From the NCBI GenBank assembly GCA_965230975.1, contig OZ246402.1, forward strand, positions 992,859-1,056,858: DNA of 64,000 nt, read 5' to 3'. The notes under the pieces were generated by a model. The model made no database searches. It had not been told where the DNA came from and saw only the letters and a program-made list of their open reading frames with translations. This document shows, piece after piece, positions 1-64,000 of this stretch. The position numbers were made by a program, and so were the translations under genes. This DNA is from an uncultured Candidatus Saccharibacteria bacterium (GTDB lineage Bacteria; Patescibacteriota; Dojkabacteria; J137). How positions within the stretch are numbered: position 1 is the first letter of the stretch; every line of letters begins with the position of its first letter.

Positions 1-13
1 TTTTGTTGGTTCA

Positions 14-358
14 TTTGAATTAAGTTATAGGTTAATAATATTGTCAGAATATGAAATTATCTTTTTCAAGTCAATTAATTTATCAATTACCTTAAAGATT
101 TTCGTGAATTATTTTTTTGGGCATGTTTTGTACCTTTAAAAACCTACCTTGCCGCATGGTACCAATTTGGTAGCATTTGGTATCAAAAGTGAGTCAAAAC
201 TTAACAAATTGGTACCGCTGAGTAAAGCTTGGATTTGGGGTGTCTAAATATTATAAGATTTAACCCTATATATATTTGACCTAGAAGCTAAACCCTGAAG
301 AGCTGTACATAGCTTTGAATTAAGTTATGGATTAATTGTATTGTCAGAATTGAAAAAC
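14..358 (+). repeat. Two ~45-bp direct repeats (14-60 and 314-358) exactly 300 bp apart in a non-coding region; a 13-bp inverted repeat (158-170 / 204-216) lies between them
   Basis: Copy 1 tttgaattaagttataggttaataatattgtcagaat and copy 2 tttgaattaagttatggattaattgtattgtcagaat are about 85% identical. Each contains TTGAAT followed by a TAATAT/TGTATTGT-like hexamer. ggtaccaatttgg and acaaattggtacc are reverse complements (12/13). Confidence 0.5.
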
Positions 359-495
359 TTTATTTTATGCATTCATCACTTTTTGCGAACAAGAAAATGC
401 TATTGAAATTGTCAAATTTCTAAAAGAGCACGATATAGTAAGACGATCAAATGGAGTAGTTGCTTGGAATGAAAGAATAATAGAGTTTAAAATAC

Positions 496-1158
496 CTACC
501 AACGAATAGTATCTATTTTGTTTGAATTTAAATACTCATTTGTCTTACTAAACGGCTTTGAACCAAAGAACCCTGTATGTGCTGAAAATGGAGAAGGGTG
601 GGGGGACTTTATCATTAAATGTTTTGAGGAATCTATTAACCCTTCTTTTTTTTGAGCAAAAGCTCCCCACAAAATAAATACAACATGTTCTTTTTGGTCA
701 GAAACTGTTTTAATAACTGCATCAGTAAATTGCTCCCAACCTTTACCCTGATGAGAACCAGCCTCACCTTTTCTAACTGTTAAAGTTGCATTTAGTAATA
801 AAACTCCCTGCTGTGCCCATTTGGTTAAATCTGGGTTTGTTGGTGGCTCGGTGCCTAGATCAGACTTAAGTTCTTTATAAATATTTTGCAAAGATGGGGG
901 TATTTTCTTGTCCGGATTTGCAGAGAAAGCCAAACCATTTGCTACGCCTGGCGTGTGGTAGGGGTCTTGCCCTAAAATTAAGACTTTTACGTTTTCAAAT
1001 GGGCACTCGTTTAACGCTTTGAATATAAAAGGACCTGGTGGGAATACAGTTGCGGTTGCGTACTCGTTTTTTACAAATTCAACTAGTTGTTTAAAATATT
1101 CTTTTTCAAATTCTGGTTGCAAATGTTGCTTCCAAGAATCATCTAATTTTATGTTCAT
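496..1158 (-). CDS. ung: uracil-DNA glycosylase, family 1
   Basis: Contains the LGQDPYH water-activating motif, GLAFS, and a C-terminal HPSPxS leucine-loop motif. Length 220 aa. Confidence 0.85.
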   Translation of the reverse strand: MNIKLDDSWKQHLQPEFEKEYFKQLVEFVKNEYATATVFPPGPFIFKALNECPFENVKVLILGQDPYHTPGVANGLAFSANPDKKIPPSLQNIYKELKSDLGTEPPTNPDLTKWAQQGVLLLNATLTVRKGEAGSHQGKGWEQFTDAVIKTVSDQKEHVVFILWGAFAQKKEGLIDSSKHLMIKSPHPSPFSAHTGFFGSKPFSKTNEYLNSNKIDTIRW

Positions 1159-1170
1159 AAACTTAAGACA

Positions 1171-1566
1171 TTAATTAAACATATCCCTTAAGGGCTTCCA
1201 ATAATAATCTTCCCAGCCTTGTTCAATTTCATTTGCATATTCTTGAGGAATATTTTCGTGGGTAAAATGTATTATTGTTTTATCTGCAATCTCTTCAAAA
1301 TCTAGGGTAATTTTGGACATAAAATCAGCGGGCCAGTTTTCGTATTCGTATCTCCATTCCTGAACAATTTTCTTAAAAGGTATCAGTTCTATATTTTTAC
1401 CAGACACAACCCCGTCCCAAATTGAAAATTCACCACCAAGTTCTGGGTCAATTTCTGCACTTCCAACTATTAAGTCAGAATGTTTTTTAGAATCTAACCA
1501 CATATTGTAAATCTCTTGATTACTAGCAAAGACCTTAATTGTCTGAGTTATTGTGCTGGTCTGCAT
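1171..1566 (-). CDS. SRPBCC / AHSA1-like (START-fold) small protein
   Basis: 131 aa with the composition and pattern typical of activator-of-Hsp90-ATPase / polyketide-cyclase-like domains. Overlaps the upstream ORF by about 30 nt, so the true start is probably an internal Met. Confidence 0.4.
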   Translation of the reverse strand: MQTSTITQTIKVFASNQEIYNMWLDSKKHSDLIVGSAEIDPELGGEFSIWDGVVSGKNIELIPFKKIVQEWRYEYENWPADFMSKITLDFEEIADKTIIHFTHENIPQEYANEIEQGWEDYYWKPLRDMFN

Positions 1567-2503
1567 TATGGTTTTTTAAAAAGTAAACTATATATGATCC
1601 AGACATAATCTCTTTATCTACTTTAAATTCGCATTTTTCTACAACCGTTCTAAATGTATGATTTGTTTCATTTTTAATAAAATATTCAAGCTCTAAATTG
1701 TTTGAAATTAACGCTTTCCATTCTTGCGTGTCCTCTAAACTCTCTTTGTGATTTATTATTACTAATCCATCTTTTTTTAAGACTCTTTTAATTTCACTTA
1801 AAAATTTCAGTTCTGATTCTAAAGGTAAAAATTGCCAATAACTGTTTACAATAACAATATCAAAAGCTTCATTTGTATAGGAATTTTTTAGAAAATCTTT
1901 CCCTATTATTTTCTCTTTTCGTTTTTTTTCTTTTAAAAGAGAGACGACTTTTTTACTTAACTCTATAGATTCAAATTTTGTATTTGTAAAACCAAAAATT
2001 TCATCTGTATTAGGTCCAATGGATAGAATTTTATTCTTATCTTTACCTAACTTTGGAGTTTGATTTAAGAAGTTGAAAATCTCTTGGTAAAATTCTTTAG
2101 ATTGCCAGTTTGTAGATTTTTGGATTGTTTGATCAGCCAAATTTTCTCTAAACTTGGACATTTGTTTTGACACAAATTCATAGCTGAAATTCTTTTTGTT
2201 TCTAATTTTTTGTAAATCTGCTCGCAGCTGTTTAAGCTTCCACAAAAAAAGTCTTCCTTTTTCTTGAGAATTACTATCTACTGCAAAAGAGTATGCTTGT
2301 TCCATTAAAGATCTATCTACTGTTTTAGCAAGCCGCATATAGATTGTTAGGTTTTTATCATCGTTCAAATCTTTAGAAAGCTTGTAGGCAAATGCCTGAA
2401 ATTCATTTTTCGGGTGTCTTTTTTTTTGCTTAGCCCTATTTACATCTTCTTCATCAAGAATGTTAATGGAAGTTAATATAGATTTTGCAGATACAAAAGG
2501 CAT
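1535..2503 (-). CDS. protein with C-terminal class I SAM-dependent methyltransferase-like domain
   Basis: The C-terminal block DIVIVNSYWQFLP...LKKDGLVIIN resembles Methyltransf_11 motif regions. The N-terminal half has no recognisable family. Confidence 0.4.
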   Translation of the reverse strand: MPFVSAKSILTSINILDEEDVNRAKQKKRHPKNEFQAFAYKLSKDLNDDKNLTIYMRLAKTVDRSLMEQAYSFAVDSNSQEKGRLFLWKLKQLRADLQKIRNKKNFSYEFVSKQMSKFRENLADQTIQKSTNWQSKEFYQEIFNFLNQTPKLGKDKNKILSIGPNTDEIFGFTNTKFESIELSKKVVSLLKEKKRKEKIIGKDFLKNSYTNEAFDIVIVNSYWQFLPLESELKFLSEIKRVLKKDGLVIINHKESLEDTQEWKALISNNLELEYFIKNETNHTFRTVVEKCEFKVDKEIMSGSYIVYFLKNHNADQHNNSDN

Positions 2504-2560
2504 AAGTCATGTTTTTAATTAGTCTTATTATCAGGTGTAAATGCTTATATTTTCAAGTAG

Positions 2561-2926
2561 TTAATCTTTCTTAATCGATTGTTCCGATTTCCAAGCAGGA
2601 GCGCATATCATTAATGCCTCGAATTCGCCTTCGATTTTGTAAAAGGAATTTGGAGGTAATACAAACAGATCTGATTGTTCTAAAATATATGTATCACCTT
2701 TTTCTAGTGTGAGCTTTGCCTTTCCGAATAAAACATAATAAAGCATTGTAGACGTTTGATTTGCAGACCACCCACTAACAGGATAAATTCCTTCCATTTT
2801 AGTGTAGGCAACATCAACAGCATCTAATTGCCCCGTATTATATTCTAAAACTAACTTTTTAAGACCATCCAAATCTTTGATCTTTTCCCAGGTTTGAGAC
2901 TTTTTTATTAGTTGTGGGTTTTGCAT
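2561..2926 (-). CDS. small cupin-like protein (tentative)
   Basis: 121 aa, beta-rich, with a GxFEALMICAP-type segment. Weak assignment. Confidence 0.3.
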   Translation of the reverse strand: MQNPQLIKKSQTWEKIKDLDGLKKLVLEYNTGQLDAVDVAYTKMEGIYPVSGWSANQTSTMLYYVLFGKAKLTLEKGDTYILEQSDLFVLPPNSFYKIEGEFEALMICAPAWKSEQSIKKD

Positions 2927-2948
2927 GTTTTCAATTTAATAATTAAAT

Positions 2949-3353
2949 TTACCATGACAAGTATTGGTCTATCAGACTTCTCCATCGAATATATTTATCA
3001 GTATTAGGATCTTGTCTTGAATCAGTAATACTTGATCTTATGCTTCTTAAAAGGTCGTCTAATAAGTCTTTATTTCCTAAACTACTTAGTCGATAGTATT
3101 TTTCTACAATCCAAAATATTAGAAAGTCTGATTCTACAAAGAATTCCTTTAAAGACTCTATTATTAATTTTAAATTTTCTTTATCCTTTGAAGAAAAAAG
3201 TACTTCTAATTCATAAAGAAAACCATCATATATACGTCCATCTGGATCACCATCATTCTCATCTATAAGTTTGTAATTTCTCTGTATATCTTTCCAATGA
3301 TTTACAAGTTGTTCCTTAGTTCTATCTTTCAAAACCGTTCCTAATAGATTCAT
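2949..3353 (-). CDS. hypothetical protein
   Basis: 134-aa ORF with coding-like composition in a co-directional gene string. Confidence 0.3.
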   Translation of the reverse strand: MNLLGTVLKDRTKEQLVNHWKDIQRNYKLIDENDGDPDGRIYDGFLYELEVLFSSKDKENLKLIIESLKEFFVESDFLIFWIVEKYYRLSSLGNKDLLDDLLRSIRSSITDSRQDPNTDKYIRWRSLIDQYLSW

Positions 3354-3375
3354 ATTAATAAATTAACTAAATAAA

Positions 3376-3699
3376 TCATTGTGCGTCTAATCTCCTGTCT
3401 AACTCTTCAATAAGATTGGGGAATTCTTTCTTAATATCTACGCCAACGTAATCCGCTATGCAGATAAGCGAGTAAATACAATCGCAAATCTCATGTTTTA
3501 ATTTTTCCTGATTATTTTCACCACCTCTATAACCCATATGCACCATTACATATTCGGTTAGTTCACCTATATCTGTTACCAAACCAGTAGTCCTTTCTAG
3601 TAATCCCCATTTTCTAACATTGTTTTTCACAGCCCAATCGTCATATTTTTGACGTATTCGTAATCCTTCAGAAATCATATTATCTAAATCCATGAACAA
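3376..3699 (-). CDS. MazG-like nucleoside triphosphate pyrophosphohydrolase (small all-alpha NTP-PPase)
   Basis: 107 aa with an EExxE...D acidic-helix pattern (GELTEYV ... EICDCIYSLICIADY) typical of the MazG/YpjD family. Confidence 0.5.
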   Translation of the reverse strand: MFMDLDNMISEGLRIRQKYDDWAVKNNVRKWGLLERTTGLVTDIGELTEYVMVHMGYRGGENNQEKLKHEICDCIYSLICIADYVGVDIKKEFPNLIEELDRRLDAQ

Positions 3700-3795
3700 T
3701 AATTAATAAATAATGCTTAGGATTTTATTTTTTAGTATAGATATTTTCTAGAGAAGAACCATTCGGTAGAAGAGAGTAGAATCCTTGTTGGATAG

Positions 3796-4521
3796 CTATT
3801 TGAAGTCTTTTATAATTTTCTTTTCTTCAAAGAATTGAAATGGAATATCTTTAAAATTATTGTCTTGAAGTTTCTTCAGAATTTTAACCACAGAGCTACT
3901 ACCCATTGTAGATGAAAGCTCATTTTCAATGCCCGTTTTTAAATCCACAAAGGCATTAAAGCCATATTCATTTTCTTCAACTAAATTACCTAGAGGATTT
4001 AGACCTAAACAGATGTGAAATTCTATGTCACTAAAGAGTTGATTATTTGAATTGTATCTAAGCTTTCTTACTGTAGAAATATGCTTAAAATCGACTTCTA
4101 ACCCTGTTTCTAACTCAGTTTTTCGTTTAGCCGCATCAATCATTAGTTCACCTTGAAAAATCGCACCACCAATTATTCCTATATCTCCAGCATAAGGTGT
4201 CCTTTTCCTTTTCTGATTTAAGATCAAATAGCCATCAGTACCTTTTTTAATAATAATGCACAAAACATTAATTCTAAATAAATCGGACTGAATACCTTTT
4301 GGGTCTAAAGGTAATTCAACCTCAACAAGTTTTTTACCCTTTTCTGTTAAAAAGTATTTATACTTTCTTTTTTCTACTAGATTATCTTTAACTAAAGATT
4401 GTAGGTGATAATTATACAAATCATTTTCCCATTCAAACTTTTTTGCATCTCTGTACCTTAAGCCTTCAGGTGACTTTATAAATCTTATAAGAATCTCTTT
4501 TTTAATAGGGTTGATATTCAT
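3796..4521 (-). CDS. winged-helix DNA-binding domain fused to a C-terminal Nudix hydrolase domain
   Basis: The N-terminal ~80 aa is wHTH-like (LVKDNLVEKRKYKYFLTEKGKKL). The C-terminus carries a Nudix box, GGAIFQGELMIDAAKRKTELETGL, matching Gx5Ex7REUxEExGU. Confidence 0.5.
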   Translation of the reverse strand: MNINPIKKEILIRFIKSPEGLRYRDAKKFEWENDLYNYHLQSLVKDNLVEKRKYKYFLTEKGKKLVEVELPLDPKGIQSDLFRINVLCIIIKKGTDGYLILNQKRKRTPYAGDIGIIGGAIFQGELMIDAAKRKTELETGLEVDFKHISTVRKLRYNSNNQLFSDIEFHICLGLNPLGNLVEENEYGFNAFVDLKTGIENELSSTMGSSSVVKILKKLQDNNFKDIPFQFFEEKKIIKDFK

Positions 4522-5027
4522 GGATATTACATTCTTTTAATTGTTCAAATTTAACATTCTTGTAAACTTATTGTCCATTAATATTTTACTCATTACATAA
4601 ATAACACTCAGTTACTACTTTTATTTTTTAACTAATAGCTTCTTCTTTTGATGGTGTAATTGTTGTGTATTTTCTGTGTACTATTGGTGGTGTAATCATA
4701 GTGCTGTATGTGTGCTAAGTTAAACACCATCAAAGTAAGTATTTTAAGGACATAGCAAACTTTTTATATTTCTAAACACACAATAACATGCAGTACTTTG
4801 AATGTTCCAAAATCAATGATTTTTGTCAAAAAATTTGGGAAAAATTAATCCTATAACATACCTCGTATACCAAAACAAACGTGTGGAACAATTAACTAAT
4901 TAGCAATCCTTTGTGTAACACCACTAGGTTTGACACTACTACATCTTGTGTGTATGCTGTTACTTACCTACTATTGATTGTGTAGTCACCTCAAAAGTAG
5001 TATCTAACTTAGCTAACTTTTAATCAA

Positions 5028-5477
5028 ATGACTTGTCCATATTGCAAAAGTCAAAACACAAAAGTTGTAGATAAACGAGAATCTGGTGAAAGCACACGAA
5101 GAAGAAGAGAGTGTGAAAACTGTAACAAAAGATTTACAACCTACGAAAGAATAGAAACTGTACTACTTAATGTAATTAAACGAGATGGCACAGTAGAAGA
5201 GTTTGATAGAGAAAAGCTTAAAAGAGGAATATATAAAGCAACAAGCAAGCGAGGTATTCCAACAGAAAAAATAGAAGAAATGATCTCTGACATAGAATAT
5301 TCATTACTAACATCAGATAAACAAGTCGTTAAATCTGTCGATATAGGTCAAATGGTTTTAAAAAGATTAACAAAAATAGATAAGTTAAGCGCATTACTAT
5401 TTGCTGCGGTTTATAAAGAATTTAAAAGTCTAGAAGATGTTCAAGATGAGCTTCAAAAATTATCTGACAAACCCTAG
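5028..5477 (+). CDS. nrdR: transcriptional repressor NrdR
   Basis: MTCPYCKSQNTKVVDKRE...RRRRECENCNKRFTTYERIE: N-terminal zinc ribbon plus ATP-cone. Sits directly upstream of the RNR gene. Confidence 0.9.
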   Translation: MTCPYCKSQNTKVVDKRESGESTRRRRECENCNKRFTTYERIETVLLNVIKRDGTVEEFDREKLKRGIYKATSKRGIPTEKIEEMISDIEYSLLTSDKQVVKSVDIGQMVLKRLTKIDKLSALLFAAVYKEFKSLEDVQDELQKLSDKP

Positions 5478-5517
5478 AACTATTAAAATGAGTATTTTTA
5501 ATTCTTAATTTAAATTT

Positions 5518-8500
5518 ATGATAGATGCTGTTGCAACCCAAGAAGATACTAGAAATCGATTAAGTGAAAATATTGGGAGAAAAGGCTTAAAGGTGCAGAG
5601 AATCTTTACTACAAAAGGAAAAGATAGATACCAAGGAATTGAGTTTGAAATGCGATCTTCAAAGATTACTAACCCAGATGGATCAGTAGTATTTGAAATG
5701 AATAACCTAGAGATTCCAAAACAATGGAGTCAAATCGCAACAGATATTTTGGCTCAAAAATACTTTAGAAAAAAAGGGGTTCCGCTAAAAGATGCTAATG
5801 GCAATGAAATAAAAGATGAAGACGGCAAGCCTGTATTAGGTGCCGAGACTTCTGCAAAACAAACTATAAACAGGCTTGCCGGCGCCTGGAGATTTTGGGG
5901 CGAAAAACATGGCTATTTTGAATCTAAAGAAGATGCAGATGCATTTGAAGATGAAGTAGCGTACATGTTAATGATGCAAATGGCAGCTCCAAATAGCCCT
6001 CAATGGTTTAATACAGGTTTGAATTGGGCTTATGGTATTACTGGACAGGCACAAGGACACTGGTATGTAGACCCAAAAACCAAAGAAGCAAAACTATCAG
6101 AAGATGCATATACAAGAGGCCAACCTCATGCTTGCTTTATTCTTTCTATTGATGATGACCTTGTAAACCCAGGTGGTATTTTTGATTTACTAACCACAGA
6201 AGCAAGAATTTTTAAGTATGGTTCTGGTACAGGTACAAATTTTTCTGCAATCAGAGGTGCGAATGAATCACTATCAGGTGGTGGAAAATCATCTGGATTA
6301 ATGAGCTTTTTAAAAATATTTGATGCAGGAGCAGGCGCAATTAAATCTGGAGGTACAACTAGAAGAGCTGCAAAAATGGTTACATTAAATATGGATCACC
6401 CAGAAATTGAAGATTTTATTGTTTGGAAGGCAAGAGAAGAGCAAAAAGTAGCGGCCCTTGTTGCAGGTTCTCATATAAACTATGAACACTTAAAGCAGAT
6501 TATGAAATCTGCAGAAGAAAATGGTATTAATCCAGAAAAAAATCCTGAATTAAAAAAGCTAATTAAAGAAGCGAAAAAGGATCATGTATCTTTAAACTAT
6601 ATAAAAAGAGTTTTGATGCTTGTAGAAAACGGAGTTAAAGCCGATGATTTTAGTATAGAAAAATTTGATACAGATTTTAGATCTGAAGCTTATTACACTG
6701 TTGGAGGACAAAACTCTAATAACTCAGTTAGAATTACCAACGATTTCTTTAATGCTGTAGAAAGCGATTCTGATTGGAATTTAGTTAACAGAATTGATGG
6801 AAAAGCAAACAAAACTTTAAAAGCTAAGTATTTATGGCAAAAAGTTTTAGAATCTGCTTGGCAATCTGCAGACCCTGGAACTCAATATGATACAACAATA
6901 AATGAATGGCACACTTGCCCATTTGATGGCAGAATCAATGGAAGCAACCCATGTTCAGAATACATGTTCTTAGACAATACAGCTTGCAATTTAGCATCGC
7001 TTAATTTGTTATCTTTCTACAACTCTCAAACTAAAGAATTCGATACCAAAAAATTCATTCATGCAACAAGATTATGGACAATGGTATTAGAATTCTCAAT
7101 TTTAATGGCGCATCTACCAACTAAAAAAGTTGCAGAACAAACATATCTTTACAGAACATTAGGATTAGGCTACGGAAACCTAGGTGCATTATTAATGCAA
7201 CAAGGAATTCCTTATGAAAGTGAAAAAGGTTATGCAATAACAGCAGCTATTAGTGCACTTATGGGTGGAGAAGCCTATGCCACATCTGCAGAAATGGCAA
7301 AGGTAACAGGTGCATTTGACAGGTTTGAATCAAATAAAGATAGTATGTTAAGGGTTATAAGAAACCATCGAAGAGCAATTTATAGTGCACAAAATAACGA
7401 ATATGAAGAATTATCTATCAAACCAATGGGCATTGATTACAGTTTAGCTCCACAAGAGTTGGTCACAAGCGCAAGAATAGCATGGGATCATGCACTTACA
7501 CTTGGAGAAGAGTATGGTTACAAAAATGCTCAAACGACACTAATTGCCCCAACTGGCACAATTAGTTTAATTATGGATTTTGACACTACAGCATGTGAAC
7601 CAGATTTTGCACTAGTTAAATTTAAAAAGTTGGTTGGCGGTGGATACTTTAAGATTGTTAACCAATCTGTAAAACCAGCTCTTGAAGTTTTAGGCTACTC
7701 TGAAACTCAGGCAGATGAAATTGAAAAATATATAGTTGGGCATTCTACTTTAAAAAGTGCACCTTATATTAACTGGGAAACATTAAAAGCCAAAGGTTTT
7801 ACAGAAAGAGAACTTATGGCTTTAGAAGGTAGAATGGAAGGCTTGTATGCTTTGAATTTTGCTTTCTCTGCATTTACCCTTGGCGAAGACTTTTGCATGA
7901 ATGTTTTAAAAATGACCGAGGCACAAATCAAAGATAGTAGTTTTAATATACTTAAACATTTAGGCTTTAGCGATTCCGAAATCGAAGCTGCCGAAGAATA
8001 TGTAGTTGGAACTATGACAATAGAAGGAGCACCTTATTTGAAAGAAGAACATTACTCTGTTTTTGACTGTGCAAATAAATGTGGCAAAAAAGGTAAAAGA
8101 TACATTAGCACTATGGGGCATTTAAAACAGATGGCAGCTGCACAACCATTCTTAAGTGGTGCTATTAGCAAAACAGTAAACTTACCTGAAGATGCAAGTT
8201 TGAAAGATATTAATGACGCTTATATAGAGGGTTGGAAACTAATGTTAAAAGCTGTAGCTTTGTATAGAGACGGCTCAAAACTAAGTCAACCACTAAACTC
8301 TACATCTATGGATTCTGCTTATTCTGCTTTATTTAGCTTTGAAAATGATCAAGACGAAGTTCCTACTGAAGTAAATGTAGTCAACGCACAACAGGCTATT
8401 CAACAACAATTGGCTGGAGCTCCAAGAAGAAGAAAACTACCAGATGAAAGACATAGTCTTACACACAAATTTAGCGTAGGAGGACATGAGGGCTATATTA

Positions 8501-9189
8501 CAGTTGGGCTATTTGAAGATGGCACCCCTGGGGAAATCTTTATTACCATGAGCAATGCAGGCAGTTTCTTATCTGGAATCATGGATGCATTTGCACAATC
8601 TTTGTCATTCAATTTGCAATATGGTGTGCCTTTAGAATTCATTGTTAGAAAGTTAACAAACACTAAATTTGACCCAAGCGGAATGACAGGCAATAGAGAA
8701 ATTCCAATGGTTAAATCTATTACAGATTATATTGGTAGGTGGTTAGGATTAAAGTTCTTACCTGCAGAAGTTGCAAAACTTTACCATAACGAAGAACTTG
8801 TAGAGAAATCTTATAGAGAAGGTAGCAATTATAAGATCTTAATTCCTTATGTTAATGGTAAAGGACATACGGAACTAAAAACTACACACTATTTTGAAGT
8901 TCAAAGGCCAGATTCTCATGATGTTGTAGTTACCGAGGTGACTACAACTGGAGCATCTACACCTGTAGTAACATCTGTTTCTAGTGAACCTGCTCAAATG
9001 GTTTTAGACCATGTTGCCCCATTAGAAGATAGTTTAAGTGAAGAAGATAAAATGGCAGATAAAATTAAGAAAGCAAGAGAATTAGGTTTTACCGGGGAGA
9101 TGTGTTCTAACTGCGGTGGCATGAGCTTAAAGCGAAATGGAAGCTGTATGGTTTGCGCAGATTGCGGTACAACAACTGGTTGCAGCTAA
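5518..9189 (+). CDS. nrdJ: adenosylcobalamin-dependent ribonucleotide reductase (class II, NrdJ), 1223 aa with C-terminal Cys-rich zinc-ribbon tail
   Basis: Carries the active-site NPCSEY...ACNLASLNL block, the GTGTNFS substrate-loop region, and STMGHLKQMAAAQPFLSGAISKTVNL. The C-terminus is CSNCGG...CMVCADCG. Preceded by nrdR. A B12 adenosyltransferase lies elsewhere in the window. Confidence 0.9.
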   Translation: MIDAVATQEDTRNRLSENIGRKGLKVQRIFTTKGKDRYQGIEFEMRSSKITNPDGSVVFEMNNLEIPKQWSQIATDILAQKYFRKKGVPLKDANGNEIKDEDGKPVLGAETSAKQTINRLAGAWRFWGEKHGYFESKEDADAFEDEVAYMLMMQMAAPNSPQWFNTGLNWAYGITGQAQGHWYVDPKTKEAKLSEDAYTRGQPHACFILSIDDDLVNPGGIFDLLTTEARIFKYGSGTGTNFSAIRGANESLSGGGKSSGLMSFLKIFDAGAGAIKSGGTTRRAAKMVTLNMDHPEIEDFIVWKAREEQKVAALVAGSHINYEHLKQIMKSAEENGINPEKNPELKKLIKEAKKDHVSLNYIKRVLMLVENGVKADDFSIEKFDTDFRSEAYYTVGGQNSNNSVRITNDFFNAVESDSDWNLVNRIDGKANKTLKAKYLWQKVLESAWQSADPGTQYDTTINEWHTCPFDGRINGSNPCSEYMFLDNTACNLASLNLLSFYNSQTKEFDTKKFIHATRLWTMVLEFSILMAHLPTKKVAEQTYLYRTLGLGYGNLGALLMQQGIPYESEKGYAITAAISALMGGEAYATSAEMAKVTGAFDRFESNKDSMLRVIRNHRRAIYSAQNNEYEELSIKPMGIDYSLAPQELVTSARIAWDHALTLGEEYGYKNAQTTLIAPTGTISLIMDFDTTACEPDFALVKFKKLVGGGYFKIVNQSVKPALEVLGYSETQADEIEKYIVGHSTLKSAPYINWETLKAKGFTERELMALEGRMEGLYALNFAFSAFTLGEDFCMNVLKMTEAQIKDSSFNILKHLGFSDSEIEAAEEYVVGTMTIEGAPYLKEEHYSVFDCANKCGKKGKRYISTMGHLKQMAAAQPFLSGAISKTVNLPEDASLKDINDAYIEGWKLMLKAVALYRDGSKLSQPLNSTSMDSAYSALFSFENDQDEVPTEVNVVNAQQAIQQQLAGAPRRRKLPDERHSLTHKFSVGGHEGYITVGLFEDGTPGEIFITMSNAGSFLSGIMDAFAQSLSFNLQYGVPLEFIVRKLTNTKFDPSGMTGNREIPMVKSITDYIGRWLGLKFLPAEVAKLYHNEELVEKSYREGSNYKILIPYVNGKGHTELKTTHYFEVQRPDSHDVVVTEVTTTGASTPVVTSVSSEPAQMVLDHVAPLEDSLSEEDKMADKIKKARELGFTGEMCSNCGGMSLKRNGSCMVCADCGTTTGCS

Positions 9190-9207
9190 TAATAAAAAGA
9201 CATTAAA

Positions 9208-9229
9208 GGGCCCGCCGAAGGCGGGCCCT
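9208..9229 (+). terminator. GC-rich hairpin (gggcccgcc gaag ggcgggccc) downstream of nrdJ
   Basis: Perfect 9-bp GC stem in an AT-rich genome, 19 nt after the nrdJ stop. It is followed by an A/T-rich tract with only a weak U run. Confidence 0.5.
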
Positions 9230-9263
9230 AGTAAATAAAAACTATTTATTAACTAATATAAGA

Positions 9264-9659
9264 ATGCAATTCACAGATTTTCCTCCCCACCAAGAAAGAA
9301 TAGCTTATGGCAGAGCTGTTCAAAATCCACTACTAAAAGATATGCCAACTATGGTACCTAATCCAACACCAGATTATTTAAGAACTCTTAATTCAGGTGA
9401 AGAATATCATTCAAGTGAAATTTATTTAGGGAATCTTTTAAATCAACACTACAAGGAATTCACACGGCTATTTGAAGAGGCTTTGATTAAATATGCATTT
9501 GAAGAAGGTAATTACGAACAATTTCTAAATCGGTCAATCCACGAAATCGCAAATCTAATGAATTTAAGTATACAAGATGTTTGGTACTTGTCTAAATACT
9601 ATCGAATACAAAATCCAGCTAATAGAGTATACGCCCAATCTTCCGAAGGAGAAGCGTAA
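9264..9659 (+). CDS. hypothetical protein
   Basis: 131-aa ORF with no recognisable motif. Confidence 0.3.
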   Translation: MQFTDFPPHQERIAYGRAVQNPLLKDMPTMVPNPTPDYLRTLNSGEEYHSSEIYLGNLLNQHYKEFTRLFEEALIKYAFEEGNYEQFLNRSIHEIANLMNLSIQDVWYLSKYYRIQNPANRVYAQSSEGEA

Positions 9660-9759
9660 TACTAATTGCAACACCTTTTAAGTAATTGGAATCTAAAGTA
9701 TGCTTAATTAAGGAATTAACTTATTGGCAATATAGAATAATTATTAGAAAACTCAAAAT

Positions 9760-10035
9760 ATGGATCATATAACTGCGGAACAACTAAAACAAAGACTTGA
9801 AGATGCAAAAAGCAAGGTTACCGTAGGTGGTAAATATTATCATTACAAAGATCCTTCAAAGCATTATCTAGTAGTGGATATAGCGATTTTAGAAGCTACC
9901 GAAGAGCCTGCCGTATTATACAAGCCATTGTACGAAGGTTACGAAGGAATAATTTGGATAAGACCAATCTCAGAGTTCCTTTCTCAAAACGAGAAAGATG
10001 GAATAATGGTTTCTAAATTCACATTAGTTCAATAG
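9760..10035 (+). CDS. DUF1653-like small protein
   Basis: 91 aa with a GGKYYHYKD...YLV...VLYKPLYEG...IWIRPISEF pattern matching my recollection of DUF1653. Confidence 0.35.
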   Translation: MDHITAEQLKQRLEDAKSKVTVGGKYYHYKDPSKHYLVVDIAILEATEEPAVLYKPLYEGYEGIIWIRPISEFLSQNEKDGIMVSKFTLVQ

Positions 10036-10127
10036 TAAATATAAATTGTAGAGATTGTAAATTTTTGGTACAACCCTTTACTAAAGATAGTTATAAGCCG
10101 TATACTCCTTTCAATTAAAAATTAAAC

Positions 10128-10562
10128 ATGTCAGAAAGAGGGCATTTTGAACTAAGTTGTGGTATAGAGGTACAAATAAGCTTAATTGGTAAAAATACTG
10201 CAAAAGTAAAGTATAACCTTGATGGTGAACAAAAAGAGGCTTTCCTAACATTTGAAGGCAACCATAGTGTGCTTTTAGAACATTTAAATTCGCTCAACAT
10301 AGAGGTGCTTATTAATTATTTAAAGTCTAAATGGGGCATACAATTTAATACAGTAGATAACCAAGAAATTATAGTTATACCTAAAGATGATAGCTTGCTG
10401 GTAATCTATTCTATAGAAAATATCTGCTACAGTAAAAAGTTAAGTAAAGCATTATTAAAAAGTAAAAGAATAATCACCTGGGATGCTTTTATGTACACAG
10501 CAACTAAAATGCACTTCTTAGATTTTCTTAGAGTTTTTAGGCTTATAGATTTAGAAATATAA
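10128..10562 (+). CDS. hypothetical protein, tandem paralog A (144 aa)
   Basis: Alignable along its whole length with the next ORF: FELSCGIEVQISLIGKNTAKVKYNLDGEQKEAFLTFEGNHS vs IELQNGVSLNIILLQKGLAQVDFVFSQEEMTAFIEFEGPQS. Confidence 0.45.
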   Translation: MSERGHFELSCGIEVQISLIGKNTAKVKYNLDGEQKEAFLTFEGNHSVLLEHLNSLNIEVLINYLKSKWGIQFNTVDNQEIIVIPKDDSLLVIYSIENICYSKKLSKALLKSKRIITWDAFMYTATKMHFLDFLRVFRLIDLEI

Positions 10563-10564
10563 CT

Positions 10565-10999
10565 ATGCCCGATAAACGAACAATCGAGTTACAAAATGGA
10601 GTAAGTCTAAATATAATTTTATTACAGAAAGGACTTGCACAAGTAGACTTTGTATTTAGCCAAGAAGAAATGACTGCATTTATAGAATTTGAAGGTCCTC
10701 AATCCAACTTAATAACAATCCTAGAATCTAAAGTAAATCAGAATGATTTAATAAATTTTCTACTATCGCACAGAACCATACCCATAGAGATAATGGGTAA
10801 CGATCAAGTTTTAATTATTCCCTACCCAAAACATATTCTATTTGTATATAAATACAATAACACAACTTACACAAGCATATTAGAGAAGTCTATGCTTGCA
10901 AGAAAACAAATATCAACTTTTGAAATTTTAGTAGATACAATTAAAACAAGTTATTTGTATAACTTGCTAGTACTTTTTGAAATAATAAAAGCAGAATAG
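10565..10999 (+). CDS. hypothetical protein, tandem paralog B (144 aa)
   Basis: Same length as paralog A and separated from it by only 2 nt. Clearly paralogous. Confidence 0.45.
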   Translation: MPDKRTIELQNGVSLNIILLQKGLAQVDFVFSQEEMTAFIEFEGPQSNLITILESKVNQNDLINFLLSHRTIPIEIMGNDQVLIIPYPKHILFVYKYNNTTYTSILEKSMLARKQISTFEILVDTIKTSYLYNLLVLFEIIKAE

Positions 11000-12127
11000 C
11001 TACTTTAATTTGTTTGTAAGCTTTTGGTTTCTATAGCTTTTACTTACTTCTAGCACAATAATTTGAATCATTGCAACTATCGGAATAGAGAGCAAAGCTC
11101 CAATTGGGCCACCTAATTGCAAACCAGCCATGGCACCAATAATACTGACAATTGGGTGCAAATCAACAGCACGCTTCATTACTGTAGGAACAATAAACAC
11201 ACCTTCTAATTGCTGCAAAATAATAAAAGCAATTAATATAAATATTAAAATTGGTACTCCTGCACCACTTAGTATTGCTGCTACTAATGCAACTATTAGT
11301 GTAATAACAGGGCCTATGCTAGGTACGCCTTCTAAAAGACCTGCTATTATTGCTAAAACAAGAGCATACCGAGCCAATGGGTAAGTTGGGTCAAAAAATG
11401 AGGGGATAATTAATATTAAATATGTTATTACTCCAATTATTAACATTAATAAAATTTGGCCGGCCATCCAAGATCCTAAACTAGCTTCGATTTTATCTAA
11501 AACTGGATCAAACCTTTTTTCTAAATGCTGAGGCAAAAGCCGAACTAAAGGTTTATAAACATAATCATCATGCTTTAACATATAAATTGAAAGCATTATT
11601 ATCACAAAAAGACTTAATACTCCTCCCAAAACACCACCCAAAATAGAAATACCAGTAGCTCCAAGATTATTAAGCAGGCTCATTAATCCATCATTAATAT
11701 TTTGCAAATCTACTTGAGAAATAGCGGTAGACAAATTATTAGCATTCGCACTTATTGATTCTAAATCAATATACTGGTTTAAAAACGGCAAATTATTTTG
11801 AATAAAACTAACAAAGTTTAATATTTTATTATCTATATCTGTAAAAAAAGCTCTTATTTGTGTAAAAGCAGTAGAAAATATTACAAAACCTAAAATGAGT
11901 ACTATTAAAAAAGAAATTGCATAAGTTATTGCTATTGCACCTGTCCTAGAAATATATTTGTTTTTAGATAATTTATCTACTATTGGTCTTAAACCTGCAT
12001 TTATAATATATGCAAAAAATACGGTTAAGATTAACCCTCTAAGTTCGTGGGCTAATGCCAATCCCAAGATTGTGAGTACTATTACTAAGATAGTTCGCAA
12101 GCTAAATGTGATTTTAGTTTGTGTCAT
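11000..12127 (-). CDS. AI-2E family (UPF0118/PerM-like) transporter
   Basis: 375 aa with about 8 TM helices. The C-terminal LLEGVPSIGPVITLIVALVAAIL motif region is typical of the AI-2E family. Confidence 0.55.
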   Translation of the reverse strand: MTQTKITFSLRTILVIVLTILGLALAHELRGLILTVFFAYIINAGLRPIVDKLSKNKYISRTGAIAITYAISFLIVLILGFVIFSTAFTQIRAFFTDIDNKILNFVSFIQNNLPFLNQYIDLESISANANNLSTAISQVDLQNINDGLMSLLNNLGATGISILGGVLGGVLSLFVIIMLSIYMLKHDDYVYKPLVRLLPQHLEKRFDPVLDKIEASLGSWMAGQILLMLIIGVITYLILIIPSFFDPTYPLARYALVLAIIAGLLEGVPSIGPVITLIVALVAAILSGAGVPILIFILIAFIILQQLEGVFIVPTVMKRAVDLHPIVSIIGAMAGLQLGGPIGALLSIPIVAMIQIIVLEVSKSYRNQKLTNKLK

Positions 12128-12213
12128 AAATGAATTTATTATTTATACAAAAGGATTATAGCATTTCTCCATATTAGTATATAATATGAAAGATTAAATA
12201 TAACCTTTTTATA

Positions 12214-12600
12214 ATGAAAGAAAATAAAATTAGTATTGTTATTGATAAACCTGTAGCTATAGTTTTTGACTTCACTATTAATCCAAGTAATACTCCCAAA
12301 TGGATAGATCATTTAATAAAAGAAGAAACTAATGAATATCCTCCTCGAATAGGCACTATTTATAGGAATAGAGGGTTAGTAGAAAATTGGGACGAATATT
12401 ATGTAAGCGAGATTAAAGAGAATTTACTTTTTGAATTAACTTCAAAAGATGGGGTTTATCATGTTAGATATAACTACAAACCTTTAAGCGAAAATCAAAC
12501 AGAAATGGAATATTACGAATGGATGAATGAAGGAGAATTAGGCACCCCATTTAGTATAGAAGTTCTTGAAAAGCTAAAGGCAGTTGTGGAAGAAATGTAA
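12214..12600 (+). CDS. SRPBCC-like small protein
   Basis: 128 aa with a polyketide_cyc2-like pattern. Weak. Confidence 0.35.
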   Translation: MKENKISIVIDKPVAIVFDFTINPSNTPKWIDHLIKEETNEYPPRIGTIYRNRGLVENWDEYYVSEIKENLLFELTSKDGVYHVRYNYKPLSENQTEMEYYEWMNEGELGTPFSIEVLEKLKAVVEEM

Positions 12601-12816
12601 TCAAGCTTTTTTAATACGATTCTTGTTGCACAACACTTGTCTCTTTCAACTTTTGTATCCGAGTTGTAACAGATTTAGTTATAACATGAATTAAAATCGA
12701 TACAAATATATTATATCTTACTGGAAAAGATACTGGTTATTTAAGAAAATTCATAGATTTTCAAATATTATTTAAGAGCAATCGTTTACTAAGTATACAA
12801 ATGATATACTTATTGC

Positions 12817-14349
12817 ATGTCCGTTTTAGCAACAAAACCAACTCAACTACAAGATAAAATCAAAAATGCCCCTAAATTGCCGGGTTGTTACATGTATAAA
12901 GATTCTAATGGCAAAATAATCTATGTAGGCAAAGCAAAAAACATAATTAACAGAGTCAAAAGCTACTTCATAAACTATCCAAAACTTGATTTAAAAATCC
13001 AAGCAATGATAGATAATGCAGTAGATATAGACTTTTTAACAGTAGATTCTGAAGTAGAAGCATTAATACTGGAGACAAATCTAATCAAAAAATATCATCC
13101 AAAATACAACACAATGATGATGGATGATAAAAACTATAGTTACGTGATGTTTGAAAAACAAATCAAAGGCATTAACGATTTTCCAAGAATAAGGCTAGTA
13201 AGAGCAAAAGAAGACCCGGATGCAGAATATTTTGGACCATACCCTAACAGAATGCCATTAAAAAACATTTTAAAAAGATTAAGAAAAGTATTTCCATACG
13301 CCAGTTGCAATCGAAGACTGGTACAGGTTAGCAAAGACCCTCTAAAAATCGACACAAATAACTCTTCACCATGTCTTTACTACCACTTGGGACTTTGCAA
13401 AGCACCTTGCGCAAGTTATCAAAGCAAAGAGGATTACATGAAAACATATAATCAACTTAAAAAGTTTTTTAGAGGTGAAAAAGTAGAAATTCTTAAAGAA
13501 CTTGAGGTAGAGATGGGCAGTTATGCCAAGGCTATGGATTACGAGAACGCAGCTCAGGTTAGAGATAAAATTAACGATATTAAGTACGTAACTAAATACA
13601 TTAAAGTTGATAATGATGTAGATGATATCTCTATCAACGAACTGCAGGCACAAAGTAGAGAAGAGGGGATTAACCAACTCATAGAAGAGTTAAAATTCCC
13701 GCAAGAAAAATTGCAAAATCACAAAGGCTTTAAAATTGAATGCTACGACATAAGCAATATTCAAGGTACAAATGCTGTAGGGGCAATGACAGTTATGGTA
13801 GATGGAGAACTTAGAAAAGATTTATATAGAAAATTTAAGATTCAAAGAAAAAATACCCCTAACGACTTTGCTATGATGCAAGAGGTTTTAAGAAGAAGAC
13901 TTAGCTATTTAATTCAACCACCCGAGCTAACTGGTGAAATTGAAGCATCTGAAGATGCAGAAAATATTTCAGAAGACCCTTCACAAATTAGTCAAAAAAT
14001 AGAAAGTTCGGATAACTCTTTTGATATTATGCCGGATTTGATAATTGTAGATGGAGGTAAAGGTCAGTTAAGCGCGGCATACACTATTCTTTACCAAATG
14101 GGTTTACACAACACAATTCCAATTGTAGGCTTGGCAAAAAGAGAAGAGGAGATATTTAAACTAGCACATCAGTTTTTTGATAACTCTTTAGGCAACTATA
14201 TCCCAGAACTAGAAAAAACTTTTACAAGAATCTTCTTAACACGAAGATCTGAAGCTTTATTTATAGTACAAAGAATTAGAGACGAAGCCCACAGATTTGG
14301 AATAACTTACCACAGAAAGTTAAGATCTAAAAAGATGTTAGTTAAATAA
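12817..14349 (+). CDS. uvrC: excinuclease ABC subunit C, short form lacking the C-terminal (HhH)2 domain
   Basis: N-terminal GIY-YIG (GCYMYKDSNGKIIYVGKAKNIINRVKSYF), a UvrB-interacting region, and an RNase H-like endonuclease domain (IECYDISNIQGTNAVGAMTV). At 510 aa it is shorter than the ~600-aa canonical UvrC. Confidence 0.85.
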   Translation: MSVLATKPTQLQDKIKNAPKLPGCYMYKDSNGKIIYVGKAKNIINRVKSYFINYPKLDLKIQAMIDNAVDIDFLTVDSEVEALILETNLIKKYHPKYNTMMMDDKNYSYVMFEKQIKGINDFPRIRLVRAKEDPDAEYFGPYPNRMPLKNILKRLRKVFPYASCNRRLVQVSKDPLKIDTNNSSPCLYYHLGLCKAPCASYQSKEDYMKTYNQLKKFFRGEKVEILKELEVEMGSYAKAMDYENAAQVRDKINDIKYVTKYIKVDNDVDDISINELQAQSREEGINQLIEELKFPQEKLQNHKGFKIECYDISNIQGTNAVGAMTVMVDGELRKDLYRKFKIQRKNTPNDFAMMQEVLRRRLSYLIQPPELTGEIEASEDAENISEDPSQISQKIESSDNSFDIMPDLIIVDGGKGQLSAAYTILYQMGLHNTIPIVGLAKREEEIFKLAHQFFDNSLGNYIPELEKTFTRIFLTRRSEALFIVQRIRDEAHRFGITYHRKLRSKKMLVK

Positions 14350-15252
14350 TTAACCCTCTTGTATTGTCGACTTATTAACAGGCTTTGGATTCAAAATCTC
14401 CTCTTTTATTGAATCAATCGTAGTTTGCTCTAAAGTTTCATTTCTCAAAATAGATTCTATTGTGGTTACGTTTAAAGGAGATGCAATCCCTGTAGGTGCA
14501 GGTATTTTTGAAATATCTAAGCTTGGGTTTGGTGAATCTGAAATTTCCACTTTTTTTGTTCCAAATTCCAATATTTTTTTAAAGTAACTTTTAATATTAA
14601 ACTTAGAAAGTAATTTTATCTTTGGTCTTTTAGGCAAATGGATATTAAATTTTTTTGAAAAATCATTTAATTGTATAAAAACGCCATCAACAAATCTTTC
14701 AGTTAATAAATCTATTACTATAATTATTATTAACCAAAGCAATGTAGATAAATTAATTCTGCCACTTAAAAAAGGTTGTTCAAAAATTACACCTTGAGCC
14801 CATTCTGTTGAGCCATATATTACTCTAACAAATAACGGAGATTCTAAATTTAAGCCAACAGCAAATAAATCAAATAATATTCTTAATATTAAAAATGATT
14901 CCAAAAATTTAAAAATTGCATCTACAAAGTTTTGAAAAACATCTTTAAAATTATCAAATAAAAAAGATGTTATAAACTCAGATAAAGCAATAGCAACAAG
15001 TATGTACACAATAAATGCAATAATTGCTGCTTCATTAATAAACATTAAAATGCCACTTTGAGGTAAAGTTATTAAACCCTCAAAAGGGAAAATAAAAACA
15101 GAGGTAATTTGCGAAACTAAGCTAACAATACCGTTTGATGAATCTGCTGAGATCAAATCTAAGGTGATTCTTAAAAACAAAAAAGCCTCCATTATACCCA
15201 AAATAGCAAATATCACGGCTCTAATTCTAGATCTTAATACATCTAACTCCAT
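14350..15252 (-). CDS. integral membrane protein with internal duplication (possible YggT-like)
   Basis: 300 aa with multiple TM helices. Two similar segments (FLFLRITLDLISA / FLILRILFDLFAV) are reminiscent of YggT repeats. Tentative. Confidence 0.3.
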   Translation of the reverse strand: MELDVLRSRIRAVIFAILGIMEAFLFLRITLDLISADSSNGIVSLVSQITSVFIFPFEGLITLPQSGILMFINEAAIIAFIVYILVAIALSEFITSFLFDNFKDVFQNFVDAIFKFLESFLILRILFDLFAVGLNLESPLFVRVIYGSTEWAQGVIFEQPFLSGRINLSTLLWLIIIIVIDLLTERFVDGVFIQLNDFSKKFNIHLPKRPKIKLLSKFNIKSYFKKILEFGTKKVEISDSPNPSLDISKIPAPTGIASPLNVTTIESILRNETLEQTTIDSIKEEILNPKPVNKSTIQEG

Positions 15253-15339
15253 ACTTATTAATTTGAATCAAATAATTCTTAATTAGAATATATGTTTTTT
15301 ATGTGATTTATTTTATCACAAAGAAAATCCAAAAACTGA

Positions 15340-16239
15340 TTGTCTACTAAGCTTGAACATGACATAATTCAACATATGACAAACACATTTAGATTAGAGC
15401 AAAATTTAAACTCAGAAAACTTACCAATTTGGGCACTTGATAAATATGCAGATTTTGGAGTTTTACAAGCATACTCAGAAATAGAATATGAAAAACTTTC
15501 AGCAGAGTTATTAAAGAAGTATCAACTAAAAGGAATTTATTTAAAGAAGAGATTTATAAACGACCCAAAACAAGAAGACTTAACTGAATTAGTTGCTGGT
15601 GTTGATGCTCCAGATGAGATTATTGTTATAGAAAATGATCTTAAATTTTTAATAAAACTTAAAGAGAGGTTAGATGTTGGTTTATTTTTAGACCACAGAG
15701 TTTCAAGAGAAATTATTAGAGACTATGCAAAAAACAAAGATGTTTTAAACTTGTTTGCTTACACTGGATCCTTTTCGGTTTACTGTGCAGCTGCAGGTGC
15801 AAAATCTACAACTACTGTAGACTTATCTAATAATTATTGCACTTGGGCACAAAAGAATTTAGAGCTGAATGGGTTTAACGTTAATTACAAAGAACGGGGA
15901 GAGGGTGCACAAAATGAGATTTGGAATGAAGATGTTTTTGAATTTATTCAAATTGCTATAGAAACTGGTTCAAAATACGACATTATTATTCTTGATCCAC
16001 CAAGCTTTTCAAGAAACAAAAGCAAAGTATTTAATGTTCAAAACGACCACGTTAAGTTAATAAAAGATATACAAGAACATATTTTAAACCCAGGTGGAAT
16101 TTTATTCTTTAGTACAAACCTTTCTACATTTGTCTTAAGCCCATACATTAGACCAGGTGCAGATAAATTAACAAAGAAAACCGTCCCTCAAGAATTCCAA
16201 CCATTTAGGGCTCACCAAAGTTTTGTGTTTTACGGGTAA
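15340..16239 (+). CDS. class I SAM-dependent rRNA methyltransferase (RlmI/RlmK-like)
   Basis: LNLFAYTGSFSVYCAAAGA...TTVDLS ... IIILDPPSFSRNK: the SAM-binding and DPPxF catalytic motifs of the PF10672-type RNA MTases. Confidence 0.65.
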   Translation: MSTKLEHDIIQHMTNTFRLEQNLNSENLPIWALDKYADFGVLQAYSEIEYEKLSAELLKKYQLKGIYLKKRFINDPKQEDLTELVAGVDAPDEIIVIENDLKFLIKLKERLDVGLFLDHRVSREIIRDYAKNKDVLNLFAYTGSFSVYCAAAGAKSTTTVDLSNNYCTWAQKNLELNGFNVNYKERGEGAQNEIWNEDVFEFIQIAIETGSKYDIIILDPPSFSRNKSKVFNVQNDHVKLIKDIQEHILNPGGILFFSTNLSTFVLSPYIRPGADKLTKKTVPQEFQPFRAHQSFVFYG

Positions 16240-16309
16240 AATTTGTAGATTAATTGAAGAACAAGAGCTAAAAATTTAAAACGCATACCGCACTGCAAAG
16301 GCAAAGTGA

Positions 16310-18115
16310 TTAATCGCCTTTTCTTAATTCGTACATTCTAATAATTTCTTCAATTGTATTTGGGTAATCTTTATCTCTTTTCCAAATTTTCATTCTTGGA
16401 AATCTAATAGAAAGACCTTTAGAAGCATCATCTTTTTTAACTTTTGCAGAAATGCCTTTAGCAGCCGTATGAGCAGGGCTTCTTGTAATCTCATCTGCAA
16501 TAATTTCCATTACAATGGAAGGTTTAACCCAAACATTTGGGTACAAAACCTTATCTACTTCTACATTTTCTGGCTTTTCTAAAACTTCGATTGGCTGTAA
16601 GTCTTTATACATTTGAGTCATCATCTCTTCTGTGAAGCCACTTCCCACCTTACCGATACTGTAATATTTATCTTCTTTAGGGTCATAAACACCTGCTAAA
16701 AGCGTTCCAAACCCAAATCTTGATCTATCTCCTTTTCCGTAATAATATCCCAAAACTACCACATCTATTGTGTCTACAAGATCGCTTCTTGTATTTGCTT
16801 TTAGTTTAATCCACTTAAAGTTTCTAGAACCAGGTTCGTAGGTTGTTCCAGTTTGTTTAGTAATAATACCTTCTAAACCATTTTCTACTTTGGATTTAAA
16901 GTACTCCTCAAGTTCTTCTTCGGATTTCATTTGAATGGTTTCTAACATTCTTAAAGAGCCTTCACTTTTATCTAAAATTTTGTGTAATAGTTCTAATCTT
17001 TCCTCTAAAGGTTTTTGTGTTAAATCTTCGCCATTCAAATACAAAAGATCAAAGCACATAGATCTTACAGGAATATTTTTAGAATATGCATCAATATCGT
17101 TCTTTCTCTTTCTTTGCATGGTCTCTTGATACGATAGATAGTCATTTTTAGCACTATCGAAGCCAATAATTTCTGAATCTAATATTATTGATTCAACACC
17201 CAGCTTTGCCAATGACTCACATAATTCTGGAAATTGGTCTGTCATTGTTTCCATGTTTCTACTAAAAACTGCGCAATTAACAGGCTGGTCTTCAAAATTA
17301 GAACTAGAGTAGTGCAATTGCCCTCTTAAGCCATCTAATTTAGGTTGAACAAAGCAATTTGGCATTCTTTCCCAAACTGCTTGTGAATTTGCTTCGCGCT
17401 CGACAAGTTTAGAGGCTATTGGAATGCCAGGCACGACCTTCATCTTGTCGAGCGCGGGCTTTAAATCGTTTTTATTTTGTAAAACCGTTTCGAATAATTC
17501 ACCTAAATCTGCTTTTTTACCAAATGCTAAATCTAAGTCAGCTCGTAAACTTTTGTCTCCAGCTACAAACCATGAAAATGAATCTAGTATTGTTTTTTCG
17601 CTTAAACCTAATCTAATTGTGCCAACAATCATTCTTGTTACATATTTTGCAGAAAGTGAATCTATTGATCTTATTATTTTCGTATACGCTTGCATCTTCT
17701 TTTCTTGAGAACCAGCACCTGTTGAGTATGCGATTTCGCTCATTGCAGAATAGATGCTATTAATATCGGTTCCTTTTATTTTTTCCGATTCTATTAAAGT
17801 ATTTGATTCTAGTTTTGATATGTTAATTAATTCTTCTACTACAGATCCCACATCTCCCTTTTCTTTGTAAAGCTTTTTTACAAGTTCTGAATCTTGGCTT
17901 AAATCTTCTAATGCTCTTATTATTAATTTTTGAGAGAAGTTGAATTCTAAGGGTACAAATTTAGGGGCTAATCTACCTTGTAGCAAATACATTACGTGTT
18001 TTGATTCGTTTAAATCTACATGAGAATATAGTTCTGATAATAAAACGGTTATATCGTTTCTGCCAGACGTGTTTTCTATTTTGTATAGGTATTCGCTAAA
18101 TTCTTTAAATTGCAT
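16310..18115 (-). CDS. ATP-dependent DNA ligase (archaeal/eukaryotic-type, with N-terminal DNA-binding domain)
   Basis: Motif I KLDGLRGQ (KxDGxR) and downstream nucleotidyltransferase motifs (EGIITKQ, DTIDVVVLGYYYGKGDRSRFGFGTLLAGVYD, KWIKLK), followed by an OB-fold tail. 601 aa. Confidence 0.85.
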   Translation of the reverse strand: MQFKEFSEYLYKIENTSGRNDITVLLSELYSHVDLNESKHVMYLLQGRLAPKFVPLEFNFSQKLIIRALEDLSQDSELVKKLYKEKGDVGSVVEELINISKLESNTLIESEKIKGTDINSIYSAMSEIAYSTGAGSQEKKMQAYTKIIRSIDSLSAKYVTRMIVGTIRLGLSEKTILDSFSWFVAGDKSLRADLDLAFGKKADLGELFETVLQNKNDLKPALDKMKVVPGIPIASKLVEREANSQAVWERMPNCFVQPKLDGLRGQLHYSSSNFEDQPVNCAVFSRNMETMTDQFPELCESLAKLGVESIILDSEIIGFDSAKNDYLSYQETMQRKRKNDIDAYSKNIPVRSMCFDLLYLNGEDLTQKPLEERLELLHKILDKSEGSLRMLETIQMKSEEELEEYFKSKVENGLEGIITKQTGTTYEPGSRNFKWIKLKANTRSDLVDTIDVVVLGYYYGKGDRSRFGFGTLLAGVYDPKEDKYYSIGKVGSGFTEEMMTQMYKDLQPIEVLEKPENVEVDKVLYPNVWVKPSIVMEIIADEITRSPAHTAAKGISAKVKKDDASKGLSIRFPRMKIWKRDKDYPNTIEEIIRMYELRKGD

Positions 18116-18125
18116 AGGTTTGGGT

Positions 18126-19550
18126 TTAAATTGTTCCAGATGGAATTATATCTAGAATATTAACTCCTAATATTCTTAATATTAACACACTGAATACTAA
18201 TGTTGCCAAACCTGTTAGCGTTGCGATTAATTGTTCTCTTGCTTTCTTTATTTCTCCTTCATCTCCTTGCATGTATCTTAGTCCTACCAAAATAAGTTGC
18301 AATAAAGCAACACCACCCATTGTTCCAAGTGCTATTCTTATTAAGTTTGTAATTATTCCAACAGGAGTAGTATCTATACAACCTAATGCAGTTGGCAAAC
18401 CACCTTGAGCTCTACATTGTTCTATAAAAGCTGCGTTTGTTGGGTCACCATTTTTTTCTGCCTCTAAAACTGCAAGAGTATCTGCAATGTTGTTGTTAAC
18501 TAAAGCACGTTTGGTTATAGCTCCGTTACCTGCACATACTAGTAATTTACCTTCTTCAGTTTCGGTAGGATCAGTAATTACCATAGCCTCACCAACATCG
18601 TAACACTGGTTACATTGAAGGTTTGGAGTAGATTCAAATGCCACTGGATCAATTATTGCTATATCGCTACCGTTTGATTTAAATTTCTCTAAAGAAAATC
18701 CTGCTGCACTAGTATCCGCTGGCACTAGTGCGCAACCATCTTTATTTAAACAACTTAAGTTAGACCCAGTTCTAGGGACTACTTTTAACGGAGTGCCCAA
18801 AGGCAAACCTCTAGTAGCATCATCATTTATAACTTTGGTCATTGCAGATTGTCTACCTGAATAAATTAATGGTTTAGCATCTACTAAATTTGTTCTACTG
18901 TAACATGTCAAAACACCGCCAACATTCATATAGAAGTCAGGCGTGTTATTGTTAGAAGGGTCATCTGGAATTAAACAACATGCACTGTCATGTGTATTAT
19001 TTTTAGTGTGATCAGTAACACTATCTGCACGGCCAACACCTGCGTATCCTGATGGACAACATAAACCCGAGTAAGGCAAATATTCTAGATAAGGGCTTTT
19101 TACAATACTTGTTAAAACTCGACCTGCACCACAAACCCTAGGTACTACATCCGCTGTTAGATCTGAATCGTATACGCTAGAGTCATCTGGATTAGGAGCT
19201 TGAGTAGCCGGACTTCCATCACGGTTCACTGGAAAAACTACAAAATCTCCATTTGCATCTAAATACGTTTCCGGCACACATACCTCTCCTAAATCACTTG
19301 CAGATGGATGTGAACTCAAGACTGATTGTTGAAAATCATCTTTATTTGCATCACTTGCATATTCCACTTTATTTTCATCAATTAATTGCTGTATATTTAA
19401 ACCACCCGTTCCGCAATTAGAATTATTCATTATGCATGAAATCCCAAATCCTTTTAACTGCGCTTCAACTTTTGTTGTACTTGTTAAATATATACCTCCA
19501 ATAAACAAACTTGCTATTGCAGCTAATAATAAGAATTTGAATTGATTCAT
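18126..19550 (-). CDS. secreted Cys-rich protein with C-terminal double-TM segment resembling VirB2/TrbC pilin
   Basis: Signal peptide, then about 18 Cys over ~370 aa. The final ~100 aa are two hydrophobic helices flanking a charged loop (IALGTMGGVALLQLILVGLRYMQGDEGEIKKAREQLIATLTGLATLVFSVLILRILGV). Overlaps the upstream ORF by 4 nt and ends 10 nt before the ligase gene. Confidence 0.4.
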   Translation of the reverse strand: MNQFKFLLLAAIASLFIGGIYLTSTTKVEAQLKGFGISCIMNNSNCGTGGLNIQQLIDENKVEYASDANKDDFQQSVLSSHPSASDLGEVCVPETYLDANGDFVVFPVNRDGSPATQAPNPDDSSVYDSDLTADVVPRVCGAGRVLTSIVKSPYLEYLPYSGLCCPSGYAGVGRADSVTDHTKNNTHDSACCLIPDDPSNNNTPDFYMNVGGVLTCYSRTNLVDAKPLIYSGRQSAMTKVINDDATRGLPLGTPLKVVPRTGSNLSCLNKDGCALVPADTSAAGFSLEKFKSNGSDIAIIDPVAFESTPNLQCNQCYDVGEAMVITDPTETEEGKLLVCAGNGAITKRALVNNNIADTLAVLEAEKNGDPTNAAFIEQCRAQGGLPTALGCIDTTPVGIITNLIRIALGTMGGVALLQLILVGLRYMQGDEGEIKKAREQLIATLTGLATLVFSVLILRILGVNILDIIPSGTI

Positions 19551-20713
19551 CTCAAAGCATTAACAAAAAAAGTAAAACTTGCAACACGGCCGTCTGTTAA
19601 TTCTGCACGACCTTGAAAAACATAAATAGGGTAAACATAACCACTCCATTCTTTTGGCTCATAATAACCTAAAACAGTTCTAGCTCTATCTGCAGTAAAC
19701 CTTCTAACAGTTACATTACTAGGAAACTCTGCAAAATAATTATAATTTTGGGGTAAAATCGAAACTAAAGAACCTGACCCAGACTGAACCCTGTTCCATG
19801 CCTCATCTGGAGTAATAATAGAATAAACACCTTTTTTAGAACTATATTCGTAATTTATAAAATTTAAAGAGTATAGGTCTGTAGCATAATTACTAGCATT
19901 TTCAGAAACCAAAACTTTTAACTGACCAACCCTTGGGTCACTACCATAAGCTTGAACATCTATATTTTTTGATGCCTTACACAAAGCAGTATCAGGCAAA
20001 TCAGTTTTAGATTTAAGATCTGCTGCCCTTAAACTTCTATAAGCATTACCAAAAACATAATCTGATTCTTCTGGGGTCGTTTTTTCTGTAAAAATACCAT
20101 CAACAAGCTTTGCAAATCTAGTATCTATAATTGCGTTCTCCATTCCATAATTATTAAAAGCCGCAGTAGAAATAATTCTTTGAACCTGTCTGATATAATA
20201 ATTTAAATCTCTAGATAAAGTCTTTCTTCTTAAAGCATCTAAATTATCTTCCATCTTTGTAGATATATCCCAACTTTGTAGTGTTTTATTAAACTTTAAA
20301 GTTTTAGTGTTATTACTTGCGCTCCATTGATAATTCCCTTCACCAAGTTCTTCAAACTGAGCAGAAGTAAACCCAAAAGAATCTATAACCTTTTGTGCAT
20401 TCTCAAAAACAAGAAGTTTTTCTCTTGGTTTTTCTATCGAATGAACATATGCTACATCTGGAAACAAAGTATAAACACCCTCTAGTAAATAAGAGGCTCC
20501 TTGAGTAGTTACAGATATTGAAGGAATTTTTGGTGCGACTATTGTTCCAAAAATATTATCTGCAGGTAAATAGCATCTGTTAGTATTTGTATTAGTAGGA
20601 GTTGTTTTAGGCACTCTTTGAATTAAATCTAAACCCAAAAATACAACCCCAACGGCTAAAAACCCAATAATAATCTTTCTTGTTGTAGATGCCGTTGTGT
20701 ATAAAGTAGCCAT
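19547..20713 (-). CDS. membrane-anchored (N-terminal TM) extracytoplasmic protein, unknown function
   Basis: 388 aa with a single N-terminal TM helix (IIIGFLAVGVVFLGL) and a soluble domain. Translationally coupled to the next gene. Confidence 0.35.
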   Translation of the reverse strand: MATLYTTASTTRKIIIGFLAVGVVFLGLDLIQRVPKTTPTNTNTNRCYLPADNIFGTIVAPKIPSISVTTQGASYLLEGVYTLFPDVAYVHSIEKPREKLLVFENAQKVIDSFGFTSAQFEELGEGNYQWSASNNTKTLKFNKTLQSWDISTKMEDNLDALRRKTLSRDLNYYIRQVQRIISTAAFNNYGMENAIIDTRFAKLVDGIFTEKTTPEESDYVFGNAYRSLRAADLKSKTDLPDTALCKASKNIDVQAYGSDPRVGQLKVLVSENASNYATDLYSLNFINYEYSSKKGVYSIITPDEAWNRVQSGSGSLVSILPQNYNYFAEFPSNVTVRRFTADRARTVLGYYEPKEWSGYVYPIYVFQGRAELTDGRVASFTFFVNALR

Positions 20714-20887
20714 ATTGATTTGATTTAATACTCAAATTTTATTATATAGATTATGAATGAATAGATAAATAGCAATAACTAACAAATATAAAATTATTAC
20801 ATTTAATTTGAAAAGTGTAATAAAGTAAAATGGCTAGATAATTGGTTTTGAAAGTGATTTAATGTAGAATATCGTATAATTAAAAAT

Positions 20888-22381
20888 ATGGCAGATCCTA
20901 ACACGCAAAATTACAATACAACCTATAACTTTCAACCATTACAGGTAGAACCTGTAACTAGCCAACCAGTAGACAGTGTTGCATCTAGCACTACTACAAC
21001 TACCACCAAAACTACAAAAATTTCTAAAGAACAAATAAAAAGGTTTGGACCGATAGTTTTGATAGTTATTGGTTTGATTTTATTAGTAATTTTAATTTTA
21101 TTGCTTTTTAAACCTTCAACTACACCATCTACAACAACAGATCCAAACAAAGCTGTGGTTTTACAATGGTGGGGAGCATTTATTGACCCAGAGGTTATTC
21201 AACCTTTAATAGATAAATATAAAACAATAGCTCCTAATGTAACAATAGAGTATGCAAATAAGTGGCCAGATCTATCCAGCTCTGAATCAGAAACAAAATA
21301 CAAAACTGAAATAAATAGAGTACTTAAACTAAACGATAGTGTTCAATTGCCAGATATATTTATGGTAAATAATAGATGGGTTGGAGATTATGAAAAATAT
21401 TTATCTCCTGCATCTAATACAGTTGTAACATTTTCAGATTTTCAAAATACATATTACCCAGCAGTTGTAACAGACTTTGCACCTGGTAGCAAAATATATG
21501 GTTTACCTTTATGGATGGATACATTGGCAATTGTATACAACAAAGAAATGCTAGCATCTGAATCTATAAGCACCCCCCCAACAGACTGGTCACAATTTAG
21601 AACATTGGCACAAAGACTAACAAAAAAGAGTGGTACCACTATTTCGCAAGCAGGTTTTGCAGGTGGCACATCTGAAAACGTAACCTTTGCATTTGAGTTA
21701 TCAAATATCTTAATGATGCAAAATGGCGTTACAATGACCGATTCAACTGGTAAACCAGTATTTGCAAGCGATGAAGATAGCTTATCTAGCTTAAACTTTT
21801 TAAAAGATTTTGAAAGAAATGCTAGTGCTACATGGAATTCTAATTTAAAAAATGATTCTGCAACATTTTTAGATGAAGACTTGGCTATGATGGCAACTAC
21901 AACTTATAGACTTAGAGACATTCTAAAATACAACGAAGGTTATTCCATTGGATTAAATATTGGCATTTCCGGACTACCCCAACTAGCTGGGCAAGGAGAG
22001 CCTATAATTAATTTTGGCGACTATTGGGGCAATGTAGTAACACTAAACAGGCCAAATAAAGATTATGCCTGGGCATTTGTTAAATGGTTAAACGAACCCG
22101 AACAATTAAAATCAATAAGTTCAAATGTAAAGAATAAAGAAGGTTACTTTGGTTTGCTGTACCCAAGAAAAGATATGTCAGAAGAAAATAAAGCAGATGA
22201 ATATTTAAAGGTATTTAATGAATCATTACCCTATATTAAAAGCTGGTACATGGTAAATGGTACAAAAGTTCAACAATCATTTACTGAAAGGCTTGGCAGC
22301 AATACAATTAATTCATCCGCAATTTCTTCCTTTGAAAAGGATATTATTGATATAATCGCTGCAAAAGGCAAACTAGAGTAA
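20888..22381 (+). CDS. extracellular solute-binding protein (SBP family 1, sugar-type) with N-terminal TM anchor
   Basis: VVLQWWGAF...IFMVNNRWVGDY...YGLPLWMDTLAIVYNKEML...PPTDWSQF: the MalE-like SBP_bac_1 pattern. The N-terminal hydrophobic anchor follows a Thr-rich segment. No permease or ATPase lies adjacent. Confidence 0.7.
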   Translation: MADPNTQNYNTTYNFQPLQVEPVTSQPVDSVASSTTTTTTKTTKISKEQIKRFGPIVLIVIGLILLVILILLLFKPSTTPSTTTDPNKAVVLQWWGAFIDPEVIQPLIDKYKTIAPNVTIEYANKWPDLSSSESETKYKTEINRVLKLNDSVQLPDIFMVNNRWVGDYEKYLSPASNTVVTFSDFQNTYYPAVVTDFAPGSKIYGLPLWMDTLAIVYNKEMLASESISTPPTDWSQFRTLAQRLTKKSGTTISQAGFAGGTSENVTFAFELSNILMMQNGVTMTDSTGKPVFASDEDSLSSLNFLKDFERNASATWNSNLKNDSATFLDEDLAMMATTTYRLRDILKYNEGYSIGLNIGISGLPQLAGQGEPIINFGDYWGNVVTLNRPNKDYAWAFVKWLNEPEQLKSISSNVKNKEGYFGLLYPRKDMSEENKADEYLKVFNESLPYIKSWYMVNGTKVQQSFTERLGSNTINSSAISSFEKDIIDIIAAKGKLE

Positions 22382-22409
22382 CTTTATATAATCACTCTTT
22401 ATCAAAAAA

Positions 22410-25232
22410 ATGTATAAAAAACGAACTTTAATAATAGCATTAGTCATAAGTCTATTTTTACCACTTATTACAACTACATTAAAAGCAGATGTAATTGCAG
22501 ATCCAAATGACCTTTTTTATGTCTCAACACCTACACCTAATCAAAGAGTTAAAGGAACTGTTCCAATTTCTTGGAGAATGTTCGATAACCAGCAACGGGT
22601 AATACAATATAGTATAAAGCTTTATGATAGAGCTACTTGTAAAAATAATTATTATGGTGACATTGCAACAAGTCAAAGTGGTGCATCTAATGCAAATACA
22701 AATAGCCAAATAAATTGGAACACAAAAGTTACCAGTACAACTTCAAATTTAGCAGATGGATTTTACTGTTTGCAAGTTTGCGCAGCTTATTTAAATGGAT
22801 CAACACCATATTCTGCATGTAATAGCAGAGAAGTAATTGTAACTAACGACAACGTTGCACCAGTAATTACAACTCAGCCACCAGCAGACAACATATTATT
22901 AGAAACTGATTCATGGCAATATCAAGTAGGAGCTACAGATATAAATGGGCATGCATTAACTTATAGATTGGTTTACACAACTCCATTTTTAACAATAAAC
23001 CCTCAAACCGGTTTAATTCAAACAACAAATGCATCTAAAACCTTGCCAAATGGCATTTACAGAGCAGAGTACAAGTTAGCTGTAGAGGTTAAAGATATTT
23101 ATGGAGATATTGCAATTCAACAATTTACATTAATTATTGAAAAACCATTACCAGTTACACCAACCCAACCTACCACACCTACACAACCAACAACACCTAC
23201 TACACCAACAGAACCAACGACTCCAACCGAACCTACAACGCCTACAGAGCCAACAACACCTACTACGCCGGTAAATACAAACGAACCTTCCACCATTGAA
23301 ATTACATCTCCTGAAAGAGACACCGAGTTTAAAGGAGGTAATAATTCAATTTCATGGACATCTAATGATGCAGAGGGAATTAAAAAAATAATTATAGAGT
23401 ACTCTAAAGATGGTGCGACATGGAGAACTATAAAAGAGATTACTGATTCTAAAGATTTTGAAGAAGGTGAGTATTTGTGGGACGTTTCTGGAATAGCAGA
23501 TGAAAGCTATTACATAAAGGTTACCGTAATTGACAACAAAGATGTGTCTACATCTAAAGTGTCCGAACTATTTGTAATTAAAAATGATGAAACACCAATA
23601 CAAGACAGTAATCCATTAATTGTAAATATTAGACCCGACAATAATTCTCAGGTAATCACAATTAGACCCGTAATTTATGGAGAGTTTGTGCCTTCTCAAG
23701 GTGCCAAAATAAATACTGAATCTATTCAAATTAAATTAGATGATAAAGATATTTTAGAATTGTGTACTATTACAGAAGAAAAATTCTCATGTGCATTAAC
23801 CCAAGATTTAGAATTAGGATTACACAAAATTAGTGTATCTGCCAAAGATACAAATTTAAAAGAGGTTTCTCAAGAATGGACATTTGAAGTAACAAATACA
23901 TCTACCAATCCAGTTTCTGGTGCGCAAGATATTATAATAATTCTAGGAAGGGAAATACCAAGAAACACATTAATATTGCTTGTGGTTATGTGTTTAGTGT
24001 GTCTAGTATTACTATTAATCCCTTGGGTTTTATATATTGTATGGTCAAAAAGAAGAGAAGAGGAATCTGAAGAAACCACAACTACTACTAAAAGCGTAGA
24101 TGATATTCCGTTAGGTAATTTAGATTATTCTAAAGATGTACAATCCAAACCAACAGAAAGCACATTCTCACAACCAACAATTGAAAATAACTACTACAAT
24201 GTTCCAGATACTTTAAAGTCAGAAGCAAATCTAGCAGATACAACTACCGATCCGTATTCTCAAAATATACAAATACCCGAGCAAACTCAAAAACCAGAAT
24301 TAAACATTGCAAGTTTTGAAGACTTTATTAAGCAGTATCCTGAGTTAGCAAGTGCAAGCTCATCCGAGCCTAGTGTATCTGAAGTAGAAAAGATTGAAGT
24401 GGATAATGAGTTTAGTAGTAAACCTGAAGAAACTACAGATTCAACAGCTGAAACGTTAACTGACACTAGTAACGCTACTCAAGCAAACACCAATGATGGT
24501 TTACTGCAAGAAGAACAGAGTAGTGGGTTAGAAGAGATCACACCAACCGAAACTGCGCAAAGCTCTACAGATACTTCAACAATAGAATCAACTGAAGATA
24601 AAGATTCAAGTATAGAGCCTGAAAACAATCCGGAAGTGGACATACCAGCAAATGTTCCAGTTGAAACTAAGTCTGAAACTGAACTAGAACAATCAAATGC
24701 TCAAAGTGAAAATGAATCAAACCAAACAGACAGTTTGACTTACACCGAACCGGAGGCACTAGATACTAGTATGTTTGCAGAGCCAGTACCTACAGATATT
24801 ACTACTGAACCAACAACACAAGAAAGTACTATAGGCGAAATTCCACCGACAAACTCAGTTGTTGAAAATCAAGTATCTATTGAGTCAGATCAAAGCCAAA
24901 ACCCCTACAATGTGGTGTCTCAAATTAAGCAAGGTGCAACTGATAATCAATTAAGCGAAAACTTTTTAAACTCTTTAAATAAGAATTCAGAAAACCAAGT
25001 ATTATCTGATACACAAACGGAAAACCGCGGTTCAACAATCAATGAATTAGTTCCTAACGATACTCAGGCTAACAATCAAGTTCAAGACAACTCTAACGCA
25101 AGTATATTTGGAACAGATACAAATGTAGCAGAATCAAGTAATAACCCTTCTGCACCTATTCTACCTCCAAATTTTAAACCAATAAACCCAAATGGATCAG
25201 ACGATACAACTACTGATTCTACAAATAATTAA
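22410..25232 (+). CDS. large surface protein: signal peptide, Ig-like and cadherin-like domains, Pro/Thr-rich linker, single TM, ~400-aa acidic Ser/Thr/Glu-rich C-terminal tail
   Basis: Cadherin-like/He_PIG-type segment (DSWQYQVGATDINGHALTYRLVYTTPFLTINPQTGLI). PTEPTTPTEP repeats. A TM helix (LILLVVMCLVCLVLLLIPWVLYIVW) is followed by KRREEESEE and a long low-complexity tail. Confidence 0.6.
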   Translation: MYKKRTLIIALVISLFLPLITTTLKADVIADPNDLFYVSTPTPNQRVKGTVPISWRMFDNQQRVIQYSIKLYDRATCKNNYYGDIATSQSGASNANTNSQINWNTKVTSTTSNLADGFYCLQVCAAYLNGSTPYSACNSREVIVTNDNVAPVITTQPPADNILLETDSWQYQVGATDINGHALTYRLVYTTPFLTINPQTGLIQTTNASKTLPNGIYRAEYKLAVEVKDIYGDIAIQQFTLIIEKPLPVTPTQPTTPTQPTTPTTPTEPTTPTEPTTPTEPTTPTTPVNTNEPSTIEITSPERDTEFKGGNNSISWTSNDAEGIKKIIIEYSKDGATWRTIKEITDSKDFEEGEYLWDVSGIADESYYIKVTVIDNKDVSTSKVSELFVIKNDETPIQDSNPLIVNIRPDNNSQVITIRPVIYGEFVPSQGAKINTESIQIKLDDKDILELCTITEEKFSCALTQDLELGLHKISVSAKDTNLKEVSQEWTFEVTNTSTNPVSGAQDIIIILGREIPRNTLILLVVMCLVCLVLLLIPWVLYIVWSKRREEESEETTTTTKSVDDIPLGNLDYSKDVQSKPTESTFSQPTIENNYYNVPDTLKSEANLADTTTDPYSQNIQIPEQTQKPELNIASFEDFIKQYPELASASSSEPSVSEVEKIEVDNEFSSKPEETTDSTAETLTDTSNATQANTNDGLLQEEQSSGLEEITPTETAQSSTDTSTIESTEDKDSSIEPENNPEVDIPANVPVETKSETELEQSNAQSENESNQTDSLTYTEPEALDTSMFAEPVPTDITTEPTTQESTIGEIPPTNSVVENQVSIESDQSQNPYNVVSQIKQGATDNQLSENFLNSLNKNSENQVLSDTQTENRGSTINELVPNDTQANNQVQDNSNASIFGTDTNVAESSNNPSAPILPPNFKPINPNGSDDTTTDSTNN
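23150..23270 (+). repeat. imperfect tandem 15-nt repeats encoding a (PTEPT/PTTPT)n linker
   Basis: Tandem repeats of the form ccaacagaaccaacgactccaaccgaacctacaacgcctacagagccaacaacacctact. Confidence 0.6.
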
Positions 25233-25255
25233 GGTTTTGATTTTTTGGGAAAGGT

Positions 25256-25894
25256 TTAGTTAACTTCTGTTTCGCAAGGGTTGCCGTAAGATCCGCATGA
25301 TTCACTGTTATAAACTCTATCTGCAGATTCTGAATCTTTTAGTTGTTTACATGCCTCGTTAACAGAGCCATCTGGGCAGTTTGCAGAAAAATCAAATGTG
25401 GTTTGAACATTTCTCATTGCAACCATGAACATCATTGCTACACAGATTAATAGAACTAGGGTAGTAGCTATAGGTAATATTACAGGTAATGCAGCTGTTA
25501 TTGCCTCTTTTTGTATAAAAGATTTTGCTATATCTTTCATTTTGTTCACTAATACCTTGCTAGAGGAATCATAATCAGGCTGTGCTTGCTCTCCATTTTT
25601 TCGCATAAAGTCATCTAGCTTTGCTTTTAATCTTTGTTTTGAAAATTCTGCTGAGTTTATTTGTTGCCTGATTTGTTGAGCCTGCGAATGGAATGCCATT
25701 TTTTGAAGTTCAAATTGAGATCCGTCAATTTTCCCTTTTTCTAGCTGTATTTCAAGTTGAGCAAGTGTAGATTCAACCTGCATTAATTGGGAATTTAGTT
25801 GTTCTAAAAGTCTTTTTTGGTTGGTATATTGTCTTAGGGTTAATTCAAATCTTCCTTTATTTAATGCACTCCCAACAGATTTTAAAGCATCCAT
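25256..25894 (-). CDS. coiled-coil protein with C-terminal TM helix and short Cys-rich extracytoplasmic tail
   Basis: 212 aa with heptad-like Q/L/E-rich N-terminal region, a TM helix (LPVILPIATTLVLLICVAMMFMVAM), then ...CPDGSVNEACKQL...CGSYGNPCE. Confidence 0.35.
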   Translation of the reverse strand: MDALKSVGSALNKGRFELTLRQYTNQKRLLEQLNSQLMQVESTLAQLEIQLEKGKIDGSQFELQKMAFHSQAQQIRQQINSAEFSKQRLKAKLDDFMRKNGEQAQPDYDSSSKVLVNKMKDIAKSFIQKEAITAALPVILPIATTLVLLICVAMMFMVAMRNVQTTFDFSANCPDGSVNEACKQLKDSESADRVYNSESCGSYGNPCETEVN

Positions 25895-26006
25895 ATGTAT
25901 TTGTATTAATTTTACATATAGTATATATGAATAGCTAAATAGATGCTAGAATGAAGAATATTTAGAGGATAATTGGTATAATTATTAGGTAATTTAAACT
26001 TAAAAT

Positions 26007-26735
26007 ATGGCAGACAGCTTTTGGAATAGAGGATTACATAGGTATATTGAGAATCGATTACCTAAAAATCGATTTAGTCTCATTAATCAGGTGACTCCTC
26101 GTGCAGAATTACCACCCATCACTGACTTTGACCCCGCTACCTATAGTGAGGAAAAATTAAGATCTCATAATCCAGTTACCTCCCTAAATTTCAGACCTGC
26201 AGTTGGGAACGAGCTTATTGCAGGATCTGCTGAAAACATTAAATATGAAAAGGATAAGGCAGATTTCATTATTAAGCTACAGACCTGGCAAAAATCTAGA
26301 GAGCTACGACGTAACGAAACTAGGGATATTATGAATGCTGGAGACATGGCAAGACTATTAGTCACAATACCTGGTATAGTCGCTGCCTTTGGAACAGGTA
26401 ATGCACCTTTAGGAATTGCTCTTACAGCATCCTTAGCTCCCGAGATTCAACGAGTAGAGAATTTTAGACGAGCAAGAGCCAAAGAATCTGCTGAGTCGAA
26501 GAAAAATTTTCCATTACCGGCAGGAGCAGATTTGGTTGCAACAATATATAATTTAACAAAATCAATACATGGCACAATAGTCTCTACAGCTGCGAATTTA
26601 GATAAATACGCAAAGTCTGGATTTTTTGGAGGGCTAAATAATGTTTTAAATGGGATTAATTCTGGAATAAATAAAATAGATGAGGCTCTATACGGCCCAA
26701 AGAATTTTAGACCTGAATCTGCACCTGCTAAATAA
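26007..26735 (+). CDS. hypothetical protein
   Basis: 242-aa ORF. It is followed 2 nt later by the next ORF. Confidence 0.3.
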   Translation: MADSFWNRGLHRYIENRLPKNRFSLINQVTPRAELPPITDFDPATYSEEKLRSHNPVTSLNFRPAVGNELIAGSAENIKYEKDKADFIIKLQTWQKSRELRRNETRDIMNAGDMARLLVTIPGIVAAFGTGNAPLGIALTASLAPEIQRVENFRRARAKESAESKKNFPLPAGADLVATIYNLTKSIHGTIVSTAANLDKYAKSGFFGGLNNVLNGINSGINKIDEALYGPKNFRPESAPAK

Positions 26736-26737
26736 AT

Positions 26738-27838
26738 ATGGAAGATATAATTTATACACTTATACTAGATAAAAAAAGACTACTAAACTATACAAAGTAT
26801 GGTACCCATAGTTTACTAGCTAATTCTTTTGTCAAAATTTTCATAGATGATTCACCCTTAATAAACCTTGAAAAAAAATATATTGATCTAATTTCATTTT
26901 ATGATATTTATGGATTAACGGGCTCAGAATTTATTGATATTAAATCACTAAAAGACTTATACGAAAAAGTCCAATATAAAAAAGAAAATATTTTACCCAT
27001 AACCCAGAAATTGTATAAACTAATATCTGGCCAGCACACTGACTTAATTAAGATTTTGATAGACTTTAGGGAGGAAATACTTGCTGATCAAGAAATTAAA
27101 GCAAATGATGTGATATGGATAAAAAACCTTTGCAATCAACTAACTGAATTAGCTTATTTTGGTGTAGACTCCTCGTTACTTTTAAAGGCATTTAACAATT
27201 ACGACAATTTTATATTAGAGATAATAACTTCAGACCTAATCTTAAAAGATTATCAGAATTTGAGAATTTTAACTTTAGCCTACAGCATTGAACCAGACCT
27301 TACTAATAGCTTAGTAGACTCCTACTGGAATAAATTTTCATATTTCCCAACACAACAAACTGAGCAAGATATTCAAGCGGAGTGGGAAACTAAAATGATG
27401 GAAGTAATCGAAGGCAAAGCAAGAAAGAATACTACAAAGTTTTACGATACGATATCACTAATTACGCAATCTTTACTTGAAATTGAAGACATTGAGAATA
27501 TAGATTTAGGTGGATTGATTACTAAAATTGGTACAGAAATGCAAAAAAGTAATATAAAAGAGGTTAATAATGAGCTAACTGAAATAAGCAACCAGATCGC
27601 CCAATTCCTTAATAAGATTATTCAAACTCAGAAATTAGAGTACATGACAATGATTAAACAATTAGAAAAGCTTGAACCTAAACCTTTAGAATTTCAAGTT
27701 TTTAATCAATACTTACAAATATTAGAAATGTTTAATGGAATTGGAATCTATTACTATTTTAAAGCAGATGGGAAAATAATAATTGAAATTAATACCCATG
27801 TATTAGAGAAATATTTAAAACATTATCGAACTTCCTAA
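26738..27838 (+). CDS. hypothetical protein
   Basis: 366-aa ORF, probably co-transcribed with the upstream gene. Confidence 0.3.
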   Translation: MEDIIYTLILDKKRLLNYTKYGTHSLLANSFVKIFIDDSPLINLEKKYIDLISFYDIYGLTGSEFIDIKSLKDLYEKVQYKKENILPITQKLYKLISGQHTDLIKILIDFREEILADQEIKANDVIWIKNLCNQLTELAYFGVDSSLLLKAFNNYDNFILEIITSDLILKDYQNLRILTLAYSIEPDLTNSLVDSYWNKFSYFPTQQTEQDIQAEWETKMMEVIEGKARKNTTKFYDTISLITQSLLEIEDIENIDLGGLITKIGTEMQKSNIKEVNNELTEISNQIAQFLNKIIQTQKLEYMTMIKQLEKLEPKPLEFQVFNQYLQILEMFNGIGIYYYFKADGKIIIEINTHVLEKYLKHYRTS

Positions 27839-27876
27839 TCTTTATTGAGAATTACAATCTAAACTTAACCTTCTGC

Positions 27877-30531
27877 TTATCTTTCAGGTACTTTAATTCG
27901 TATAGTTACAGAATTGGTAAACAAGCTACCTACCTTAAACCCAACTGATGAAGTCTTAATATTATTTCCACCTGTAGAAAGCCAAGAGGTATCACTATCA
28001 TATGGCAAACCATTTCTATCTAACTTCTGTCCAAAAAGTTGATGTAGAATATCAAAGTCTCCTTCAAGCTCCAGGTTAAACCCTATAGATATATTAGTAC
28101 CTCCCTTTATACTATTCTCAGTAATTTTATCTGCCAAAAGCCTAATTGTATTTTCGGAAATTCTCTTATCGATTAATGGAGAACCAGAAACAGCATTAAC
28201 AACAAATCCTTCTGGGGTGCCTGTAGGGTTCTCGTTTACTTTAAGTATAAATACATTCTCGCTTTTCTTTATCTCATTAGTTGAATTTGCAACAACTGGA
28301 TTAGGGTATGGTTCTAATAATCTTGGTGATGACTGATCAGTTTCACCAGGTTTAGATGTATCACCATTGAACATATTCACCTGAAGTGGCCAATAAAATT
28401 TGTAGCCATTTTCAGCATCAATACTTAATGAACCAATAGGTATTGAGTATTTGATTATAGGTAGAGGGCCAATTAAACCCTTTCTTACAATTGAATACTC
28501 TCCACTTGACGGATCTTGCTGTATCTCCCCATAAAATTTATCAATTATAGCTCTTATTAATGTTGGTTGAAGATAGATAATATTGTCTACACTACCACCA
28601 CTTTGCTTAAACACTGCTTTAATTGAAGGCTGATCTGGAACTCCTCCTGTCCTACCACTAGTAATATTACCTAACGTTTTATATGCTCCTGCTGCAAGAT
28701 TACCTAATGCTACACCTGCCGCACTATCATTTTGTGCAGCTCGTTGGGCATAACCTTCTGCCTGACTAACTCGTTTGCCTAAAGTTCTACTCCAACCACT
28801 CCTAAATGATCTCGCTTCTGCAGGGTCCCTACCTCGCATCCTATCTACTACATCCAAGCCTTTAAAAAGAGTTCTACCTGTAAAACCTGCCGGGGAAGTT
28901 ACAACACGTCCTGCAGTAGTAGCAGTTTTTGCAAATGCTGCAGGTACTGTGTACCTCATACCTATAGCACTATCCTTCAAAGCATCTATTGGAGCTTTAA
29001 TAAATCCAAGATTTGCTTCTTTAACACCTAATGATTTATCAATATTATCTAAAATTGATGGGATAGAGAAAAATACACCAACACCCATTACCCCAAACAT
29101 AAAACTGGTTAAAGATTCAGAACCACTAACAGGCAAAGATTCAAAAATAGACTTCAAGCCTAAAATTGGCGGAATAAAAATACCTCTAGAAAAAGCAGGT
29201 AACTGATCTGCAAACACATTACTTGTAAACACCAAAGTAATTAAAAACAAAGCATAAGTAACAATAAAATGTAGCGAAGCAGACCCCATAGATTTTGCAA
29301 AATTTGTAATAGCATTCATACCATTACCTGGAACCGCAACACTAGCGAAAATAAATGGAGATGCAATTGGAGTTAAAATTAAAGTTAAATACTTTTTTAA
29401 TAACCTCCAAGCAATACGCCCACTAACCCAAATCATTAAAATCAATAAAATAGCATTAATAATTTCTCCAAACCAATAAGCAGGAGTTTTATTTGAACCA
29501 GTCAAAAGGTCAAGAAACTGCTTAATCAAATATGTCAAAAAAAAGCTATTTACACCTTGACCTGCTATTTCGGTATTTGCAACACCTTCAACTTCATCTG
29601 TAACATCTATAATCGAATTAAAGTTGTACCACTCCAAACGACTATCATCTATATATAAACCTCTATCGCATGGGTCATCTGTAGTACCACTACCTGTAGT
29701 ATCTCCTGTAGCGTTGGTTACAACTAAATTATTATTACAAGTATTGTCATCTCTACCTTCATAAACTCCCCTAGCAGGGGCACCCGGAGCAAAAAAGAAA
29801 GCGTGCACAGTATTTGCGCCAATTCCTATTAAATCTATAAAAACTCCGGAAATAGCATAACTTAAAGGAACTAAAATCATAGCCATAGCAATACTCGGAA
29901 TAGCATTTTGAATAGTAACCATCTCTTTACCACCAATCTTTTGCCTAAACACAATAGCAAAAGCAATGCCAATAATGATTAATATTAAAAATGCATAAAC
30001 AACATTTACAGACCAACCCCAAAAAGCTTGAATAGGTTCTAACAATTGATACCCTGTACCACCTGCAAAATATGGAGCTGGTTCTGCAGCATTGACTTTA
30101 CCGGTTAAAGCATAAACTTTATCTTGTACATAATCTAATGTACTTGCTGGCCTTTGGTTTAAAATAAAATTATTAACCGAACCTAAAGTATCTAAAACAT
30201 TCACATCTCCTTTTAGTTTATCTACATTAACAATACCTGCCTTTTCTGCCTGTTGAACAGCACACAATCTGTTGGTTAAATTGCTACCACCAATTGGAAC
30301 TTGAGCTGCGCCAATTAATGAGAATATAAAACCAGAACCCATATCTGCATTACAACCATCTGTTCTTAAAACAGAGGCTTGTTCTGCGGGAACTATTTGA
30401 AAAAGGGAGTTGTCAAAAGATGTACCAAAAGTAGAAGAATCTGCTAAAACTTTAATAGGTAGCAAAGAAAAGGCCAAAAAGCCTATAACACCTAATACCT
30501 TCAATCTTTTGAATTTGCTAGACAAAGACAT
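27877..30531 (-). CDS. polytopic membrane protein (signal peptide plus at least 8 TM) with ~380-aa C-terminal soluble domain; VirB6/TrbL/TcpH-like architecture (tentative)
   Basis: 884 aa. An N-terminal signal-like segment and about 100 aa of ectodomain precede several hydrophobic helices over aa ~170-500, then a large hydrophilic C-terminal domain. I could not identify a family-specific motif. Confidence 0.35.
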   Translation of the reverse strand: MSLSSKFKRLKVLGVIGFLAFSLLPIKVLADSSTFGTSFDNSLFQIVPAEQASVLRTDGCNADMGSGFIFSLIGAAQVPIGGSNLTNRLCAVQQAEKAGIVNVDKLKGDVNVLDTLGSVNNFILNQRPASTLDYVQDKVYALTGKVNAAEPAPYFAGGTGYQLLEPIQAFWGWSVNVVYAFLILIIIGIAFAIVFRQKIGGKEMVTIQNAIPSIAMAMILVPLSYAISGVFIDLIGIGANTVHAFFFAPGAPARGVYEGRDDNTCNNNLVVTNATGDTTGSGTTDDPCDRGLYIDDSRLEWYNFNSIIDVTDEVEGVANTEIAGQGVNSFFLTYLIKQFLDLLTGSNKTPAYWFGEIINAILLILMIWVSGRIAWRLLKKYLTLILTPIASPFIFASVAVPGNGMNAITNFAKSMGSASLHFIVTYALFLITLVFTSNVFADQLPAFSRGIFIPPILGLKSIFESLPVSGSESLTSFMFGVMGVGVFFSIPSILDNIDKSLGVKEANLGFIKAPIDALKDSAIGMRYTVPAAFAKTATTAGRVVTSPAGFTGRTLFKGLDVVDRMRGRDPAEARSFRSGWSRTLGKRVSQAEGYAQRAAQNDSAAGVALGNLAAGAYKTLGNITSGRTGGVPDQPSIKAVFKQSGGSVDNIIYLQPTLIRAIIDKFYGEIQQDPSSGEYSIVRKGLIGPLPIIKYSIPIGSLSIDAENGYKFYWPLQVNMFNGDTSKPGETDQSSPRLLEPYPNPVVANSTNEIKKSENVFILKVNENPTGTPEGFVVNAVSGSPLIDKRISENTIRLLADKITENSIKGGTNISIGFNLELEGDFDILHQLFGQKLDRNGLPYDSDTSWLSTGGNNIKTSSVGFKVGSLFTNSVTIRIKVPER

Positions 30532-30565
30532 ACATCAGTATATATCATTAAAAAACTGACTTCAA

Positions 30566-31183
30566 TTGTTACACACAATTAAAATGAAAATTTATACAAA
30601 AACTGGAGATAAAGGAGAAACAGGAATTATTGGCTCTAGAGTTTTAAAAAATTCTGCTGTAATTCATTCAATTGGAAATATAGATGAACTTAATTCATTA
30701 TTAGGTTTGATTTTAAGCAAAGCTTCTCAAGAAAATAAGCACGCAGAAAGTTCAAAAACGTGGGTTAATACTATTAATAAAGTTCAAAATGCATTATTCG
30801 ATTTAGGTGCTATTTTAGCTAAAGGCAAATCTGATCAAGATTTTGTAAATCTTACTTTAATACTTGAAGAGGAAATTGACTTAATGCAAAAAGACTTAAA
30901 ACCACTACTAAATTTCATATTACCTGGTGGGTCTGAAATATCTAGCTATATTCACTTGGCTAGAAGTACTTGCAGAAGAGCAGAGAGGTTTTTAGTAGAA
31001 ACAATAACTGAACAGTCTAATCGAAAATCTGAAGATAGAGAACAGTTGTTTGAAGCGCTAAGTTTTATAAATCGGTTATCGGATTACTTATTTGTTCTTG
31101 CAAGATACATTAATAATGAGCTAGGATATGAAGATATTATTTGGGGCAAAAATAGATCCATCAAGCAAAATGCCCAAAACTAA
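30566..31183 (+). CDS. ATP:cob(I)alamin adenosyltransferase, PduO-type
   Basis: KIYTKTGDKGETGIIGSRVLKNSAVIHSIGNIDELNSLLG matches the PduO/MMAB N-terminal signature. The true start is probably the internal Met at about 30584. Confidence 0.8.
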   Translation: MLHTIKMKIYTKTGDKGETGIIGSRVLKNSAVIHSIGNIDELNSLLGLILSKASQENKHAESSKTWVNTINKVQNALFDLGAILAKGKSDQDFVNLTLILEEEIDLMQKDLKPLLNFILPGGSEISSYIHLARSTCRRAERFLVETITEQSNRKSEDREQLFEALSFINRLSDYLFVLARYINNELGYEDIIWGKNRSIKQNAQN

Positions 31184-31197
31184 AACCTAATAAATAT

Positions 31198-33705
31198 ATG
31201 AAAGAAGAAGAATTTACAGGACTAACCCAAGAAGAAGTCAGCAAAAAAAAGAGCCTTGGATTATCTAACGACGTAATAGACACTTACACTCCATCAAATA
31301 TAAAAATACTTTTTCGAAATATTTTTAATTTAATAAATATAATCTTAATTCCTTTAATGATAGTGCTTTGGATATTCGAATTAAGAACAGAGGTGCTTGC
31401 ATTTAGTACATTTGCAATAATCAACACAATAGTTTCAATACTAGATGAACTTAGAGCAAAAAAACAACTAGATAAACTAAAGTCAGAATTTCAGCAAACA
31501 GCAACTATTATACGAGAAGGTAAAAAAGAGACTTTGCCACTTTCGGACATAGTAGAAGGTGACATTATTTTTGCTAAAGAGGGGGAGGGTATAGTTGCAG
31601 ATGGAGAACTTTTAAATGCTTATTACCTGCAATTGGACGAATCTGCGTTAACAGGTGAATCAAACTATGTTCAAAGAGAAAAGTCAGAGCAAGTCAGAAG
31701 TGGAAGTTATGTAGTTACTGGTAATTGCGTATATAGAGCAGATAAAATTGGTAAAAATAACTACTTAAACAAGCTGGGTGCAGAGGCTTTGAAATACTCA
31801 GAAAAGAAAAGCTCTATTCAGGCAGATGGAGACAAACTAATATTTATGTTAATAGTATCTTGCATTGGACTTGCAGTGGCCAACTTTCTTTTAGCAGACC
31901 CCAGTTTTAGTGCAGAGGCTAAAGTTTTAAGCTTAACAACAATTGTGGTTTTAATAATTCCACAAACCTTAATTTTCTTATTCACCTTAACTTTCACAAT
32001 ATCTATAACCAAACTTTTTCAAAAGGGAGTTTTAATTCAAAAAGGTGGGAGTATAGAAGAACTTTCCAAAATTGAAGCTATATGTTTTGATAAAACAGGA
32101 ACAATAACCACAAATAACATGTTTCTTAAAGATATTAAGTATTGGAATACCACTAAAGAGGAGTTCGGATCACTATATAACTCAATTCAAGACAAAATAG
32201 TTAGTGTAAACAAAACTCAGTCTATATTAAATAAGTTTTTTTCAGATTGTCCGACACTTGAAGTGTCCGAATTTGACCAAGTGCCATTTACCTCAAAAAA
32301 TAAATTTAGCTTGGTTAAAGGAGTAGTAAACAAAAAAGAATTCACACTCAAATTCGGTGCGATTAGCGTTTTAGAGGAGAGTATAGATAAATCCATTTTT
32401 AAAGAGATTTCTAGTTTTATTGCAGAATGTGAGGAATCTGGAGATAGAGTTTTGGTTGGTTTACAATTTGAAAATAATAAAAGTATATCTAAAAAAGTAA
32501 TAGTTCTTAGAATAGAAGAGGAGCTAAATCAAGGTATTAAAGATATATTTAACAGATTAAAAGAACAAGGAATTGCAATTAAAATTATTTCAGGAGATAG
32601 TCTTTTATCTGTGCAAAAAATACTTAAGAAATTACAGATAGAAGATGCCAAAGCAGTAGACTTATCTACTGTGTCAGAAGAAGATTTAGATAAAGTAATT
32701 TTAGAAAACAATATATTCACAAGAGCTAAACCAGAAGATAAATTAAGAATTATAAAAACTTTAAAGTCTAATGGTATAAAAATTGCTATGGTTGGAGATG
32801 GAATAAATGATGTTCTGGCACTAAAAGGAGCAGATGTTGCAATCGCTATGGAGCATGGTTCAAAAATTGCACGAGAAGTTTCGGACATAGTTTTGTTAAA
32901 TAATGATTATTCAAAAATTCCTGATATATTTTTTGAAGGTGAAAACATTGTTTACAATCTTAAGCTATCTACAAAGCTTTTTTTAATAAAATCATTTTTT
33001 ACAATGTTTATTGCGTTATTTTTTACTTTACAAAGAGGTTTAATTCCAATAAATCCTCCGTCTGTATTAATCTTTAGCTTTTTAGGTACTAGCGCCCCAA
33101 GCTATGTAATAGTGTTTACAAGACAATTAGTAAAAAATAAAACTGCATTTTTTACAGATGTTATAAAAGGCACTTTGCCCGATGCAATTGTATTTGCTGT
33201 ATTCTTTGTAATGTTTTATTTTTTTACAAAAGATTCTTACAATTATACTCAAGTCAACTCTGGTTTAATTATTTTAATATTATCCTTAAGCATAATTTAT
33301 TCTTTAATACTGGTATGGGAATCTAAAAAACTTCAAAATATTGCTTTATCAATATTTTTATATGTAATTTTGTTAGTTGTTGGTATATATCAAACACTTT
33401 TGCCATTAAGCAATTACACCAGTGATACTCCAAGATTATTAGCTGCATTAGCTGGAGTTTTAGTGGGTAGCGTATTAATATTCACTTTATTAAGCAAGAC
33501 TATTAAAAAATATTCACTTAAATGGGTTTTATTAAAACTGCTGGTTTCTGTAATTTGGATACCATTAATTTGGGTATTTCCATTTCAAAGTTATTACCAG
33601 GTTACAAATTTACCAAACCCATTTTTTGGACTTATTGGGATATTCTCTTTGTTTGGATTTATTATTATGATTATTATTAGCAAATTATTTCACTCAAAAA
33701 ACTAG
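31198..33705 (+). CDS. P-type cation-transporting ATPase
   Basis: TGES actuator motif, CFDKTGTIT phosphorylation site, MVGDGINDVLALKGADVAIAM hinge, and about 10 TM helices. 835 aa. Confidence 0.9.
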   Translation: MKEEEFTGLTQEEVSKKKSLGLSNDVIDTYTPSNIKILFRNIFNLINIILIPLMIVLWIFELRTEVLAFSTFAIINTIVSILDELRAKKQLDKLKSEFQQTATIIREGKKETLPLSDIVEGDIIFAKEGEGIVADGELLNAYYLQLDESALTGESNYVQREKSEQVRSGSYVVTGNCVYRADKIGKNNYLNKLGAEALKYSEKKSSIQADGDKLIFMLIVSCIGLAVANFLLADPSFSAEAKVLSLTTIVVLIIPQTLIFLFTLTFTISITKLFQKGVLIQKGGSIEELSKIEAICFDKTGTITTNNMFLKDIKYWNTTKEEFGSLYNSIQDKIVSVNKTQSILNKFFSDCPTLEVSEFDQVPFTSKNKFSLVKGVVNKKEFTLKFGAISVLEESIDKSIFKEISSFIAECEESGDRVLVGLQFENNKSISKKVIVLRIEEELNQGIKDIFNRLKEQGIAIKIISGDSLLSVQKILKKLQIEDAKAVDLSTVSEEDLDKVILENNIFTRAKPEDKLRIIKTLKSNGIKIAMVGDGINDVLALKGADVAIAMEHGSKIAREVSDIVLLNNDYSKIPDIFFEGENIVYNLKLSTKLFLIKSFFTMFIALFFTLQRGLIPINPPSVLIFSFLGTSAPSYVIVFTRQLVKNKTAFFTDVIKGTLPDAIVFAVFFVMFYFFTKDSYNYTQVNSGLIILILSLSIIYSLILVWESKKLQNIALSIFLYVILLVVGIYQTLLPLSNYTSDTPRLLAALAGVLVGSVLIFTLLSKTIKKYSLKWVLLKLLVSVIWIPLIWVFPFQSYYQVTNLPNPFFGLIGIFSLFGFIIMIIISKLFHSKN

Positions 33706-33706
33706 T

Positions 33707-34339
33707 ATGGCTCAAATCTTAATATTGCTTACAGATTTTGTAATAAATCTTGTTTCTAGTCTTGGTTATTTTGGAATATTTTTGGCAATGACAATTGAGT
33801 CTGCAAGTATTCCTTTACCTTCAGAAATAATAATGGGTATTGCAGGATATTTAGTTTATAAAGGTGAAATGAACCTATTGTTAGCTGCATTTGTTGGAGC
33901 CATTGGAAATATAACTGGGTCTACAATTATGTATTTTTTAGGGTCAATGGGTGGCAGACCTGTTATAAAAAAGTATGGCAAATATATACATTTTTCAGAA
34001 GAGAAGTTTGAAAAGGTAGATGCATGGTTTGCAAAGTGGGGAGATAAAATTGTGTTTATTTCCCAATTACTACCTGTAGTTAGAACATTTGTTTCCCTAC
34101 CTGCAGGTATTCTAAAAACCAACTTCCCTAAATTTATTTTATATACATTTACAGGAGCTTTTATTTGGTGCTTTGCTTTAGCTTGGTTTTCTTCTTTATT
34201 AGGGCCAGAATGGGAAAAGATATCTGACTATATTCATGAATTTGAGATTGTAATATTTATTTTGTTCATTTTAGCTTTAGCCTATATAATATTTAAAAGG
34301 CTATACAGATTAAGAAAAAAAAGTCTGGAACAAAATTAA
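33707..34339 (+). CDS. DedA family (VTT-domain) membrane protein
   Basis: GYFGIFLAMTIESASIPLPSEIIMGIAGYL and the overall 210-aa topology are typical of the DedA/SNARE-associated family. Confidence 0.7.
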   Translation: MAQILILLTDFVINLVSSLGYFGIFLAMTIESASIPLPSEIIMGIAGYLVYKGEMNLLLAAFVGAIGNITGSTIMYFLGSMGGRPVIKKYGKYIHFSEEKFEKVDAWFAKWGDKIVFISQLLPVVRTFVSLPAGILKTNFPKFILYTFTGAFIWCFALAWFSSLLGPEWEKISDYIHEFEIVIFILFILALAYIIFKRLYRLRKKSLEQN

Positions 34340-34356
34340 AATATTAAATTCAAGTA

Positions 34357-35304
34357 ATGCTTTCTAAAAATCTCCTGGGCAAATTAACTATAATTCTTCA
34401 GGGATTTGTTATGGGTATTGCAGAAATTATTCCCGGTGTTAGTGGGTCTACTTTGGCCCTTACAATGGGTATTTACGATGACCTTATCAACTTCTTAAAT
34501 CAAATTTCAGATCTTATAAAAGTTTTTATTAAATTAATATTTAAAAAGGCATCTTTGCGAAATTTAAAAAGTGCATTTACTGAAATCGATTTTAAATTTG
34601 GTATATTTTTATCTTTCGGTGGTGTTTTAGCAGTAATTTTGCTTTCTAATGTTTTAGAAGATTTAGTAGAAAGTAATAAGCAATATGTTTATGCTTTCTT
34701 TTTTGGGTTGATTATTAGTTCTCTGTACATACCTTTTAAAGAAATTAAGGTTAAAAACTTTAAAACTTTCTCAATATTTATTGTGACTTTTATATTAAGT
34801 TTTTTGATTTTAGGGATACAGCCTGCTCAAGATGTTGTTCAGCCTTCGGCTTTGTTTATGTTTGTTGCTGCGCTGATTGCTGTTTGTGGAATGGTTTTAC
34901 CTGGAGTTAGTGGTTCTTTTATTTTGTTATTGCTAGGGCTTTATCAATATATTTTAAGCTGTATAAAAGCATTAACCAGGCTTTCTATTCAGTCAAATGA
35001 TTTACTAAATATTGTTATTTTTGCAATTGGTTTAGTTTTAGGTTTTAGTGTTTTCGTAAAATTTCTTAAAATTGCATTCACTAAAGCATCTGATTATGTT
35101 CTTAGTTTTCTTTTGGGTCTAATGCTTTCTTCTACAAGAGTTTTGTGGCCATTTATTGAAAAAGTTAATGGAGAATATTTGCCAAAAAATCCTTGGGAAA
35201 TGCAGCTAAATGAGCTAACCATCATAGTTATAATCATTGCGATTTCTATCTTTGCGGTGTTTTTAATTAGTAGAATGAATGTGAAAGAGATTGAAAATAT
35301 TTGA
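34357..35304 (+). CDS. DUF368 family membrane protein (two-repeat, PGxSGS motifs)
   Basis: IIPGVSGSTLALTMGIY and VLPGVSGSFILLLLGLY: the duplicated signature of DUF368. Confidence 0.7.
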   Translation: MLSKNLLGKLTIILQGFVMGIAEIIPGVSGSTLALTMGIYDDLINFLNQISDLIKVFIKLIFKKASLRNLKSAFTEIDFKFGIFLSFGGVLAVILLSNVLEDLVESNKQYVYAFFFGLIISSLYIPFKEIKVKNFKTFSIFIVTFILSFLILGIQPAQDVVQPSALFMFVAALIAVCGMVLPGVSGSFILLLLGLYQYILSCIKALTRLSIQSNDLLNIVIFAIGLVLGFSVFVKFLKIAFTKASDYVLSFLLGLMLSSTRVLWPFIEKVNGEYLPKNPWEMQLNELTIIVIIIAISIFAVFLISRMNVKEIENI

Positions 35305-35427
35305 TTAATTGCATTACCCAATAAATTTACTTAATATAGTGTTATACAAGACTAATTTGAGTAAGATAACATTTGTTGACGCTAAGAATTAGCCGGTATA
35401 TAATCTATATATATTATAAAATAATCC

Positions 35428-36759
35428 ATGAATCCGCAGAGACAGATGCTTGACGGAAATATCAATAGAGAAATATTAACATCACCTATAATTGTAGATA
35501 TATATTCTGCTTTAGTTTTTGTACTGAATGATAAAGTTGAACAAGATAAAATAGCTTCAGCTTTAGTTAATTTTTTCAGTAGCAATGAAATGTACAGAGT
35601 TGCAATGCAAAATCCCACAGCCTTTTTACCCTATAATATAATGGATGTAGATGCTTTGAAAACCTATCCTAACATTGACTCATTACTAACTCATGTTTTT
35701 GATTTTATAGGAATTAAAGATCAGATTCCTCAATATCGTAGAATAATTTTAGATCAATTTTCTGTTCAATTATTACAAAGCTTCGATTTTGATAAATTAG
35801 AAAAAGAAGACATGGTTACGATATTTAAAAGCCTTGAATTTAGGTCAGCAATAACTCACCCAGAGCTATTCGAAAATGATCCTGACGGATCTATAATTAA
35901 GATAGTAATACCTTTAGGCGGGAAAGCCTATGATCATCTTAAAAAGAAGGAGGTAGCTAGAACCATAACTCTAGTAGTAAAACTCAAATCTTTAGAGACT
36001 GGATTTGACTTAATTTTACCAATTTTGGAAAAATATGCATCTTTGGTTCATAACGGATATAGCGTGGTCTTTAATCAAAGGCAGAATATCCAATATTATG
36101 AAGACGAAGCACCCACTCATGAACTGTTTAAGTCAGTTAGATTAAAAGCAAATAATTATTTATCCACATCGGGGTTAACAGCACCGGAACTTCTATCTTT
36201 TATACAATCGCAGTTTAGGACGACTTCTGAAGCAGGGCCATTATTATCAGAATGGGCAGTTACACTAAGAACCCGACTTGATAGTATCGCTTGGCTTGTA
36301 CAAAACCTTACTACAATCTATAAAAATCCAAATTATATAGAAACGGGTACAGAAACAATTCAAGCATTAGAAAATTTACTAAAAAACGAGTCTGCAAAAA
36401 AGTATATTGATCTGACAAAAAGATATTGGATTCGAAGTATTTATGGTAAAAAACTAGAAGGTCCCCATGAGATACTACAAAAAAATGGACTTCCTGCGTT
36501 AATTAATACATTAGAAGCTTTACACAGCTCTTTGAATGAAATATACAAACTAATGGTTTTAACAAGTCATGGAACGGAAGTTAAAATTACCAAGGAATTA
36601 GTATCCATAGTTGTACTTGAGCAATTTAAAGGAACAAATGCGGAAACCCCTAATATGTTTTTTCTTGTTAAATCTATTTTAAGAGATACATTAAGAGAAA
36701 GTGAACCAGAATTTATTGTATACGGTCCAACTGGTGAAATATTTGACAACATAATTTGA
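35428..36759 (+). CDS. hypothetical protein
   Basis: 443-aa ORF with coding-like composition and no recognisable motif. Confidence 0.3.
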   Translation: MNPQRQMLDGNINREILTSPIIVDIYSALVFVLNDKVEQDKIASALVNFFSSNEMYRVAMQNPTAFLPYNIMDVDALKTYPNIDSLLTHVFDFIGIKDQIPQYRRIILDQFSVQLLQSFDFDKLEKEDMVTIFKSLEFRSAITHPELFENDPDGSIIKIVIPLGGKAYDHLKKKEVARTITLVVKLKSLETGFDLILPILEKYASLVHNGYSVVFNQRQNIQYYEDEAPTHELFKSVRLKANNYLSTSGLTAPELLSFIQSQFRTTSEAGPLLSEWAVTLRTRLDSIAWLVQNLTTIYKNPNYIETGTETIQALENLLKNESAKKYIDLTKRYWIRSIYGKKLEGPHEILQKNGLPALINTLEALHSSLNEIYKLMVLTSHGTEVKITKELVSIVVLEQFKGTNAETPNMFFLVKSILRDTLRESEPEFIVYGPTGEIFDNII

Positions 36760-36994
36760 CCAACTTGTATGCATATTTCCACTACACTTTTCGTTGATAT
36801 CTTAATAGTACTTACCACCTTTTGGTTTCAAACAAGATTGTACTTGCGGCATCTTAGGTATTACTTTCTTTTGTTTGGATTATTGGGCTTGGGCTATTTC
36901 TTTTACAAAGACTTCCCAAAATTGACACAAAACTTTATCTTTAATATAATCCTATAGCCCTTTAAAAGCGTTGACTGAGATGAGAAATACTATT

Positions 36995-37203
36995 TTGATT
37001 TAGAGAGATGGCGGTTGGTGCAAGCCATTATCAAAAAGTACTTCAGCTACTCACGAGCTGGCAGCGAAAGCTGTCCCGTAAATCTTACGTTACAAGATAA
37101 ATAAGCCCCGACATGTCGGGGGAATTAAGGTGGTACCACGAGCTTTGAATTTAAGCCGTCCTTAGTATTAAACATAAATGTTTAGTGCAAGGGCGGTTTT
37201 TTA
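36995..37203 (+). promoter_or_regulatory. T-box riboswitch-like leader with intrinsic terminator
   Basis: gaattaaggtggtaccacgagc closely matches the T-box consensus AAUUAGGGUGGUACCGCG. It sits just 5' of a long imperfect hairpin (gccgtcctt...aagggcgg) followed by T6. An AGAGAG element lies at the base of a putative stem I. A GCU-A candidate specifier (cagctac) is present. Confidence 0.5.
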
Positions 37204-37233
37204 TTGCTAATTTTTATTTTTTAGTAAAGTAAT

Positions 37234-37848
37234 ATGAAGAGACTTTTTTTGTTCTCACATCCAATGATGAAGGACGAATTTGCAAAATATATCTTTCCAG
37301 ATGAACTAAAGGAGAAGAAATTTGCATATATGCCAACTAACGGACACGAAGGTTTTGATCAATATGTCCCAATGTGGCAAGAATATGTTAAAGAGAATGG
37401 GGCTGAATTTATATATATTGATAATACAAAAAGAGGAGAAGAAGCTAAAATTGAAGCGGAAAAAATATTAAGTTGTAATATCTTAATGTCTACTGGAGGA
37501 AATACCTTTCAGCTGTTACACAATCTAAGAGAATCAGGCTTATTTGAAACTATTAAGCAATTTGTTCAAAAAGATGAATTTATTTTTACTGGATTCAGCG
37601 CTGGTGCAATTATTATGACGCCCTCAATAGCAGTTGCAGGACAACCTGCAGGCACCGATCCGAATGATTTGATGGATGAAAACATTCCTGGTATAACCGA
37701 TTTAACAGCTTTAGGTTTAGTTAATTTTGAAGTTTATCCTCATTACAACGAAGCTACTGATAAAGGATATTTAGAAAACTATCAAAAACAAACAACTAAT
37801 GAAGTAAAGGCATTAGCAGACGAAGACTATATTTTAATTGATTTATAA
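37234..37848 (+). CDS. peptidase S51 family (dipeptidase E/cyanophycinase-like)
   Basis: GGNTFQLL and GFSAGAII (Ser nucleophile) motifs. 204 aa. Confidence 0.65.
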   Translation: MKRLFLFSHPMMKDEFAKYIFPDELKEKKFAYMPTNGHEGFDQYVPMWQEYVKENGAEFIYIDNTKRGEEAKIEAEKILSCNILMSTGGNTFQLLHNLRESGLFETIKQFVQKDEFIFTGFSAGAIIMTPSIAVAGQPAGTDPNDLMDENIPGITDLTALGLVNFEVYPHYNEATDKGYLENYQKQTTNEVKALADEDYILIDL

Positions 37849-37902
37849 TTTGAGAATATTCGTTCGTAGAACGAACTAAAATATTTAATTACACAAAACA
37901 TT

Positions 37903-39846
37903 ATGAAAACATCAGAACAACTAAGAAAAGACTTTATAGAATATTGGACAAGTAGTCCAAGAAACTTTAAAGAGGTACCTAATGTATCTTTAATTCCAAA
38001 CGTAGATTCAACACTACTATTTGTAAACTCTGGAATGTTCCCATTGGCTCCGTATCTTGGAGGTCAACCACATCCACTTGGAAAAAGACTTGTAGATATT
38101 CAAAGATGTTTAAGAACCAATTACGATGAGATGATTGAAATTGGAGATAATAGACACACATTGATGTTTGAAATGATTGGAGATTGGTCTTTAGGTGACT
38201 TTACAAAACAAGAACAAATCCCCTGGATTTTAGATTTTTGGGTACAAGTTTGTGGCATGGATCCAAAAAGATTATATGTTACAGTATTTGCAGGTGACGA
38301 TGATGCAAAAAGAGACACAGAGGCTATAGAAGTTTGGCAAAAAGCATTTGCAAAATATGGTGTTAAGGCAGAATTTAGTGAAGATATTCATAATATTCCA
38401 AAAAACTTAGAAGAAGGTGAAAATTGGCCATATAGAATATTCCCTTACCCTAAAAAAAAGAATTGGTGGGAAAGAGCGCATGCACCTGGTGAATTAGGTG
38501 GACCAACTTCCGAAATGTTTTATGACATGGGATTTATAGAGAAAGAAGATGAAAGCTATCACGTTAATGATGATAGTGGAAGATTTATCGAAATTGGTAA
38601 TAATGTGTTTATGGAATACAAACTAAATTCGGACATGAAGTGGGTGCCATTAGAACAAAAAAACATTGACTTTGGAGGTGGATTTGAAAGGGTGGCAATG
38701 ATTGTTCAAGGTAAAAAAGATATCTTTGAAACAGATATTTATGAATCTGTTATTCAAAAAGTAGAAGAGCTATCTAATAAACAATACAAATCTGAAGGTA
38801 AGGATAATGAATATACAAAGTTCTTTAGAATTTTGGCAGACCACTCTCGAGCAGCAACTTTCATTTTAGCAGATGGTGTTATCCCTTCCAATAAAGATCA
38901 AGGATATATTTTAAGAAGATTTATTAGACGACTTGTAAGATTTGGATTAAAGCTCGGTATTGACCGAAACTTTACAAAAGATTTGGCAATTGCAGTAATA
39001 GCTAAAATGTCTTACGCATACCCTCATTTGAAAGAGAACGAAAACTTTATTGTAGATGAAATTGAAAAAGAGGAGATAAAATTTAGAAGAACATTAGAGC
39101 AAGGCTTAAAACATTTGCAAAAGATTATTCAAGATCAGGATTTAAGAAACTCAAACTTACGATTTGATGGGAAGCAGGCATTTGATTTATACGAGACTTA
39201 CGGGTTTCCAATAGAAATGACTTTGGACGAATTGAACTGGTCAGAAGATAAAGCTGATCAATTAATTGCAGATTTTAAGGTTCAAGAAGAAAATCATAGA
39301 ACACAATCAAGAGCTGGCGCAGAGCAAAAGTTTAAAGGTGGGTTAGCAGATGCAAGTGTAGAGACAACTAAACTGCATACTGCTCATCATTTATTACTAG
39401 CTAGCTTACAAAAGTTAATAGACCCAAACATAAAGCAAAAGGGTAGTAACATTACAGCAGAAAGATTAAGAATGGACTTTAACTTTGACCGAAAACTAAC
39501 ACCTGAGGAAATTCAAAAAGTAGAAGAGTTAGTGAACAAAAAGATTGAAGAAGGGTTAACAATGGCTAGAATTGAGATGCCAAAAGATGAAGCTGAGAAA
39601 ATTGGTGCACAGATGGAATTTGGTATGAAGTACCCAGACACAGTTTCTGTTTATGTAATTGGAGACAAACAATCTATTCAAAATAAAAACTGGAATTCGG
39701 ACAAAATATTTTCTAAAGAATTCTGTGGAGGACCTCATGTTTCTAATACATCAGAACTAGCAGAAGGTGGTAAGAAATTTAAGATTGTAGAACAAGAAAA
39801 TGTTGGGGCAGGGGTTAAAAGAATTAAAGCAAAATTAGTTCAGTAA
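37903..39846 (+). CDS. alaS: alanyl-tRNA synthetase, short form (catalytic, tRNA-recognition and editing domains; no C-Ala domain)
   Basis: N-terminal class II motif region (FVNSGMFPLAPYLGG), editing-domain HxxxH (HTAHHLL), and a terminal CGGPHVSNTSEL motif. At 647 aa it is about 220 aa shorter than the ~870-aa canonical enzyme. Confidence 0.85.
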   Translation: MKTSEQLRKDFIEYWTSSPRNFKEVPNVSLIPNVDSTLLFVNSGMFPLAPYLGGQPHPLGKRLVDIQRCLRTNYDEMIEIGDNRHTLMFEMIGDWSLGDFTKQEQIPWILDFWVQVCGMDPKRLYVTVFAGDDDAKRDTEAIEVWQKAFAKYGVKAEFSEDIHNIPKNLEEGENWPYRIFPYPKKKNWWERAHAPGELGGPTSEMFYDMGFIEKEDESYHVNDDSGRFIEIGNNVFMEYKLNSDMKWVPLEQKNIDFGGGFERVAMIVQGKKDIFETDIYESVIQKVEELSNKQYKSEGKDNEYTKFFRILADHSRAATFILADGVIPSNKDQGYILRRFIRRLVRFGLKLGIDRNFTKDLAIAVIAKMSYAYPHLKENENFIVDEIEKEEIKFRRTLEQGLKHLQKIIQDQDLRNSNLRFDGKQAFDLYETYGFPIEMTLDELNWSEDKADQLIADFKVQEENHRTQSRAGAEQKFKGGLADASVETTKLHTAHHLLLASLQKLIDPNIKQKGSNITAERLRMDFNFDRKLTPEEIQKVEELVNKKIEEGLTMARIEMPKDEAEKIGAQMEFGMKYPDTVSVYVIGDKQSIQNKNWNSDKIFSKEFCGGPHVSNTSELAEGGKKFKIVEQENVGAGVKRIKAKLVQ

Positions 39847-40007
39847 TACCAAGTAATTAAAAAAATTAATAGCTGTGTGGGCACTTCCCAAAATAGATAT
39901 TTTAAAATATTTAATTGTATGTGAAAATTGCCTTATGAAAAAGAGTGTGATTCCACAAATTCCACCCAATCTGAAAAGTAGTAAATGTAATTTCTATTGT
40001 TAAAAAT

Positions 40008-40032
40008 GCCCCGCAAATGCGGGGCTTTTTTT
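40008..40032 (+). terminator. rho-independent terminator after alaS
   Basis: gccccgc aaat gcggggc hairpin followed by TTTTTTT. Confidence 0.7.
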
Positions 40033-40057
40033 ATAACTTATTTTTTATTCTAAAGTT

Positions 40058-41758
40058 ATGAGAGAACACCCTCCAACCGTAAGAAGTTCCAAATTGCGTA
40101 AACTTGCGATAGTTGCTCTGGTAGTGACTTTATCAACATTACCTCTAGGATTATCTGTAAAAGCAGCTACCACGGGTTTTGAGTTAAATACTAGTGGTCT
40201 ATCGCATATAGCCTGGATGTTTAATGGTTCATCCTGGGATACTAGAAATGGATGGAATACTACTGCGGGGAACCAAGCAGGTAAAGGTGATCATTTAGGT
40301 AGTGATTACTATGCAGATGATTGGAACTTAGGAAGTGGTAACTATGATTGTGGTCAAGAAGTTAGAGCACCTTTTGCAGGTAATATAATTCATAGATCTA
40401 GCACTGCTGCAGCAGGATATGGATATCAAATCATTATCCAAGCAGATGCAAACAATACGTTTGCATACAGAGCAACACATTTGCAAAAAGATTCCCTTAC
40501 AGGTTCCTCGCATGTAAATGCAGGTGATGTTATTGGAAGAATGGGTGGAAGTCCAAACCATACTTTGATTAATGGAATTGATTACTGGAGTGGGAGTAGC
40601 TCTACAGCATGTCATTTGCATTCTGTTTTGTACCAGAATATAAATCAGAACTATAATGGATCACCTGCGATTAATACACTAAGGAACGGTGGTTCAATAG
40701 GATTGTCAGGAGGAGCAAATACATTTGCTGCAAGATTCCAAAATGATGGAATTATAAGTAGCGGACAATCAGCTTGTGCAACATTTAGCCAAGCAGGAGT
40801 AACTTTCTTTAATAGTGCTCAATGTACTGGTTCTACAAGACAGTTCACTTCTACAGGTTTCTATAACTTAACAGACTATGGTTGGAATGATGCAGCAAAA
40901 TCAATGTCTATTCAATCTGGCTGGTCTGCAAGAATATGGCAAGATACCAACAAAGGAGGAAGCAGTGTTTGTTTTACAGGCACAAAATGGGACATGTCTT
41001 TAGATAAATACGAGAATGGATCAGCTATAGTCTCTAATGGGCAGGCAACTATTTCATCTGTACAGATATATAACAATACAAGTTGTTATACTGCCCCTGT
41101 TCAAGTAAATTGCGGTAACTATCCTGGAAATGGCATTATGCTTTTTGGAGGATCTCAATGTACAGGAACTTCAAAAACATTTACTGCTTCAGGGTTAACT
41201 AATCTTTCGGACATTGGGTTTGATAATTCTTCAAAGTCTATATTTGTAAAATCAGGAATGTCGGCCAGAATTTATGAACACCCAAACAGAGGTGGAGGAA
41301 GTAGGTGTGTAACAGGAAGTATGTGGGATTTACCTATTGATAAATATGAAAATGGAGCTTGGATCGCTCCAAGTGGAGCTTCTACAGTATCCTCAATAGA
41401 TGTTTATCAAAGTAGTAATTGTGCTGCCCCAGCATGTCAAACCTTTAGCTCAACAGGAATAGTACTATTTGGGACATCGATTTGTGGAGGAACCCAGAAA
41501 CAGTTTACTACCGCAGGATTTAGAAACCTAACAGATTCATCGATTAATTTTAACGATGCTACTAGGTCTATTTATGTACAACCTGGTTGGTCTGTAAGAA
41601 TTTACGAACATACCAATGGTACTGGAGCAACAAGATGTATAAGTTGGACAATGTGGGATTTAAACTTAGATAAGTATGATAATGGAGTTCAGATTGCAAG
41701 TAATGGTAGCGCAAGCGTAACTTCTATAAGGGTTTACAACAATGGAAGTTGTCGCTAA
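40058..41758 (+). CDS. secreted peptidase M23 (LytM-type) with three C-terminal ~105-aa tandem repeats
   Basis: HxxxD (DHLGSD), GQEVRAPFAGNI, GYGYQIII, and HLH (CHLHSV) motifs. Signal peptide. The three repeats each have a CTG..QF..G..NL.D...ND...S..V..GWS.RIYEH.N..G...C......WDL..DKY.NG pattern. Confidence 0.7.
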   Translation: MREHPPTVRSSKLRKLAIVALVVTLSTLPLGLSVKAATTGFELNTSGLSHIAWMFNGSSWDTRNGWNTTAGNQAGKGDHLGSDYYADDWNLGSGNYDCGQEVRAPFAGNIIHRSSTAAAGYGYQIIIQADANNTFAYRATHLQKDSLTGSSHVNAGDVIGRMGGSPNHTLINGIDYWSGSSSTACHLHSVLYQNINQNYNGSPAINTLRNGGSIGLSGGANTFAARFQNDGIISSGQSACATFSQAGVTFFNSAQCTGSTRQFTSTGFYNLTDYGWNDAAKSMSIQSGWSARIWQDTNKGGSSVCFTGTKWDMSLDKYENGSAIVSNGQATISSVQIYNNTSCYTAPVQVNCGNYPGNGIMLFGGSQCTGTSKTFTASGLTNLSDIGFDNSSKSIFVKSGMSARIYEHPNRGGGSRCVTGSMWDLPIDKYENGAWIAPSGASTVSSIDVYQSSNCAAPACQTFSSTGIVLFGTSICGGTQKQFTTAGFRNLTDSSINFNDATRSIYVQPGWSVRIYEHTNGTGATRCISWTMWDLNLDKYDNGVQIASNGSASVTSIRVYNNGSCR

Positions 41759-41791
41759 TAATAGAACTTAAGTGGTTAAAAGTTTTATGTT

Positions 41792-41824
41792 ATGCGGTCC
41801 CGAAATCGGGACCGCATTTTATTT
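41792..41824 (+). terminator. rho-independent terminator after the M23 peptidase gene
   Basis: atgcggtcccg aaat cgggaccgcat, an 11-bp stem, followed by TTTTATTT. Confidence 0.7.
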
Positions 41825-42184
41825 ACTTTATTAAAAGCCTGATTATTTACAAAACTATCTTAACAAATAACAGCTTGGATAATTTTATCAAGAATAGTAT
41901 TATCCATAGATGAATAATTATTCTGAATGGATAAAAATTGACCCTGTACACTATGACTTACCTATTTTGGGGCAGGTTTTACAAAATATTTTTTTAAACC
42001 CTACAAGTAACCCTTATTTAAATATATCTGGATTTTCAATTTCATCTTATACTTATTCAAATTCCGGAAATACCGGTGTTCTTAACTTAGTATGTATCGA
42101 AAATAAAAAGATTCAAATGAGAATTAGAGTCGAGGTAGACAGAGATATGATGTTATTCTTGAAAGTATTTATAACAGACGAAGC

Positions 42185-43423
42185 TTAAGCTAAAACCCTA
42201 TTTGCCTCTGCTTTACTTTTTTCAAGCTCGTATTCTCTTGGAGTAGCAGTAACATAAATAGTTTGATTAACTCTTTTTTCAAATTCTTCAAACTTTAAAG
42301 GTCTATTATCAAGTGCAGATTTCATTCTAAAACCATAATCAACTAAGTTTAATTTTCTAGCCCTATCTCCATTATACATACCGCCAATTTGTGGAACTGT
42401 AATGTGAGATTCATCTATAAATACAATGTAATCATCTGGAAAGTAATCTAGTAATGTAGATGGAGCAGATCCCACACTTCTTCTATCTATGTATCTTGAA
42501 TAATTTTCTATACCTTTACAAAAGCCTGTTTCTTGAAGCATTTCTAAATCATAGTTTACTCTTTGTTTTAACCTTGTTGCTTCTATCATTTTTCCTTTGT
42601 CTGTAAATTCTTGAATTTCTAATTCTAAATCATTTCTTATGTATTCCATTGCCTGATTTATTTTATCTTGAGGGCTTACATAGTGTTTTGCAGGAAAGAT
42701 AGAGGCTTCTGTCACACTATCTACAACTTCTCCAGATATTGGATTAAGCATTTTTATCGCTTCAAGTTCATCGCCAAAAAAGATCATTCGGACAGCACGA
42801 TCATCTGAAGTGGTTAAGTTTACATCTATATATTCTCCTCTTACCCTAAAAGTACCGTTAGGAAAATCATTTTGAGTTCTTTCATATTGCATGTCTCTTA
42901 GTCTAATCAAGATTTTTTCTCTGTTATAACTTTCACCCACTTTAATATCTAAACGCAATGCATTGTAGTCATCCGGATCTCCAAGTCCGTATATACAAGA
43001 AACTGTTGATACAATAACAGTATCTCGCCTTGATAGTAGTGATTGTGTTGCAGTGTTTCTATATCTTTCAATTACTTCGTTTATGTCCGAATCTTTTTCT
43101 ATATATAAGTCTCTTTGCGGTACATATGCTTCTGGCTGGTAATAGTCGTAGTAACTTACAAAATATTCAACTGCATTTTCAGGGAAAAATTCTCTGAATT
43201 CACCAAAAAGTTGAGCAGCTAATGTTTTGTTGTGTGACAAAATTAATGCTGGACGGTTCAAGTTTTGAATTATATTTGCCATTGAAAATGTTTTGCCGGT
43301 ACCAGTGGCACCCACCATAGTTTGGTGCTTGAAACCTGCTTCTAAACCTGCACTTAGTAAGTCTATTGCTTGAGGCTGGTCTCCAGATGGTTTGTATTTA
43401 GAATATAGTTTAAATTGTCCCAT
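42185..43423 (-). CDS. uvrB: UvrB N-terminal fragment (412 aa: domains 1a/2/1b with Walker A and DESH; helicase domain 2 and C-terminus absent). Possible pseudogene or split gene
   Basis: KPSGDQPQAI, GATGTGKTF, FVSYYDYYQPEAYVP, VFIDESHITVPQIGGMY, and YVTATPREYELEKS are colinear with UvrB up to about residue 420. A stop follows. No continuation appears in any frame downstream. Confidence 0.75.
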   Translation of the reverse strand: MGQFKLYSKYKPSGDQPQAIDLLSAGLEAGFKHQTMVGATGTGKTFSMANIIQNLNRPALILSHNKTLAAQLFGEFREFFPENAVEYFVSYYDYYQPEAYVPQRDLYIEKDSDINEVIERYRNTATQSLLSRRDTVIVSTVSCIYGLGDPDDYNALRLDIKVGESYNREKILIRLRDMQYERTQNDFPNGTFRVRGEYIDVNLTTSDDRAVRMIFFGDELEAIKMLNPISGEVVDSVTEASIFPAKHYVSPQDKINQAMEYIRNDLELEIQEFTDKGKMIEATRLKQRVNYDLEMLQETGFCKGIENYSRYIDRRSVGSAPSTLLDYFPDDYIVFIDESHITVPQIGGMYNGDRARKLNLVDYGFRMKSALDNRPLKFEEFEKRVNQTIYVTATPREYELEKSKAEANRVLA

Positions 43424-43558
43424 TGTTTTATTTTAACATTGTAAGTTTATCATTAGTATACCTATGCGATGTAGTTTGCTAATTCAAAGCCGATAGTGTT
43501 TCCTAAAATTGACAACCTTGAGGGTAAAGTTCTAAAATACGCTGTTTAAAAAATTTAC

Positions 43559-44761
43559 ATGCCACCAAATAAAATACTGCAGCCAAATTTTGCAAGTTCA
43601 GAAAATCAAAGCAATACAATACTAACTCAAACAATTAGCCAAATCCTTGGCTTCAATATTTTAAGACCTACTGAGTTTTCTTATGAGGGAGAGCAAAAAG
43701 GAGAAGGGGGAAAGCACACAAAGACTTTTGTAGTAAACTTAGGTAATTTTGAAAGGCCTGCAGAAAACGATTATTTAAATTTAGAAGTTAGTTTAAATTC
43801 AAGATTAGAAGGCAAACTAACAGGCGCTGCAATTTTTATTGAAACTGCAATTATTAAACAGATCAGAACTATTCAAGTATTAAAGGAATTTTTATTCAAA
43901 TTTGACACTAATGATCTAGTTTTGCATTTTTATGATCCATCTACAAAAAAAATAAGGTTTGGTTTACTATTAAACGAGCTCAAAAATTACGGATTCCCAA
44001 TTACTATACAGGATTTAGTCGATTTAATTCCTTATGGGTTTTCAAGTCAACACGATGCTAACATGTTTTTTAACGGATTGATTGGAAATGAAGTGTATGT
44101 TCCCATTACATTAGAATATACCCCAAACCAAAACCCAAGCCAAGTAAAAATACTAATTGATAAAGCAAATCAATTGCAATCAGTTGGATTAAATCCTGAA
44201 TCAATTATTATCAACCCAGAATTGCAACATGCAAAGGTAAAAGTGATTATTCCAGTTTCTAAAACAAGGTTAATTTCTATGATTGCTGGTTTAAGAGTGA
44301 ACTTTTTTGAAATTCAAAAGAATGGTTCATTAATTCAATTTAATGGCAAAGAATATCAAGATACAATATTCGCTGGTATTATAAGTAGTTTGTATATACT
44401 TCACTCTAAAGGTTTATCTAACGGTAACCTTTATAATAGTTTGGCTGTGCACATTACAAGACCCGGTTCACCAAATCCACTTGATAGTCTTATACAGTTT
44501 GGAGATACTTCTGAATTGACAACTGATGGTGATAATGAAGCACATGTAGATTTTATGAAAAACTTATTTCAAGATCTTGAAGATTTGATAGCCATTATTA
44601 AAGCTATTAAAAATAATAGAAATATTCTTCCCGAAGAAGTAATTAATGCCCAATCTATGCTCAATCATTATCTAGATCTAATTGAAGCTATGTACGGTTC
44701 TCAAATTAAATTTATTAAAGCAAGGATTTCAAATATTTTTCAAGACAACCCTATAGATTAA
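43559..44761 (+). CDS. hypothetical protein (400 aa)
   Basis: ORF with coding-like composition. It is first in a four-gene co-directional block. Confidence 0.3.
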   Translation: MPPNKILQPNFASSENQSNTILTQTISQILGFNILRPTEFSYEGEQKGEGGKHTKTFVVNLGNFERPAENDYLNLEVSLNSRLEGKLTGAAIFIETAIIKQIRTIQVLKEFLFKFDTNDLVLHFYDPSTKKIRFGLLLNELKNYGFPITIQDLVDLIPYGFSSQHDANMFFNGLIGNEVYVPITLEYTPNQNPSQVKILIDKANQLQSVGLNPESIIINPELQHAKVKVIIPVSKTRLISMIAGLRVNFFEIQKNGSLIQFNGKEYQDTIFAGIISSLYILHSKGLSNGNLYNSLAVHITRPGSPNPLDSLIQFGDTSELTTDGDNEAHVDFMKNLFQDLEDLIAIIKAIKNNRNILPEEVINAQSMLNHYLDLIEAMYGSQIKFIKARISNIFQDNPID

Positions 44762-44806
44762 TTTTGATTTTAAGGTTAAAATCATTACATATATTAGGTT
44801 AAACAT

Positions 44807-45220
44807 ATGGCCTTTAATGCAACAGAAATCCCCACAACAGAACAGGTTAAAGATAAACTATCAGTTCTAACTTTGGAAGCAGTTATTAATAATCTGCAGA
44901 TTCAAGGTAAGTACATAAATGAACCGAAAGAAACTGGTGAGCTATATATCTCTTTAAACAGTAGACGATTTCTCAAAGAAACCTTTGATGAAAATAATGA
45001 TAGTGCAATGATAGATTTTATTATTGCAATTTTAAACTTAAAGAGTACTCCATTTGCACGAAATATTATAAGTCACATATTGGCAGATAATGATATGTTG
45101 AAAAAAATCAATGACTTGGCCTCTAATTTTTGTATTGGGGCTGATCAATTTCTTGGCATTTACCCTGGTGATCTTGTTTTTTATCCAATAATGGAGGAAC
45201 TTGCACCTGTAGAAGCTTAA
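44807..45220 (+). CDS. hypothetical protein (137 aa)
   Basis: ORF within the same block. Confidence 0.3.
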   Translation: MAFNATEIPTTEQVKDKLSVLTLEAVINNLQIQGKYINEPKETGELYISLNSRRFLKETFDENNDSAMIDFIIAILNLKSTPFARNIISHILADNDMLKKINDLASNFCIGADQFLGIYPGDLVFYPIMEELAPVEA

Positions 45221-45366
45221 ACCTATAACTTCGTACAGTTAATAACGGCTTCAATTCCCCAAGTTGACACTTTTGGGAAACATATAATATAATACCTGTA
45301 ATATTTTTCGACACATTTTATTAATTATAGGGTAAAATCTATATATTAAATATTATTTTAAATAAT

Positions 45367-45741
45367 ATGGCATTCCCAAATTACATCACAGATTTTCCTA
45401 ACCATCCCGATTTAGACCAGTACGTAAATAACCCTCAAAAATTAATTGACTTTTTGTATGATGGCCTGATTTTTGTAGAGTTGGAAAATGATCCATTAAT
45501 GCAAGAATCACTAGGGTTTACACGACTTTCAGAATTAGGATTTCAAAATGATACTAACGAAAGAAATCCACTAGATCCAATAAATCAAGCACAAAATGAA
45601 TTAGAAATTCTTTTAGGAAAAGATTTTTATAAACACCCAGCATTTATTGCAATTCAAAATAAAACAGGTGTTATTGTGGATTCTGCATTAAATGAAGTTG
45701 TATTTATTAAATTACCCGAAAATCAAACGGGTGAAGTATAA
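45367..45741 (+). CDS. hypothetical protein (124 aa)
   Basis: ORF within the same block. Confidence 0.3.
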   Translation: MAFPNYITDFPNHPDLDQYVNNPQKLIDFLYDGLIFVELENDPLMQESLGFTRLSELGFQNDTNERNPLDPINQAQNELEILLGKDFYKHPAFIAIQNKTGVIVDSALNEVVFIKLPENQTGEV

Positions 45742-45761
45742 ATTAAAAAAATTTTAAAATA

Positions 45762-46988
45762 ATGCCAGACTCCAATCCTATAATAAACTTCAATGTTGAA
45801 GGTTCTGATCTTGAAACATTTGATAGTTTGCTAAAACACTATCAAGGAGATTTTATATATGCCATAAAAGAGTCCCAAGCAATAAAAGAAATCCCAGGAG
45901 CAGTTGCTGTAAATGAAGAATTATCGTTAACTTCACCTATAGAAATATATCCTACTAAACCACCTACCAAGGTAGGTAGTTTCACTGTTTATATTAAATA
46001 CAATTTAATTGCCTTAGAGTCTATGCCCGCAGTGTTAATGCAAAGATTTTTTACTTTTTTTGATTCAATAACAACAAACAAAAAGCTTTCTAATCGGATT
46101 AAGCAAGAAGTAGAAGAAGCTAGGTTATTGCGAAATTTTCTTGGAGCCCATTACTCACTTTTCGGAGGAGCTTCGGACAATTATTTACAGGTCAGCAATA
46201 CCTTTAACCTACCTGAATTTAACAATGAATCTAATGCTATTAAGATTAAATTCATACGTACTATGACAAGATTAGGACTTATAGAGAGAATAGGCAGGGA
46301 ATACCGAATTAATGCCCTTAAGGTGCGTGATTTTATAAATCAAGGATTTGTAAACTTACCATTAAAAATTGTAGCAAAAACAATTCCAGATAGCACAAAG
46401 GCCGACCATGATATTACATTATATACCAACATGCAAAATGCAGGTGTTAACACACCTGTGGTTTTTAAGCCAATTCACAAAACATCCGAATATTCGACTG
46501 GATTTACAATGTATCAAGATATAAGTTTTTTAGATAGGATTCCAAATCTTTTTAAACGCCCTAAAGGAGGTGAACCAGAATTATTGAGATTGGTATTTGC
46601 AGAAATTGCTAAGATGCATAAAGAAGGCATTTTGCATAATGATCTAAGAGCTTTAAACATTGGATTTGCTCAAGACGAAACAGGGAAACCAGTAATACTT
46701 ATTGATCCTACTAGAGGAAAAATCATTAAATTCCCCGGTATTCGAGAAACCAATTCAACTTTCATAGCTGCAATTGAAATAGATTTATCTATATTCCTCG
46801 GTATGCCAGGATTGATGGGATTGGTAAAGAATAAGATAGGTGATCTAACCAGGGATGATATTTCTTATATCCGAGAGTGTATTTTCGATACATACATACC
46901 AGAAGTTGCTGATGGTCAAAGTGAAATCACTACTAAATTAACGTTCTCTAGCTCTATTTTTGCGTTTACTGAATATATAGATCAATAA
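45762..46988 (+). CDS. protein with C-terminal protein-kinase-like / aminoglycoside-phosphotransferase-like fold (tentative)
   Basis: ILHNDLRALNI resembles the HxDxxxxN catalytic loop. LIDPTRG follows about 20 aa later at the DFG/IDxE position. The N-terminal 250 aa is unassigned. Confidence 0.35.
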   Translation: MPDSNPIINFNVEGSDLETFDSLLKHYQGDFIYAIKESQAIKEIPGAVAVNEELSLTSPIEIYPTKPPTKVGSFTVYIKYNLIALESMPAVLMQRFFTFFDSITTNKKLSNRIKQEVEEARLLRNFLGAHYSLFGGASDNYLQVSNTFNLPEFNNESNAIKIKFIRTMTRLGLIERIGREYRINALKVRDFINQGFVNLPLKIVAKTIPDSTKADHDITLYTNMQNAGVNTPVVFKPIHKTSEYSTGFTMYQDISFLDRIPNLFKRPKGGEPELLRLVFAEIAKMHKEGILHNDLRALNIGFAQDETGKPVILIDPTRGKIIKFPGIRETNSTFIAAIEIDLSIFLGMPGLMGLVKNKIGDLTRDDISYIRECIFDTYIPEVADGQSEITTKLTFSSSIFAFTEYIDQ

Positions 46989-47705
46989 CTAACCGCAATC
47001 ACACAATTCTTTCCAATCCGGATCTTTGCAACACTGGTTATCCCTTGCTTTACATCTATATCTGCCATGAAAGATTAATCTTAAGCTCATTTCATTCCAT
47101 TCATTTTGTGGAAAGACTTTCATTAAATCTTGCTCTATCTTTTTAGGGTCTTTATGTATAGTTAAACCAAGTCTATTAGAAGTTCTGATAACATGCGTAT
47201 CTACAACAAACCCTTCGGGTAAAATGACAGGATCATTTATTTGATTATTAATTTCAATATATTCCGGCAAGGGCTCAATTGGCCAATTACCACGATTAGT
47301 TATTGGCATAGCAAACCATTCGGACACAACAACATTAGCTGTCTTTCTACCAACCCCAGGCAAAGTTGTTAGCATTTCAATATTATTAGGCACAATACCA
47401 TTAAAATCAGTTAAAAGATTTTGTGCCATTTGCACCAAATGTTTAGATTTTGTTTTATGATAATTTAAGCTTTTAATAATCTTTTCAACTTCTAGTGAAT
47501 CTGCTTTAGACAAATCTTTGGCAGTAGGGTACTTTGCAAACAAAATAGGAGTTACTTTATTAACACTAGCATCTAGCGTTTGAGCAGACATTAATACTGC
47601 ACAAACAAGTTGAAAAGCAGTTTCATGGTAAAGTGGCGTTTTAACAGTGGGGTAGTCACGCTTTAATAAAGCGGTAATCTTTTCTATTCTTTCGGATTTT
47701 TTCAT
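46989..47705 (-). CDS. nth: endonuclease III (HhH-GPD DNA glycosylase with [4Fe-4S] cluster)
   Basis: LPGVGRKTANVVVSEW HhH-GPD motif and a C-terminal Cys cluster (CKARDNQCCKDPDWKELCDC). Confidence 0.85.
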   Translation of the reverse strand: MKKSERIEKITALLKRDYPTVKTPLYHETAFQLVCAVLMSAQTLDASVNKVTPILFAKYPTAKDLSKADSLEVEKIIKSLNYHKTKSKHLVQMAQNLLTDFNGIVPNNIEMLTTLPGVGRKTANVVVSEWFAMPITNRGNWPIEPLPEYIEINNQINDPVILPEGFVVDTHVIRTSNRLGLTIHKDPKKIEQDLMKVFPQNEWNEMSLRLIFHGRYRCKARDNQCCKDPDWKELCDCG

Positions 47706-47790
47706 ATTATTGAAAAAGATAGCATTTTTTTGTATAATACATTGTCGGTTGTCTTACGACTAGCTTACCTCTAGACTATGTAAGTATCCA

Positions 47791-48678
47791 TTAGGAGACT
47801 GACTTCAAAAAATCCTGAGTACTCAGGATTTTTTGTTTTCTATTAATCCCTAACCTAACTATTCCTTTTCCTAAAATATTGCCATTCTGATTAATTAAAT
47901 TGCTGTAAATTTTATCAAAGAAAATATATCTTTCTTTAAAATCTGAATAAATTCCAAAATCAACATATTGCCTAAACACATTATATCCGCACAGATCTGC
48001 CATCTGCAAAAAGTTCTCACTAGAAGACTTTTTAAAATTTATATCTATAATATTTTTATAATTAAGTTTGAAATCTATCTTAAAATTTTCGCTTTTAGAA
48101 TATACTCGAAACATATCTCCATTCTTACCCTTTGTCTTTTTAAGATTATTTTCCATTTGATCTATAACAACTTCGAGTGGCTTGTTTAAAAACGTAAGTC
48201 TTTCAAACATAACCTGTGTGGATTTAAGAAAAGGATTACCATCTGATTTTGATCTATTCTTTTCAGTAAAAGCCATTTTATTAAAAACTACCGATAAAAC
48301 TTTAATATCATTATTCGAACTAATTAATTGGTAATATTCATTTATAAAATTTATTAAATCAGCTTTTTGAATATTGTATATATCTAGATAATGTTCTTTA
48401 ACTTTAGTAGGATTCCGAAACCAAACTGATTTAAGTTCTACCTTAGTAGTTTTAAAATATTTAAACTTAAGCAGGTTAACAGATTTATTAATTGTAGGAA
48501 TAGCATTTACATCTATTATTACTGCTGTCAAAACGAAAAAATTTCTTTCTGCAAAACCTCTATATTTACGCCAGTCCTTCAATATATTTTCCCATCGTGG
48601 ATTATATGGATCAGAATAAGATTTACCACCAGTATCATCTATAAATGCTTTGTATTTAGGTTTTGTTTTTGGATTCAT
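47791..48678 (-). CDS. hypothetical protein (possibly DUF3800-like)
   Basis: 295 aa. The N-terminal KYKAFIDDTGG resembles the hfIDESG start of DUF3800 proteins. Weak. Confidence 0.3.
   Translation of the reverse strand: MNPKTKPKYKAFIDDTGGKSYSDPYNPRWENILKDWRKYRGFAERNFFVLTAVIIDVNAIPTINKSVNLLKFKYFKTTKVELKSVWFRNPTKVKEHYLDIYNIQKADLINFINEYYQLISSNNDIKVLSVVFNKMAFTEKNRSKSDGNPFLKSTQVMFERLTFLNKPLEVVIDQMENNLKKTKGKNGDMFRVYSKSENFKIDFKLNYKNIIDINFKKSSSENFLQMADLCGYNVFRQYVDFGIYSDFKERYIFFDKIYSNLINQNGNILGKGIVRLGINRKQKILSTQDFLKSVS
47806..47833. terminator. perfect palindromic bidirectional terminator (aaaaaatcctgagt actcaggatttttt)
   Basis: 10-bp perfect inverted repeat flanked by A6 and T6. It overlaps the last 14 codons of the minus-strand ORF 47791..48678. 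Confidence 0.5.
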
Positions 48679-48712
48679 AGTTAATAATCAATATTACCAA
48701 GGATATACCAAT

Positions 48713-49222
48713 TTAGGCTATTATCTGACTTTGGAGCTCTATTAAATTACCTTTCTCAAACTTAGCAGCCATATATAAGTTTCCTGGATTAGTTGAAGTT
48801 ATAAATTCTAAATAATGTTGAATAGGTGGAAATATTATTTTAGATTCTAATACTTCATTAATATCAAACCACTTGCATTCTCCTTCATCCGTACTGATAG
48901 GTTCAACATAATTATCTAGTTTTGCTAAAAATCCATAAATAAGCCATATTTGATCTTTATCAATGTGATGATTTATTGCAGAAACTTTAAGTTTAGTATT
49001 CTCATTACCAACAGATACACCTGTCTCTTCTTTAATTTCCCTTATAACTGCTGTTAATACATCTTCTCCATAGTCTACGTGACCTCCAGGAAAAGTCCAA
49101 TAACCCGGAAAGTTTTTTACGTTATCTGGTCTTTTTTGAAGTAAAACTTTATTTTCAAATCTAACACAACATTCTACAGCGATTCTAATATTAGCAACCT
49201 GGTGTAAAGAAACTGGTTTCAT
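48713..49222 (-). CDS. Nudix hydrolase
   Basis: GGHVDYGEDVLTAVIREIKEETGV is a perfect Nudix box (Gx5Ex7REUxEExGU). Confidence 0.8.
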   Translation of the reverse strand: MKPVSLHQVANIRIAVECCVRFENKVLLQKRPDNVKNFPGYWTFPGGHVDYGEDVLTAVIREIKEETGVSVGNENTKLKVSAINHHIDKDQIWLIYGFLAKLDNYVEPISTDEGECKWFDINEVLESKIIFPPIQHYLEFITSTNPGNLYMAAKFEKGNLIELQSQIIA

Positions 49223-49265
49223 AATTTCAAAAAATATTTATTTAAAATGCTTACTATAAATTAAT

Positions 49266-49817
49266 TTATATATTTGTTTTAATACATCTTACAACATCTT
49301 CAACATTCACATAAAGCACACCTCCGTATCTCGAAACTCCTTTATTTGAATAAAAACGCATAATAGCATCATTTTGGGCATCATGAATAAACAAAGGGCA
49401 GTGATCCATTTTTGATAATACAACTGGCTTATCTTGACCTGGGATTCTTACCACCATTCCCATGTGTGTAAAATAATAATAAGGATGATTCGTTTCCTCC
49501 AAAACACCGCAATCTGAAAAATATAAAGCAATTTGAGGGGCAGAATATGTATCAGGCAAGTTAAAATAGAATGGAATTTCTCCATTATCAACTGATTGGG
49601 AAACTATAGATACAAATAATTCCCAATCTATATTTAAATCTAATTTAAGAACATTATTTAAATGTGCCAAAACATACTGAGAGCAATGCATCTCAAGGCT
49701 TGCAGAACCGACAAGTATTAAGCCCAAACTTTTCAAAAAAGAGACCTGCAATTCGGTAAGAGTAGGGTAGTTATTAGATTCTAAATAGTTAAAGAGCTCC
49801 TTTAATTCTTGCTGCAT
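49266..49817 (-). CDS. hypothetical protein (183 aa; possible Cys/His hydrolase)
   Basis: Conserved-looking MHCSQY and THMGMV segments could be a Cys-His dyad. Speculative. Confidence 0.25.
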   Translation of the reverse strand: MQQELKELFNYLESNNYPTLTELQVSFLKSLGLILVGSASLEMHCSQYVLAHLNNVLKLDLNIDWELFVSIVSQSVDNGEIPFYFNLPDTYSAPQIALYFSDCGVLEETNHPYYYFTHMGMVVRIPGQDKPVVLSKMDHCPLFIHDAQNDAIMRFYSNKGVSRYGGVLYVNVEDVVRCIKTNI

Positions 49818-51335
49818 TTATCCCTCCTCTTGAATTGGTGCTAAAGAATAATGAAGTCTTGGCAACTTACCACCCGAACTAGATACTTTTTCTAGGTATG
49901 CCATTCTTGTTGGGCCAGCATACTCATTAACAACCGGTGGTCTATCTAATTCATTAGGCTTATCTAAATAATCTAATATTAAAAGTAGATGACTACGTAA
50001 CTCATTAAAAATAGATTCTAATTCTTTAATATTTTTATGCAAGTACTTATACTTTTCTTTAAAAGTCTCATAGTCTTGAATTTTATTTGAGTTATCTTTT
50101 AAAAATTTAAAGAGAGCTTGCAACATCTCTTCGTAATTAAATCCGTTCTCATGAAATATGTCCAATGCAGAGCTATTAAAAGTAACGCTTCTTTGTAAAC
50201 TAGTTCCAATTTGAATAAGTTCTAGCTTAAATAATTCTGTCATGTGTGCAACAAGCAAATTTAAATCTGCTCTTAATTTATTGGCCTCTTTATCTGAAAA
50301 GTTATATTTGCCAGTTTTTGGATCAATTTCTAGCCAGTTAGGCAACTTACTGTAATATAATTTGTAAGCGGTTAAAACGGTTTTCATTCCCTCAAAAGTG
50401 GGAATACTTCTTTCAAATCTATCACCATTGACCTGAGATGCCCCTTTTTGAAATGGACGCACATAACTTAAGCTGTTATCTAAAGAGTTATAGCCATCTA
50501 ATAACGCTATATCAGATAACCAACTTGAAACTAACTGCCTTTCATTTTCAGACACAACATCTTTTAATAAATAGGCATGTAAGGCAATTCTTAAAATATC
50601 TAAATCTAGAGGGTATTTAGAAATCTCTAATAAGTCTATTAAGTTAATTGTTTGCGCAGATCTTACTGCTTTTCTAATTAATAAAATGGATTCTGTTAAT
50701 CTTCCATAACTATTTGAGCCTCCTCTAAGCAAAACTTGGGATTCGGCATAATCTACTGGGATAAGTTTTGCCAAATCTGACCTTATTTGAGCTTCCCATA
50801 ATTTCGCCTGTGCAAAATCAAACTCTTTATGAGACCGAGCTACTGATTCAATTACCTTTGATAATAAGACATTAGAGACAATGTATTTAGATACAACAAA
50901 GGATAAAAATCTTATATATAGCTTTGGTCCACTGACAACTTGGCCTAAAACCAAGCGAGTTGTTATTTGCCTATAGATTAGTTTATCTAATTGGGGTAAA
51001 TCTTCAGAATGTAATGCATTTTGGTACCCATTGTCGCAACCAGGTAATACAATAGCTGCAACCAAATAATCTTCTGCTTCGGGTATTTCTACTAATTTCA
51101 AACCTGGAGTCATTAGTAACTCTTCTTTTGAAAGTGTGACTCCTGAGATTCTAACAGCACTATTGAGCCTTAAAGAAGCTTCATTTGGGAATAAAGGGTT
51201 AAACTCCAATTTATTTGCTAGTTGTAAATTTCTTGTTTGTAATTCTATGACTTCACTTGCCATGCAAGGATTATAGCGCACAAAAGGTATTTTTATATAA
51301 TAGTAAACGATTTTAAAAAGAATCTTATTGCTCAC
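49818..51335 (-). CDS. hypothetical protein (505 aa)
   Basis: Long ORF abutting the downstream gene (stop and start adjacent). The true start is possibly the internal Met MASEV. Confidence 0.3.
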   Translation of the reverse strand: MSNKILFKIVYYYIKIPFVRYNPCMASEVIELQTRNLQLANKLEFNPLFPNEASLRLNSAVRISGVTLSKEELLMTPGLKLVEIPEAEDYLVAAIVLPGCDNGYQNALHSEDLPQLDKLIYRQITTRLVLGQVVSGPKLYIRFLSFVVSKYIVSNVLLSKVIESVARSHKEFDFAQAKLWEAQIRSDLAKLIPVDYAESQVLLRGGSNSYGRLTESILLIRKAVRSAQTINLIDLLEISKYPLDLDILRIALHAYLLKDVVSENERQLVSSWLSDIALLDGYNSLDNSLSYVRPFQKGASQVNGDRFERSIPTFEGMKTVLTAYKLYYSKLPNWLEIDPKTGKYNFSDKEANKLRADLNLLVAHMTELFKLELIQIGTSLQRSVTFNSSALDIFHENGFNYEEMLQALFKFLKDNSNKIQDYETFKEKYKYLHKNIKELESIFNELRSHLLLILDYLDKPNELDRPPVVNEYAGPTRMAYLEKVSSSGGKLPRLHYSLAPIQEEG

Positions 51336-51494
51336 TTATATTTCACCGTATCAACACTAAACCTTCACCTTATTTAAGCTATCCTTTCACTAACAATTTA
51401 AGTAGGCTCCAACTTAAATTAAATTGTTAACAACTGGATTTATATTAAAGTTCTTGTTTAAAAGCAAAAAAATGCACAAGAACCAAAATTAAAT

Positions 51495-52076
51495 TTGGTG
51501 AAATTTATTTTTTACAAAACAATTATGAAGACAAAACACTTGGTAGCAGCTGGAGTAGCAAGCATAGCGCTAGGAGGCGTAGCAATTTTACCTTTTGCAG
51601 TAGTATCTGCAGACGAAGTTTCTAGCACAACAGCAACAACTTTTGTTCAAAAGTTAGCAGAAAAGCTAGGGATAAATGTAGAAACTGTACAGACAGCAGT
51701 AGAATCTACTCGTACAGAAATTCGAGATGCTAGAGAAGCTGAAAGAGAAACCGCAATTGCTGATGCAGTAACTGCGGGTACTTTAACTCAAAGGCAAGCT
51801 GATATATTGAATGCAATTGACGAGGCCATGCAAACAATACGCGGCAGCATGACCCAAGAACAAAGAGAAGCAGAACGTGAAGCAAACCAAGGCCTAACTA
51901 TGGAAGAGAGAAAAAATAAGATGGAAACTGAACTTGTAACTGCACTTAACAATGCTGGTTTAAATACAACAGCAGATGAGTTAACAGCAACAAGAGATGC
52001 CGCTAGAGATGCTGACATTATGCCAGCGGGCAAAGGAGGCAGAGGTGGATTTGGAGGACCAGGAATGGGACTTTAA
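51495..52076 (+). CDS. secreted Ala/Glu/Thr-rich helical protein with Gly-rich C-terminus
   Basis: Signal/TM segment (LVAAGVASIALGGVAILPFAVVSA). C-terminal AGKGGRGGFGGPGMGL. Locally elevated GC relative to its surroundings. Confidence 0.35.
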   Translation: MVKFIFYKTIMKTKHLVAAGVASIALGGVAILPFAVVSADEVSSTTATTFVQKLAEKLGINVETVQTAVESTRTEIRDAREAERETAIADAVTAGTLTQRQADILNAIDEAMQTIRGSMTQEQREAEREANQGLTMEERKNKMETELVTALNNAGLNTTADELTATRDAARDADIMPAGKGGRGGFGGPGMGL

Positions 52077-52361
52077 ATTTACTATCCCTACAGTCCTAAC
52101 TGGGCTGTAGGGAAACCTTCTATACTTCAATTAAAATTCATAATGTGAATTTTGGTTGCAGTATAAATCCCCACAAAACTTCAAAAACACTTCAAGAGAG
52201 GCAGGCAAAGCCCTCACTTAATCGTTAATTTAATCTTAAGTTAGTAATAATTTTAAAAACCAAATTAAAACTTGAAAATTAACCAGGAAAAGGGACATCG
52301 ACCCACTTTTTATTGACTTTAAAATCTGCAGTGCTAACATCATTACATTTAAATTACTAAT

Positions 52362-52739
52362 ATGACAGCAAACATTAACGGCTCTTTTTCAGATTTAGCA
52401 ACAGGCATTTATGGTTATTTAGGATTTAATTCAGAATTACCTCCTCTTGAAGAATTAATTAGCACTTTTCCGCAATCCCAATCTTTTGAAGATAGAACAA
52501 ATTTTCAAAATATACTATTTCCAGTTTTATGGAAATATTTATATGCCAAAGAAAAAGCTGTGCACAGACAAGAGAATGATGCTTCTATTACTCAAAACTT
52601 AAAGTCAAATTTAAGAAATCTATTAAGAAGTGACTATATGCGTTTAAGAAGTTTTTTAATTGCTAATGGAATAGAGCAAATCCCTGTGCAAGACTTTACA
52701 GCTTTTTGTACATGGATAGAAATGACAGAAGAAAACTAG
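52362..52739 (+). CDS. hypothetical protein (125 aa)
   Basis: ORF only. Confidence 0.3.
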   Translation: MTANINGSFSDLATGIYGYLGFNSELPPLEELISTFPQSQSFEDRTNFQNILFPVLWKYLYAKEKAVHRQENDASITQNLKSNLRNLLRSDYMRLRSFLIANGIEQIPVQDFTAFCTWIEMTEEN

Positions 52740-52766
52740 CAGTGTGAAATTTAGTCAAATTAAGAA

Positions 52767-52840
52767 TGAGCGCTGAGGGATTCGAACCCCCGACCCTTTC
52801 GGTGTAAACGAAATGCTCTAGCCAGCTGAGCTAAGCGCTC
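52767..52840 (-). tRNA. tRNA-Val (anticodon UAC); no encoded CCA
   Basis: The reverse complement GAGCGCT-TA-GCTC-AGCTGGCTA-GAGC-A-TTTCG-TTTACAC-CGAAA-GGGTC-GGGGG-TTCGAAT-CCCTC-AGCGCTC-A folds as a canonical cloverleaf with a 7-bp acceptor stem, U8, G18G19, T-loop TTCGAAT, and anticodon TAC. Confidence 0.85.
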
Positions 52841-53035
52841 CCTTAAATATAACTTAATTTTATCATATAAATTTTGCATAAGCCATAGTTAACAACTAAT
52901 TATTTTTATTATTATTTGTTATGCAGTAATGATTTTTAAAATAATTAAGATTGACACTTACAACCGAATCATCTAAATTAGAGTATGCATTTTCGTATCG
53001 AAAATTTTTAGTATATCTATATCCAAACTTGCAAC

Positions 53036-54010
53036 ATGGCAAAAACATTAAGTCATAACAAACCAGGGTTCTTTAAAAAGTTAAAGAACCCATTAATAAT
53101 TATAATAATCCTATTATTAGCAACAAATTTACTAACTTTTTTATACTATAAACCTCTAGTAGAAAATCCATTTGAAAATTATAAAAACCCTTACCCATAC
53201 ATAGATTTATCTAGAAGTTTTATAGATCAAGAAAACTTTATTGTTAACTTACAACCTTTAAGGGAATCTTTAGCATCAATTTATAAAGAACATGGAGAAG
53301 ATAAAATTGCACTATATGTTGAATTTCTAAATAGTGGTGCAAATATCTCTTACAATCAAGATGCAAGATATTACCCGGCCAGTTTAATTAAAATGCCTGT
53401 TGCAATCGCAGCGGTAAAAAGAATACAAGATGGATACTGGAATTGGGATAGTAAACTTGTAATTTTTGATGAAGATGTAGATACAAAATTTGGGACAATT
53501 GGCAATTTACCAATTGGAACAAGGTTAACAATTGAAGAGCTTTTAAAAGAGCTATTAACAAAATCAGATAATACTGCATATAAAATGCTATTACGGAATC
53601 TTGGCGCAGGGCCGGTAAATGATTTTCTAACAGAAACTGGTCTAGTAGAATTTTTCGACCAAGATTTAAACATTACTGCAAAAGAATATACAAGGCTTTT
53701 TAGATCTTTATACACTTCAAGCTACTTAAAAAGAGAGTACTCACAAAAGATTCTTAATTTATTAAGCTTAAGTGAAAGAAACTATTTAGGGCAAGCAATA
53801 CCAGCAGATATTATTTATTCGCACAAATTTGGTGAAAATGTTACTGAAAAAATATTTGCCGACTCGGGCATAGTCTACATTCCAGAAAGGCCTTACATTA
53901 TTACTGTATTGTACAAAGGCGGCAGTGAAGATGACAAAATGACCACAGATGCCTTTTTTTATAAAATAAGTAATACTGTTTATAAATTCTTTAACGAATA
54001 CAATAAGTGA
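53036..54010 (+). CDS. membrane-anchored class A beta-lactamase-like / PBP-fold serine hydrolase
   Basis: SxxK (ASLIK) and SDN (KSDNTAYKML) motifs, plus an N-terminal TM helix. The stop overlaps the GTG start of the giant gene (GTGA). Confidence 0.55.
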   Translation: MAKTLSHNKPGFFKKLKNPLIIIIILLLATNLLTFLYYKPLVENPFENYKNPYPYIDLSRSFIDQENFIVNLQPLRESLASIYKEHGEDKIALYVEFLNSGANISYNQDARYYPASLIKMPVAIAAVKRIQDGYWNWDSKLVIFDEDVDTKFGTIGNLPIGTRLTIEELLKELLTKSDNTAYKMLLRNLGAGPVNDFLTETGLVEFFDQDLNITAKEYTRLFRSLYTSSYLKREYSQKILNLLSLSERNYLGQAIPADIIYSHKFGENVTEKIFADSGIVYIPERPYIITVLYKGGSEDDKMTTDAFFYKISNTVYKFFNEYNK

Positions 54011-57000
54011 TTATAAAACGAAAAATTTTAAAAAAAATCATTACTATTGTTATTGTAACAATCCTTAGTCTAATGGCTATCTTTCCGGCAGATATATTAT
54101 TGCAACAAGTTAAACTAGCATTAATAGATAGTGATATTGTTGATACACTATATTGGGCAAATAAAGATACTGGGATAATTGACTCTTTGCTAGATGGCGA
54201 TTTAGTACAAAAGGTAAATGCAGCGGACCCACCTCCAAATGGGTTTTATATAAAAACAGGTGTTTTTTTAGGAAATGCGGCTCCAAAGACAATAAGTGGG
54301 CTTGGTTTCTCTCCAGATTTAGTTATTTTAAAGCCAGATACTACTGCAGGAGCGGGGGCCATATTTAAAACAAAAGCGATGTCTATTCTCAATGTGTCTT
54401 ACTTTGTTGCTACAGCCCAAACAAGTGCTGGAGCAATACAACTTGAAGAAGATGGTTTTACAGCTAGCACGACTACTAGCAACAACGCAAACATACCCAC
54501 TACCTGGACAGCATTTGGAGGTTCTAACTGCACATCAACAGGAGTTTTTTGTACAGGCACTTATATTGGTAGTGGGACTGCAACAAAATCAATTTCAACG
54601 GGGTTCCAACCAGATTTAGTATGGGTAAAAAGATCTACTGCGGTATCGGGTACATTTAGAACATCCTCAATGGGTACAAATGTGGGGCAGTACTTTACCG
54701 CAACCGCTCAAGATACAACAGGGGTTTTATTTACTACTCTTGATTCTGGAGGGTTTACTGTAGGCTCAACAAATAATACATCAACCGGAATTTTTTATTA
54801 TGTTGCTTTCAAAAATGTATCTGGGGCAATAAATGTAGGTAGCTATACTGGAAATGCTACCGATAATAGAAATATAACTGGGGTTGGGTTCACGCCAGAC
54901 CTTGTAATAACTAAAAACTCGGCTACAACAGTTGCACCTGTATTTAATGTAAAAGGTTCAAATGGTGATCACACAAGTCATTTTACCGATACTGCTAAAT
55001 TTGTTAATGGCATTCAAGCACTCCAAAGTGATGGATTTCAAATTGGGACAGATGCCACAGTAAATTCTAACTCAGTCGTATATTACTATGCAGCTTTTGG
55101 AGGGGCTGCTGGGCCATCCTCGGGTAGCGGAACTTTTAAAATGGCAACCGGTTCCTATACCGGAAACGGAGGCGTGCAAGTAATTCAAGGATTAGATTTT
55201 GAGCCAAACCTAGTTATTATTAAGGCCAATTCGGCTCAAACAGGAGTGTTTAGAACATCTGACATGAGTGGTGACCTTACAGCCGTACTAGATGGTGCCG
55301 CCTCGAATATTGCCAATGGTATAATCTCTTTAAATCCAGATGGGTTTACAGTAGGTTCAACTTCCAGAACAAATGCTGCCTCAACAACTTATTACTGGGA
55401 AGCTTTTGGCAATGCCTGGAGGCAAGACACAAATAGTGGAGCTTCTGATTTTTTTATTGGAACATATTATGGTAATGGGCTAGATAATAGAACAATAACA
55501 TTCTTACCGTTTCAAGCAGACCTTCTTGTAATAAAAGGCAACACAACTACAGCAGGTGTATTTAGAACCTCCGATATGAGCGGCGATTTAACCGGCTTCT
55601 TTGCTGCAACTGCAGAAACCACTAACAATATACAAGCAATTAGTTCTAACTCTTTTGAAGTTGGAAGTGGAACAAGTGTAAATTCCAATAATGTCATAAC
55701 TTATTACTTTGGCTTTAAAAATGGGTCAAATTTCAAAGTAGGAACCTATAGTGGTAATGGGACTAGCCAAACAATTTCTGCTGTTGGATTTCAGCCTGAT
55801 TACATATGGGTAAAACAAACTGGAGCAACAAGAGGAATAATGAGAAGTAACTTGGGAGCAACTGACTCAGCTTTTCCTTTCATAAACGCTACTAGTTTTA
55901 CCGGGGGAATCACGGGGATTGTAAGCAATGGATTCACCGTAGGTTCAGCAACAGAAACAAATGCTTCTGGAACAAATAATTATAGGTATATTGCATGGAA
56001 AAATAATTACACTCCACAGTCCAAATCTTATCAAATGAAAACCGGCTATTACATAGGTAACGGAGCTTATAAGCAAATTTCAGGTCTAGGATTCTCACCT
56101 GATCTAGTTATAATAAAATCTGACTCATCTACTACAGGGGCTCTTTTTAAAACAAAATCAATGCCTAACGGATCGACCTCTTATTTTATGGCAACAGCCG
56201 ACTCAACAGCAGGATTAGTAACACTTAAATCAGATGGCTTTATGGTATCTTCGACGGCTACAAGTACTAATATAAGATACACATGGGTAGCTTATAGTGG
56301 TTCAGATTGTACTTCTACAGGCATTTTTTGCACAAATACCTATATTGGGAGTGGTTCTTCGCCAAGAGCTATAACAGTAGTCGGGTTTCAATCTGATTTA
56401 ATAGTCGTTAAGCAAAATAGTACAACTAATGCTGTTTGGAGGTCTTCTAGCATGCCAAACAATTATGTCCAATACCTTTCTGCTACGGTTCAAGATACTA
56501 CAGGTAGCTATATTTCAACTATAGATTCCACGGGATTTACGATTGGTTCAGGAATGAATTCAACCTCTGTTTACTACCACTTTTTCACATTCAAAAATGT
56601 AACCGGCAGTATAAATGTGGGGACATATACTGGAAATGGCACAGACAATCGAAACATCACAGGTGTAGGATTTAAACCAAACTTTGTATTTCTAAAAAAT
56701 GCAGAAACTACGTCAGAAGGCGTGATGAACCTAGATGAATCTTATGGAGACTATTCTAGCTATTTCATCGCAACTGCAAATGTTGCAAACTCAATACAAG
56801 CTTTAATTTCTGATGGATTTCAAATAGGTACCCATGCAACAGCAAATACAAATCTAAACGTTCATTATTATGCCGCTTTTGGAGATGCAGAGGCAAATTC
56901 TGCAGGTACTGGATCATTTACAATGGCTACTGGTAGTTACACCGGAAATAGTGAGTATAAAATATTTATGGGATTAAGCTTTACACCCGATTTAATAATT

Positions 57001-60000
57001 ATTAAAGGAAATACAACTCAGACTGGGGTTTTTAGAACAAGTAGTATGGGAGGAGATTCAACAGCGATCCTAGATGGAGCAACTGCAAATATTGCTAGTG
57101 CAATCATATCTATTAACAAAGACGGGTTTACGGTTGGAAATAGTGCTACGGTTAATTCTAACGGAGTAACCTATTACTGGACAGCTTATGGGAACGCCTG
57201 GAGACCCGAAACTAACAATGGAGCCACAGATTTTTATGTGGGAGCATATTATGCTAATGGTTCTGATAATACAGATATTACAAGGTTACCATTTCAGGCA
57301 GATTTACTTACTATTAAAAGAAATAGTACTACTGCGGGAGTATATAAGACCTCGGATATGTCTGGTGACTTAACTGGGTACTTTGCAGCTACCGCAGAAA
57401 CTACAAATAGCATACAAGCATTTAATACCGATGGATTTGAGATAGGAACAACCGCCAATGTAAATACAGCAACTAACACTTATTGGTACTTTGGATTTAA
57501 AAACGGAAACAATTTCAAAGTAGGCACATATAGTGGTACCGGCAGCGCACAAACTATATCTGCAATTGGATTCCAACCAGACCATGTTTGGGTAAAAGCA
57601 ACTGGAGCAACCAGAGGTATATTAAGAACAAAAGAGGGAGTCACTGACTCAGCATTACCATTTATTAATGTTGGTGCAATAACTGGGGGTATTACAGCAT
57701 TAGCAAGCAATGGAATAACTCTTGGAACCGCATCTGAAACAAACTCTTCAGGTACTAATAACTATAGGTACGTAGCATGGAAAACTCCTTCTGTTACTTT
57801 TTCAAGTAGTGGAACACAATCTACAAATCTAAACGTCAATTCAACCAACAACTATATTGGGGCTGCGTTTACAGCTGTTTCTACTTCAAGCTCAATAAAC
57901 ATAACCAGAATAATTTTATCAGAAACAGGAACTATCGCAGCAAATACAAACCTTGCAAATGTCAAGCTTTACTACGAAACAACTGGAACTTGCACGTATA
58001 ATGGTACAGAAACACAGTTTGGAACGACTCAAAGTTTTGGAGCATCTCAAACTGCCACATTTGATGGCACAATAACGGTTGGCACATCACAAATATGTAT
58101 ATATCCCGTGCTAGATGTAGGTAGTGGTGCATCTGCTGGAGAAACAATTGAACTTGAAATTACATCTTCATCAAATATAAATATATCTACAGGAATAATA
58201 AGCGGTACTTTCCCTGTTACACTAAGTGGAACCACCACATTGATTGCTACGTCTAATACTGCACCCAACAGCCCTGCAAGCTTGGCACAAAAGAAAGTAG
58301 ACGACTCGACAATATCTACAGGTGCTTGGATTAATCAAACATCGGTTAAATTTACTGCAAACGTTAGTGATACAGATAATCCAGATACACTTTACCTATG
58401 TGTAGAGGTATTACCAATAAGTAGCCCTTTTACGGGCACAGAAACAGCATGTGGTAGTAGCGTGTCTTATGTTGGAAGTGCATTAGCTGCAAGTGTAACA
58501 ATTGGAAGTCTTACAGATAATGAATATAAATGGCAGGCTAGAGTAAAAGATAGTTTAGGAGCATACTCCGCATGGGTGCATTTTTCAAGTCTTCCTTCAA
58601 GCTTGATTGGATACTGGAAAATGGACGAAACGAGCTGGACAACTGACTGTTCAACAGCATCTGTAATAGACTCAACTTCAAATGCAAATAACGGAAAGTC
58701 ATGTCCTGGTACAACGGGACCAACGACAACTGCTTCGGGTAAATATGATAGAGCGGGAGATTTTGATGGGAGTGAGGATTATGTTGATACGGGCAGTGGT
58801 GTTAACATTACTAACTTATCATTCACTATAAGTGGTTGGGTCAAAAGAGATGTTACTAATGTTTATGAAATGGTTGTTTCTCAAGGTACTTCAAGTACCA
58901 ATCAAGGTTTACATTTCGGATTTGTTCCAGGAAACGTAGTAAGATGTGGTTTTTTTGGAAATGATTTGGACTCAACTACTTTAATTACAGATACAACTGG
59001 CTGGCATCATATTGCTTGTGCTTATAATGCTTCAACTAATACTAGGTATATATATATTGATGGAGTTTTAGATATTACACAAAGTGGAGTTTCTGCAGAT
59101 TATTCTGGAACAGGTAATCTAATTATTGGGTCTTGGGGGTGGAATATTGGTACAAGTGAGAAATTTAATGGAAAAATAGATGAAGTCAAGATCTATAATG
59201 TAGCAAGAGATCTTTCAGGAATTATAGCGGATATGAACGGCTATTCAGGAACTGACTTCGGAATAGATACCACCGCGCCTACAGGAGGAACAGTTTACGA
59301 CGGCAGTTCAAATGGTGTAGATATTATGTTTAATGATGGGTCATTATCAACTCTATCTGCAAACTGGAGTGGGGTAAATGCAAGCAATGCAGGACTCTCA
59401 AGCTATGATTATTCAATTGGAACTAGTGCCGGTGGAACAGATGTAGTGAACTGGACCTCTAATGGTACTAGTACTAGCATAACCGTAAATAGTTTAAACC
59501 TACAAAGCTCTAAAATGTACTTTTTCAATGTACGAACAAACGACGCGGCTGGAAACTCTGCAACAATAAGTTCTAATGGACAAGTAGTAGCACCATCACT
59601 TACATTTACACTATCTTCAAACTCAATAAACTTTAGTAATTTAAATGCAGGCAATAGCTATTCAGATACTAAAACTACAACATTAACAACATCTACGAAT
59701 GCTTACAATGGCTATGTTATTCGATTATTTAAAACGGATTCCTTAAGATCTGCTACAAGTCCTTCTATAACTATTCCTGACTTTAATGGAGGCACTTATG
59801 CGGCACCAAGCGCATGGGGATCAAATACAGGATTTGGATACACGTCTAACGACACAACAATTCAAGGAGTTAACAAATTTAACCCAGTAACATGTGCAGG
59901 AGGAGGGTCATCTCCATGTTATGCACCAATATCCAGCAGCGCACCTGGTGATATTGTGGCAGATCACACATCTAATGTTACAGGTAGCCCTATTACAAAT

Positions 60001-60099
60001 GAGCAGTTTATAATCACTTATAAGGTTCAAACTCAATCTACTCAATCTGCCGGAACATATTCTACATCTTTGGTGTATACTATAATTCCGCAATATTAG
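54007..60099 (+). CDS. giant secreted surface protein (2030 aa): signal peptide, about 12 tandem ~95-aa beta-rich modules organised as two ~595-aa super-repeats, LamG/ConA-like lectin domain, C-terminal WxL-like domain
   Basis: Repeated module signature GF.PDL[VI].[IV]K...T......[FR][RK]T..M.....YF.ATA......I..L..DGF.VG......N....YY. The LamG block is YWKMDETSW...NGKS...ASGKYDRAGDFDGSEDYVDTG...NLSFTISGWVKRD...GWHHIACAYNASTNTRYIYIDGVL...GKIDEVKIYNVARDLSGI. The C-terminus is homologous to that of ORF 61160..62212. Confidence 0.8.
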   Translation: MIIKRKILKKIITIVIVTILSLMAIFPADILLQQVKLALIDSDIVDTLYWANKDTGIIDSLLDGDLVQKVNAADPPPNGFYIKTGVFLGNAAPKTISGLGFSPDLVILKPDTTAGAGAIFKTKAMSILNVSYFVATAQTSAGAIQLEEDGFTASTTTSNNANIPTTWTAFGGSNCTSTGVFCTGTYIGSGTATKSISTGFQPDLVWVKRSTAVSGTFRTSSMGTNVGQYFTATAQDTTGVLFTTLDSGGFTVGSTNNTSTGIFYYVAFKNVSGAINVGSYTGNATDNRNITGVGFTPDLVITKNSATTVAPVFNVKGSNGDHTSHFTDTAKFVNGIQALQSDGFQIGTDATVNSNSVVYYYAAFGGAAGPSSGSGTFKMATGSYTGNGGVQVIQGLDFEPNLVIIKANSAQTGVFRTSDMSGDLTAVLDGAASNIANGIISLNPDGFTVGSTSRTNAASTTYYWEAFGNAWRQDTNSGASDFFIGTYYGNGLDNRTITFLPFQADLLVIKGNTTTAGVFRTSDMSGDLTGFFAATAETTNNIQAISSNSFEVGSGTSVNSNNVITYYFGFKNGSNFKVGTYSGNGTSQTISAVGFQPDYIWVKQTGATRGIMRSNLGATDSAFPFINATSFTGGITGIVSNGFTVGSATETNASGTNNYRYIAWKNNYTPQSKSYQMKTGYYIGNGAYKQISGLGFSPDLVIIKSDSSTTGALFKTKSMPNGSTSYFMATADSTAGLVTLKSDGFMVSSTATSTNIRYTWVAYSGSDCTSTGIFCTNTYIGSGSSPRAITVVGFQSDLIVVKQNSTTNAVWRSSSMPNNYVQYLSATVQDTTGSYISTIDSTGFTIGSGMNSTSVYYHFFTFKNVTGSINVGTYTGNGTDNRNITGVGFKPNFVFLKNAETTSEGVMNLDESYGDYSSYFIATANVANSIQALISDGFQIGTHATANTNLNVHYYAAFGDAEANSAGTGSFTMATGSYTGNSEYKIFMGLSFTPDLIIIKGNTTQTGVFRTSSMGGDSTAILDGATANIASAIISINKDGFTVGNSATVNSNGVTYYWTAYGNAWRPETNNGATDFYVGAYYANGSDNTDITRLPFQADLLTIKRNSTTAGVYKTSDMSGDLTGYFAATAETTNSIQAFNTDGFEIGTTANVNTATNTYWYFGFKNGNNFKVGTYSGTGSAQTISAIGFQPDHVWVKATGATRGILRTKEGVTDSALPFINVGAITGGITALASNGITLGTASETNSSGTNNYRYVAWKTPSVTFSSSGTQSTNLNVNSTNNYIGAAFTAVSTSSSINITRIILSETGTIAANTNLANVKLYYETTGTCTYNGTETQFGTTQSFGASQTATFDGTITVGTSQICIYPVLDVGSGASAGETIELEITSSSNINISTGIISGTFPVTLSGTTTLIATSNTAPNSPASLAQKKVDDSTISTGAWINQTSVKFTANVSDTDNPDTLYLCVEVLPISSPFTGTETACGSSVSYVGSALAASVTIGSLTDNEYKWQARVKDSLGAYSAWVHFSSLPSSLIGYWKMDETSWTTDCSTASVIDSTSNANNGKSCPGTTGPTTTASGKYDRAGDFDGSEDYVDTGSGVNITNLSFTISGWVKRDVTNVYEMVVSQGTSSTNQGLHFGFVPGNVVRCGFFGNDLDSTTLITDTTGWHHIACAYNASTNTRYIYIDGVLDITQSGVSADYSGTGNLIIGSWGWNIGTSEKFNGKIDEVKIYNVARDLSGIIADMNGYSGTDFGIDTTAPTGGTVYDGSSNGVDIMFNDGSLSTLSANWSGVNASNAGLSSYDYSIGTSAGGTDVVNWTSNGTSTSITVNSLNLQSSKMYFFNVRTNDAAGNSATISSNGQVVAPSLTFTLSSNSINFSNLNAGNSYSDTKTTTLTTSTNAYNGYVIRLFKTDSLRSATSPSITIPDFNGGTYAAPSAWGSNTGFGYTSNDTTIQGVNKFNPVTCAGGGSSPCYAPISSSAPGDIVADHTSNVTGSPITNEQFIITYKVQTQSTQSAGTYSTSLVYTIIPQY
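54250..57820 (+). repeat. intragenic tandem duplication: two ~1785-nt copies (54250-56034 and 56035-57820), roughly 65-70% nt identity
   Basis: Protein segments KTGVFLGNAAPKTISGLGFSPDLVILK...YRYIAWKNNY and KTGYYIGNGAYKQISGLGFSPDLVIIK...YRYVAWKTPS are colinear module-by-module, including the DCTSTG[VI]FCT and NAWR[QP][DE]TN landmarks. Confidence 0.75.
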
Positions 60100-60100
60100 T

Positions 60101-61135
60101 ATGAAAAAACTCTTTATTATAGTTTTGGTGCTTTTCAATTTAACTACTGTCTATGTAAGTGCGCAAAGTGTTGCAGGTCAAAACACGGTTTCATCTATGG
60201 GAATAAACCCTTCAATCCTTGAGGTTGTTTTAGATAAAAATAATGCAACAACACAAGTAATTACATTAAGTAACTTAACTAATTTACCAATTCCTATAAA
60301 AGTTACAAAACAAAGTTTTACACCGAAAGAAAAGCTTTCAATTCCCGAAGATGAATTACACATTTATGATGCATCTTCGTGGATCACTATAGACAACACA
60401 GATACTGACTTTATTTTACAACCACAAGAAATCAAAAATATTGAAATAACCATTAATCAGCCAGAGAACGCATCTCCCGGAGGGCATTATGCAACAATTA
60501 TATTTGAGCCTTTAATCCCAGAGGGGTTAATCTCTCAAAATTCAGTATATATATATGCGAGAGTAGCTGCCCTTATGTTTATGCAAGTTAGAGGAGCGAT
60601 AATTGAAGATGTATCTTTGGAAGGCATTTCTACCAACTTAATAAATGAACCAGGATTAGTTAATTTTAATCTAAATTTAAAAAACAATGGAAACAGTCAC
60701 ATTAGGCCTAAGTCGCAGATTGTTATTAATAATGTACTAACTCATGAAGAGGTTTTAAAAGCAAACTTTCAAGAGGGGATAGTGTTGCCAGGTACTGTCA
60801 GAACATTCCAGTCGCAATTTGAATCCAATACCTTGTTTGGGATCTATTCATATAAAACAACAATCAACTATGGTGCAGATAACTTGGTACTAGAAACTCC
60901 AACTCAATATTTTTTTGTTTTCCCCTACAAGCTAGCGTTTCTTTTAATATTTATAATCCTATTTCTTATTTATATAAAAACTTTTAGACGAAGAATATCT
61001 AAGGCTGTTAAGGTTTTATTCAAAGGAGATAGAGCATCAAAAATGGAACATCAGAAATTTTATAAAAATTCACCATATTTCAGTCACAAAACCCTTGACA
61101 AGAGCTCGGAAAATCGACAAAATAGTAAATTATAA
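60101..61135 (+). CDS. DUF916/CscA-like cell-surface protein: signal peptide, beta-rich ectodomain, C-terminal TM anchor with basic tail
   Basis: 344 aa. GINPSILEVVLDKNNATTQVITLSNLTNLPIPIKV followed by PGGHYATIIFEP. The C-terminus has TM helix LAFLLIFIILFLIYI then KTFRRRISKA. Paralogous to 62276..63199. Confidence 0.45.
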   Translation: MKKLFIIVLVLFNLTTVYVSAQSVAGQNTVSSMGINPSILEVVLDKNNATTQVITLSNLTNLPIPIKVTKQSFTPKEKLSIPEDELHIYDASSWITIDNTDTDFILQPQEIKNIEITINQPENASPGGHYATIIFEPLIPEGLISQNSVYIYARVAALMFMQVRGAIIEDVSLEGISTNLINEPGLVNFNLNLKNNGNSHIRPKSQIVINNVLTHEEVLKANFQEGIVLPGTVRTFQSQFESNTLFGIYSYKTTINYGADNLVLETPTQYFFVFPYKLAFLLIFIILFLIYIKTFRRRISKAVKVLFKGDRASKMEHQKFYKNSPYFSHKTLDKSSENRQNSKL

Positions 61136-61159
61136 GTCGATATTTTTTATTTATATACA

Positions 61160-62212
61160 ATGTTAAAAAGATTTTGGGTTCTAGGTTTTGCAGTTGTAAT
61201 AATATTCTCTGCAATTATGCCAATGCAATTAAGTGCAGCATATTTAAGTACCGGTAGTGTTAGTTTATCAGATTCAAGAATTAGTCAATCTGCAAACTAT
61301 ACACTTACGTTTTCAAATGTAACCACTTCACCAATCAAATGTATTCAAGTTAAGTTTTCAGATGCTGCTACTGCAGGGTCTAAACCAACAGGAATGACTA
61401 TAACATCTGCAACATTTTCAGCAACATCCAACTATGTTCCAACACCAGCAAGTTGGTCTATCAATAACAACAACACTACAGGCGTTAGTCAAATAACATA
61501 TGCAACAGGCGAAACACCTGCAAGTGCATCTAGCAGAACAGTAGTTTTAAATACCATTACTAACGGCTCTACATCTTCTACTGGTTATTTCTTACAGTTT
61601 TCTACATATAACAATGTAGATTGCACAAGTAGTCCTGTAGACAGTGCTGTAATAATGTTTATATTTACAGATGGTCAAGTCGTAACAGCAACAGTTGATC
61701 CAACATTAACATTTACCATTGCAGGAGTTGCATCTGGACAATCAGTTAATGGAGCAACAACTAATATAACAACAACAAGCACAACAGTACCTTTTGGTAC
61801 AGTAACAGCAGCTACAAATAAAATTGCAGCTCACGACTTAGCAGTTGGGACAAATGCAGCTGGAGGTTATACAGTTACAGTTAGATACACCGGTACATTA
61901 GCTGCTGGTACTCCAACAATCTCAGATTTATCTGGTGCTACAAACGCATCTCCAATATCATTTACATCAGCTGGAACTGAAGCATTCGGATACACAACAA
62001 ATGATGCAACATTAGGTACAGGCACAGCAGCAAGGTTTACAACAGCTGGACCAAAATGGGCAGCATTTACAACATCACCTTTAGAGGTAGCTTACAGTGC
62101 AACACCAGTATCAGAAACTACTAGAGTAGGTTATCAAGTAGGTGTAGCTGCAACAACAGAAGCCGGTACTTATACAACAACTGTAGTTTATGTTGCAACT
62201 CCAACTTATTAA
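61160..62212 (+). CDS. secreted Thr-rich protein with C-terminal WxL-like domain (Tyr variant)
   Basis: Signal peptide. The C-terminal ~150 aa (PTLTFTIAG...GGYTVTVRY...GFGYTTNDAT...AGTYTTTVVYVATPTY) is homologous to the giant protein C-terminus (PSLTFTLSS...NGYVIRLF...GFGYTSNDTT...AGTYSTSLVYTIIPQY). Confidence 0.5.
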   Translation: MLKRFWVLGFAVVIIFSAIMPMQLSAAYLSTGSVSLSDSRISQSANYTLTFSNVTTSPIKCIQVKFSDAATAGSKPTGMTITSATFSATSNYVPTPASWSINNNNTTGVSQITYATGETPASASSRTVVLNTITNGSTSSTGYFLQFSTYNNVDCTSSPVDSAVIMFIFTDGQVVTATVDPTLTFTIAGVASGQSVNGATTNITTTSTTVPFGTVTAATNKIAAHDLAVGTNAAGGYTVTVRYTGTLAAGTPTISDLSGATNASPISFTSAGTEAFGYTTNDATLGTGTAARFTTAGPKWAAFTTSPLEVAYSATPVSETTRVGYQVGVAATTEAGTYTTTVVYVATPTY

Positions 62213-62275
62213 TGTTATAAATCGATATCTTTAACGGAGTGCCCATATTGGGCATTTCGTATAGTAAAAAATACT

Positions 62276-63199
62276 ATGCGAAAAATTAAAATAATTACAG
62301 TAATACTTGCATTCTCAGCTTTTGTTTTTGTACTTAGTCAAAAGGTAGATGCTCAAACACCATTATCTAGCTTTGCAATTTCGCCCCCTTCTTTTGACTT
62401 TACAGCAAATCCTGGAGACAGTATTAAAAACTCTATCCGAGTAGAAAATCTTTCTGATATTCCATTAAATATTACTGCCAAACCAGAAAACTTTGTTGCA
62501 TATGGAGATAGTGGACAGGTTTCTTTAACAGAAGAAGATACTAGTTATGCTATAGATAAATGGATTAACTTGCCGGTAAATATAATAACAATAAACCCTA
62601 AAGAGTCCGCAACTTTTGAATTTAATGTAGATATTCCAAAAAACACAGAACCTGGTAGCCATTATGGTGCAATAGTATTTTCTACTTTATCTGCACAAAC
62701 CGCAGAGAGCACTGGGGCCTTTGTACAACAAGAAATTGGAGCCCTTATTTTAATAAAAATTCCAGGAGATGTAATAGAAGAGGCAAACTTAATAAGCTTT
62801 GATTCTAAAGAAGATCTTTACACAGACACAAGCTTAACATTAACAGCTTTAATTGAAAATAGCGGAACACTTCATTTTAAACCTGTTGGTAGAATTTATA
62901 TAAAAGATATTTTTGGTAATTTAATACAAACAGTAGAAGTTCAAAGCAAGAATATTCTTCCAAAAAACAAACGTCAATTTGAAGAGAACTTTTCTTTTGA
63001 TAGTATAGGTTACTATAAGGCAGAGCTAGAACTTTTTTATAAAAATGGAGAAAAGGTAATTAAAGCAGATACTTACTTCACATCATTAAATCTTTCAAAG
63101 TCTATTCCAATACTATTAATTATTGGTGCTTTTGGTACAATGTACCTAATATTCAGAAAAAGAATAAACAAAGCATTAATGATCATTATTAAGGGTTAA
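62276..63199 (+). CDS. DUF916/CscA-like cell-surface protein, paralog 2
   Basis: 307 aa. FAISPPSFDFTANPGDSIKNSIRVENLSDIPLNITAKPENF followed by PGSHYGAIVFST. The C-terminus has TM helix IPILLIIGAFGTMYLIF then RKRINKA. Confidence 0.45.
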   Translation: MRKIKIITVILAFSAFVFVLSQKVDAQTPLSSFAISPPSFDFTANPGDSIKNSIRVENLSDIPLNITAKPENFVAYGDSGQVSLTEEDTSYAIDKWINLPVNIITINPKESATFEFNVDIPKNTEPGSHYGAIVFSTLSAQTAESTGAFVQQEIGALILIKIPGDVIEEANLISFDSKEDLYTDTSLTLTALIENSGTLHFKPVGRIYIKDIFGNLIQTVEVQSKNILPKNKRQFEENFSFDSIGYYKAELELFYKNGEKVIKADTYFTSLNLSKSIPILLIIGAFGTMYLIFRKRINKALMIIIKG

Positions 63200-64000
63200 T
63201 GAAATTCGTAAGATGTACGCTCACAATTTTAGTTATCTTTTTTATATCTGTATTTTTAACTTCTAAAGTTAATTCTCAATCAGTAACTTTTAGCGTAGGG
63301 GTAGAAGATTCTTCAATTGAATTCTTGGGTTATACCTCTCCAAATGGTTTTATAACTTTTAAAGAAGGGGGCTCTGTAATCGGAACAACTACAGCAGATT
63401 CAGTAGGCTATTACTATAAAAACTTTACGGCAGTACTAGTCGGAATACACACTATAGAGATATACTCTACAGATGTAAATGGAGTAAATACACCCCAATT
63501 TTCGTATGAAATAGTTGTTCTACCTACTCAAATTACATCAATCAGCTTTGATTTTCCTCCAACTTTACAGTTAAATAAAAATACATATACTAATGAAGAT
63601 GTATTAGTTAAGGGATTAGCCAAACCCAACTCAAACATTTCAATTAAACTTGATGGAAGTGGAATTCAAGAATTTAATACCATTTCAAACAACTCTGGTG
63701 AAATAAGTTTTATAATATTAAAGCAATTTTTGCCAACTGGGGATTTTATTGTTAATGCGTATTTAACTGATTCGATTGATCAAAGTTATAGTAACACATT
63801 AAATTTTCAATATAACCCAGGATTTGTACCTATTATCAACAATATACCAGAGGGGCCTATTAAGGATATAAGCGAACAAATATCTGGCTTGCTTCAAGAG
63901 TATTTTTGGGCACCATTAGGCTCTTTGTTAAATAATGGGGGTAGAGTACAGGGTGAAGTAATAGAAACAACTACGCTAGATAATTATTTGCAAAATACAT
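63199..64000 (+). CDS. secreted Ig-like/beta-sandwich surface protein (5' partial; runs off the window end)
   Basis: Its ATG overlaps the upstream stop (TAATG). The first 267 codons are open to the window edge. Signal peptide MKFVRCTLTILVIFFISVFLTSKVNSQ. Beta-rich repeats. Confidence 0.5.
   Translation, partial: MKFVRCTLTILVIFFISVFLTSKVNSQSVTFSVGVEDSSIEFLGYTSPNGFITFKEGGSVIGTTTADSVGYYYKNFTAVLVGIHTIEIYSTDVNGVNTPQFSYEIVVLPTQITSISFDFPPTLQLNKNTYTNEDVLVKGLAKPNSNISIKLDGSGIQEFNTISNNSGEISFIILKQFLPTGDFIVNAYLTDSIDQSYSNTLNFQYNPGFVPIINNIPEGPIKDISEQISGLLQEYFWAPLGSLLNNGGRVQGEVIETTTLDNYLQNT

Follow-up and report, generated by a model that had tools for sequence, protein, structure and literature searches.

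The Pam pilus of CPR bacteria was described in 2026 from Ca. Mycosynbacter amalyticus, with the components PamA/B/E/T, PamC/D and PamR. The founders of the family were seen as filaments by cryo-EM, the tip subunit PamT is a small, single-domain protein, and PamR is an RbmA-like terminator/anchor with an N-terminal strand and a C-terminal transmembrane (TM) helix; an ATP-synthase neighbourhood was reported around pamA, and the description makes no mention of WxLIP or DUF916 (bioRxiv 10.64898/2026.03.03.709456). Pam proteins are represented by the NCBIfam models NF058578, NF058579 and NF058581. The WxL or Csc clusters of Lactobacillales and Bacillales encode a small WxL protein, a large WxL protein, a WxLIP (DUF916, DUF3324 and a TM helix) and an LPXTG protein (PMC9772566, PMC10599100). 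According to prediction, a strand from WxLIP enters a gap in the WxL sandwich, which is the same principle as donor-strand complementation (PMC10599100).

The window, i.e. the whole analyzed stretch of 64,000 nucleotides, contains close to its end a gene cassette which we consider, with a probability of roughly 75%, to encode a Pam-type pilus. [quoted passage not shown] All five co-directional ORFs claimed by the first-pass annotation are present; the gaps between them measure 1, 24, and 63 nt, and the last two genes overlap (TAATG at 63199). The cassette and its features, named according to their putative roles, are as follows:

53036-54010, + strand: gene of a membrane-anchored beta-lactamase-fold protein, 324 aa (PF13354 Beta-lactamase2, E 1e-38)
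54007-60099, + strand: giant secreted subunit, 2030 aa, GTG start (ORF)
54232-57804, + strand: twelve tandem DUF7483 (tail-fibre-like) modules of ~98 aa each, aa 76-1266 of the giant (mutual alignment)
58765-59211, + strand: Laminin_G_3 (ConA-like lectin) domain, aa 1587-1735 of the giant (PF13385, E 9.9e-22, 78 bits)
59593-60099, + strand: C-terminal putative acceptor module of the giant, aa 1863-2030, PSLTFTL...IIPQY (hhalign Prob 98.9%)
60101-61135, + strand: chaperone A, 344 aa (ORF)
61160-62212, + strand: major pilin, 350 aa (ORF)
61673-61699, + strand: candidate donor strand GQVVTATVD, aa 172-180 of the pilin (conserved in 53 pilins)
62276-63199, + strand: chaperone B, 307 aa (ORF)
63199-64000, + strand: fifth gene, cut off by the window end (TAATG, 1-nt overlap with the chaperone B gene)

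The stop of the beta-lactamase-fold gene overlaps the GTG start of the giant by 4 nt, and a counterpart with 72% identity occupies the same position in the related locus L008; this gene is possibly the first one of the transcription unit. Contig L001, which is identical to the window DNA (0 mismatches across 11,725 nt), continues beyond the window end with at least one further co-directional gene (CHASE domain) that overlaps the fifth gene. Since the beta-lactamase-fold and CHASE-domain genes overlap the two ends of the cluster, the five genes are probably only part of the transcription unit. Scans for promoters and terminators scored no better than shuffled sequence. The LPxTG motif is absent from all five products, and the LPXTG protein of Csc clusters is thus not among them. 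Neither a sortase signature nor a TLxTC motif was found within the window, and no cassette protein matched the usher and PapD Pfam families (PF00345 / PF02753).

That the large and the small secreted protein have a common C-terminal domain, as had been proposed, was confirmed by pairwise alignment (30% identity, E 5e-6) and by profile comparison of the giant's module with the pilin family (hhalign Prob 98.9%, E 2.8e-17). The 350-aa pilin matches NF058581 CPR_Pam_pilin_C over profile positions 2-148 of 148 (E 3.9e-9), with a score of 36.7 bits that lies below the NCBI naming cut-off of 55 bits for this model. The same model is matched by 53 of the 56 pilin family members. Furthermore, the window pilin aligns over its full length (342 aa, 40% identity, E 2e-58) with the pilin of locus L040, which at 124.5 bits in the Pam profile exceeds the NCBI cut-off. 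Judged from these sequence matches, the C-terminal module of both proteins represents the Pam pilin C domain (NF058581).

The pilin comprises a signal peptide, a beta-sandwich N-terminal domain (NTD; about aa 28-169), the candidate donor strand, and the C-terminal acceptor module. Its AF2 monomer (pLDDT 91.4) shows eight NTD strands of at least 3 residues and two short bridges within residues 32-168 (about nine strands), followed by a confidence dip at 170-180 (block 171-180, pLDDT 65), which is the only low-confidence stretch, and then by an isolated strand at 183-189 and the C-terminal domain (CTD) at 195-350. C61 and C155 are invariant, and the last residue is aromatic in all pilins and giants. 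The succession of NTD, strand, and CTD agrees with the description of PamA/PamB from cryo-EM, and Pam pilins are characterised by an NTD of nine strands, one linking strand and an open Ig-like CTD; no Pam structure was among the matches of the pilin model in the PDB, and none was found in the PDB copy searched. Candidates for the donated strand are GQVVTATVD and PTLTFTI. The first of these falls into the low-confidence stretch of the AF2 monomer and is present as VAVSATV in mini-pilins of 213-229 aa, and the PamT profile NF058579 aligns to the pilin from about GQVVTATVD onward.

The giant matches DUF7483 in Pfam with an E-value of 4e-67. Its twelve DUF7483 modules are arranged as two 6-module super-repeats, the halves being 59.8% identical over 587 aa. 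The Laminin_G_3 domain, which the first-pass annotation had suspected, clears the PF13385 cut-off of 27.6 bits with its 78 bits. The cleavage site of the signal peptide (FPA/D) is atypical. Giants of 1000-3000 aa open the cassette in 21 loci; their N-terminal part varies, whereas the middle and the C-terminal module are conserved. In all of the 22 giants examined, the pilin strand (GQxV[ST]x[ST]VD) is missing just upstream of the module, and the median score of the strand PSSM was −21 in giants (n = 22) as compared to +23 in pilins. The giant of locus L041, a beta-propeller protein of 1927 aa, has a bona fide Pam C domain (113.7 bits), and fusions of giants with the module are therefore a habit of the family. 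In locus L034, the position of the giant is taken by a 356-aa protein carrying the module. Most likely, the giant would be the tip adhesin of the filament.

The proteins of 344 and 307 aa are paralogous to each other (25% identity, E 9e-26), and both possess a signal peptide, two beta domains, a C-terminal TM helix and a basic tail, all of which is consistent with how they had been described before. The tail of chaperone A extends for ~55 aa after the C-terminal TM helix. In chaperone B the helix spans residues 273-292 and is likewise followed by a basic tail; the AF2 model of this protein (pLDDT 91.9) contains two beta-sandwich domains. The initial assignment to DUF916/CscA holds, as the 307-aa protein matches PF06030 WxLIP_PGBD with 35.3 bits (gathering score 27.3), a family also matched by 54 of the 58 chaperone family members. 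When the family profile was searched against all PDB sequences, EfmWxLIP1 was the only protein found (E 3e-7). The chaperone alignment, including chaperone A, aligned with six Firmicute WxLIPs over 236 columns (hhalign Prob 99.1%, E 1.2e-18), and domain 1 alone retained a Prob of 98.3% (E 2e-14). The DUF3324 domain (WxLIP_HBD, PF11797), which was also looked for, was matched by 0 of the 58 members in Pfam, and domain 2 alone reached an hhalign Prob of 0.4%. At the level of structure, the best Foldseek PDB matches of chaperone B were 9i1y and 9i25, the E. faecium WxLIP (E 6e-13; 260-271 alignment columns spanning both domains, TM 0.41-0.50), and the next ones were CfaA, CsuC, Caf1M, and FimC, which are chaperones of chaperone-usher systems (E 1e-10 to 1e-8). 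All six Firmicute WxLIPs fetched have a TM helix and a basic tail, as do both window proteins. We conclude that the assembly chaperones are true homologues of the WxLIP (DUF916) of enterococci and lactobacilli. Chaperone B is also similar to the L040 chaperone that is encoded beside a bona fide Pam pilin (30% identity, E 1e-33). Where a giant is encoded upstream, 21 of 21 loci possess an orthologue of chaperone A, as opposed to 0 of the 10 loci whose upstream sequence is available and lacks a giant; we propose from this distribution that chaperone A may be dedicated to the giant.

The fifth gene had been predicted to encode an Ig-like secreted protein running out of the window, and this is borne out by L001, which contains the complete ORF (L001 10924-11811). 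In the 295-aa product, a signal peptide is followed by two Ig-like domains and a C-terminal TM helix; matches of this protein to Big_3_5 and Big_6 remained below threshold. The fifth-position genes of loci L018 and L031, which are longer than that of the window and have their N-terminal part in common with it, match NF058578 CPR_pilus_PamR with 95 and 83 bits, respectively. No match to NF058578 was obtained for the 295-aa protein of the window, whose N-terminus shows no statistical similarity to the pilin strand (among the 23 best matches, 7 were N-terminal, with 4.1 expected). By analogy, we propose that the fifth gene product would serve as terminator and membrane anchor.

Comparison with related genomes revealed that no fewer than 15 of 41 related CPR loci have their genes in the same succession of giant, chaperone A, pilin(s), chaperone B, and anchor, and hence the five-gene arrangement is not a product of chance. 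The cassette is conserved across CPR classes, and clustering at 50% identity divides the family into 1816 clusters. The homologues are labelled as Dojkabacteria, WWE3, and Patescibacteria, and these labels point to a CPR lineage. Consistent with the CPR origin assumed in the first-pass annotation, every relative was labelled as CPR or had a doubtful label.

The locus resembles the Pam system in its pilin, which combines a beta-sandwich NTD, a strand, and an incomplete Ig-like C module homologous to NF058581, in its two PapD-like chaperones, whose two beta-sandwich domains and retained C-terminal TM helix agree with the description of PamC/PamD, and in its last gene, which encodes a TM-anchored Ig-like protein. 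Also in common are the Sec signal peptide on every product, the lack of an usher, a sortase and an ATPase, and the CPR lineage. In contrast to the Pam system, the window contains one pilin gene instead of three in a different gene order, its putative tip subunit is a 2030-aa adhesin and not a small PamT, the score of the pilin is under the NCBI cut-off, and the fifth protein is shorter and lacks a PamR match. An ATP-synthase neighbourhood was not found in the stretches examined around the cassette (ORFs scanned at window positions 40058-52076 and Pfam annotations of the called genes of L001). Chaperone-usher pili (Pap, Fim, Csu, CFA/I, Caf1) share with the locus a chaperone of two Ig-like domains, at the fold level only, as well as incomplete Ig-like subunits, a tip adhesin with an acceptor module only, and an invariant aromatic final residue. 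They differ in that the window system has neither an usher nor an outer membrane, its chaperones are membrane-anchored instead of soluble and show no sequence similarity to PapD_N or PapD_C, and the donated strand would be internal, between two domains, instead of an N-terminal extension. From sortase-dependent pili the locus differs by the missing LPxTG or TLxTC motif and sortase signature. The similarities to WxL/Csc clusters consist of chaperones that are homologous to WxLIP in sequence and fold, including the TM helix and the basic tail, of a large multidomain and a small protein with a common C-terminal module, and of a small anchored protein at the end. However, the window module has no detectable WxL domain or W-x-L motifs, DUF3324 is undetectable by sequence, an LPXTG protein or sortase is lacking, an additional NTD is present in the small protein, and the host is a CPR bacterium and not a member of the Firmicutes. 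We know of no filament formation by WxL complexes.

The first-pass annotation had interpreted the genes as a WxL/Csc operon. Of this interpretation the DUF916 proteins stand, whereas the WxL domain does not: the shared module is not detectable as a WxL domain, with PF13731 matching 0 of 56 members at E ≤ 1 and having no match on the giant. It therefore appears unlikely that the locus specifies a WxL/Csc surface complex, in which the common C-terminal domain would bind the wall non-covalently and the DUF916 proteins would stabilise it, forming a platform and not a filament. Such a complex would account for the two TM-anchored proteins being genuine WxLIP homologues and for a cluster logic like that of the canonical loci L046, L049, and L050 (small WxL, WxLIP, large WxL, small anchored protein). 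Faint similarity to the second WxL motif region was also seen in the last beta-hairpin of the module (hhalign P 0.008-0.009), and the Pam-module HMM ranked real WxL domains over reversed ones (p = 1.4e-4), but the reverse decoy test was negative (p = 0.92). Moreover, profile-profile probabilities of the module against 21-36 WxL domains did not exceed 5% (hhalign Prob 0.7-4.9%) and were equalled by an NTD control, no W-x-L motif occurred outside a signal peptide, LPXTG is absent, and the small protein, with its extra NTD and conserved strand, is a full-length homologue of proteins from the family whose founding members appeared as filaments in cryo-EM.

Less probable still is that the giant is a stand-alone adhesin or S-layer-like protein, surrounded by unrelated surface proteins that are merely alike in their beta-rich domains. 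The strict co-occurrence and fixed order of the giant with chaperone A in at least 20 genomes and the homology of its module to that of the pilin argue against this, and while the N-terminal 1860 residues vary freely between genomes, as would be expected of such a protein, the C-terminal module remains 56-73% identical. A prophage or a phage-derived tail-fibre region is hardly credible. In PHROG, the DUF7483 modules do match the families 'tail fiber protein' with an E-value of 2.5e-51 and 'virion structural protein' with one of 9e-46, but no other phage genes are located nearby, the neighbours being housekeeping and surface genes, and neither the pilin nor the N-terminal half of the giant has relatives in 2.9 million viral contigs. 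The cassette is also chromosomal and kept in many CPR genomes.

For the Pam-type pilus, the explanation we prefer, the homologies, architectures and synteny are observed, and assembly would proceed in the following way. All subunits would leave the cell by Sec. The two membrane-anchored chaperones may then cap the groove of fresh subunits, using a strand located where their first domain ends, with chaperone A attending the giant and chaperone B the pilin, and pass the capped subunit on to the next incoming strand. The C-terminal module of the pilin is predicted to be an incomplete Ig-like fold that accepts a strand, and the pilin strand GQVVTATVD would fill the module groove of the next distal subunit, giving rise to a linear filament. 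The giant has an acceptor module and lacks the strand, and would therefore fit the distal tip position only. There, it would display its twelve tail-fibre-like modules and the ConA-like lectin domain, which may bind the surface of a host bacterium. The 295-aa Ig-like protein would stop growth and tether the filament by its C-terminal TM helix.

The Pam pilus itself was already known, and new are the variant with a putative giant tip and the kinship with WxLIP. Since the system has been described as Pam pilus, the earlier claim that this architecture is new in CPR bacteria is only partly true, whereas the kinship with WxLIP was undescribed. The homology of the chaperones with WxLIP joins two systems hitherto treated as unrelated, and each part of the Pam-type cassette (large adhesin, small subunit, chaperone, small anchored protein) has its counterpart in the WxL/Csc cassette. 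We tentatively suggest that the Pam pilus and the WxL/Csc complex could represent two lines of a single old assembly system that works without an usher in single-membrane bacteria, a view that we consider somewhat less likely than not. At the core of such a system could be a WxLIP-type chaperone, anchored in the membrane, whose donated strand completes an incomplete beta-sandwich module; homology was observed for the chaperones and was not detected for the acceptor modules. If this is true, Pam pili would not be an invention confined to CPR bacteria, and donor-strand exchange may be the way in which WxL proteins are assembled, or perhaps even polymerised, in Enterococcus, Listeria, and Lactobacillus.

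The gene cluster at the end of the window most likely encodes a pilus of the Pam type, which would be assembled by donor-strand exchange without an usher, carry a giant adhesin at its tip and rely on two chaperones held in the membrane and on a membrane anchor. We assign this reading, drawn from genes and monomer models, a probability of roughly 75%. The five co-directional genes, the intergenic gaps (1, 24 and 63 nt) and the TAATG stop-start overlap at 63199 were all present exactly as listed in the first-pass annotation. The fifth gene, cut by the window end, is complete on a public contig (L001) whose sequence agrees fully with that of the window across 11,725 nt and which is also present in the samples of SRR12762303 and SRR12762304. 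The product there is a secreted protein of 295 aa that has a signal peptide, contains Ig-like regions and carries a transmembrane (TM) helix at its C-terminus; further co-directional genes follow.

Features of the cluster and its flanks (window coordinates unless L001 is named)
52767-52840, minus strand: tRNA-Val(tac), separating the cassette from the genes upstream of it
53036-54010, plus strand: beta-lactamase-fold gene, membrane-anchored product of 324 aa (PF13354, E 1e-38)
54007-60099, plus strand: giant, 2030 aa, GTG start
60101-61135, plus strand: chaperone A, 344 aa
61160-62212, plus strand: pilin, 350 aa
62276-63199, plus strand: chaperone B, 307 aa
ATG at 63199 to past the window end, plus strand: fifth gene (anchor), overlapping the chaperone B stop (TAATG)
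L001 11792-12832, just past the window end, plus strand: CHASE-domain gene, 346 aa (CHASE, E 1e-29)

The unit is probably larger than five genes, because the CHASE gene shares 20 nt with the fifth gene and the stop of the beta-lactamase-fold gene overlaps the GTG start of the giant by 4 nt. The CHASE protein has its sensor domain between two TM helices, lacks an output domain and has a weak counterpart (27% identity) at the same place in the related locus L008. The beta-lactamase-fold gene occupies the same position in L008 (72% identity) and is absent there in more distant loci; its product might be a cell-wall remodelling partner or a mere neighbour. The tRNA gene likely marks the upstream limit of the transcription unit. 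Scans for promoters and terminators gave counts equal to those in shuffled sequence and provided no evidence on transcription units. Farther upstream lie a T-box leader (36962-37166, plus strand; 102.6 bits, over the gathering score) and a 412-aa ORF (42185-43423, minus strand) that retains, of the UvrB domains, just ResIII and the UvrB-interaction domain and looks like a truncated or split uvrB. A 566-aa protein (40058-41758, plus strand) with a peptidase M23 domain and beta/gamma-crystallin repeats is a further surface-protein candidate for host interaction or cell-wall lysis.

The Pam pilus was described in a 2026 preprint, in which cryo-EM was used to solve the structures of thin filaments from Ca. 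Mycosynbacter amalyticus, a CPR parasite (10.64898/2026.03.03.709456). In its filament pilins, PamA and PamB, a single strand links a nine-strand beta-sandwich N-terminal domain (NTD) to a truncated Ig-like C-terminal domain (CTD) that takes up the strand of a neighbour, while PamT, from the same operon, is the tip subunit, comprises the CTD only and is described as having no donated strand (10.64898/2026.03.03.709456). PamC and PamD (WP_260763277.1 and WP_260763284.1) are PapD/FimC-like chaperones, unusual in retaining a C-terminal TM helix, and the RbmA-like PamR, which also has a C-terminal TM helix, is the proposed terminator and anchor (10.64898/2026.03.03.709456).

The C-terminal 145 residues of the window pilin match the NCBIfam model NF058581 ('CPR_Pam_pilin_C, Pam pilus system pilin subunit'; E 3.9e-9, 36.7 bits), below its naming cut-off of 55 bits, and the model was matched by 53 of the 56 pilin family members. 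A scan of species-representative genomes yielded 41 related loci, labelled Dojkabacteria, WWE3, Woesebacteria, Saccharibacteria or Saccharimonadia, and Patescibacteria. The pilins of four bona fide Pam loci (L037, L038, L040 and L041) scored 97-124 bits, well over the cut-off. The window pilin shares 40% identity with its L040 counterpart over 342 residues that span both domains (E 2e-58), and the chaperones adjoining these two pilins share 30% (E 1e-33). In the pilin model (pLDDT 91.4), a signal helix is followed by eight strands of at least three residues plus two short bridges within residues 32-168. A drop in confidence at 170-180 and a lone strand at 183-189 come before a beta-rich CTD. 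Cysteines occur in pairs, as reported for PamA and PamB. The C-terminal residue is aromatic in all pilins and giants, which may recall the C-terminal carboxylate anchoring of chaperone-usher systems. The pilin family comprises 1816 clusters at 50% identity (E ≤ 1e-3), or 1019 at 1e-10. Some loci with the cassette (L045, L011, L016, L021, L030, L034 and L043) have record titles that name Acidimicrobiales, Gammaproteobacteria or Pseudomonadales; these are probably mislabelled bins, and if any such label were right, the pilin family would not be CPR-exclusive, contrary to the publication.

Comparing synteny with related genomes, a check proposed with the first-pass annotation, recovered the order giant, chaperone A, pilin (one to three copies), chaperone B and anchor in at least 15 of the 41 loci. 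One locus, L018, carries a second, divergent chaperone and pilin pair on the opposite strand (17513-19612, minus strand), 4 kb from the main cassette, with a pilin 26% identical to that of the window. Wherever a giant lay upstream (21 loci), an orthologue of chaperone A was present; of the 10 loci with upstream sequence but without a giant, none had one. This distribution points to chaperone A being dedicated to the giant.

The first-pass annotation had noted that giant and small protein share a C-terminal domain, and this module was recovered both pairwise (30% identity, E 5e-6) and at the family level (hhalign probability 98.9%, E 2.8e-17). The module starts with P[ST]L[ST]F in pilins and giants alike. 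Directly upstream of it, pilins possess a conserved strand, GQxV[ST]x[ST]VD, which coincides with the sole low-confidence stretch of the pilin monomer model and is absent from all 22 giants examined (median PSSM score +23 for pilins vs −21 for giants). Four minimal family members of 213-229 aa (P0303, P0311, P0349 and P0290) contain just a signal peptide, a strand of the VAVSATV type and the module, a layout nearer to classical chaperone-usher pilins than that of PamA and PamB, and the PamT profile alignment runs from about the module start onward. Since the giants lack the upstream strand, the minimal members keep it and the PamT profile starts near the module, we regard this strand as the better candidate donor. 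The pilins would then carry both donor and acceptor, the giant, having an acceptor only, would have to be distal, and the fifth protein would combine a membrane anchor with the lack of an acceptor.

Twelve DUF7483 modules of ~98 aa, arranged as two 6-module super-repeats that are 60% identical to each other, were found in the window giant, together with the Laminin_G_3 domain (Pfam) anticipated by the first-pass annotation. The DUF7483 modules match phage tail-fibre PHROGs, and the Pam operon is reported to co-localise with a 'tail fibre-like protein' (10.64898/2026.03.03.709456). A phage origin of the locus was rejected, as neither the pilin nor the N-terminal half of the giant had relatives among 2.9 million viral contigs. 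Giants range from 1000 to 3000 aa and vary in N-terminal content, with the middle part (lectin and Ig) and the module kept. Directly downstream of a chaperone gene, L041 encodes a 1927-aa protein (12101-17884, plus strand) in which the same module bears another type of giant head, with YVTN beta-propeller repeats. Because the Pam pilin C domain of this protein is bona fide (113.7 bits), fusions of giant and module are part of the Pam family.

The cluster had initially been interpreted as a WxL/Csc surface complex, and only the DUF916 half of this interpretation held. The 344- and 307-aa proteins are indeed paralogues (E 9e-26), and chaperone B belongs to PF06030 (WxLIP_PGBD, formerly DUF916; 35.3 bits, gathering score 27.3), which 54 of the 58 chaperone family members match. 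Alignment of the chaperone family with the WxL-interacting proteins (WxLIPs) spanned 236 columns (hhalign probability 99.1%, E 1.2e-18; 98.3% for domain 1 by itself), and the family profile retrieved EfmWxLIP1 only (E 3e-7) from 177,635 PDB sequences. The chaperone B model (pLDDT 91.9) has two beta-sandwich domains and a TM helix (273-292); a long strand comes after a loop of low confidence (138-150). Its best PDB matches were the E. faecium WxLIP structures 9i1y and 9i25 (E 6e-13, TM 0.41-0.50), followed by the chaperone-usher proteins CfaA, CsuC, Caf1M, FimC, DraB and YadV (E 1e-10 to 1e-8). PF06030 was also the top, sub-threshold Pfam match (E 1e-4 to 0.05) of the chaperones in the bona fide Pam loci. 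The homology of chaperones and WxLIPs is solid, and no DUF3324 was detectable in chaperone domain 2 by sequence searches of the family (Pfam, hhalign). In contrast, the module is no detectable WxL domain, and this part of the interpretation failed every test applied. Canonical loci from Enterococcus, Lactiplantibacillus, Lactococcus and Lactobacillus plasmids (L046-L051) served for comparison, with 27 WxL proteins each containing PF13731. None of the 56 pilin family members matched PF13731 even at E ≤ 1, and three hhalign runs with increasingly diverse alignments gave probabilities of 0.7-4.9%, equal to an NTD control. Only the last hairpin aligned (P ~0.008), and the NTD control scored as well; HMM-versus-decoy tests were mixed, without significant signal. 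The products contain no W-x-L motifs or LPXTG, and the solved WxL chain 9i25_A, present among the PDB sequences, was not among the top hits of the pilin model.

The N-terminal strand of the fifth protein, SVTFSVGV, is conserved directly after the predicted cleavage site. That it is a copy of the pilin strand found no statistical support: the best PSSM match was N-terminal in 7 of 23 anchors vs 4.1 expected, with low scores. The PamR model NF058578 was matched by the fifth-position genes of L018 and L031 (95 and 83 bits); the shorter window protein gave no match to it. Twelve fifth-gene products (L006, L009, L011, L013, L016, L017, L019, L023, L025, L028, L030 and L039) end in a dockerin-like repeat, CDLNxDxxCxxxDFSILLYY, and have no terminal TM helix, which suggests a different way of tethering the filament base, possibly cohesin- or calcium-dependent.

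The architecture had been thought new in CPR bacteria; the Pam system was already described in 2026, and this locus is one of many. Two features set it apart, a giant adhesin that has a chaperone to itself and the kinship with WxLIPs. The kinship is of greater interest, since it places Pam-type chaperones and Firmicute WxLIPs in a single family. WxL and DUF916 are not mentioned in the Pam preprint or its supplement (10.64898/2026.03.03.709456). As predicted in a 2023 study, a gap in the WxL sandwich takes up a strand from a WxLIP hairpin (PMC10599100), which is donor-strand complementation in all but name. Among the papers searched, none joined WxL or WxLIP to donor-strand or Pam pili; the one on 9i1y and 9i25, which was not among them, may already do so.

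Little is known of how CPR bacteria, which live attached to other bacteria, find their hosts and hold on to them. The cassette points to a widespread solution, an inexpensive filament that needs no ATP and is tipped with a swappable giant adhesin, whose proposed receptor-binding modules are of phage-tail-fibre-like type. Given the 1816 pilin clusters and the variable heads of the giants, host range would be readable from the giant N-terminus. The WxL surface system of enterococci, listeriae and lactobacilli, known for 20 years and linked to virulence and gut adhesion, is mechanistically unclear. The WxLIP homology ties the 2026 discovery in CPR bacteria to this system and gives it a testable assembly mechanism.

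Follow-up and report, generated by a model that had tools for sequence, protein, structure and literature searches.

We estimate at roughly 80 per cent the probability that the region analysed here is the operon for a Pam-type pilus in a CPR (Patescibacteria) bacterium, and that the domain shared by the C-termini of two of its products is the pilin domain of that system. In the window (the whole 64-kb stretch of DNA that was analysed) this domain is found in two ORFs only, a giant surface protein of 2030 aa (54007..60099; this and all other features described below are on the + strand) and a protein of 350 aa (61160..62212). The operon is a divergent member of a system that has been known since 2026 and rests on one preprint (bioRxiv 10.64898/2026.03.03.709456).

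The initial annotation had pointed out that the last ~150 aa of the two proteins are homologous; this was borne out, over ~170 aa. In a BLASTP comparison with composition adjustment, residues 1799-2030 of the giant aligned with the 350-aa protein with 62/201 identities (31%, E 2e-6), and the alignment reached the last residue of both. The sequence blocks that had been listed in support of the homology are all present and all in register in the two copies (giant / 350-aa protein): PSLTFTL / PTLTFTI, NAYNGYVIRL (block 1, nt 59698-59727) / NAAGGYTVTV, GFGYTSNDTT / AFGYTTNDAT and, followed directly by the stop codon, AGTYSTSLVYTIIPQY (C-terminal strand of the giant, nt 60049-60096) / AGTYTTTVVYVATPTY. 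A profile search for the domain recovered at least 2,415 cluster representatives with E<=1e-3, of which 1,246 had E<=1e-10. Of the 150 matches listed, almost all carry the domain at the C-terminus or a few residues short of it, and in most of them the C-terminal residue is Y or F; the proteins listed range from 137 to 6399 aa and have very varied N-terminal parts. Across the family G236 is invariant, and N232, P265, G277, Y278, G336 and Y338 are near-invariant. The giant matched the family HMM with E 1e-23 over residues 1861-2030, provided that the HMMER bias filter, which otherwise removed it, was switched off.

Residues 206-350 of the smaller protein matched the NCBIfam model NF058581 (CPR_Pam_pilin_C) with E 3.9e-9 and 36.7 bits (profile positions 2-148 of 148), and the C-terminal domain of the giant (residues ~1871-2030, 59617..60096) matched it with E 1.2e-5 and 25.4 bits (positions 3-148 of 148). 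Both scores are below the curated cut-off of 55 bits, but the matches are significant and cover the full profile; the same model was matched by 82 of 95 diverse relatives of the domain. Judged from sequence, such sub-cut-off matches show homology, but of a divergent branch. The suggestion that the domain might be a novel module is thus out of date, since the domain of NF058581 was described in the 2026 preprint.

Fold prediction agrees with this assignment. The AF2 model of the 350-aa protein (pLDDT 90.8) has strands in the interval 32-168, a single strand at 183-189 and further strands at 221-348, forming two beta domains. The signal peptide is followed by an N-terminal beta-sandwich (nt 61238-61663), one linker strand (PTLTFTIAG, residues 181-189, nt 61700-61726), which is the putative donor strand, and the C-terminal beta domain (nt 61775-62209). 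The architecture is that given in the preprint for PamA and PamB, in which a single linker strand joins an N-terminal beta-sandwich to a truncated Ig-like domain at the C-terminus. On the basis of the model and the NF058581 match we regard the 350-aa protein as the major pilin; its homologues, more than 1,160 in number, carry the names WWE3, Dojkabacteria or Patescibacteria. When compared with the PDB, the full-length model gave only generic two-domain Ig-like matches (e.g. integrins, cohesins). A model of the C-terminal domain alone (pLDDT 84.9) was more informative: the best Foldseek matches were mostly chaperone-usher pilins, among them CfaB (2e-3), CsuA/B, the pilin domain of PapG, FimG, FimF, FimA, SafA and PapA; the TasA fibre was matched as well. 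The matches were weak (best E 2e-3, TM 0.4-0.5). From the model we propose that the Ig-like fold of the shared domain is incomplete, as in chaperone-usher pilins, and leaves an open groove that would be filled by a strand of the next subunit, and that its likely role is to accept a neighbour's strand in a filament rather than to bind peptidoglycan.

The giant protein, our proposed adhesin subunit, was dissected by Pfam searches and internal comparison. It begins with an N-terminal signal/anchor, which is followed by DUF7483 repeats (3.9e-67, nine stretches), a Laminin_G_3 domain (nt 58765-59211, Pfam 1e-21) and an Ig-like domain (nt 59386-59586). A linker strand then leads to the Pam-type C-terminal domain. 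The DUF7483 repeats contain a tandem duplication of ~590 aa (nt 54244-57783, 59.8% identity over 587 aa). The linker strand (PSLTFTLSS, residues 1863-1871, 59593..59619) resembles a donor strand and aligns with the pilin linker; five large homologues keep it in the form [LI][ST]F[ST][LV]S. Homologues of the giant, 1019 to more than 3000 aa long, have the same operon position and the same terminal domain. In the giant, the linker is followed at once by another strand (PSLTFTLSS, then NSINFSNL); in the pilin a loop of ~18 residues lies in between. Because of the missing loop, the strand of the giant may fold back in cis instead of being donated, and the place of the giant in the filament is uncertain.

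The two chaperone genes encode proteins of one design: a signal peptide precedes two beta domains, and a membrane helix with a basic tail forms the C-terminus. Chaperone 1 (60101..61135, 344 aa) and chaperone 2 (62276..63199, 307 aa) are paralogues (E 9e-26). Neither matches any of the Pam-named NCBIfam models; they are called PamC/PamD-like from their architecture. Chaperone 2 matched the Pfam family WxLIP_PGBD (DUF916, PF06030) with 35.3 bits, above the gathering cut-off of 27.3, and an HMM of Lactobacillales WxLIP proteins built here with E 1.1e-10; among its tblastn matches were proteins annotated as DUF916 in Paenibacillus (2e-5) and Streptomyces (6e-5). Chaperone 1 alone had zero Pfam matches. 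When the CPR chaperone family was compared with Lactobacillales WxLIP by hhalign, a probability of 99.3% (E 3.7e-20, 290 columns) was obtained, and 98.0% (E 3e-13, 234 columns) remained after trimming the signal peptide and the membrane helix. By these sequence comparisons both chaperones are true homologues of the Firmicutes WxLIP proteins (DUF916-DUF3324; PF06030, PF11797) over both domains.

The last gene of the series starts at 63199 and runs past the window end (63199..64000); the full sequence of its product, 295 aa, was taken from locus L123. This PamR-like putative anchor has a signal peptide, a predicted strand (SVTFSVGV) directly after it, two Ig-like domains and, at the C-terminus, a membrane helix. 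It is 30% identical (E 2e-21) to the protein at the same operon position in locus L129, which in turn matched the NCBIfam model NF058578 (CPR_pilus_PamR) with 1.8e-19, under the equivalog cut-off of 300. The N-terminal strand is kept in five loci. The pilin and giant linkers share a strand of the form [LIV][ST]F[ST][VIL] with the N-terminus of the mature PamR-like protein, an observation that lends indirect support to donor-strand assembly.

Five related loci have the same gene order (large protein, chaperone, pilin, chaperone, PamR-like protein), and the window genes lie close together or overlap. Upstream of the giant lies a gene for a class A beta-lactamase-like protein/serine hydrolase (53036..54010, Pfam Beta-lactamase2 1e-38), whose stop codon overlaps the GTG start of the giant by 4 nt (GTGA). 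The same gene adjoins the large protein in the related loci L127 and L130, and it is possibly the first gene of the operon. Just 3' of the pilin stop codon there are two adjacent RNA hairpins (62236..62279), the second of which covers the start codon of chaperone 2 (MFE -22.4 kcal/mol, z -5.07, none of 200 shuffles as good). The pair might serve as an attenuator that sets the ratio of pilin to chaperone. In a scan for promoters and terminators, sites were no commoner than in shuffled sequence.

From the operon make-up and the models we infer the following assembly pathway. All five products, each of which has a signal peptide, would be exported by Sec. The two membrane-anchored chaperones would each lend a strand to the open domain of new subunits and so hold them. 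The pilin would then polymerise, its linker strand PTLTFTIAG filling the C-terminal domain of the preceding subunit, and the giant would join the chain through its own C-terminal domain, most likely at the distal tip, where its DUF7483, laminin-G and Ig modules (~1,850 aa) would be displayed as a host-binding adhesin. At the base, the PamR-like protein would act as a cap, with its N-terminal strand SVTFSVGV filling the last pilin and its C-terminal helix tying the filament to the membrane.

The window operon shares with the Pam pilus of Candidatus Mycosynbacter amalyticus (Saccharimonadia, CPR; NF058578, NF058579, NF058581) the pilin C-terminal domain, two Sec-exported chaperones with a C-terminal membrane helix, an anchor with an N-terminal strand, the lack of an usher and a CPR host. 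It differs in that all its scores are below the curated cut-offs, in its lineage, which is WWE3/Dojkabacteria-like and not Saccharimonadia, in having one pilin gene in place of PamA, PamB and PamE, and in that neither a PamT-like single-domain cap (in the window) nor nearby ATP synthase genes (in the scanned parts of the window) were found. Fusion of the C-terminal domain to a 2030-aa multi-domain protein also sets it apart from the Pam pilus as described in the accessible text of the preprint; the preprint does not mention a link between chaperones and WxLIP (DUF916), which is detectable in the window, and states that the pilins have no homologues outside CPR.

There are likenesses to the chaperone-usher pili (Fim, Pap, CFA/I, Csu) as well. 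Beside the incomplete Ig-like pilin fold, the class that gave the best PDB matches, these are the two-Ig-domain chaperones, the attachment of a large adhesin by a pilin domain at its C-terminus (FimH, PapG and CfaE are examples) and the donor-strand logic that the window system presumably follows. In contrast to these pili, the window system has no outer membrane to cross and its chaperones are membrane-tethered; an usher-like gene was found neither in the window operon nor in the five related loci. Moreover, the putative donor strand lies between two domains and is not N-terminal, and there is no detectable sequence relationship. The window system is an analogue of the chaperone-usher pili, not a member of that group.

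The initial annotation had raised a different relationship, namely that the domain, if it is a WxL domain, would form a distinct Y-x-[VI] subclass. On this reading the domain would be a divergent WxL, a non-covalent peptidoglycan anchor of monomeric wall proteins that are stabilised by WxLIP-like proteins and form no filament. Part of this lead was right. WxL clusters are defined by small and large domain-bearing proteins and a WxLIP protein (DUF916-DUF3324-TM) (PMC10599100), and the window has this composition: the giant, the 350-aa protein and two firm WxLIP homologues (98-99%). As in the WxL/Csc clusters of Firmicutes (PMC9772566, PMC10599100, PMC1534035), a small protein and a large multi-domain protein that share a C-terminal domain stand beside a membrane-anchored two-Ig-domain protein. 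The blocks also match in position, being collinear and in register with the WxL motifs W1 and W2; the median spacing is 107 residues in the domain family, 100 in canonical small WxL and 107 in Paenibacillus, and the published values are ~106 (small) and 68 (large) (PMC9772566).

Membership of the domain itself in the WxL family was not supported. Searched with Pfam WxL (PF13731) at E<=10, either copy gave zero matches; no match was seen with the whole giant and 350-aa proteins at E<=1, or among the families listed for the 95 diverse relatives. The gathering score of PF13731 is 25 bits, and a small WxL protein of Paenibacillus, used as positive control, scored 30.1 bits. The replacement of Trp by Tyr is real in both window copies (giant / pilin: Y-V-I / Y-T-V in block 1, Y-T-I / Y-V-A in block 2), in which the two Trp-x-Leu motifs were not found on the conserved strands, but Tyr is not invariant across the family. 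Among 126 members the block 1 position is Y in 84, F in 40 and W in 2, and the block 2 position is Y in 101, L in 14, F in 5, M in 3, I in 2 and H in 1. These are buried aromatic/hydrophobic strand positions, not a signature Tyr. Tolerance at W2 is seen on the other side, too: in WxL-family domains encoded beside DUF916 genes W2 is replaced by Y, T or F in Paenibacillus, where the proteins pass Pfam WxL, and by L in Streptomyces, where they match only the WxL HMM built here.

Direct profile-profile similarity between the domain and WxL was weak (hhalign P 0.0018-0.005, probability 7-15%), between the values obtained for comparisons within WxL (P 1e-9 to 1e-23) and for reversed-profile decoys (P 0.16-0.5); in global mode nothing was found. 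The canonical WxL proteins had been gathered by a DNA pattern scan (AG.Y...[LIV]TW.L...P), which biases the C-terminal strand; this was allowed for by scoring paralogues outside the pattern and by removing the C-terminal block, whereupon block 1, as expected, (P 0.067) or the N-terminal strand (P 0.034) continued to give the best local match. Large searches with the Paenibacillus WxL protein and its alignment added almost no diversity. In an HMM-against-sequence search of WxL ORFs none was individually significant (best E 0.06). Of the 30 best scores of the Pam-domain HMM, 21 belonged to WxL ORFs, an enrichment with AUC 0.67-0.74. A PDB sequence search gave zero matches for the pilin, chaperone 2, the Paenibacillus small WxL and DUF916 proteins and the Enterococcus small WxL, hence no solved WxL or PamA/B chain for comparison. 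What speaks further against a peptidoglycan anchor is that the small protein is no bare domain: it has an extra N-terminal beta-sandwich and the two-domain-plus-linker architecture of PamA/B, and it matches the Pam pilin model. A PamR-like membrane protein with a matching N-terminal strand is encoded downstream, in place of the LPxTG protein of WxL/Csc clusters, the fold class is that of chaperone-usher pilins, and the related PamA and PamB have been seen as filaments by cryo-EM (bioRxiv 10.64898/2026.03.03.709456). WxL itself is described as binding peptidoglycan, not as a pilin. Taken together, we consider the divergent-WxL reading unlikely.

Much less probable still is a role as C-terminal tag for sorting or secretion, like the type IX secretion C-terminal domain or the CTERM signals: an export or attachment machine would recognise and perhaps remove the domain, which would have no structural part in the mature protein. 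Its strictly C-terminal position in proteins of such different length and N-terminal make-up would fit a tag, but 150-180 aa is large for one, the domain is also the sole domain of small proteins and half of the conserved 350-aa pilin, no sorting enzyme or secretion machine was found in the conserved operon, and the domain matches one that was resolved inside assembled filaments; on these grounds the tag was rejected. A compositional artefact of Thr/Ser/Gly-rich, beta-rich surface proteins, suggested by the T, S and G content of both proteins and by the loss of the giant to the HMMER bias filter, is refuted by the composition-adjusted BLASTP match, two independent full-length matches to one curated profile, position-specific conservation in thousands of relatives and the behaviour of the reversed-profile decoys, and is hardly worth considering.

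With the Pam-type pilus as the preferred reading, the WxLIP homology of the chaperones acquires a wider meaning. In published AF2 models a strand of WxLIP is placed in a gap of the WxL domain, parallel to one of that domain's own strands, which matches the chaperone-pilin mode proposed for Pam. Since chaperone 2 passes the Pfam WxLIP threshold while the pilin matches the Pam model, the window operon is a bridging case between two systems that have apparently been treated separately in the literature searched, the link through the chaperones being apparently unpublished. We tentatively suggest, at a little under even odds, that Pam pili belong together with the WxL/Csc clusters of Firmicutes and Actinobacteria in a single, ancient family of surface fibres that need no usher and are assembled on a membrane-tethered chaperone by strand complementation. 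In this family the WxL domain would be homologous to the Pam pilin C-terminal domain, and Trp versus Tyr/Phe/Leu would be ordinary variation at a buried strand position.

For the CPR bacteria, the operon extends Pam-type pili to lineages and sequences that are missed by the current NCBIfam cut-offs. It may also offer a candidate for the host contact, which the Pam preprint left open, in the form of a giant, modular, fast-evolving adhesin carried on a pilin domain, a design common to proteins of 1,000 to 6,400 aa. If the wider relationship is true, WxL proteins would do more than stick to peptidoglycan: the small ones would donate the conserved strand that precedes a Pro-rich spacer at their N-terminus, and the large ones would serve as tip adhesins, with WxLIP as the chaperone and the small LPxTG protein as the wall anchor. 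The mode of WxL attachment and the role of DUF916 have been standing questions since 2006-2007. The firm homology between the CPR chaperones and WxLIP leads to the testable idea that the answer lies in strand complementation or polymerisation instead of plain wall binding, and genetically tractable WxL hosts are available in Enterococcus, Listeria and Lactobacillus.

The C-termini of the giant protein (2030 aa) and of the pilin (350 aa) are homologous: their alignment of 201 columns, with 31% identity and E 2e-6, reaches the last residue, and every sequence block named in the initial annotation was found in register between the two. When other proteins with this C-terminal end were sought, a profile of the domain retrieved 2,415 cluster representatives out of 1.84 billion at E<=1e-3, and in nearly all of the best 150 of these the domain reached the C-terminus or ended a few residues before it. 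Among the matches listed, the domain-bearing proteins span 137 to 6399 aa. The C-terminal motif of the whole family is [PA]G.Y.[TN].[VIL].[YLFMI]...[PAS].[YF]-COOH. The domain is real and conserved, and had been correctly noticed. The suggestion that it carries Tyr in place of Trp has to be modified: the two positions are Y/F and Y/L/F/M/I across the family and form no Tyr signature, but both are conserved hydrophobic strand positions.

Pfam, WxL included, gave no match for the domain in either copy, and WxL is absent from the families listed for 95 diverse relatives. Both copies match NF058581 ('CPR_Pam_pilin_C, Pam pilus system pilin subunit', NCBIfam release 20) over the whole 148-position profile, with E 3.9e-9 for the pilin and 1.2e-5 for the giant, both under the 55-bit cut-off, and 82 of the 95 relatives match it as well. 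NF058581 derives from a 2026 preprint (bioRxiv 10.64898/2026.03.03.709456). That preprint identified the pilins PamA and PamB by cryo-EM of Ca. Mycosynbacter amalyticus filaments; in both, one linker strand connects an N-terminal beta-sandwich to a truncated Ig-like C-terminal domain, which receives the linker of the neighbouring subunit. The high-confidence model of the 350-aa pilin (pLDDT 90.8) has this PamA/PamB-type architecture. When the C-terminal half was modelled alone (pLDDT 84.9, pTM 0.82), the best PDB matches, all weak (best E 2e-3), were the chaperone-usher pilins CfaB, CsuA/B, the PapG pilin domain, FimG, FimF, FimA, SafA and PapA, and the TasA fibre; the chaperone-usher-pilin fold class is also the one given in the preprint. 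The shared domain is the Pam pilin C-terminal domain. The initial annotation had alternatively considered a novel C-terminal surface-attachment module, but the match to NF058581 shows that the module is not novel.

Between 53036 and 64000 the + strand genes are closely packed in a single run. The run starts with the gene of a class A beta-lactamase-like serine hydrolase (53036-54010; Pfam Beta-lactamase2, 1e-38), followed by the giant (54007-60099), whose GTG start overlaps the preceding stop, chaperone 1 (60101-61135, 344 aa), the pilin (61160-62212), chaperone 2 (62276-63199, 307 aa) and a PamR-like ORF, which begins at 63199 and extends past the window end. The order large protein, chaperone, pilin, chaperone, PamR-like protein is kept in five related loci, whose large proteins (1019 to >3000 aa) all have the domain at the end. 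Those relatives of the pilin that carry a name belong to candidate division WWE3, Dojkabacteria or 'Patescibacteria group', which makes the source organism a CPR bacterium. The G+C content of the window is ~32%, and ordinary chromosomal genes, among others those of class II ribonucleotide reductase, AlaRS, UvrC and ATP-dependent DNA ligase, are also present.

Several other features were observed in the window or next to it. The gap upstream of the operon contains a tRNA-Val gene (anticodon TAC; 52767-52840, - strand), and a sigma-70-like site (TTGACA, 17 nt, TAAATT; 52951-52979), of a kind no more frequent than in shuffled sequence, lies ahead of the first gene. The beta-lactamase-like gene is translationally coupled to the giant gene via a 4-nt overlap; such a gene adjoins the large-protein gene also in the related loci L127 and L130, in the latter on the opposite strand, and the hydrolase may serve wall remodelling for pilus passage. 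Two strong adjacent RNA hairpins (62236-62279, z -5.07), the second overlying the ATG of chaperone 2, are located directly 3' of the pilin stop codon and may represent an attenuator or a translational control keeping the pilin in excess. Just past the window end, the PamR-like gene is followed by a gene of a CHASE-sensor membrane protein (1e-29) in the longer assembly of the window locus (L123, 12908-13948) and in L127 (12973-13920); no output domain was recognised in these proteins. Three large ORFs of the window, 22410-25232 (+, 940 aa), 27877-30531 (-, 883 aa) and 18126-19550 (-, 473 aa), had no Pfam match at E<=1e-5.

Both chaperones, which are paralogues (E 9e-26), begin with a signal peptide, continue with two beta domains and end in a membrane helix that has a basic tail. 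The PamR-like protein, 295 aa in the longer assembly, has a signal peptide as well; the strand SVTFSVGV directly follows the predicted peptide, then come a pair of Ig-like domains and, at the C-terminus, a membrane helix. A related locus encodes, at the matching operon position, a protein with 30% identity to it (E 2e-21), and that protein matches NF058578 (CPR_pilus_PamR) at 1.8e-19. In L126 (12101-14628; WWE3 MAG GCA_013335095.1) and L130 (12000-12938) the PamR-like proteins end in a dockerin-like module (Dockerin_1 at 1.5e-4 in L126, by eye in L130) and lack the membrane helix, and the next gene in L126 encodes a cohesin-domain protein (5.4e-7). As judged from these sequences, the dockerin-like ends and the adjoining cohesin gene suggest that in these relatives the pilus base is held by a cohesin-dockerin pair.

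The proposal that the domain belongs to the WxL family fails, as there is neither a PF13731 match nor a Trp-x-Leu motif. For profile comparison ~75 canonical WxL proteins were collected by DNA pattern scan, and a Paenibacillus WxL subfamily was added. In hhalign the Pam-domain profile (150 sequences) aligned to these sets with P 0.0018-0.005 and 7-15% probability, on a scale in which P was 1e-9 to 1e-23 within WxL and 0.16-0.5 for reversed decoys. Relaxed alignments placed TNAxxG[YF]xV over RGxxxGWxL and the C-terminal strand over AG.Y...LTW.L; with the C-terminal block taken out, the best local match was still the first block or the N-terminal strand. The two blocks are 107 residues apart, compared to 100-107 in small WxL proteins. 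The blocks are collinear with the two WxL motifs and similarly spaced, but direct profile similarity is weak. In Paenibacillus WxL proteins that pass Pfam the second Trp is replaced by Y, T or F. A Streptomyces goshikiensis plasmid (NZ_CP108058.1) encodes a RICIN-domain protein (L002, 4900-6831) whose gene lies immediately ahead of a DUF916 gene and whose C-terminal end is a WxL-type domain. The protein closes with GDYAGTLTLTLL, next to the stop, has Leu at the second Trp position and matches a WxL HMM built in this analysis at 1.4e-12; this gene pair indicates that WxL-like clusters without the signature Trp exist in Actinobacteria. The product name in its record mentions the RICIN domain alone.

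Although domain membership was lost, the WxL lead is not empty, since chaperone-WxLIP homology, cluster layout and the collinear blocks speak for it. Chaperone 2 passes Pfam WxLIP_PGBD (DUF916) with 35.3 bits (cut-off 27.3), and its tblastn matches include Paenibacillus and Streptomyces proteins annotated as DUF916. Profile alignment of 11 CPR chaperones with 52 Lactobacillales WxLIP (WxL-interacting) proteins gave 99.3% probability (E 3.7e-20), and 98.0% (E 3e-13, 234 columns covering both domains) without signal peptides and membrane helices; controls gave P 0.1-0.2. The Paenibacillus DUF916 gene adjoins the gene of a small WxL protein and that of an RCC1-repeat protein of 1048 aa, in which a WxL domain forms the C-terminus. 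Like the window, this locus combines a small protein, a large protein and a WxLIP, a layout that defines the WxL cluster (PMC9772566, PMC10599100). In the WxL literature, AF2 puts a WxLIP strand in the gap of the WxL domain, parallel to a WxL strand, and the N-terminal strand of WxL domains is described as loosely tethered. In the literature searched, WxL was not found tied to Pam, nor, save for reviews mentioning both, to donor-strand systems; the available text of the Pam preprint (bioRxiv 10.64898/2026.03.03.709456) mentions neither WxL nor DUF916 and describes the pilins as having no non-CPR homologues. By eye, most of 37 small WxL proteins of Lactobacillales (L009-L115) carry a short strand of alternating pattern close to the mature N-terminus (e.g. 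THATFTAPT, GKVAFTAPT, NAYVTIEK), separated from the WxL domain by a Pro/Asp/Gly-rich spacer, and, anecdotally, a few small LPxTG proteins of the same clusters (L036, L062, L077, L085) open with a similar strand (VATFTVIGD, AGISFEN). On inspection, these N-terminal strands look like donor strands.

The pattern [LIV][ST]F[ST][VIL] occurs at three sites of the Pam-type system: the pilin linker (PTLTFTIAG), the linker just upstream of the domain of the large proteins (PSLTFTLSS) and, in the PamR-like proteins, the mature N-terminus, as expected if strand donors and acceptors form a chain. The most likely mechanism is a donor-strand pilus that is exported by Sec and assembled with the help of chaperones but no usher. 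For this we infer strand exchange and a subunit order in which the pilin would form the shaft, the PamR-like protein would plug the last subunit and tie it to the membrane, and the giant would enter the filament via its own C-terminal domain. The linker strand of the giant leads straight into the next strand, unlike in the pilin, which has a ~18-residue loop there, so the giant's linker strand may stay in cis. Residues 80-1259 of the giant (nt 54244-57783) are a tandem duplication of a ~590-aa DUF7483-repeat block (59.8% identity over 587 aa), which suggests a recent adhesin expansion. As an adhesin, most likely placed at the tip on the model of the tip adhesins FimH, PapG and CfaE, the giant would display its DUF7483, laminin-G and Ig modules. 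The window operon is a divergent Pam-type operon, below annotation thresholds, with a giant adhesin subunit.
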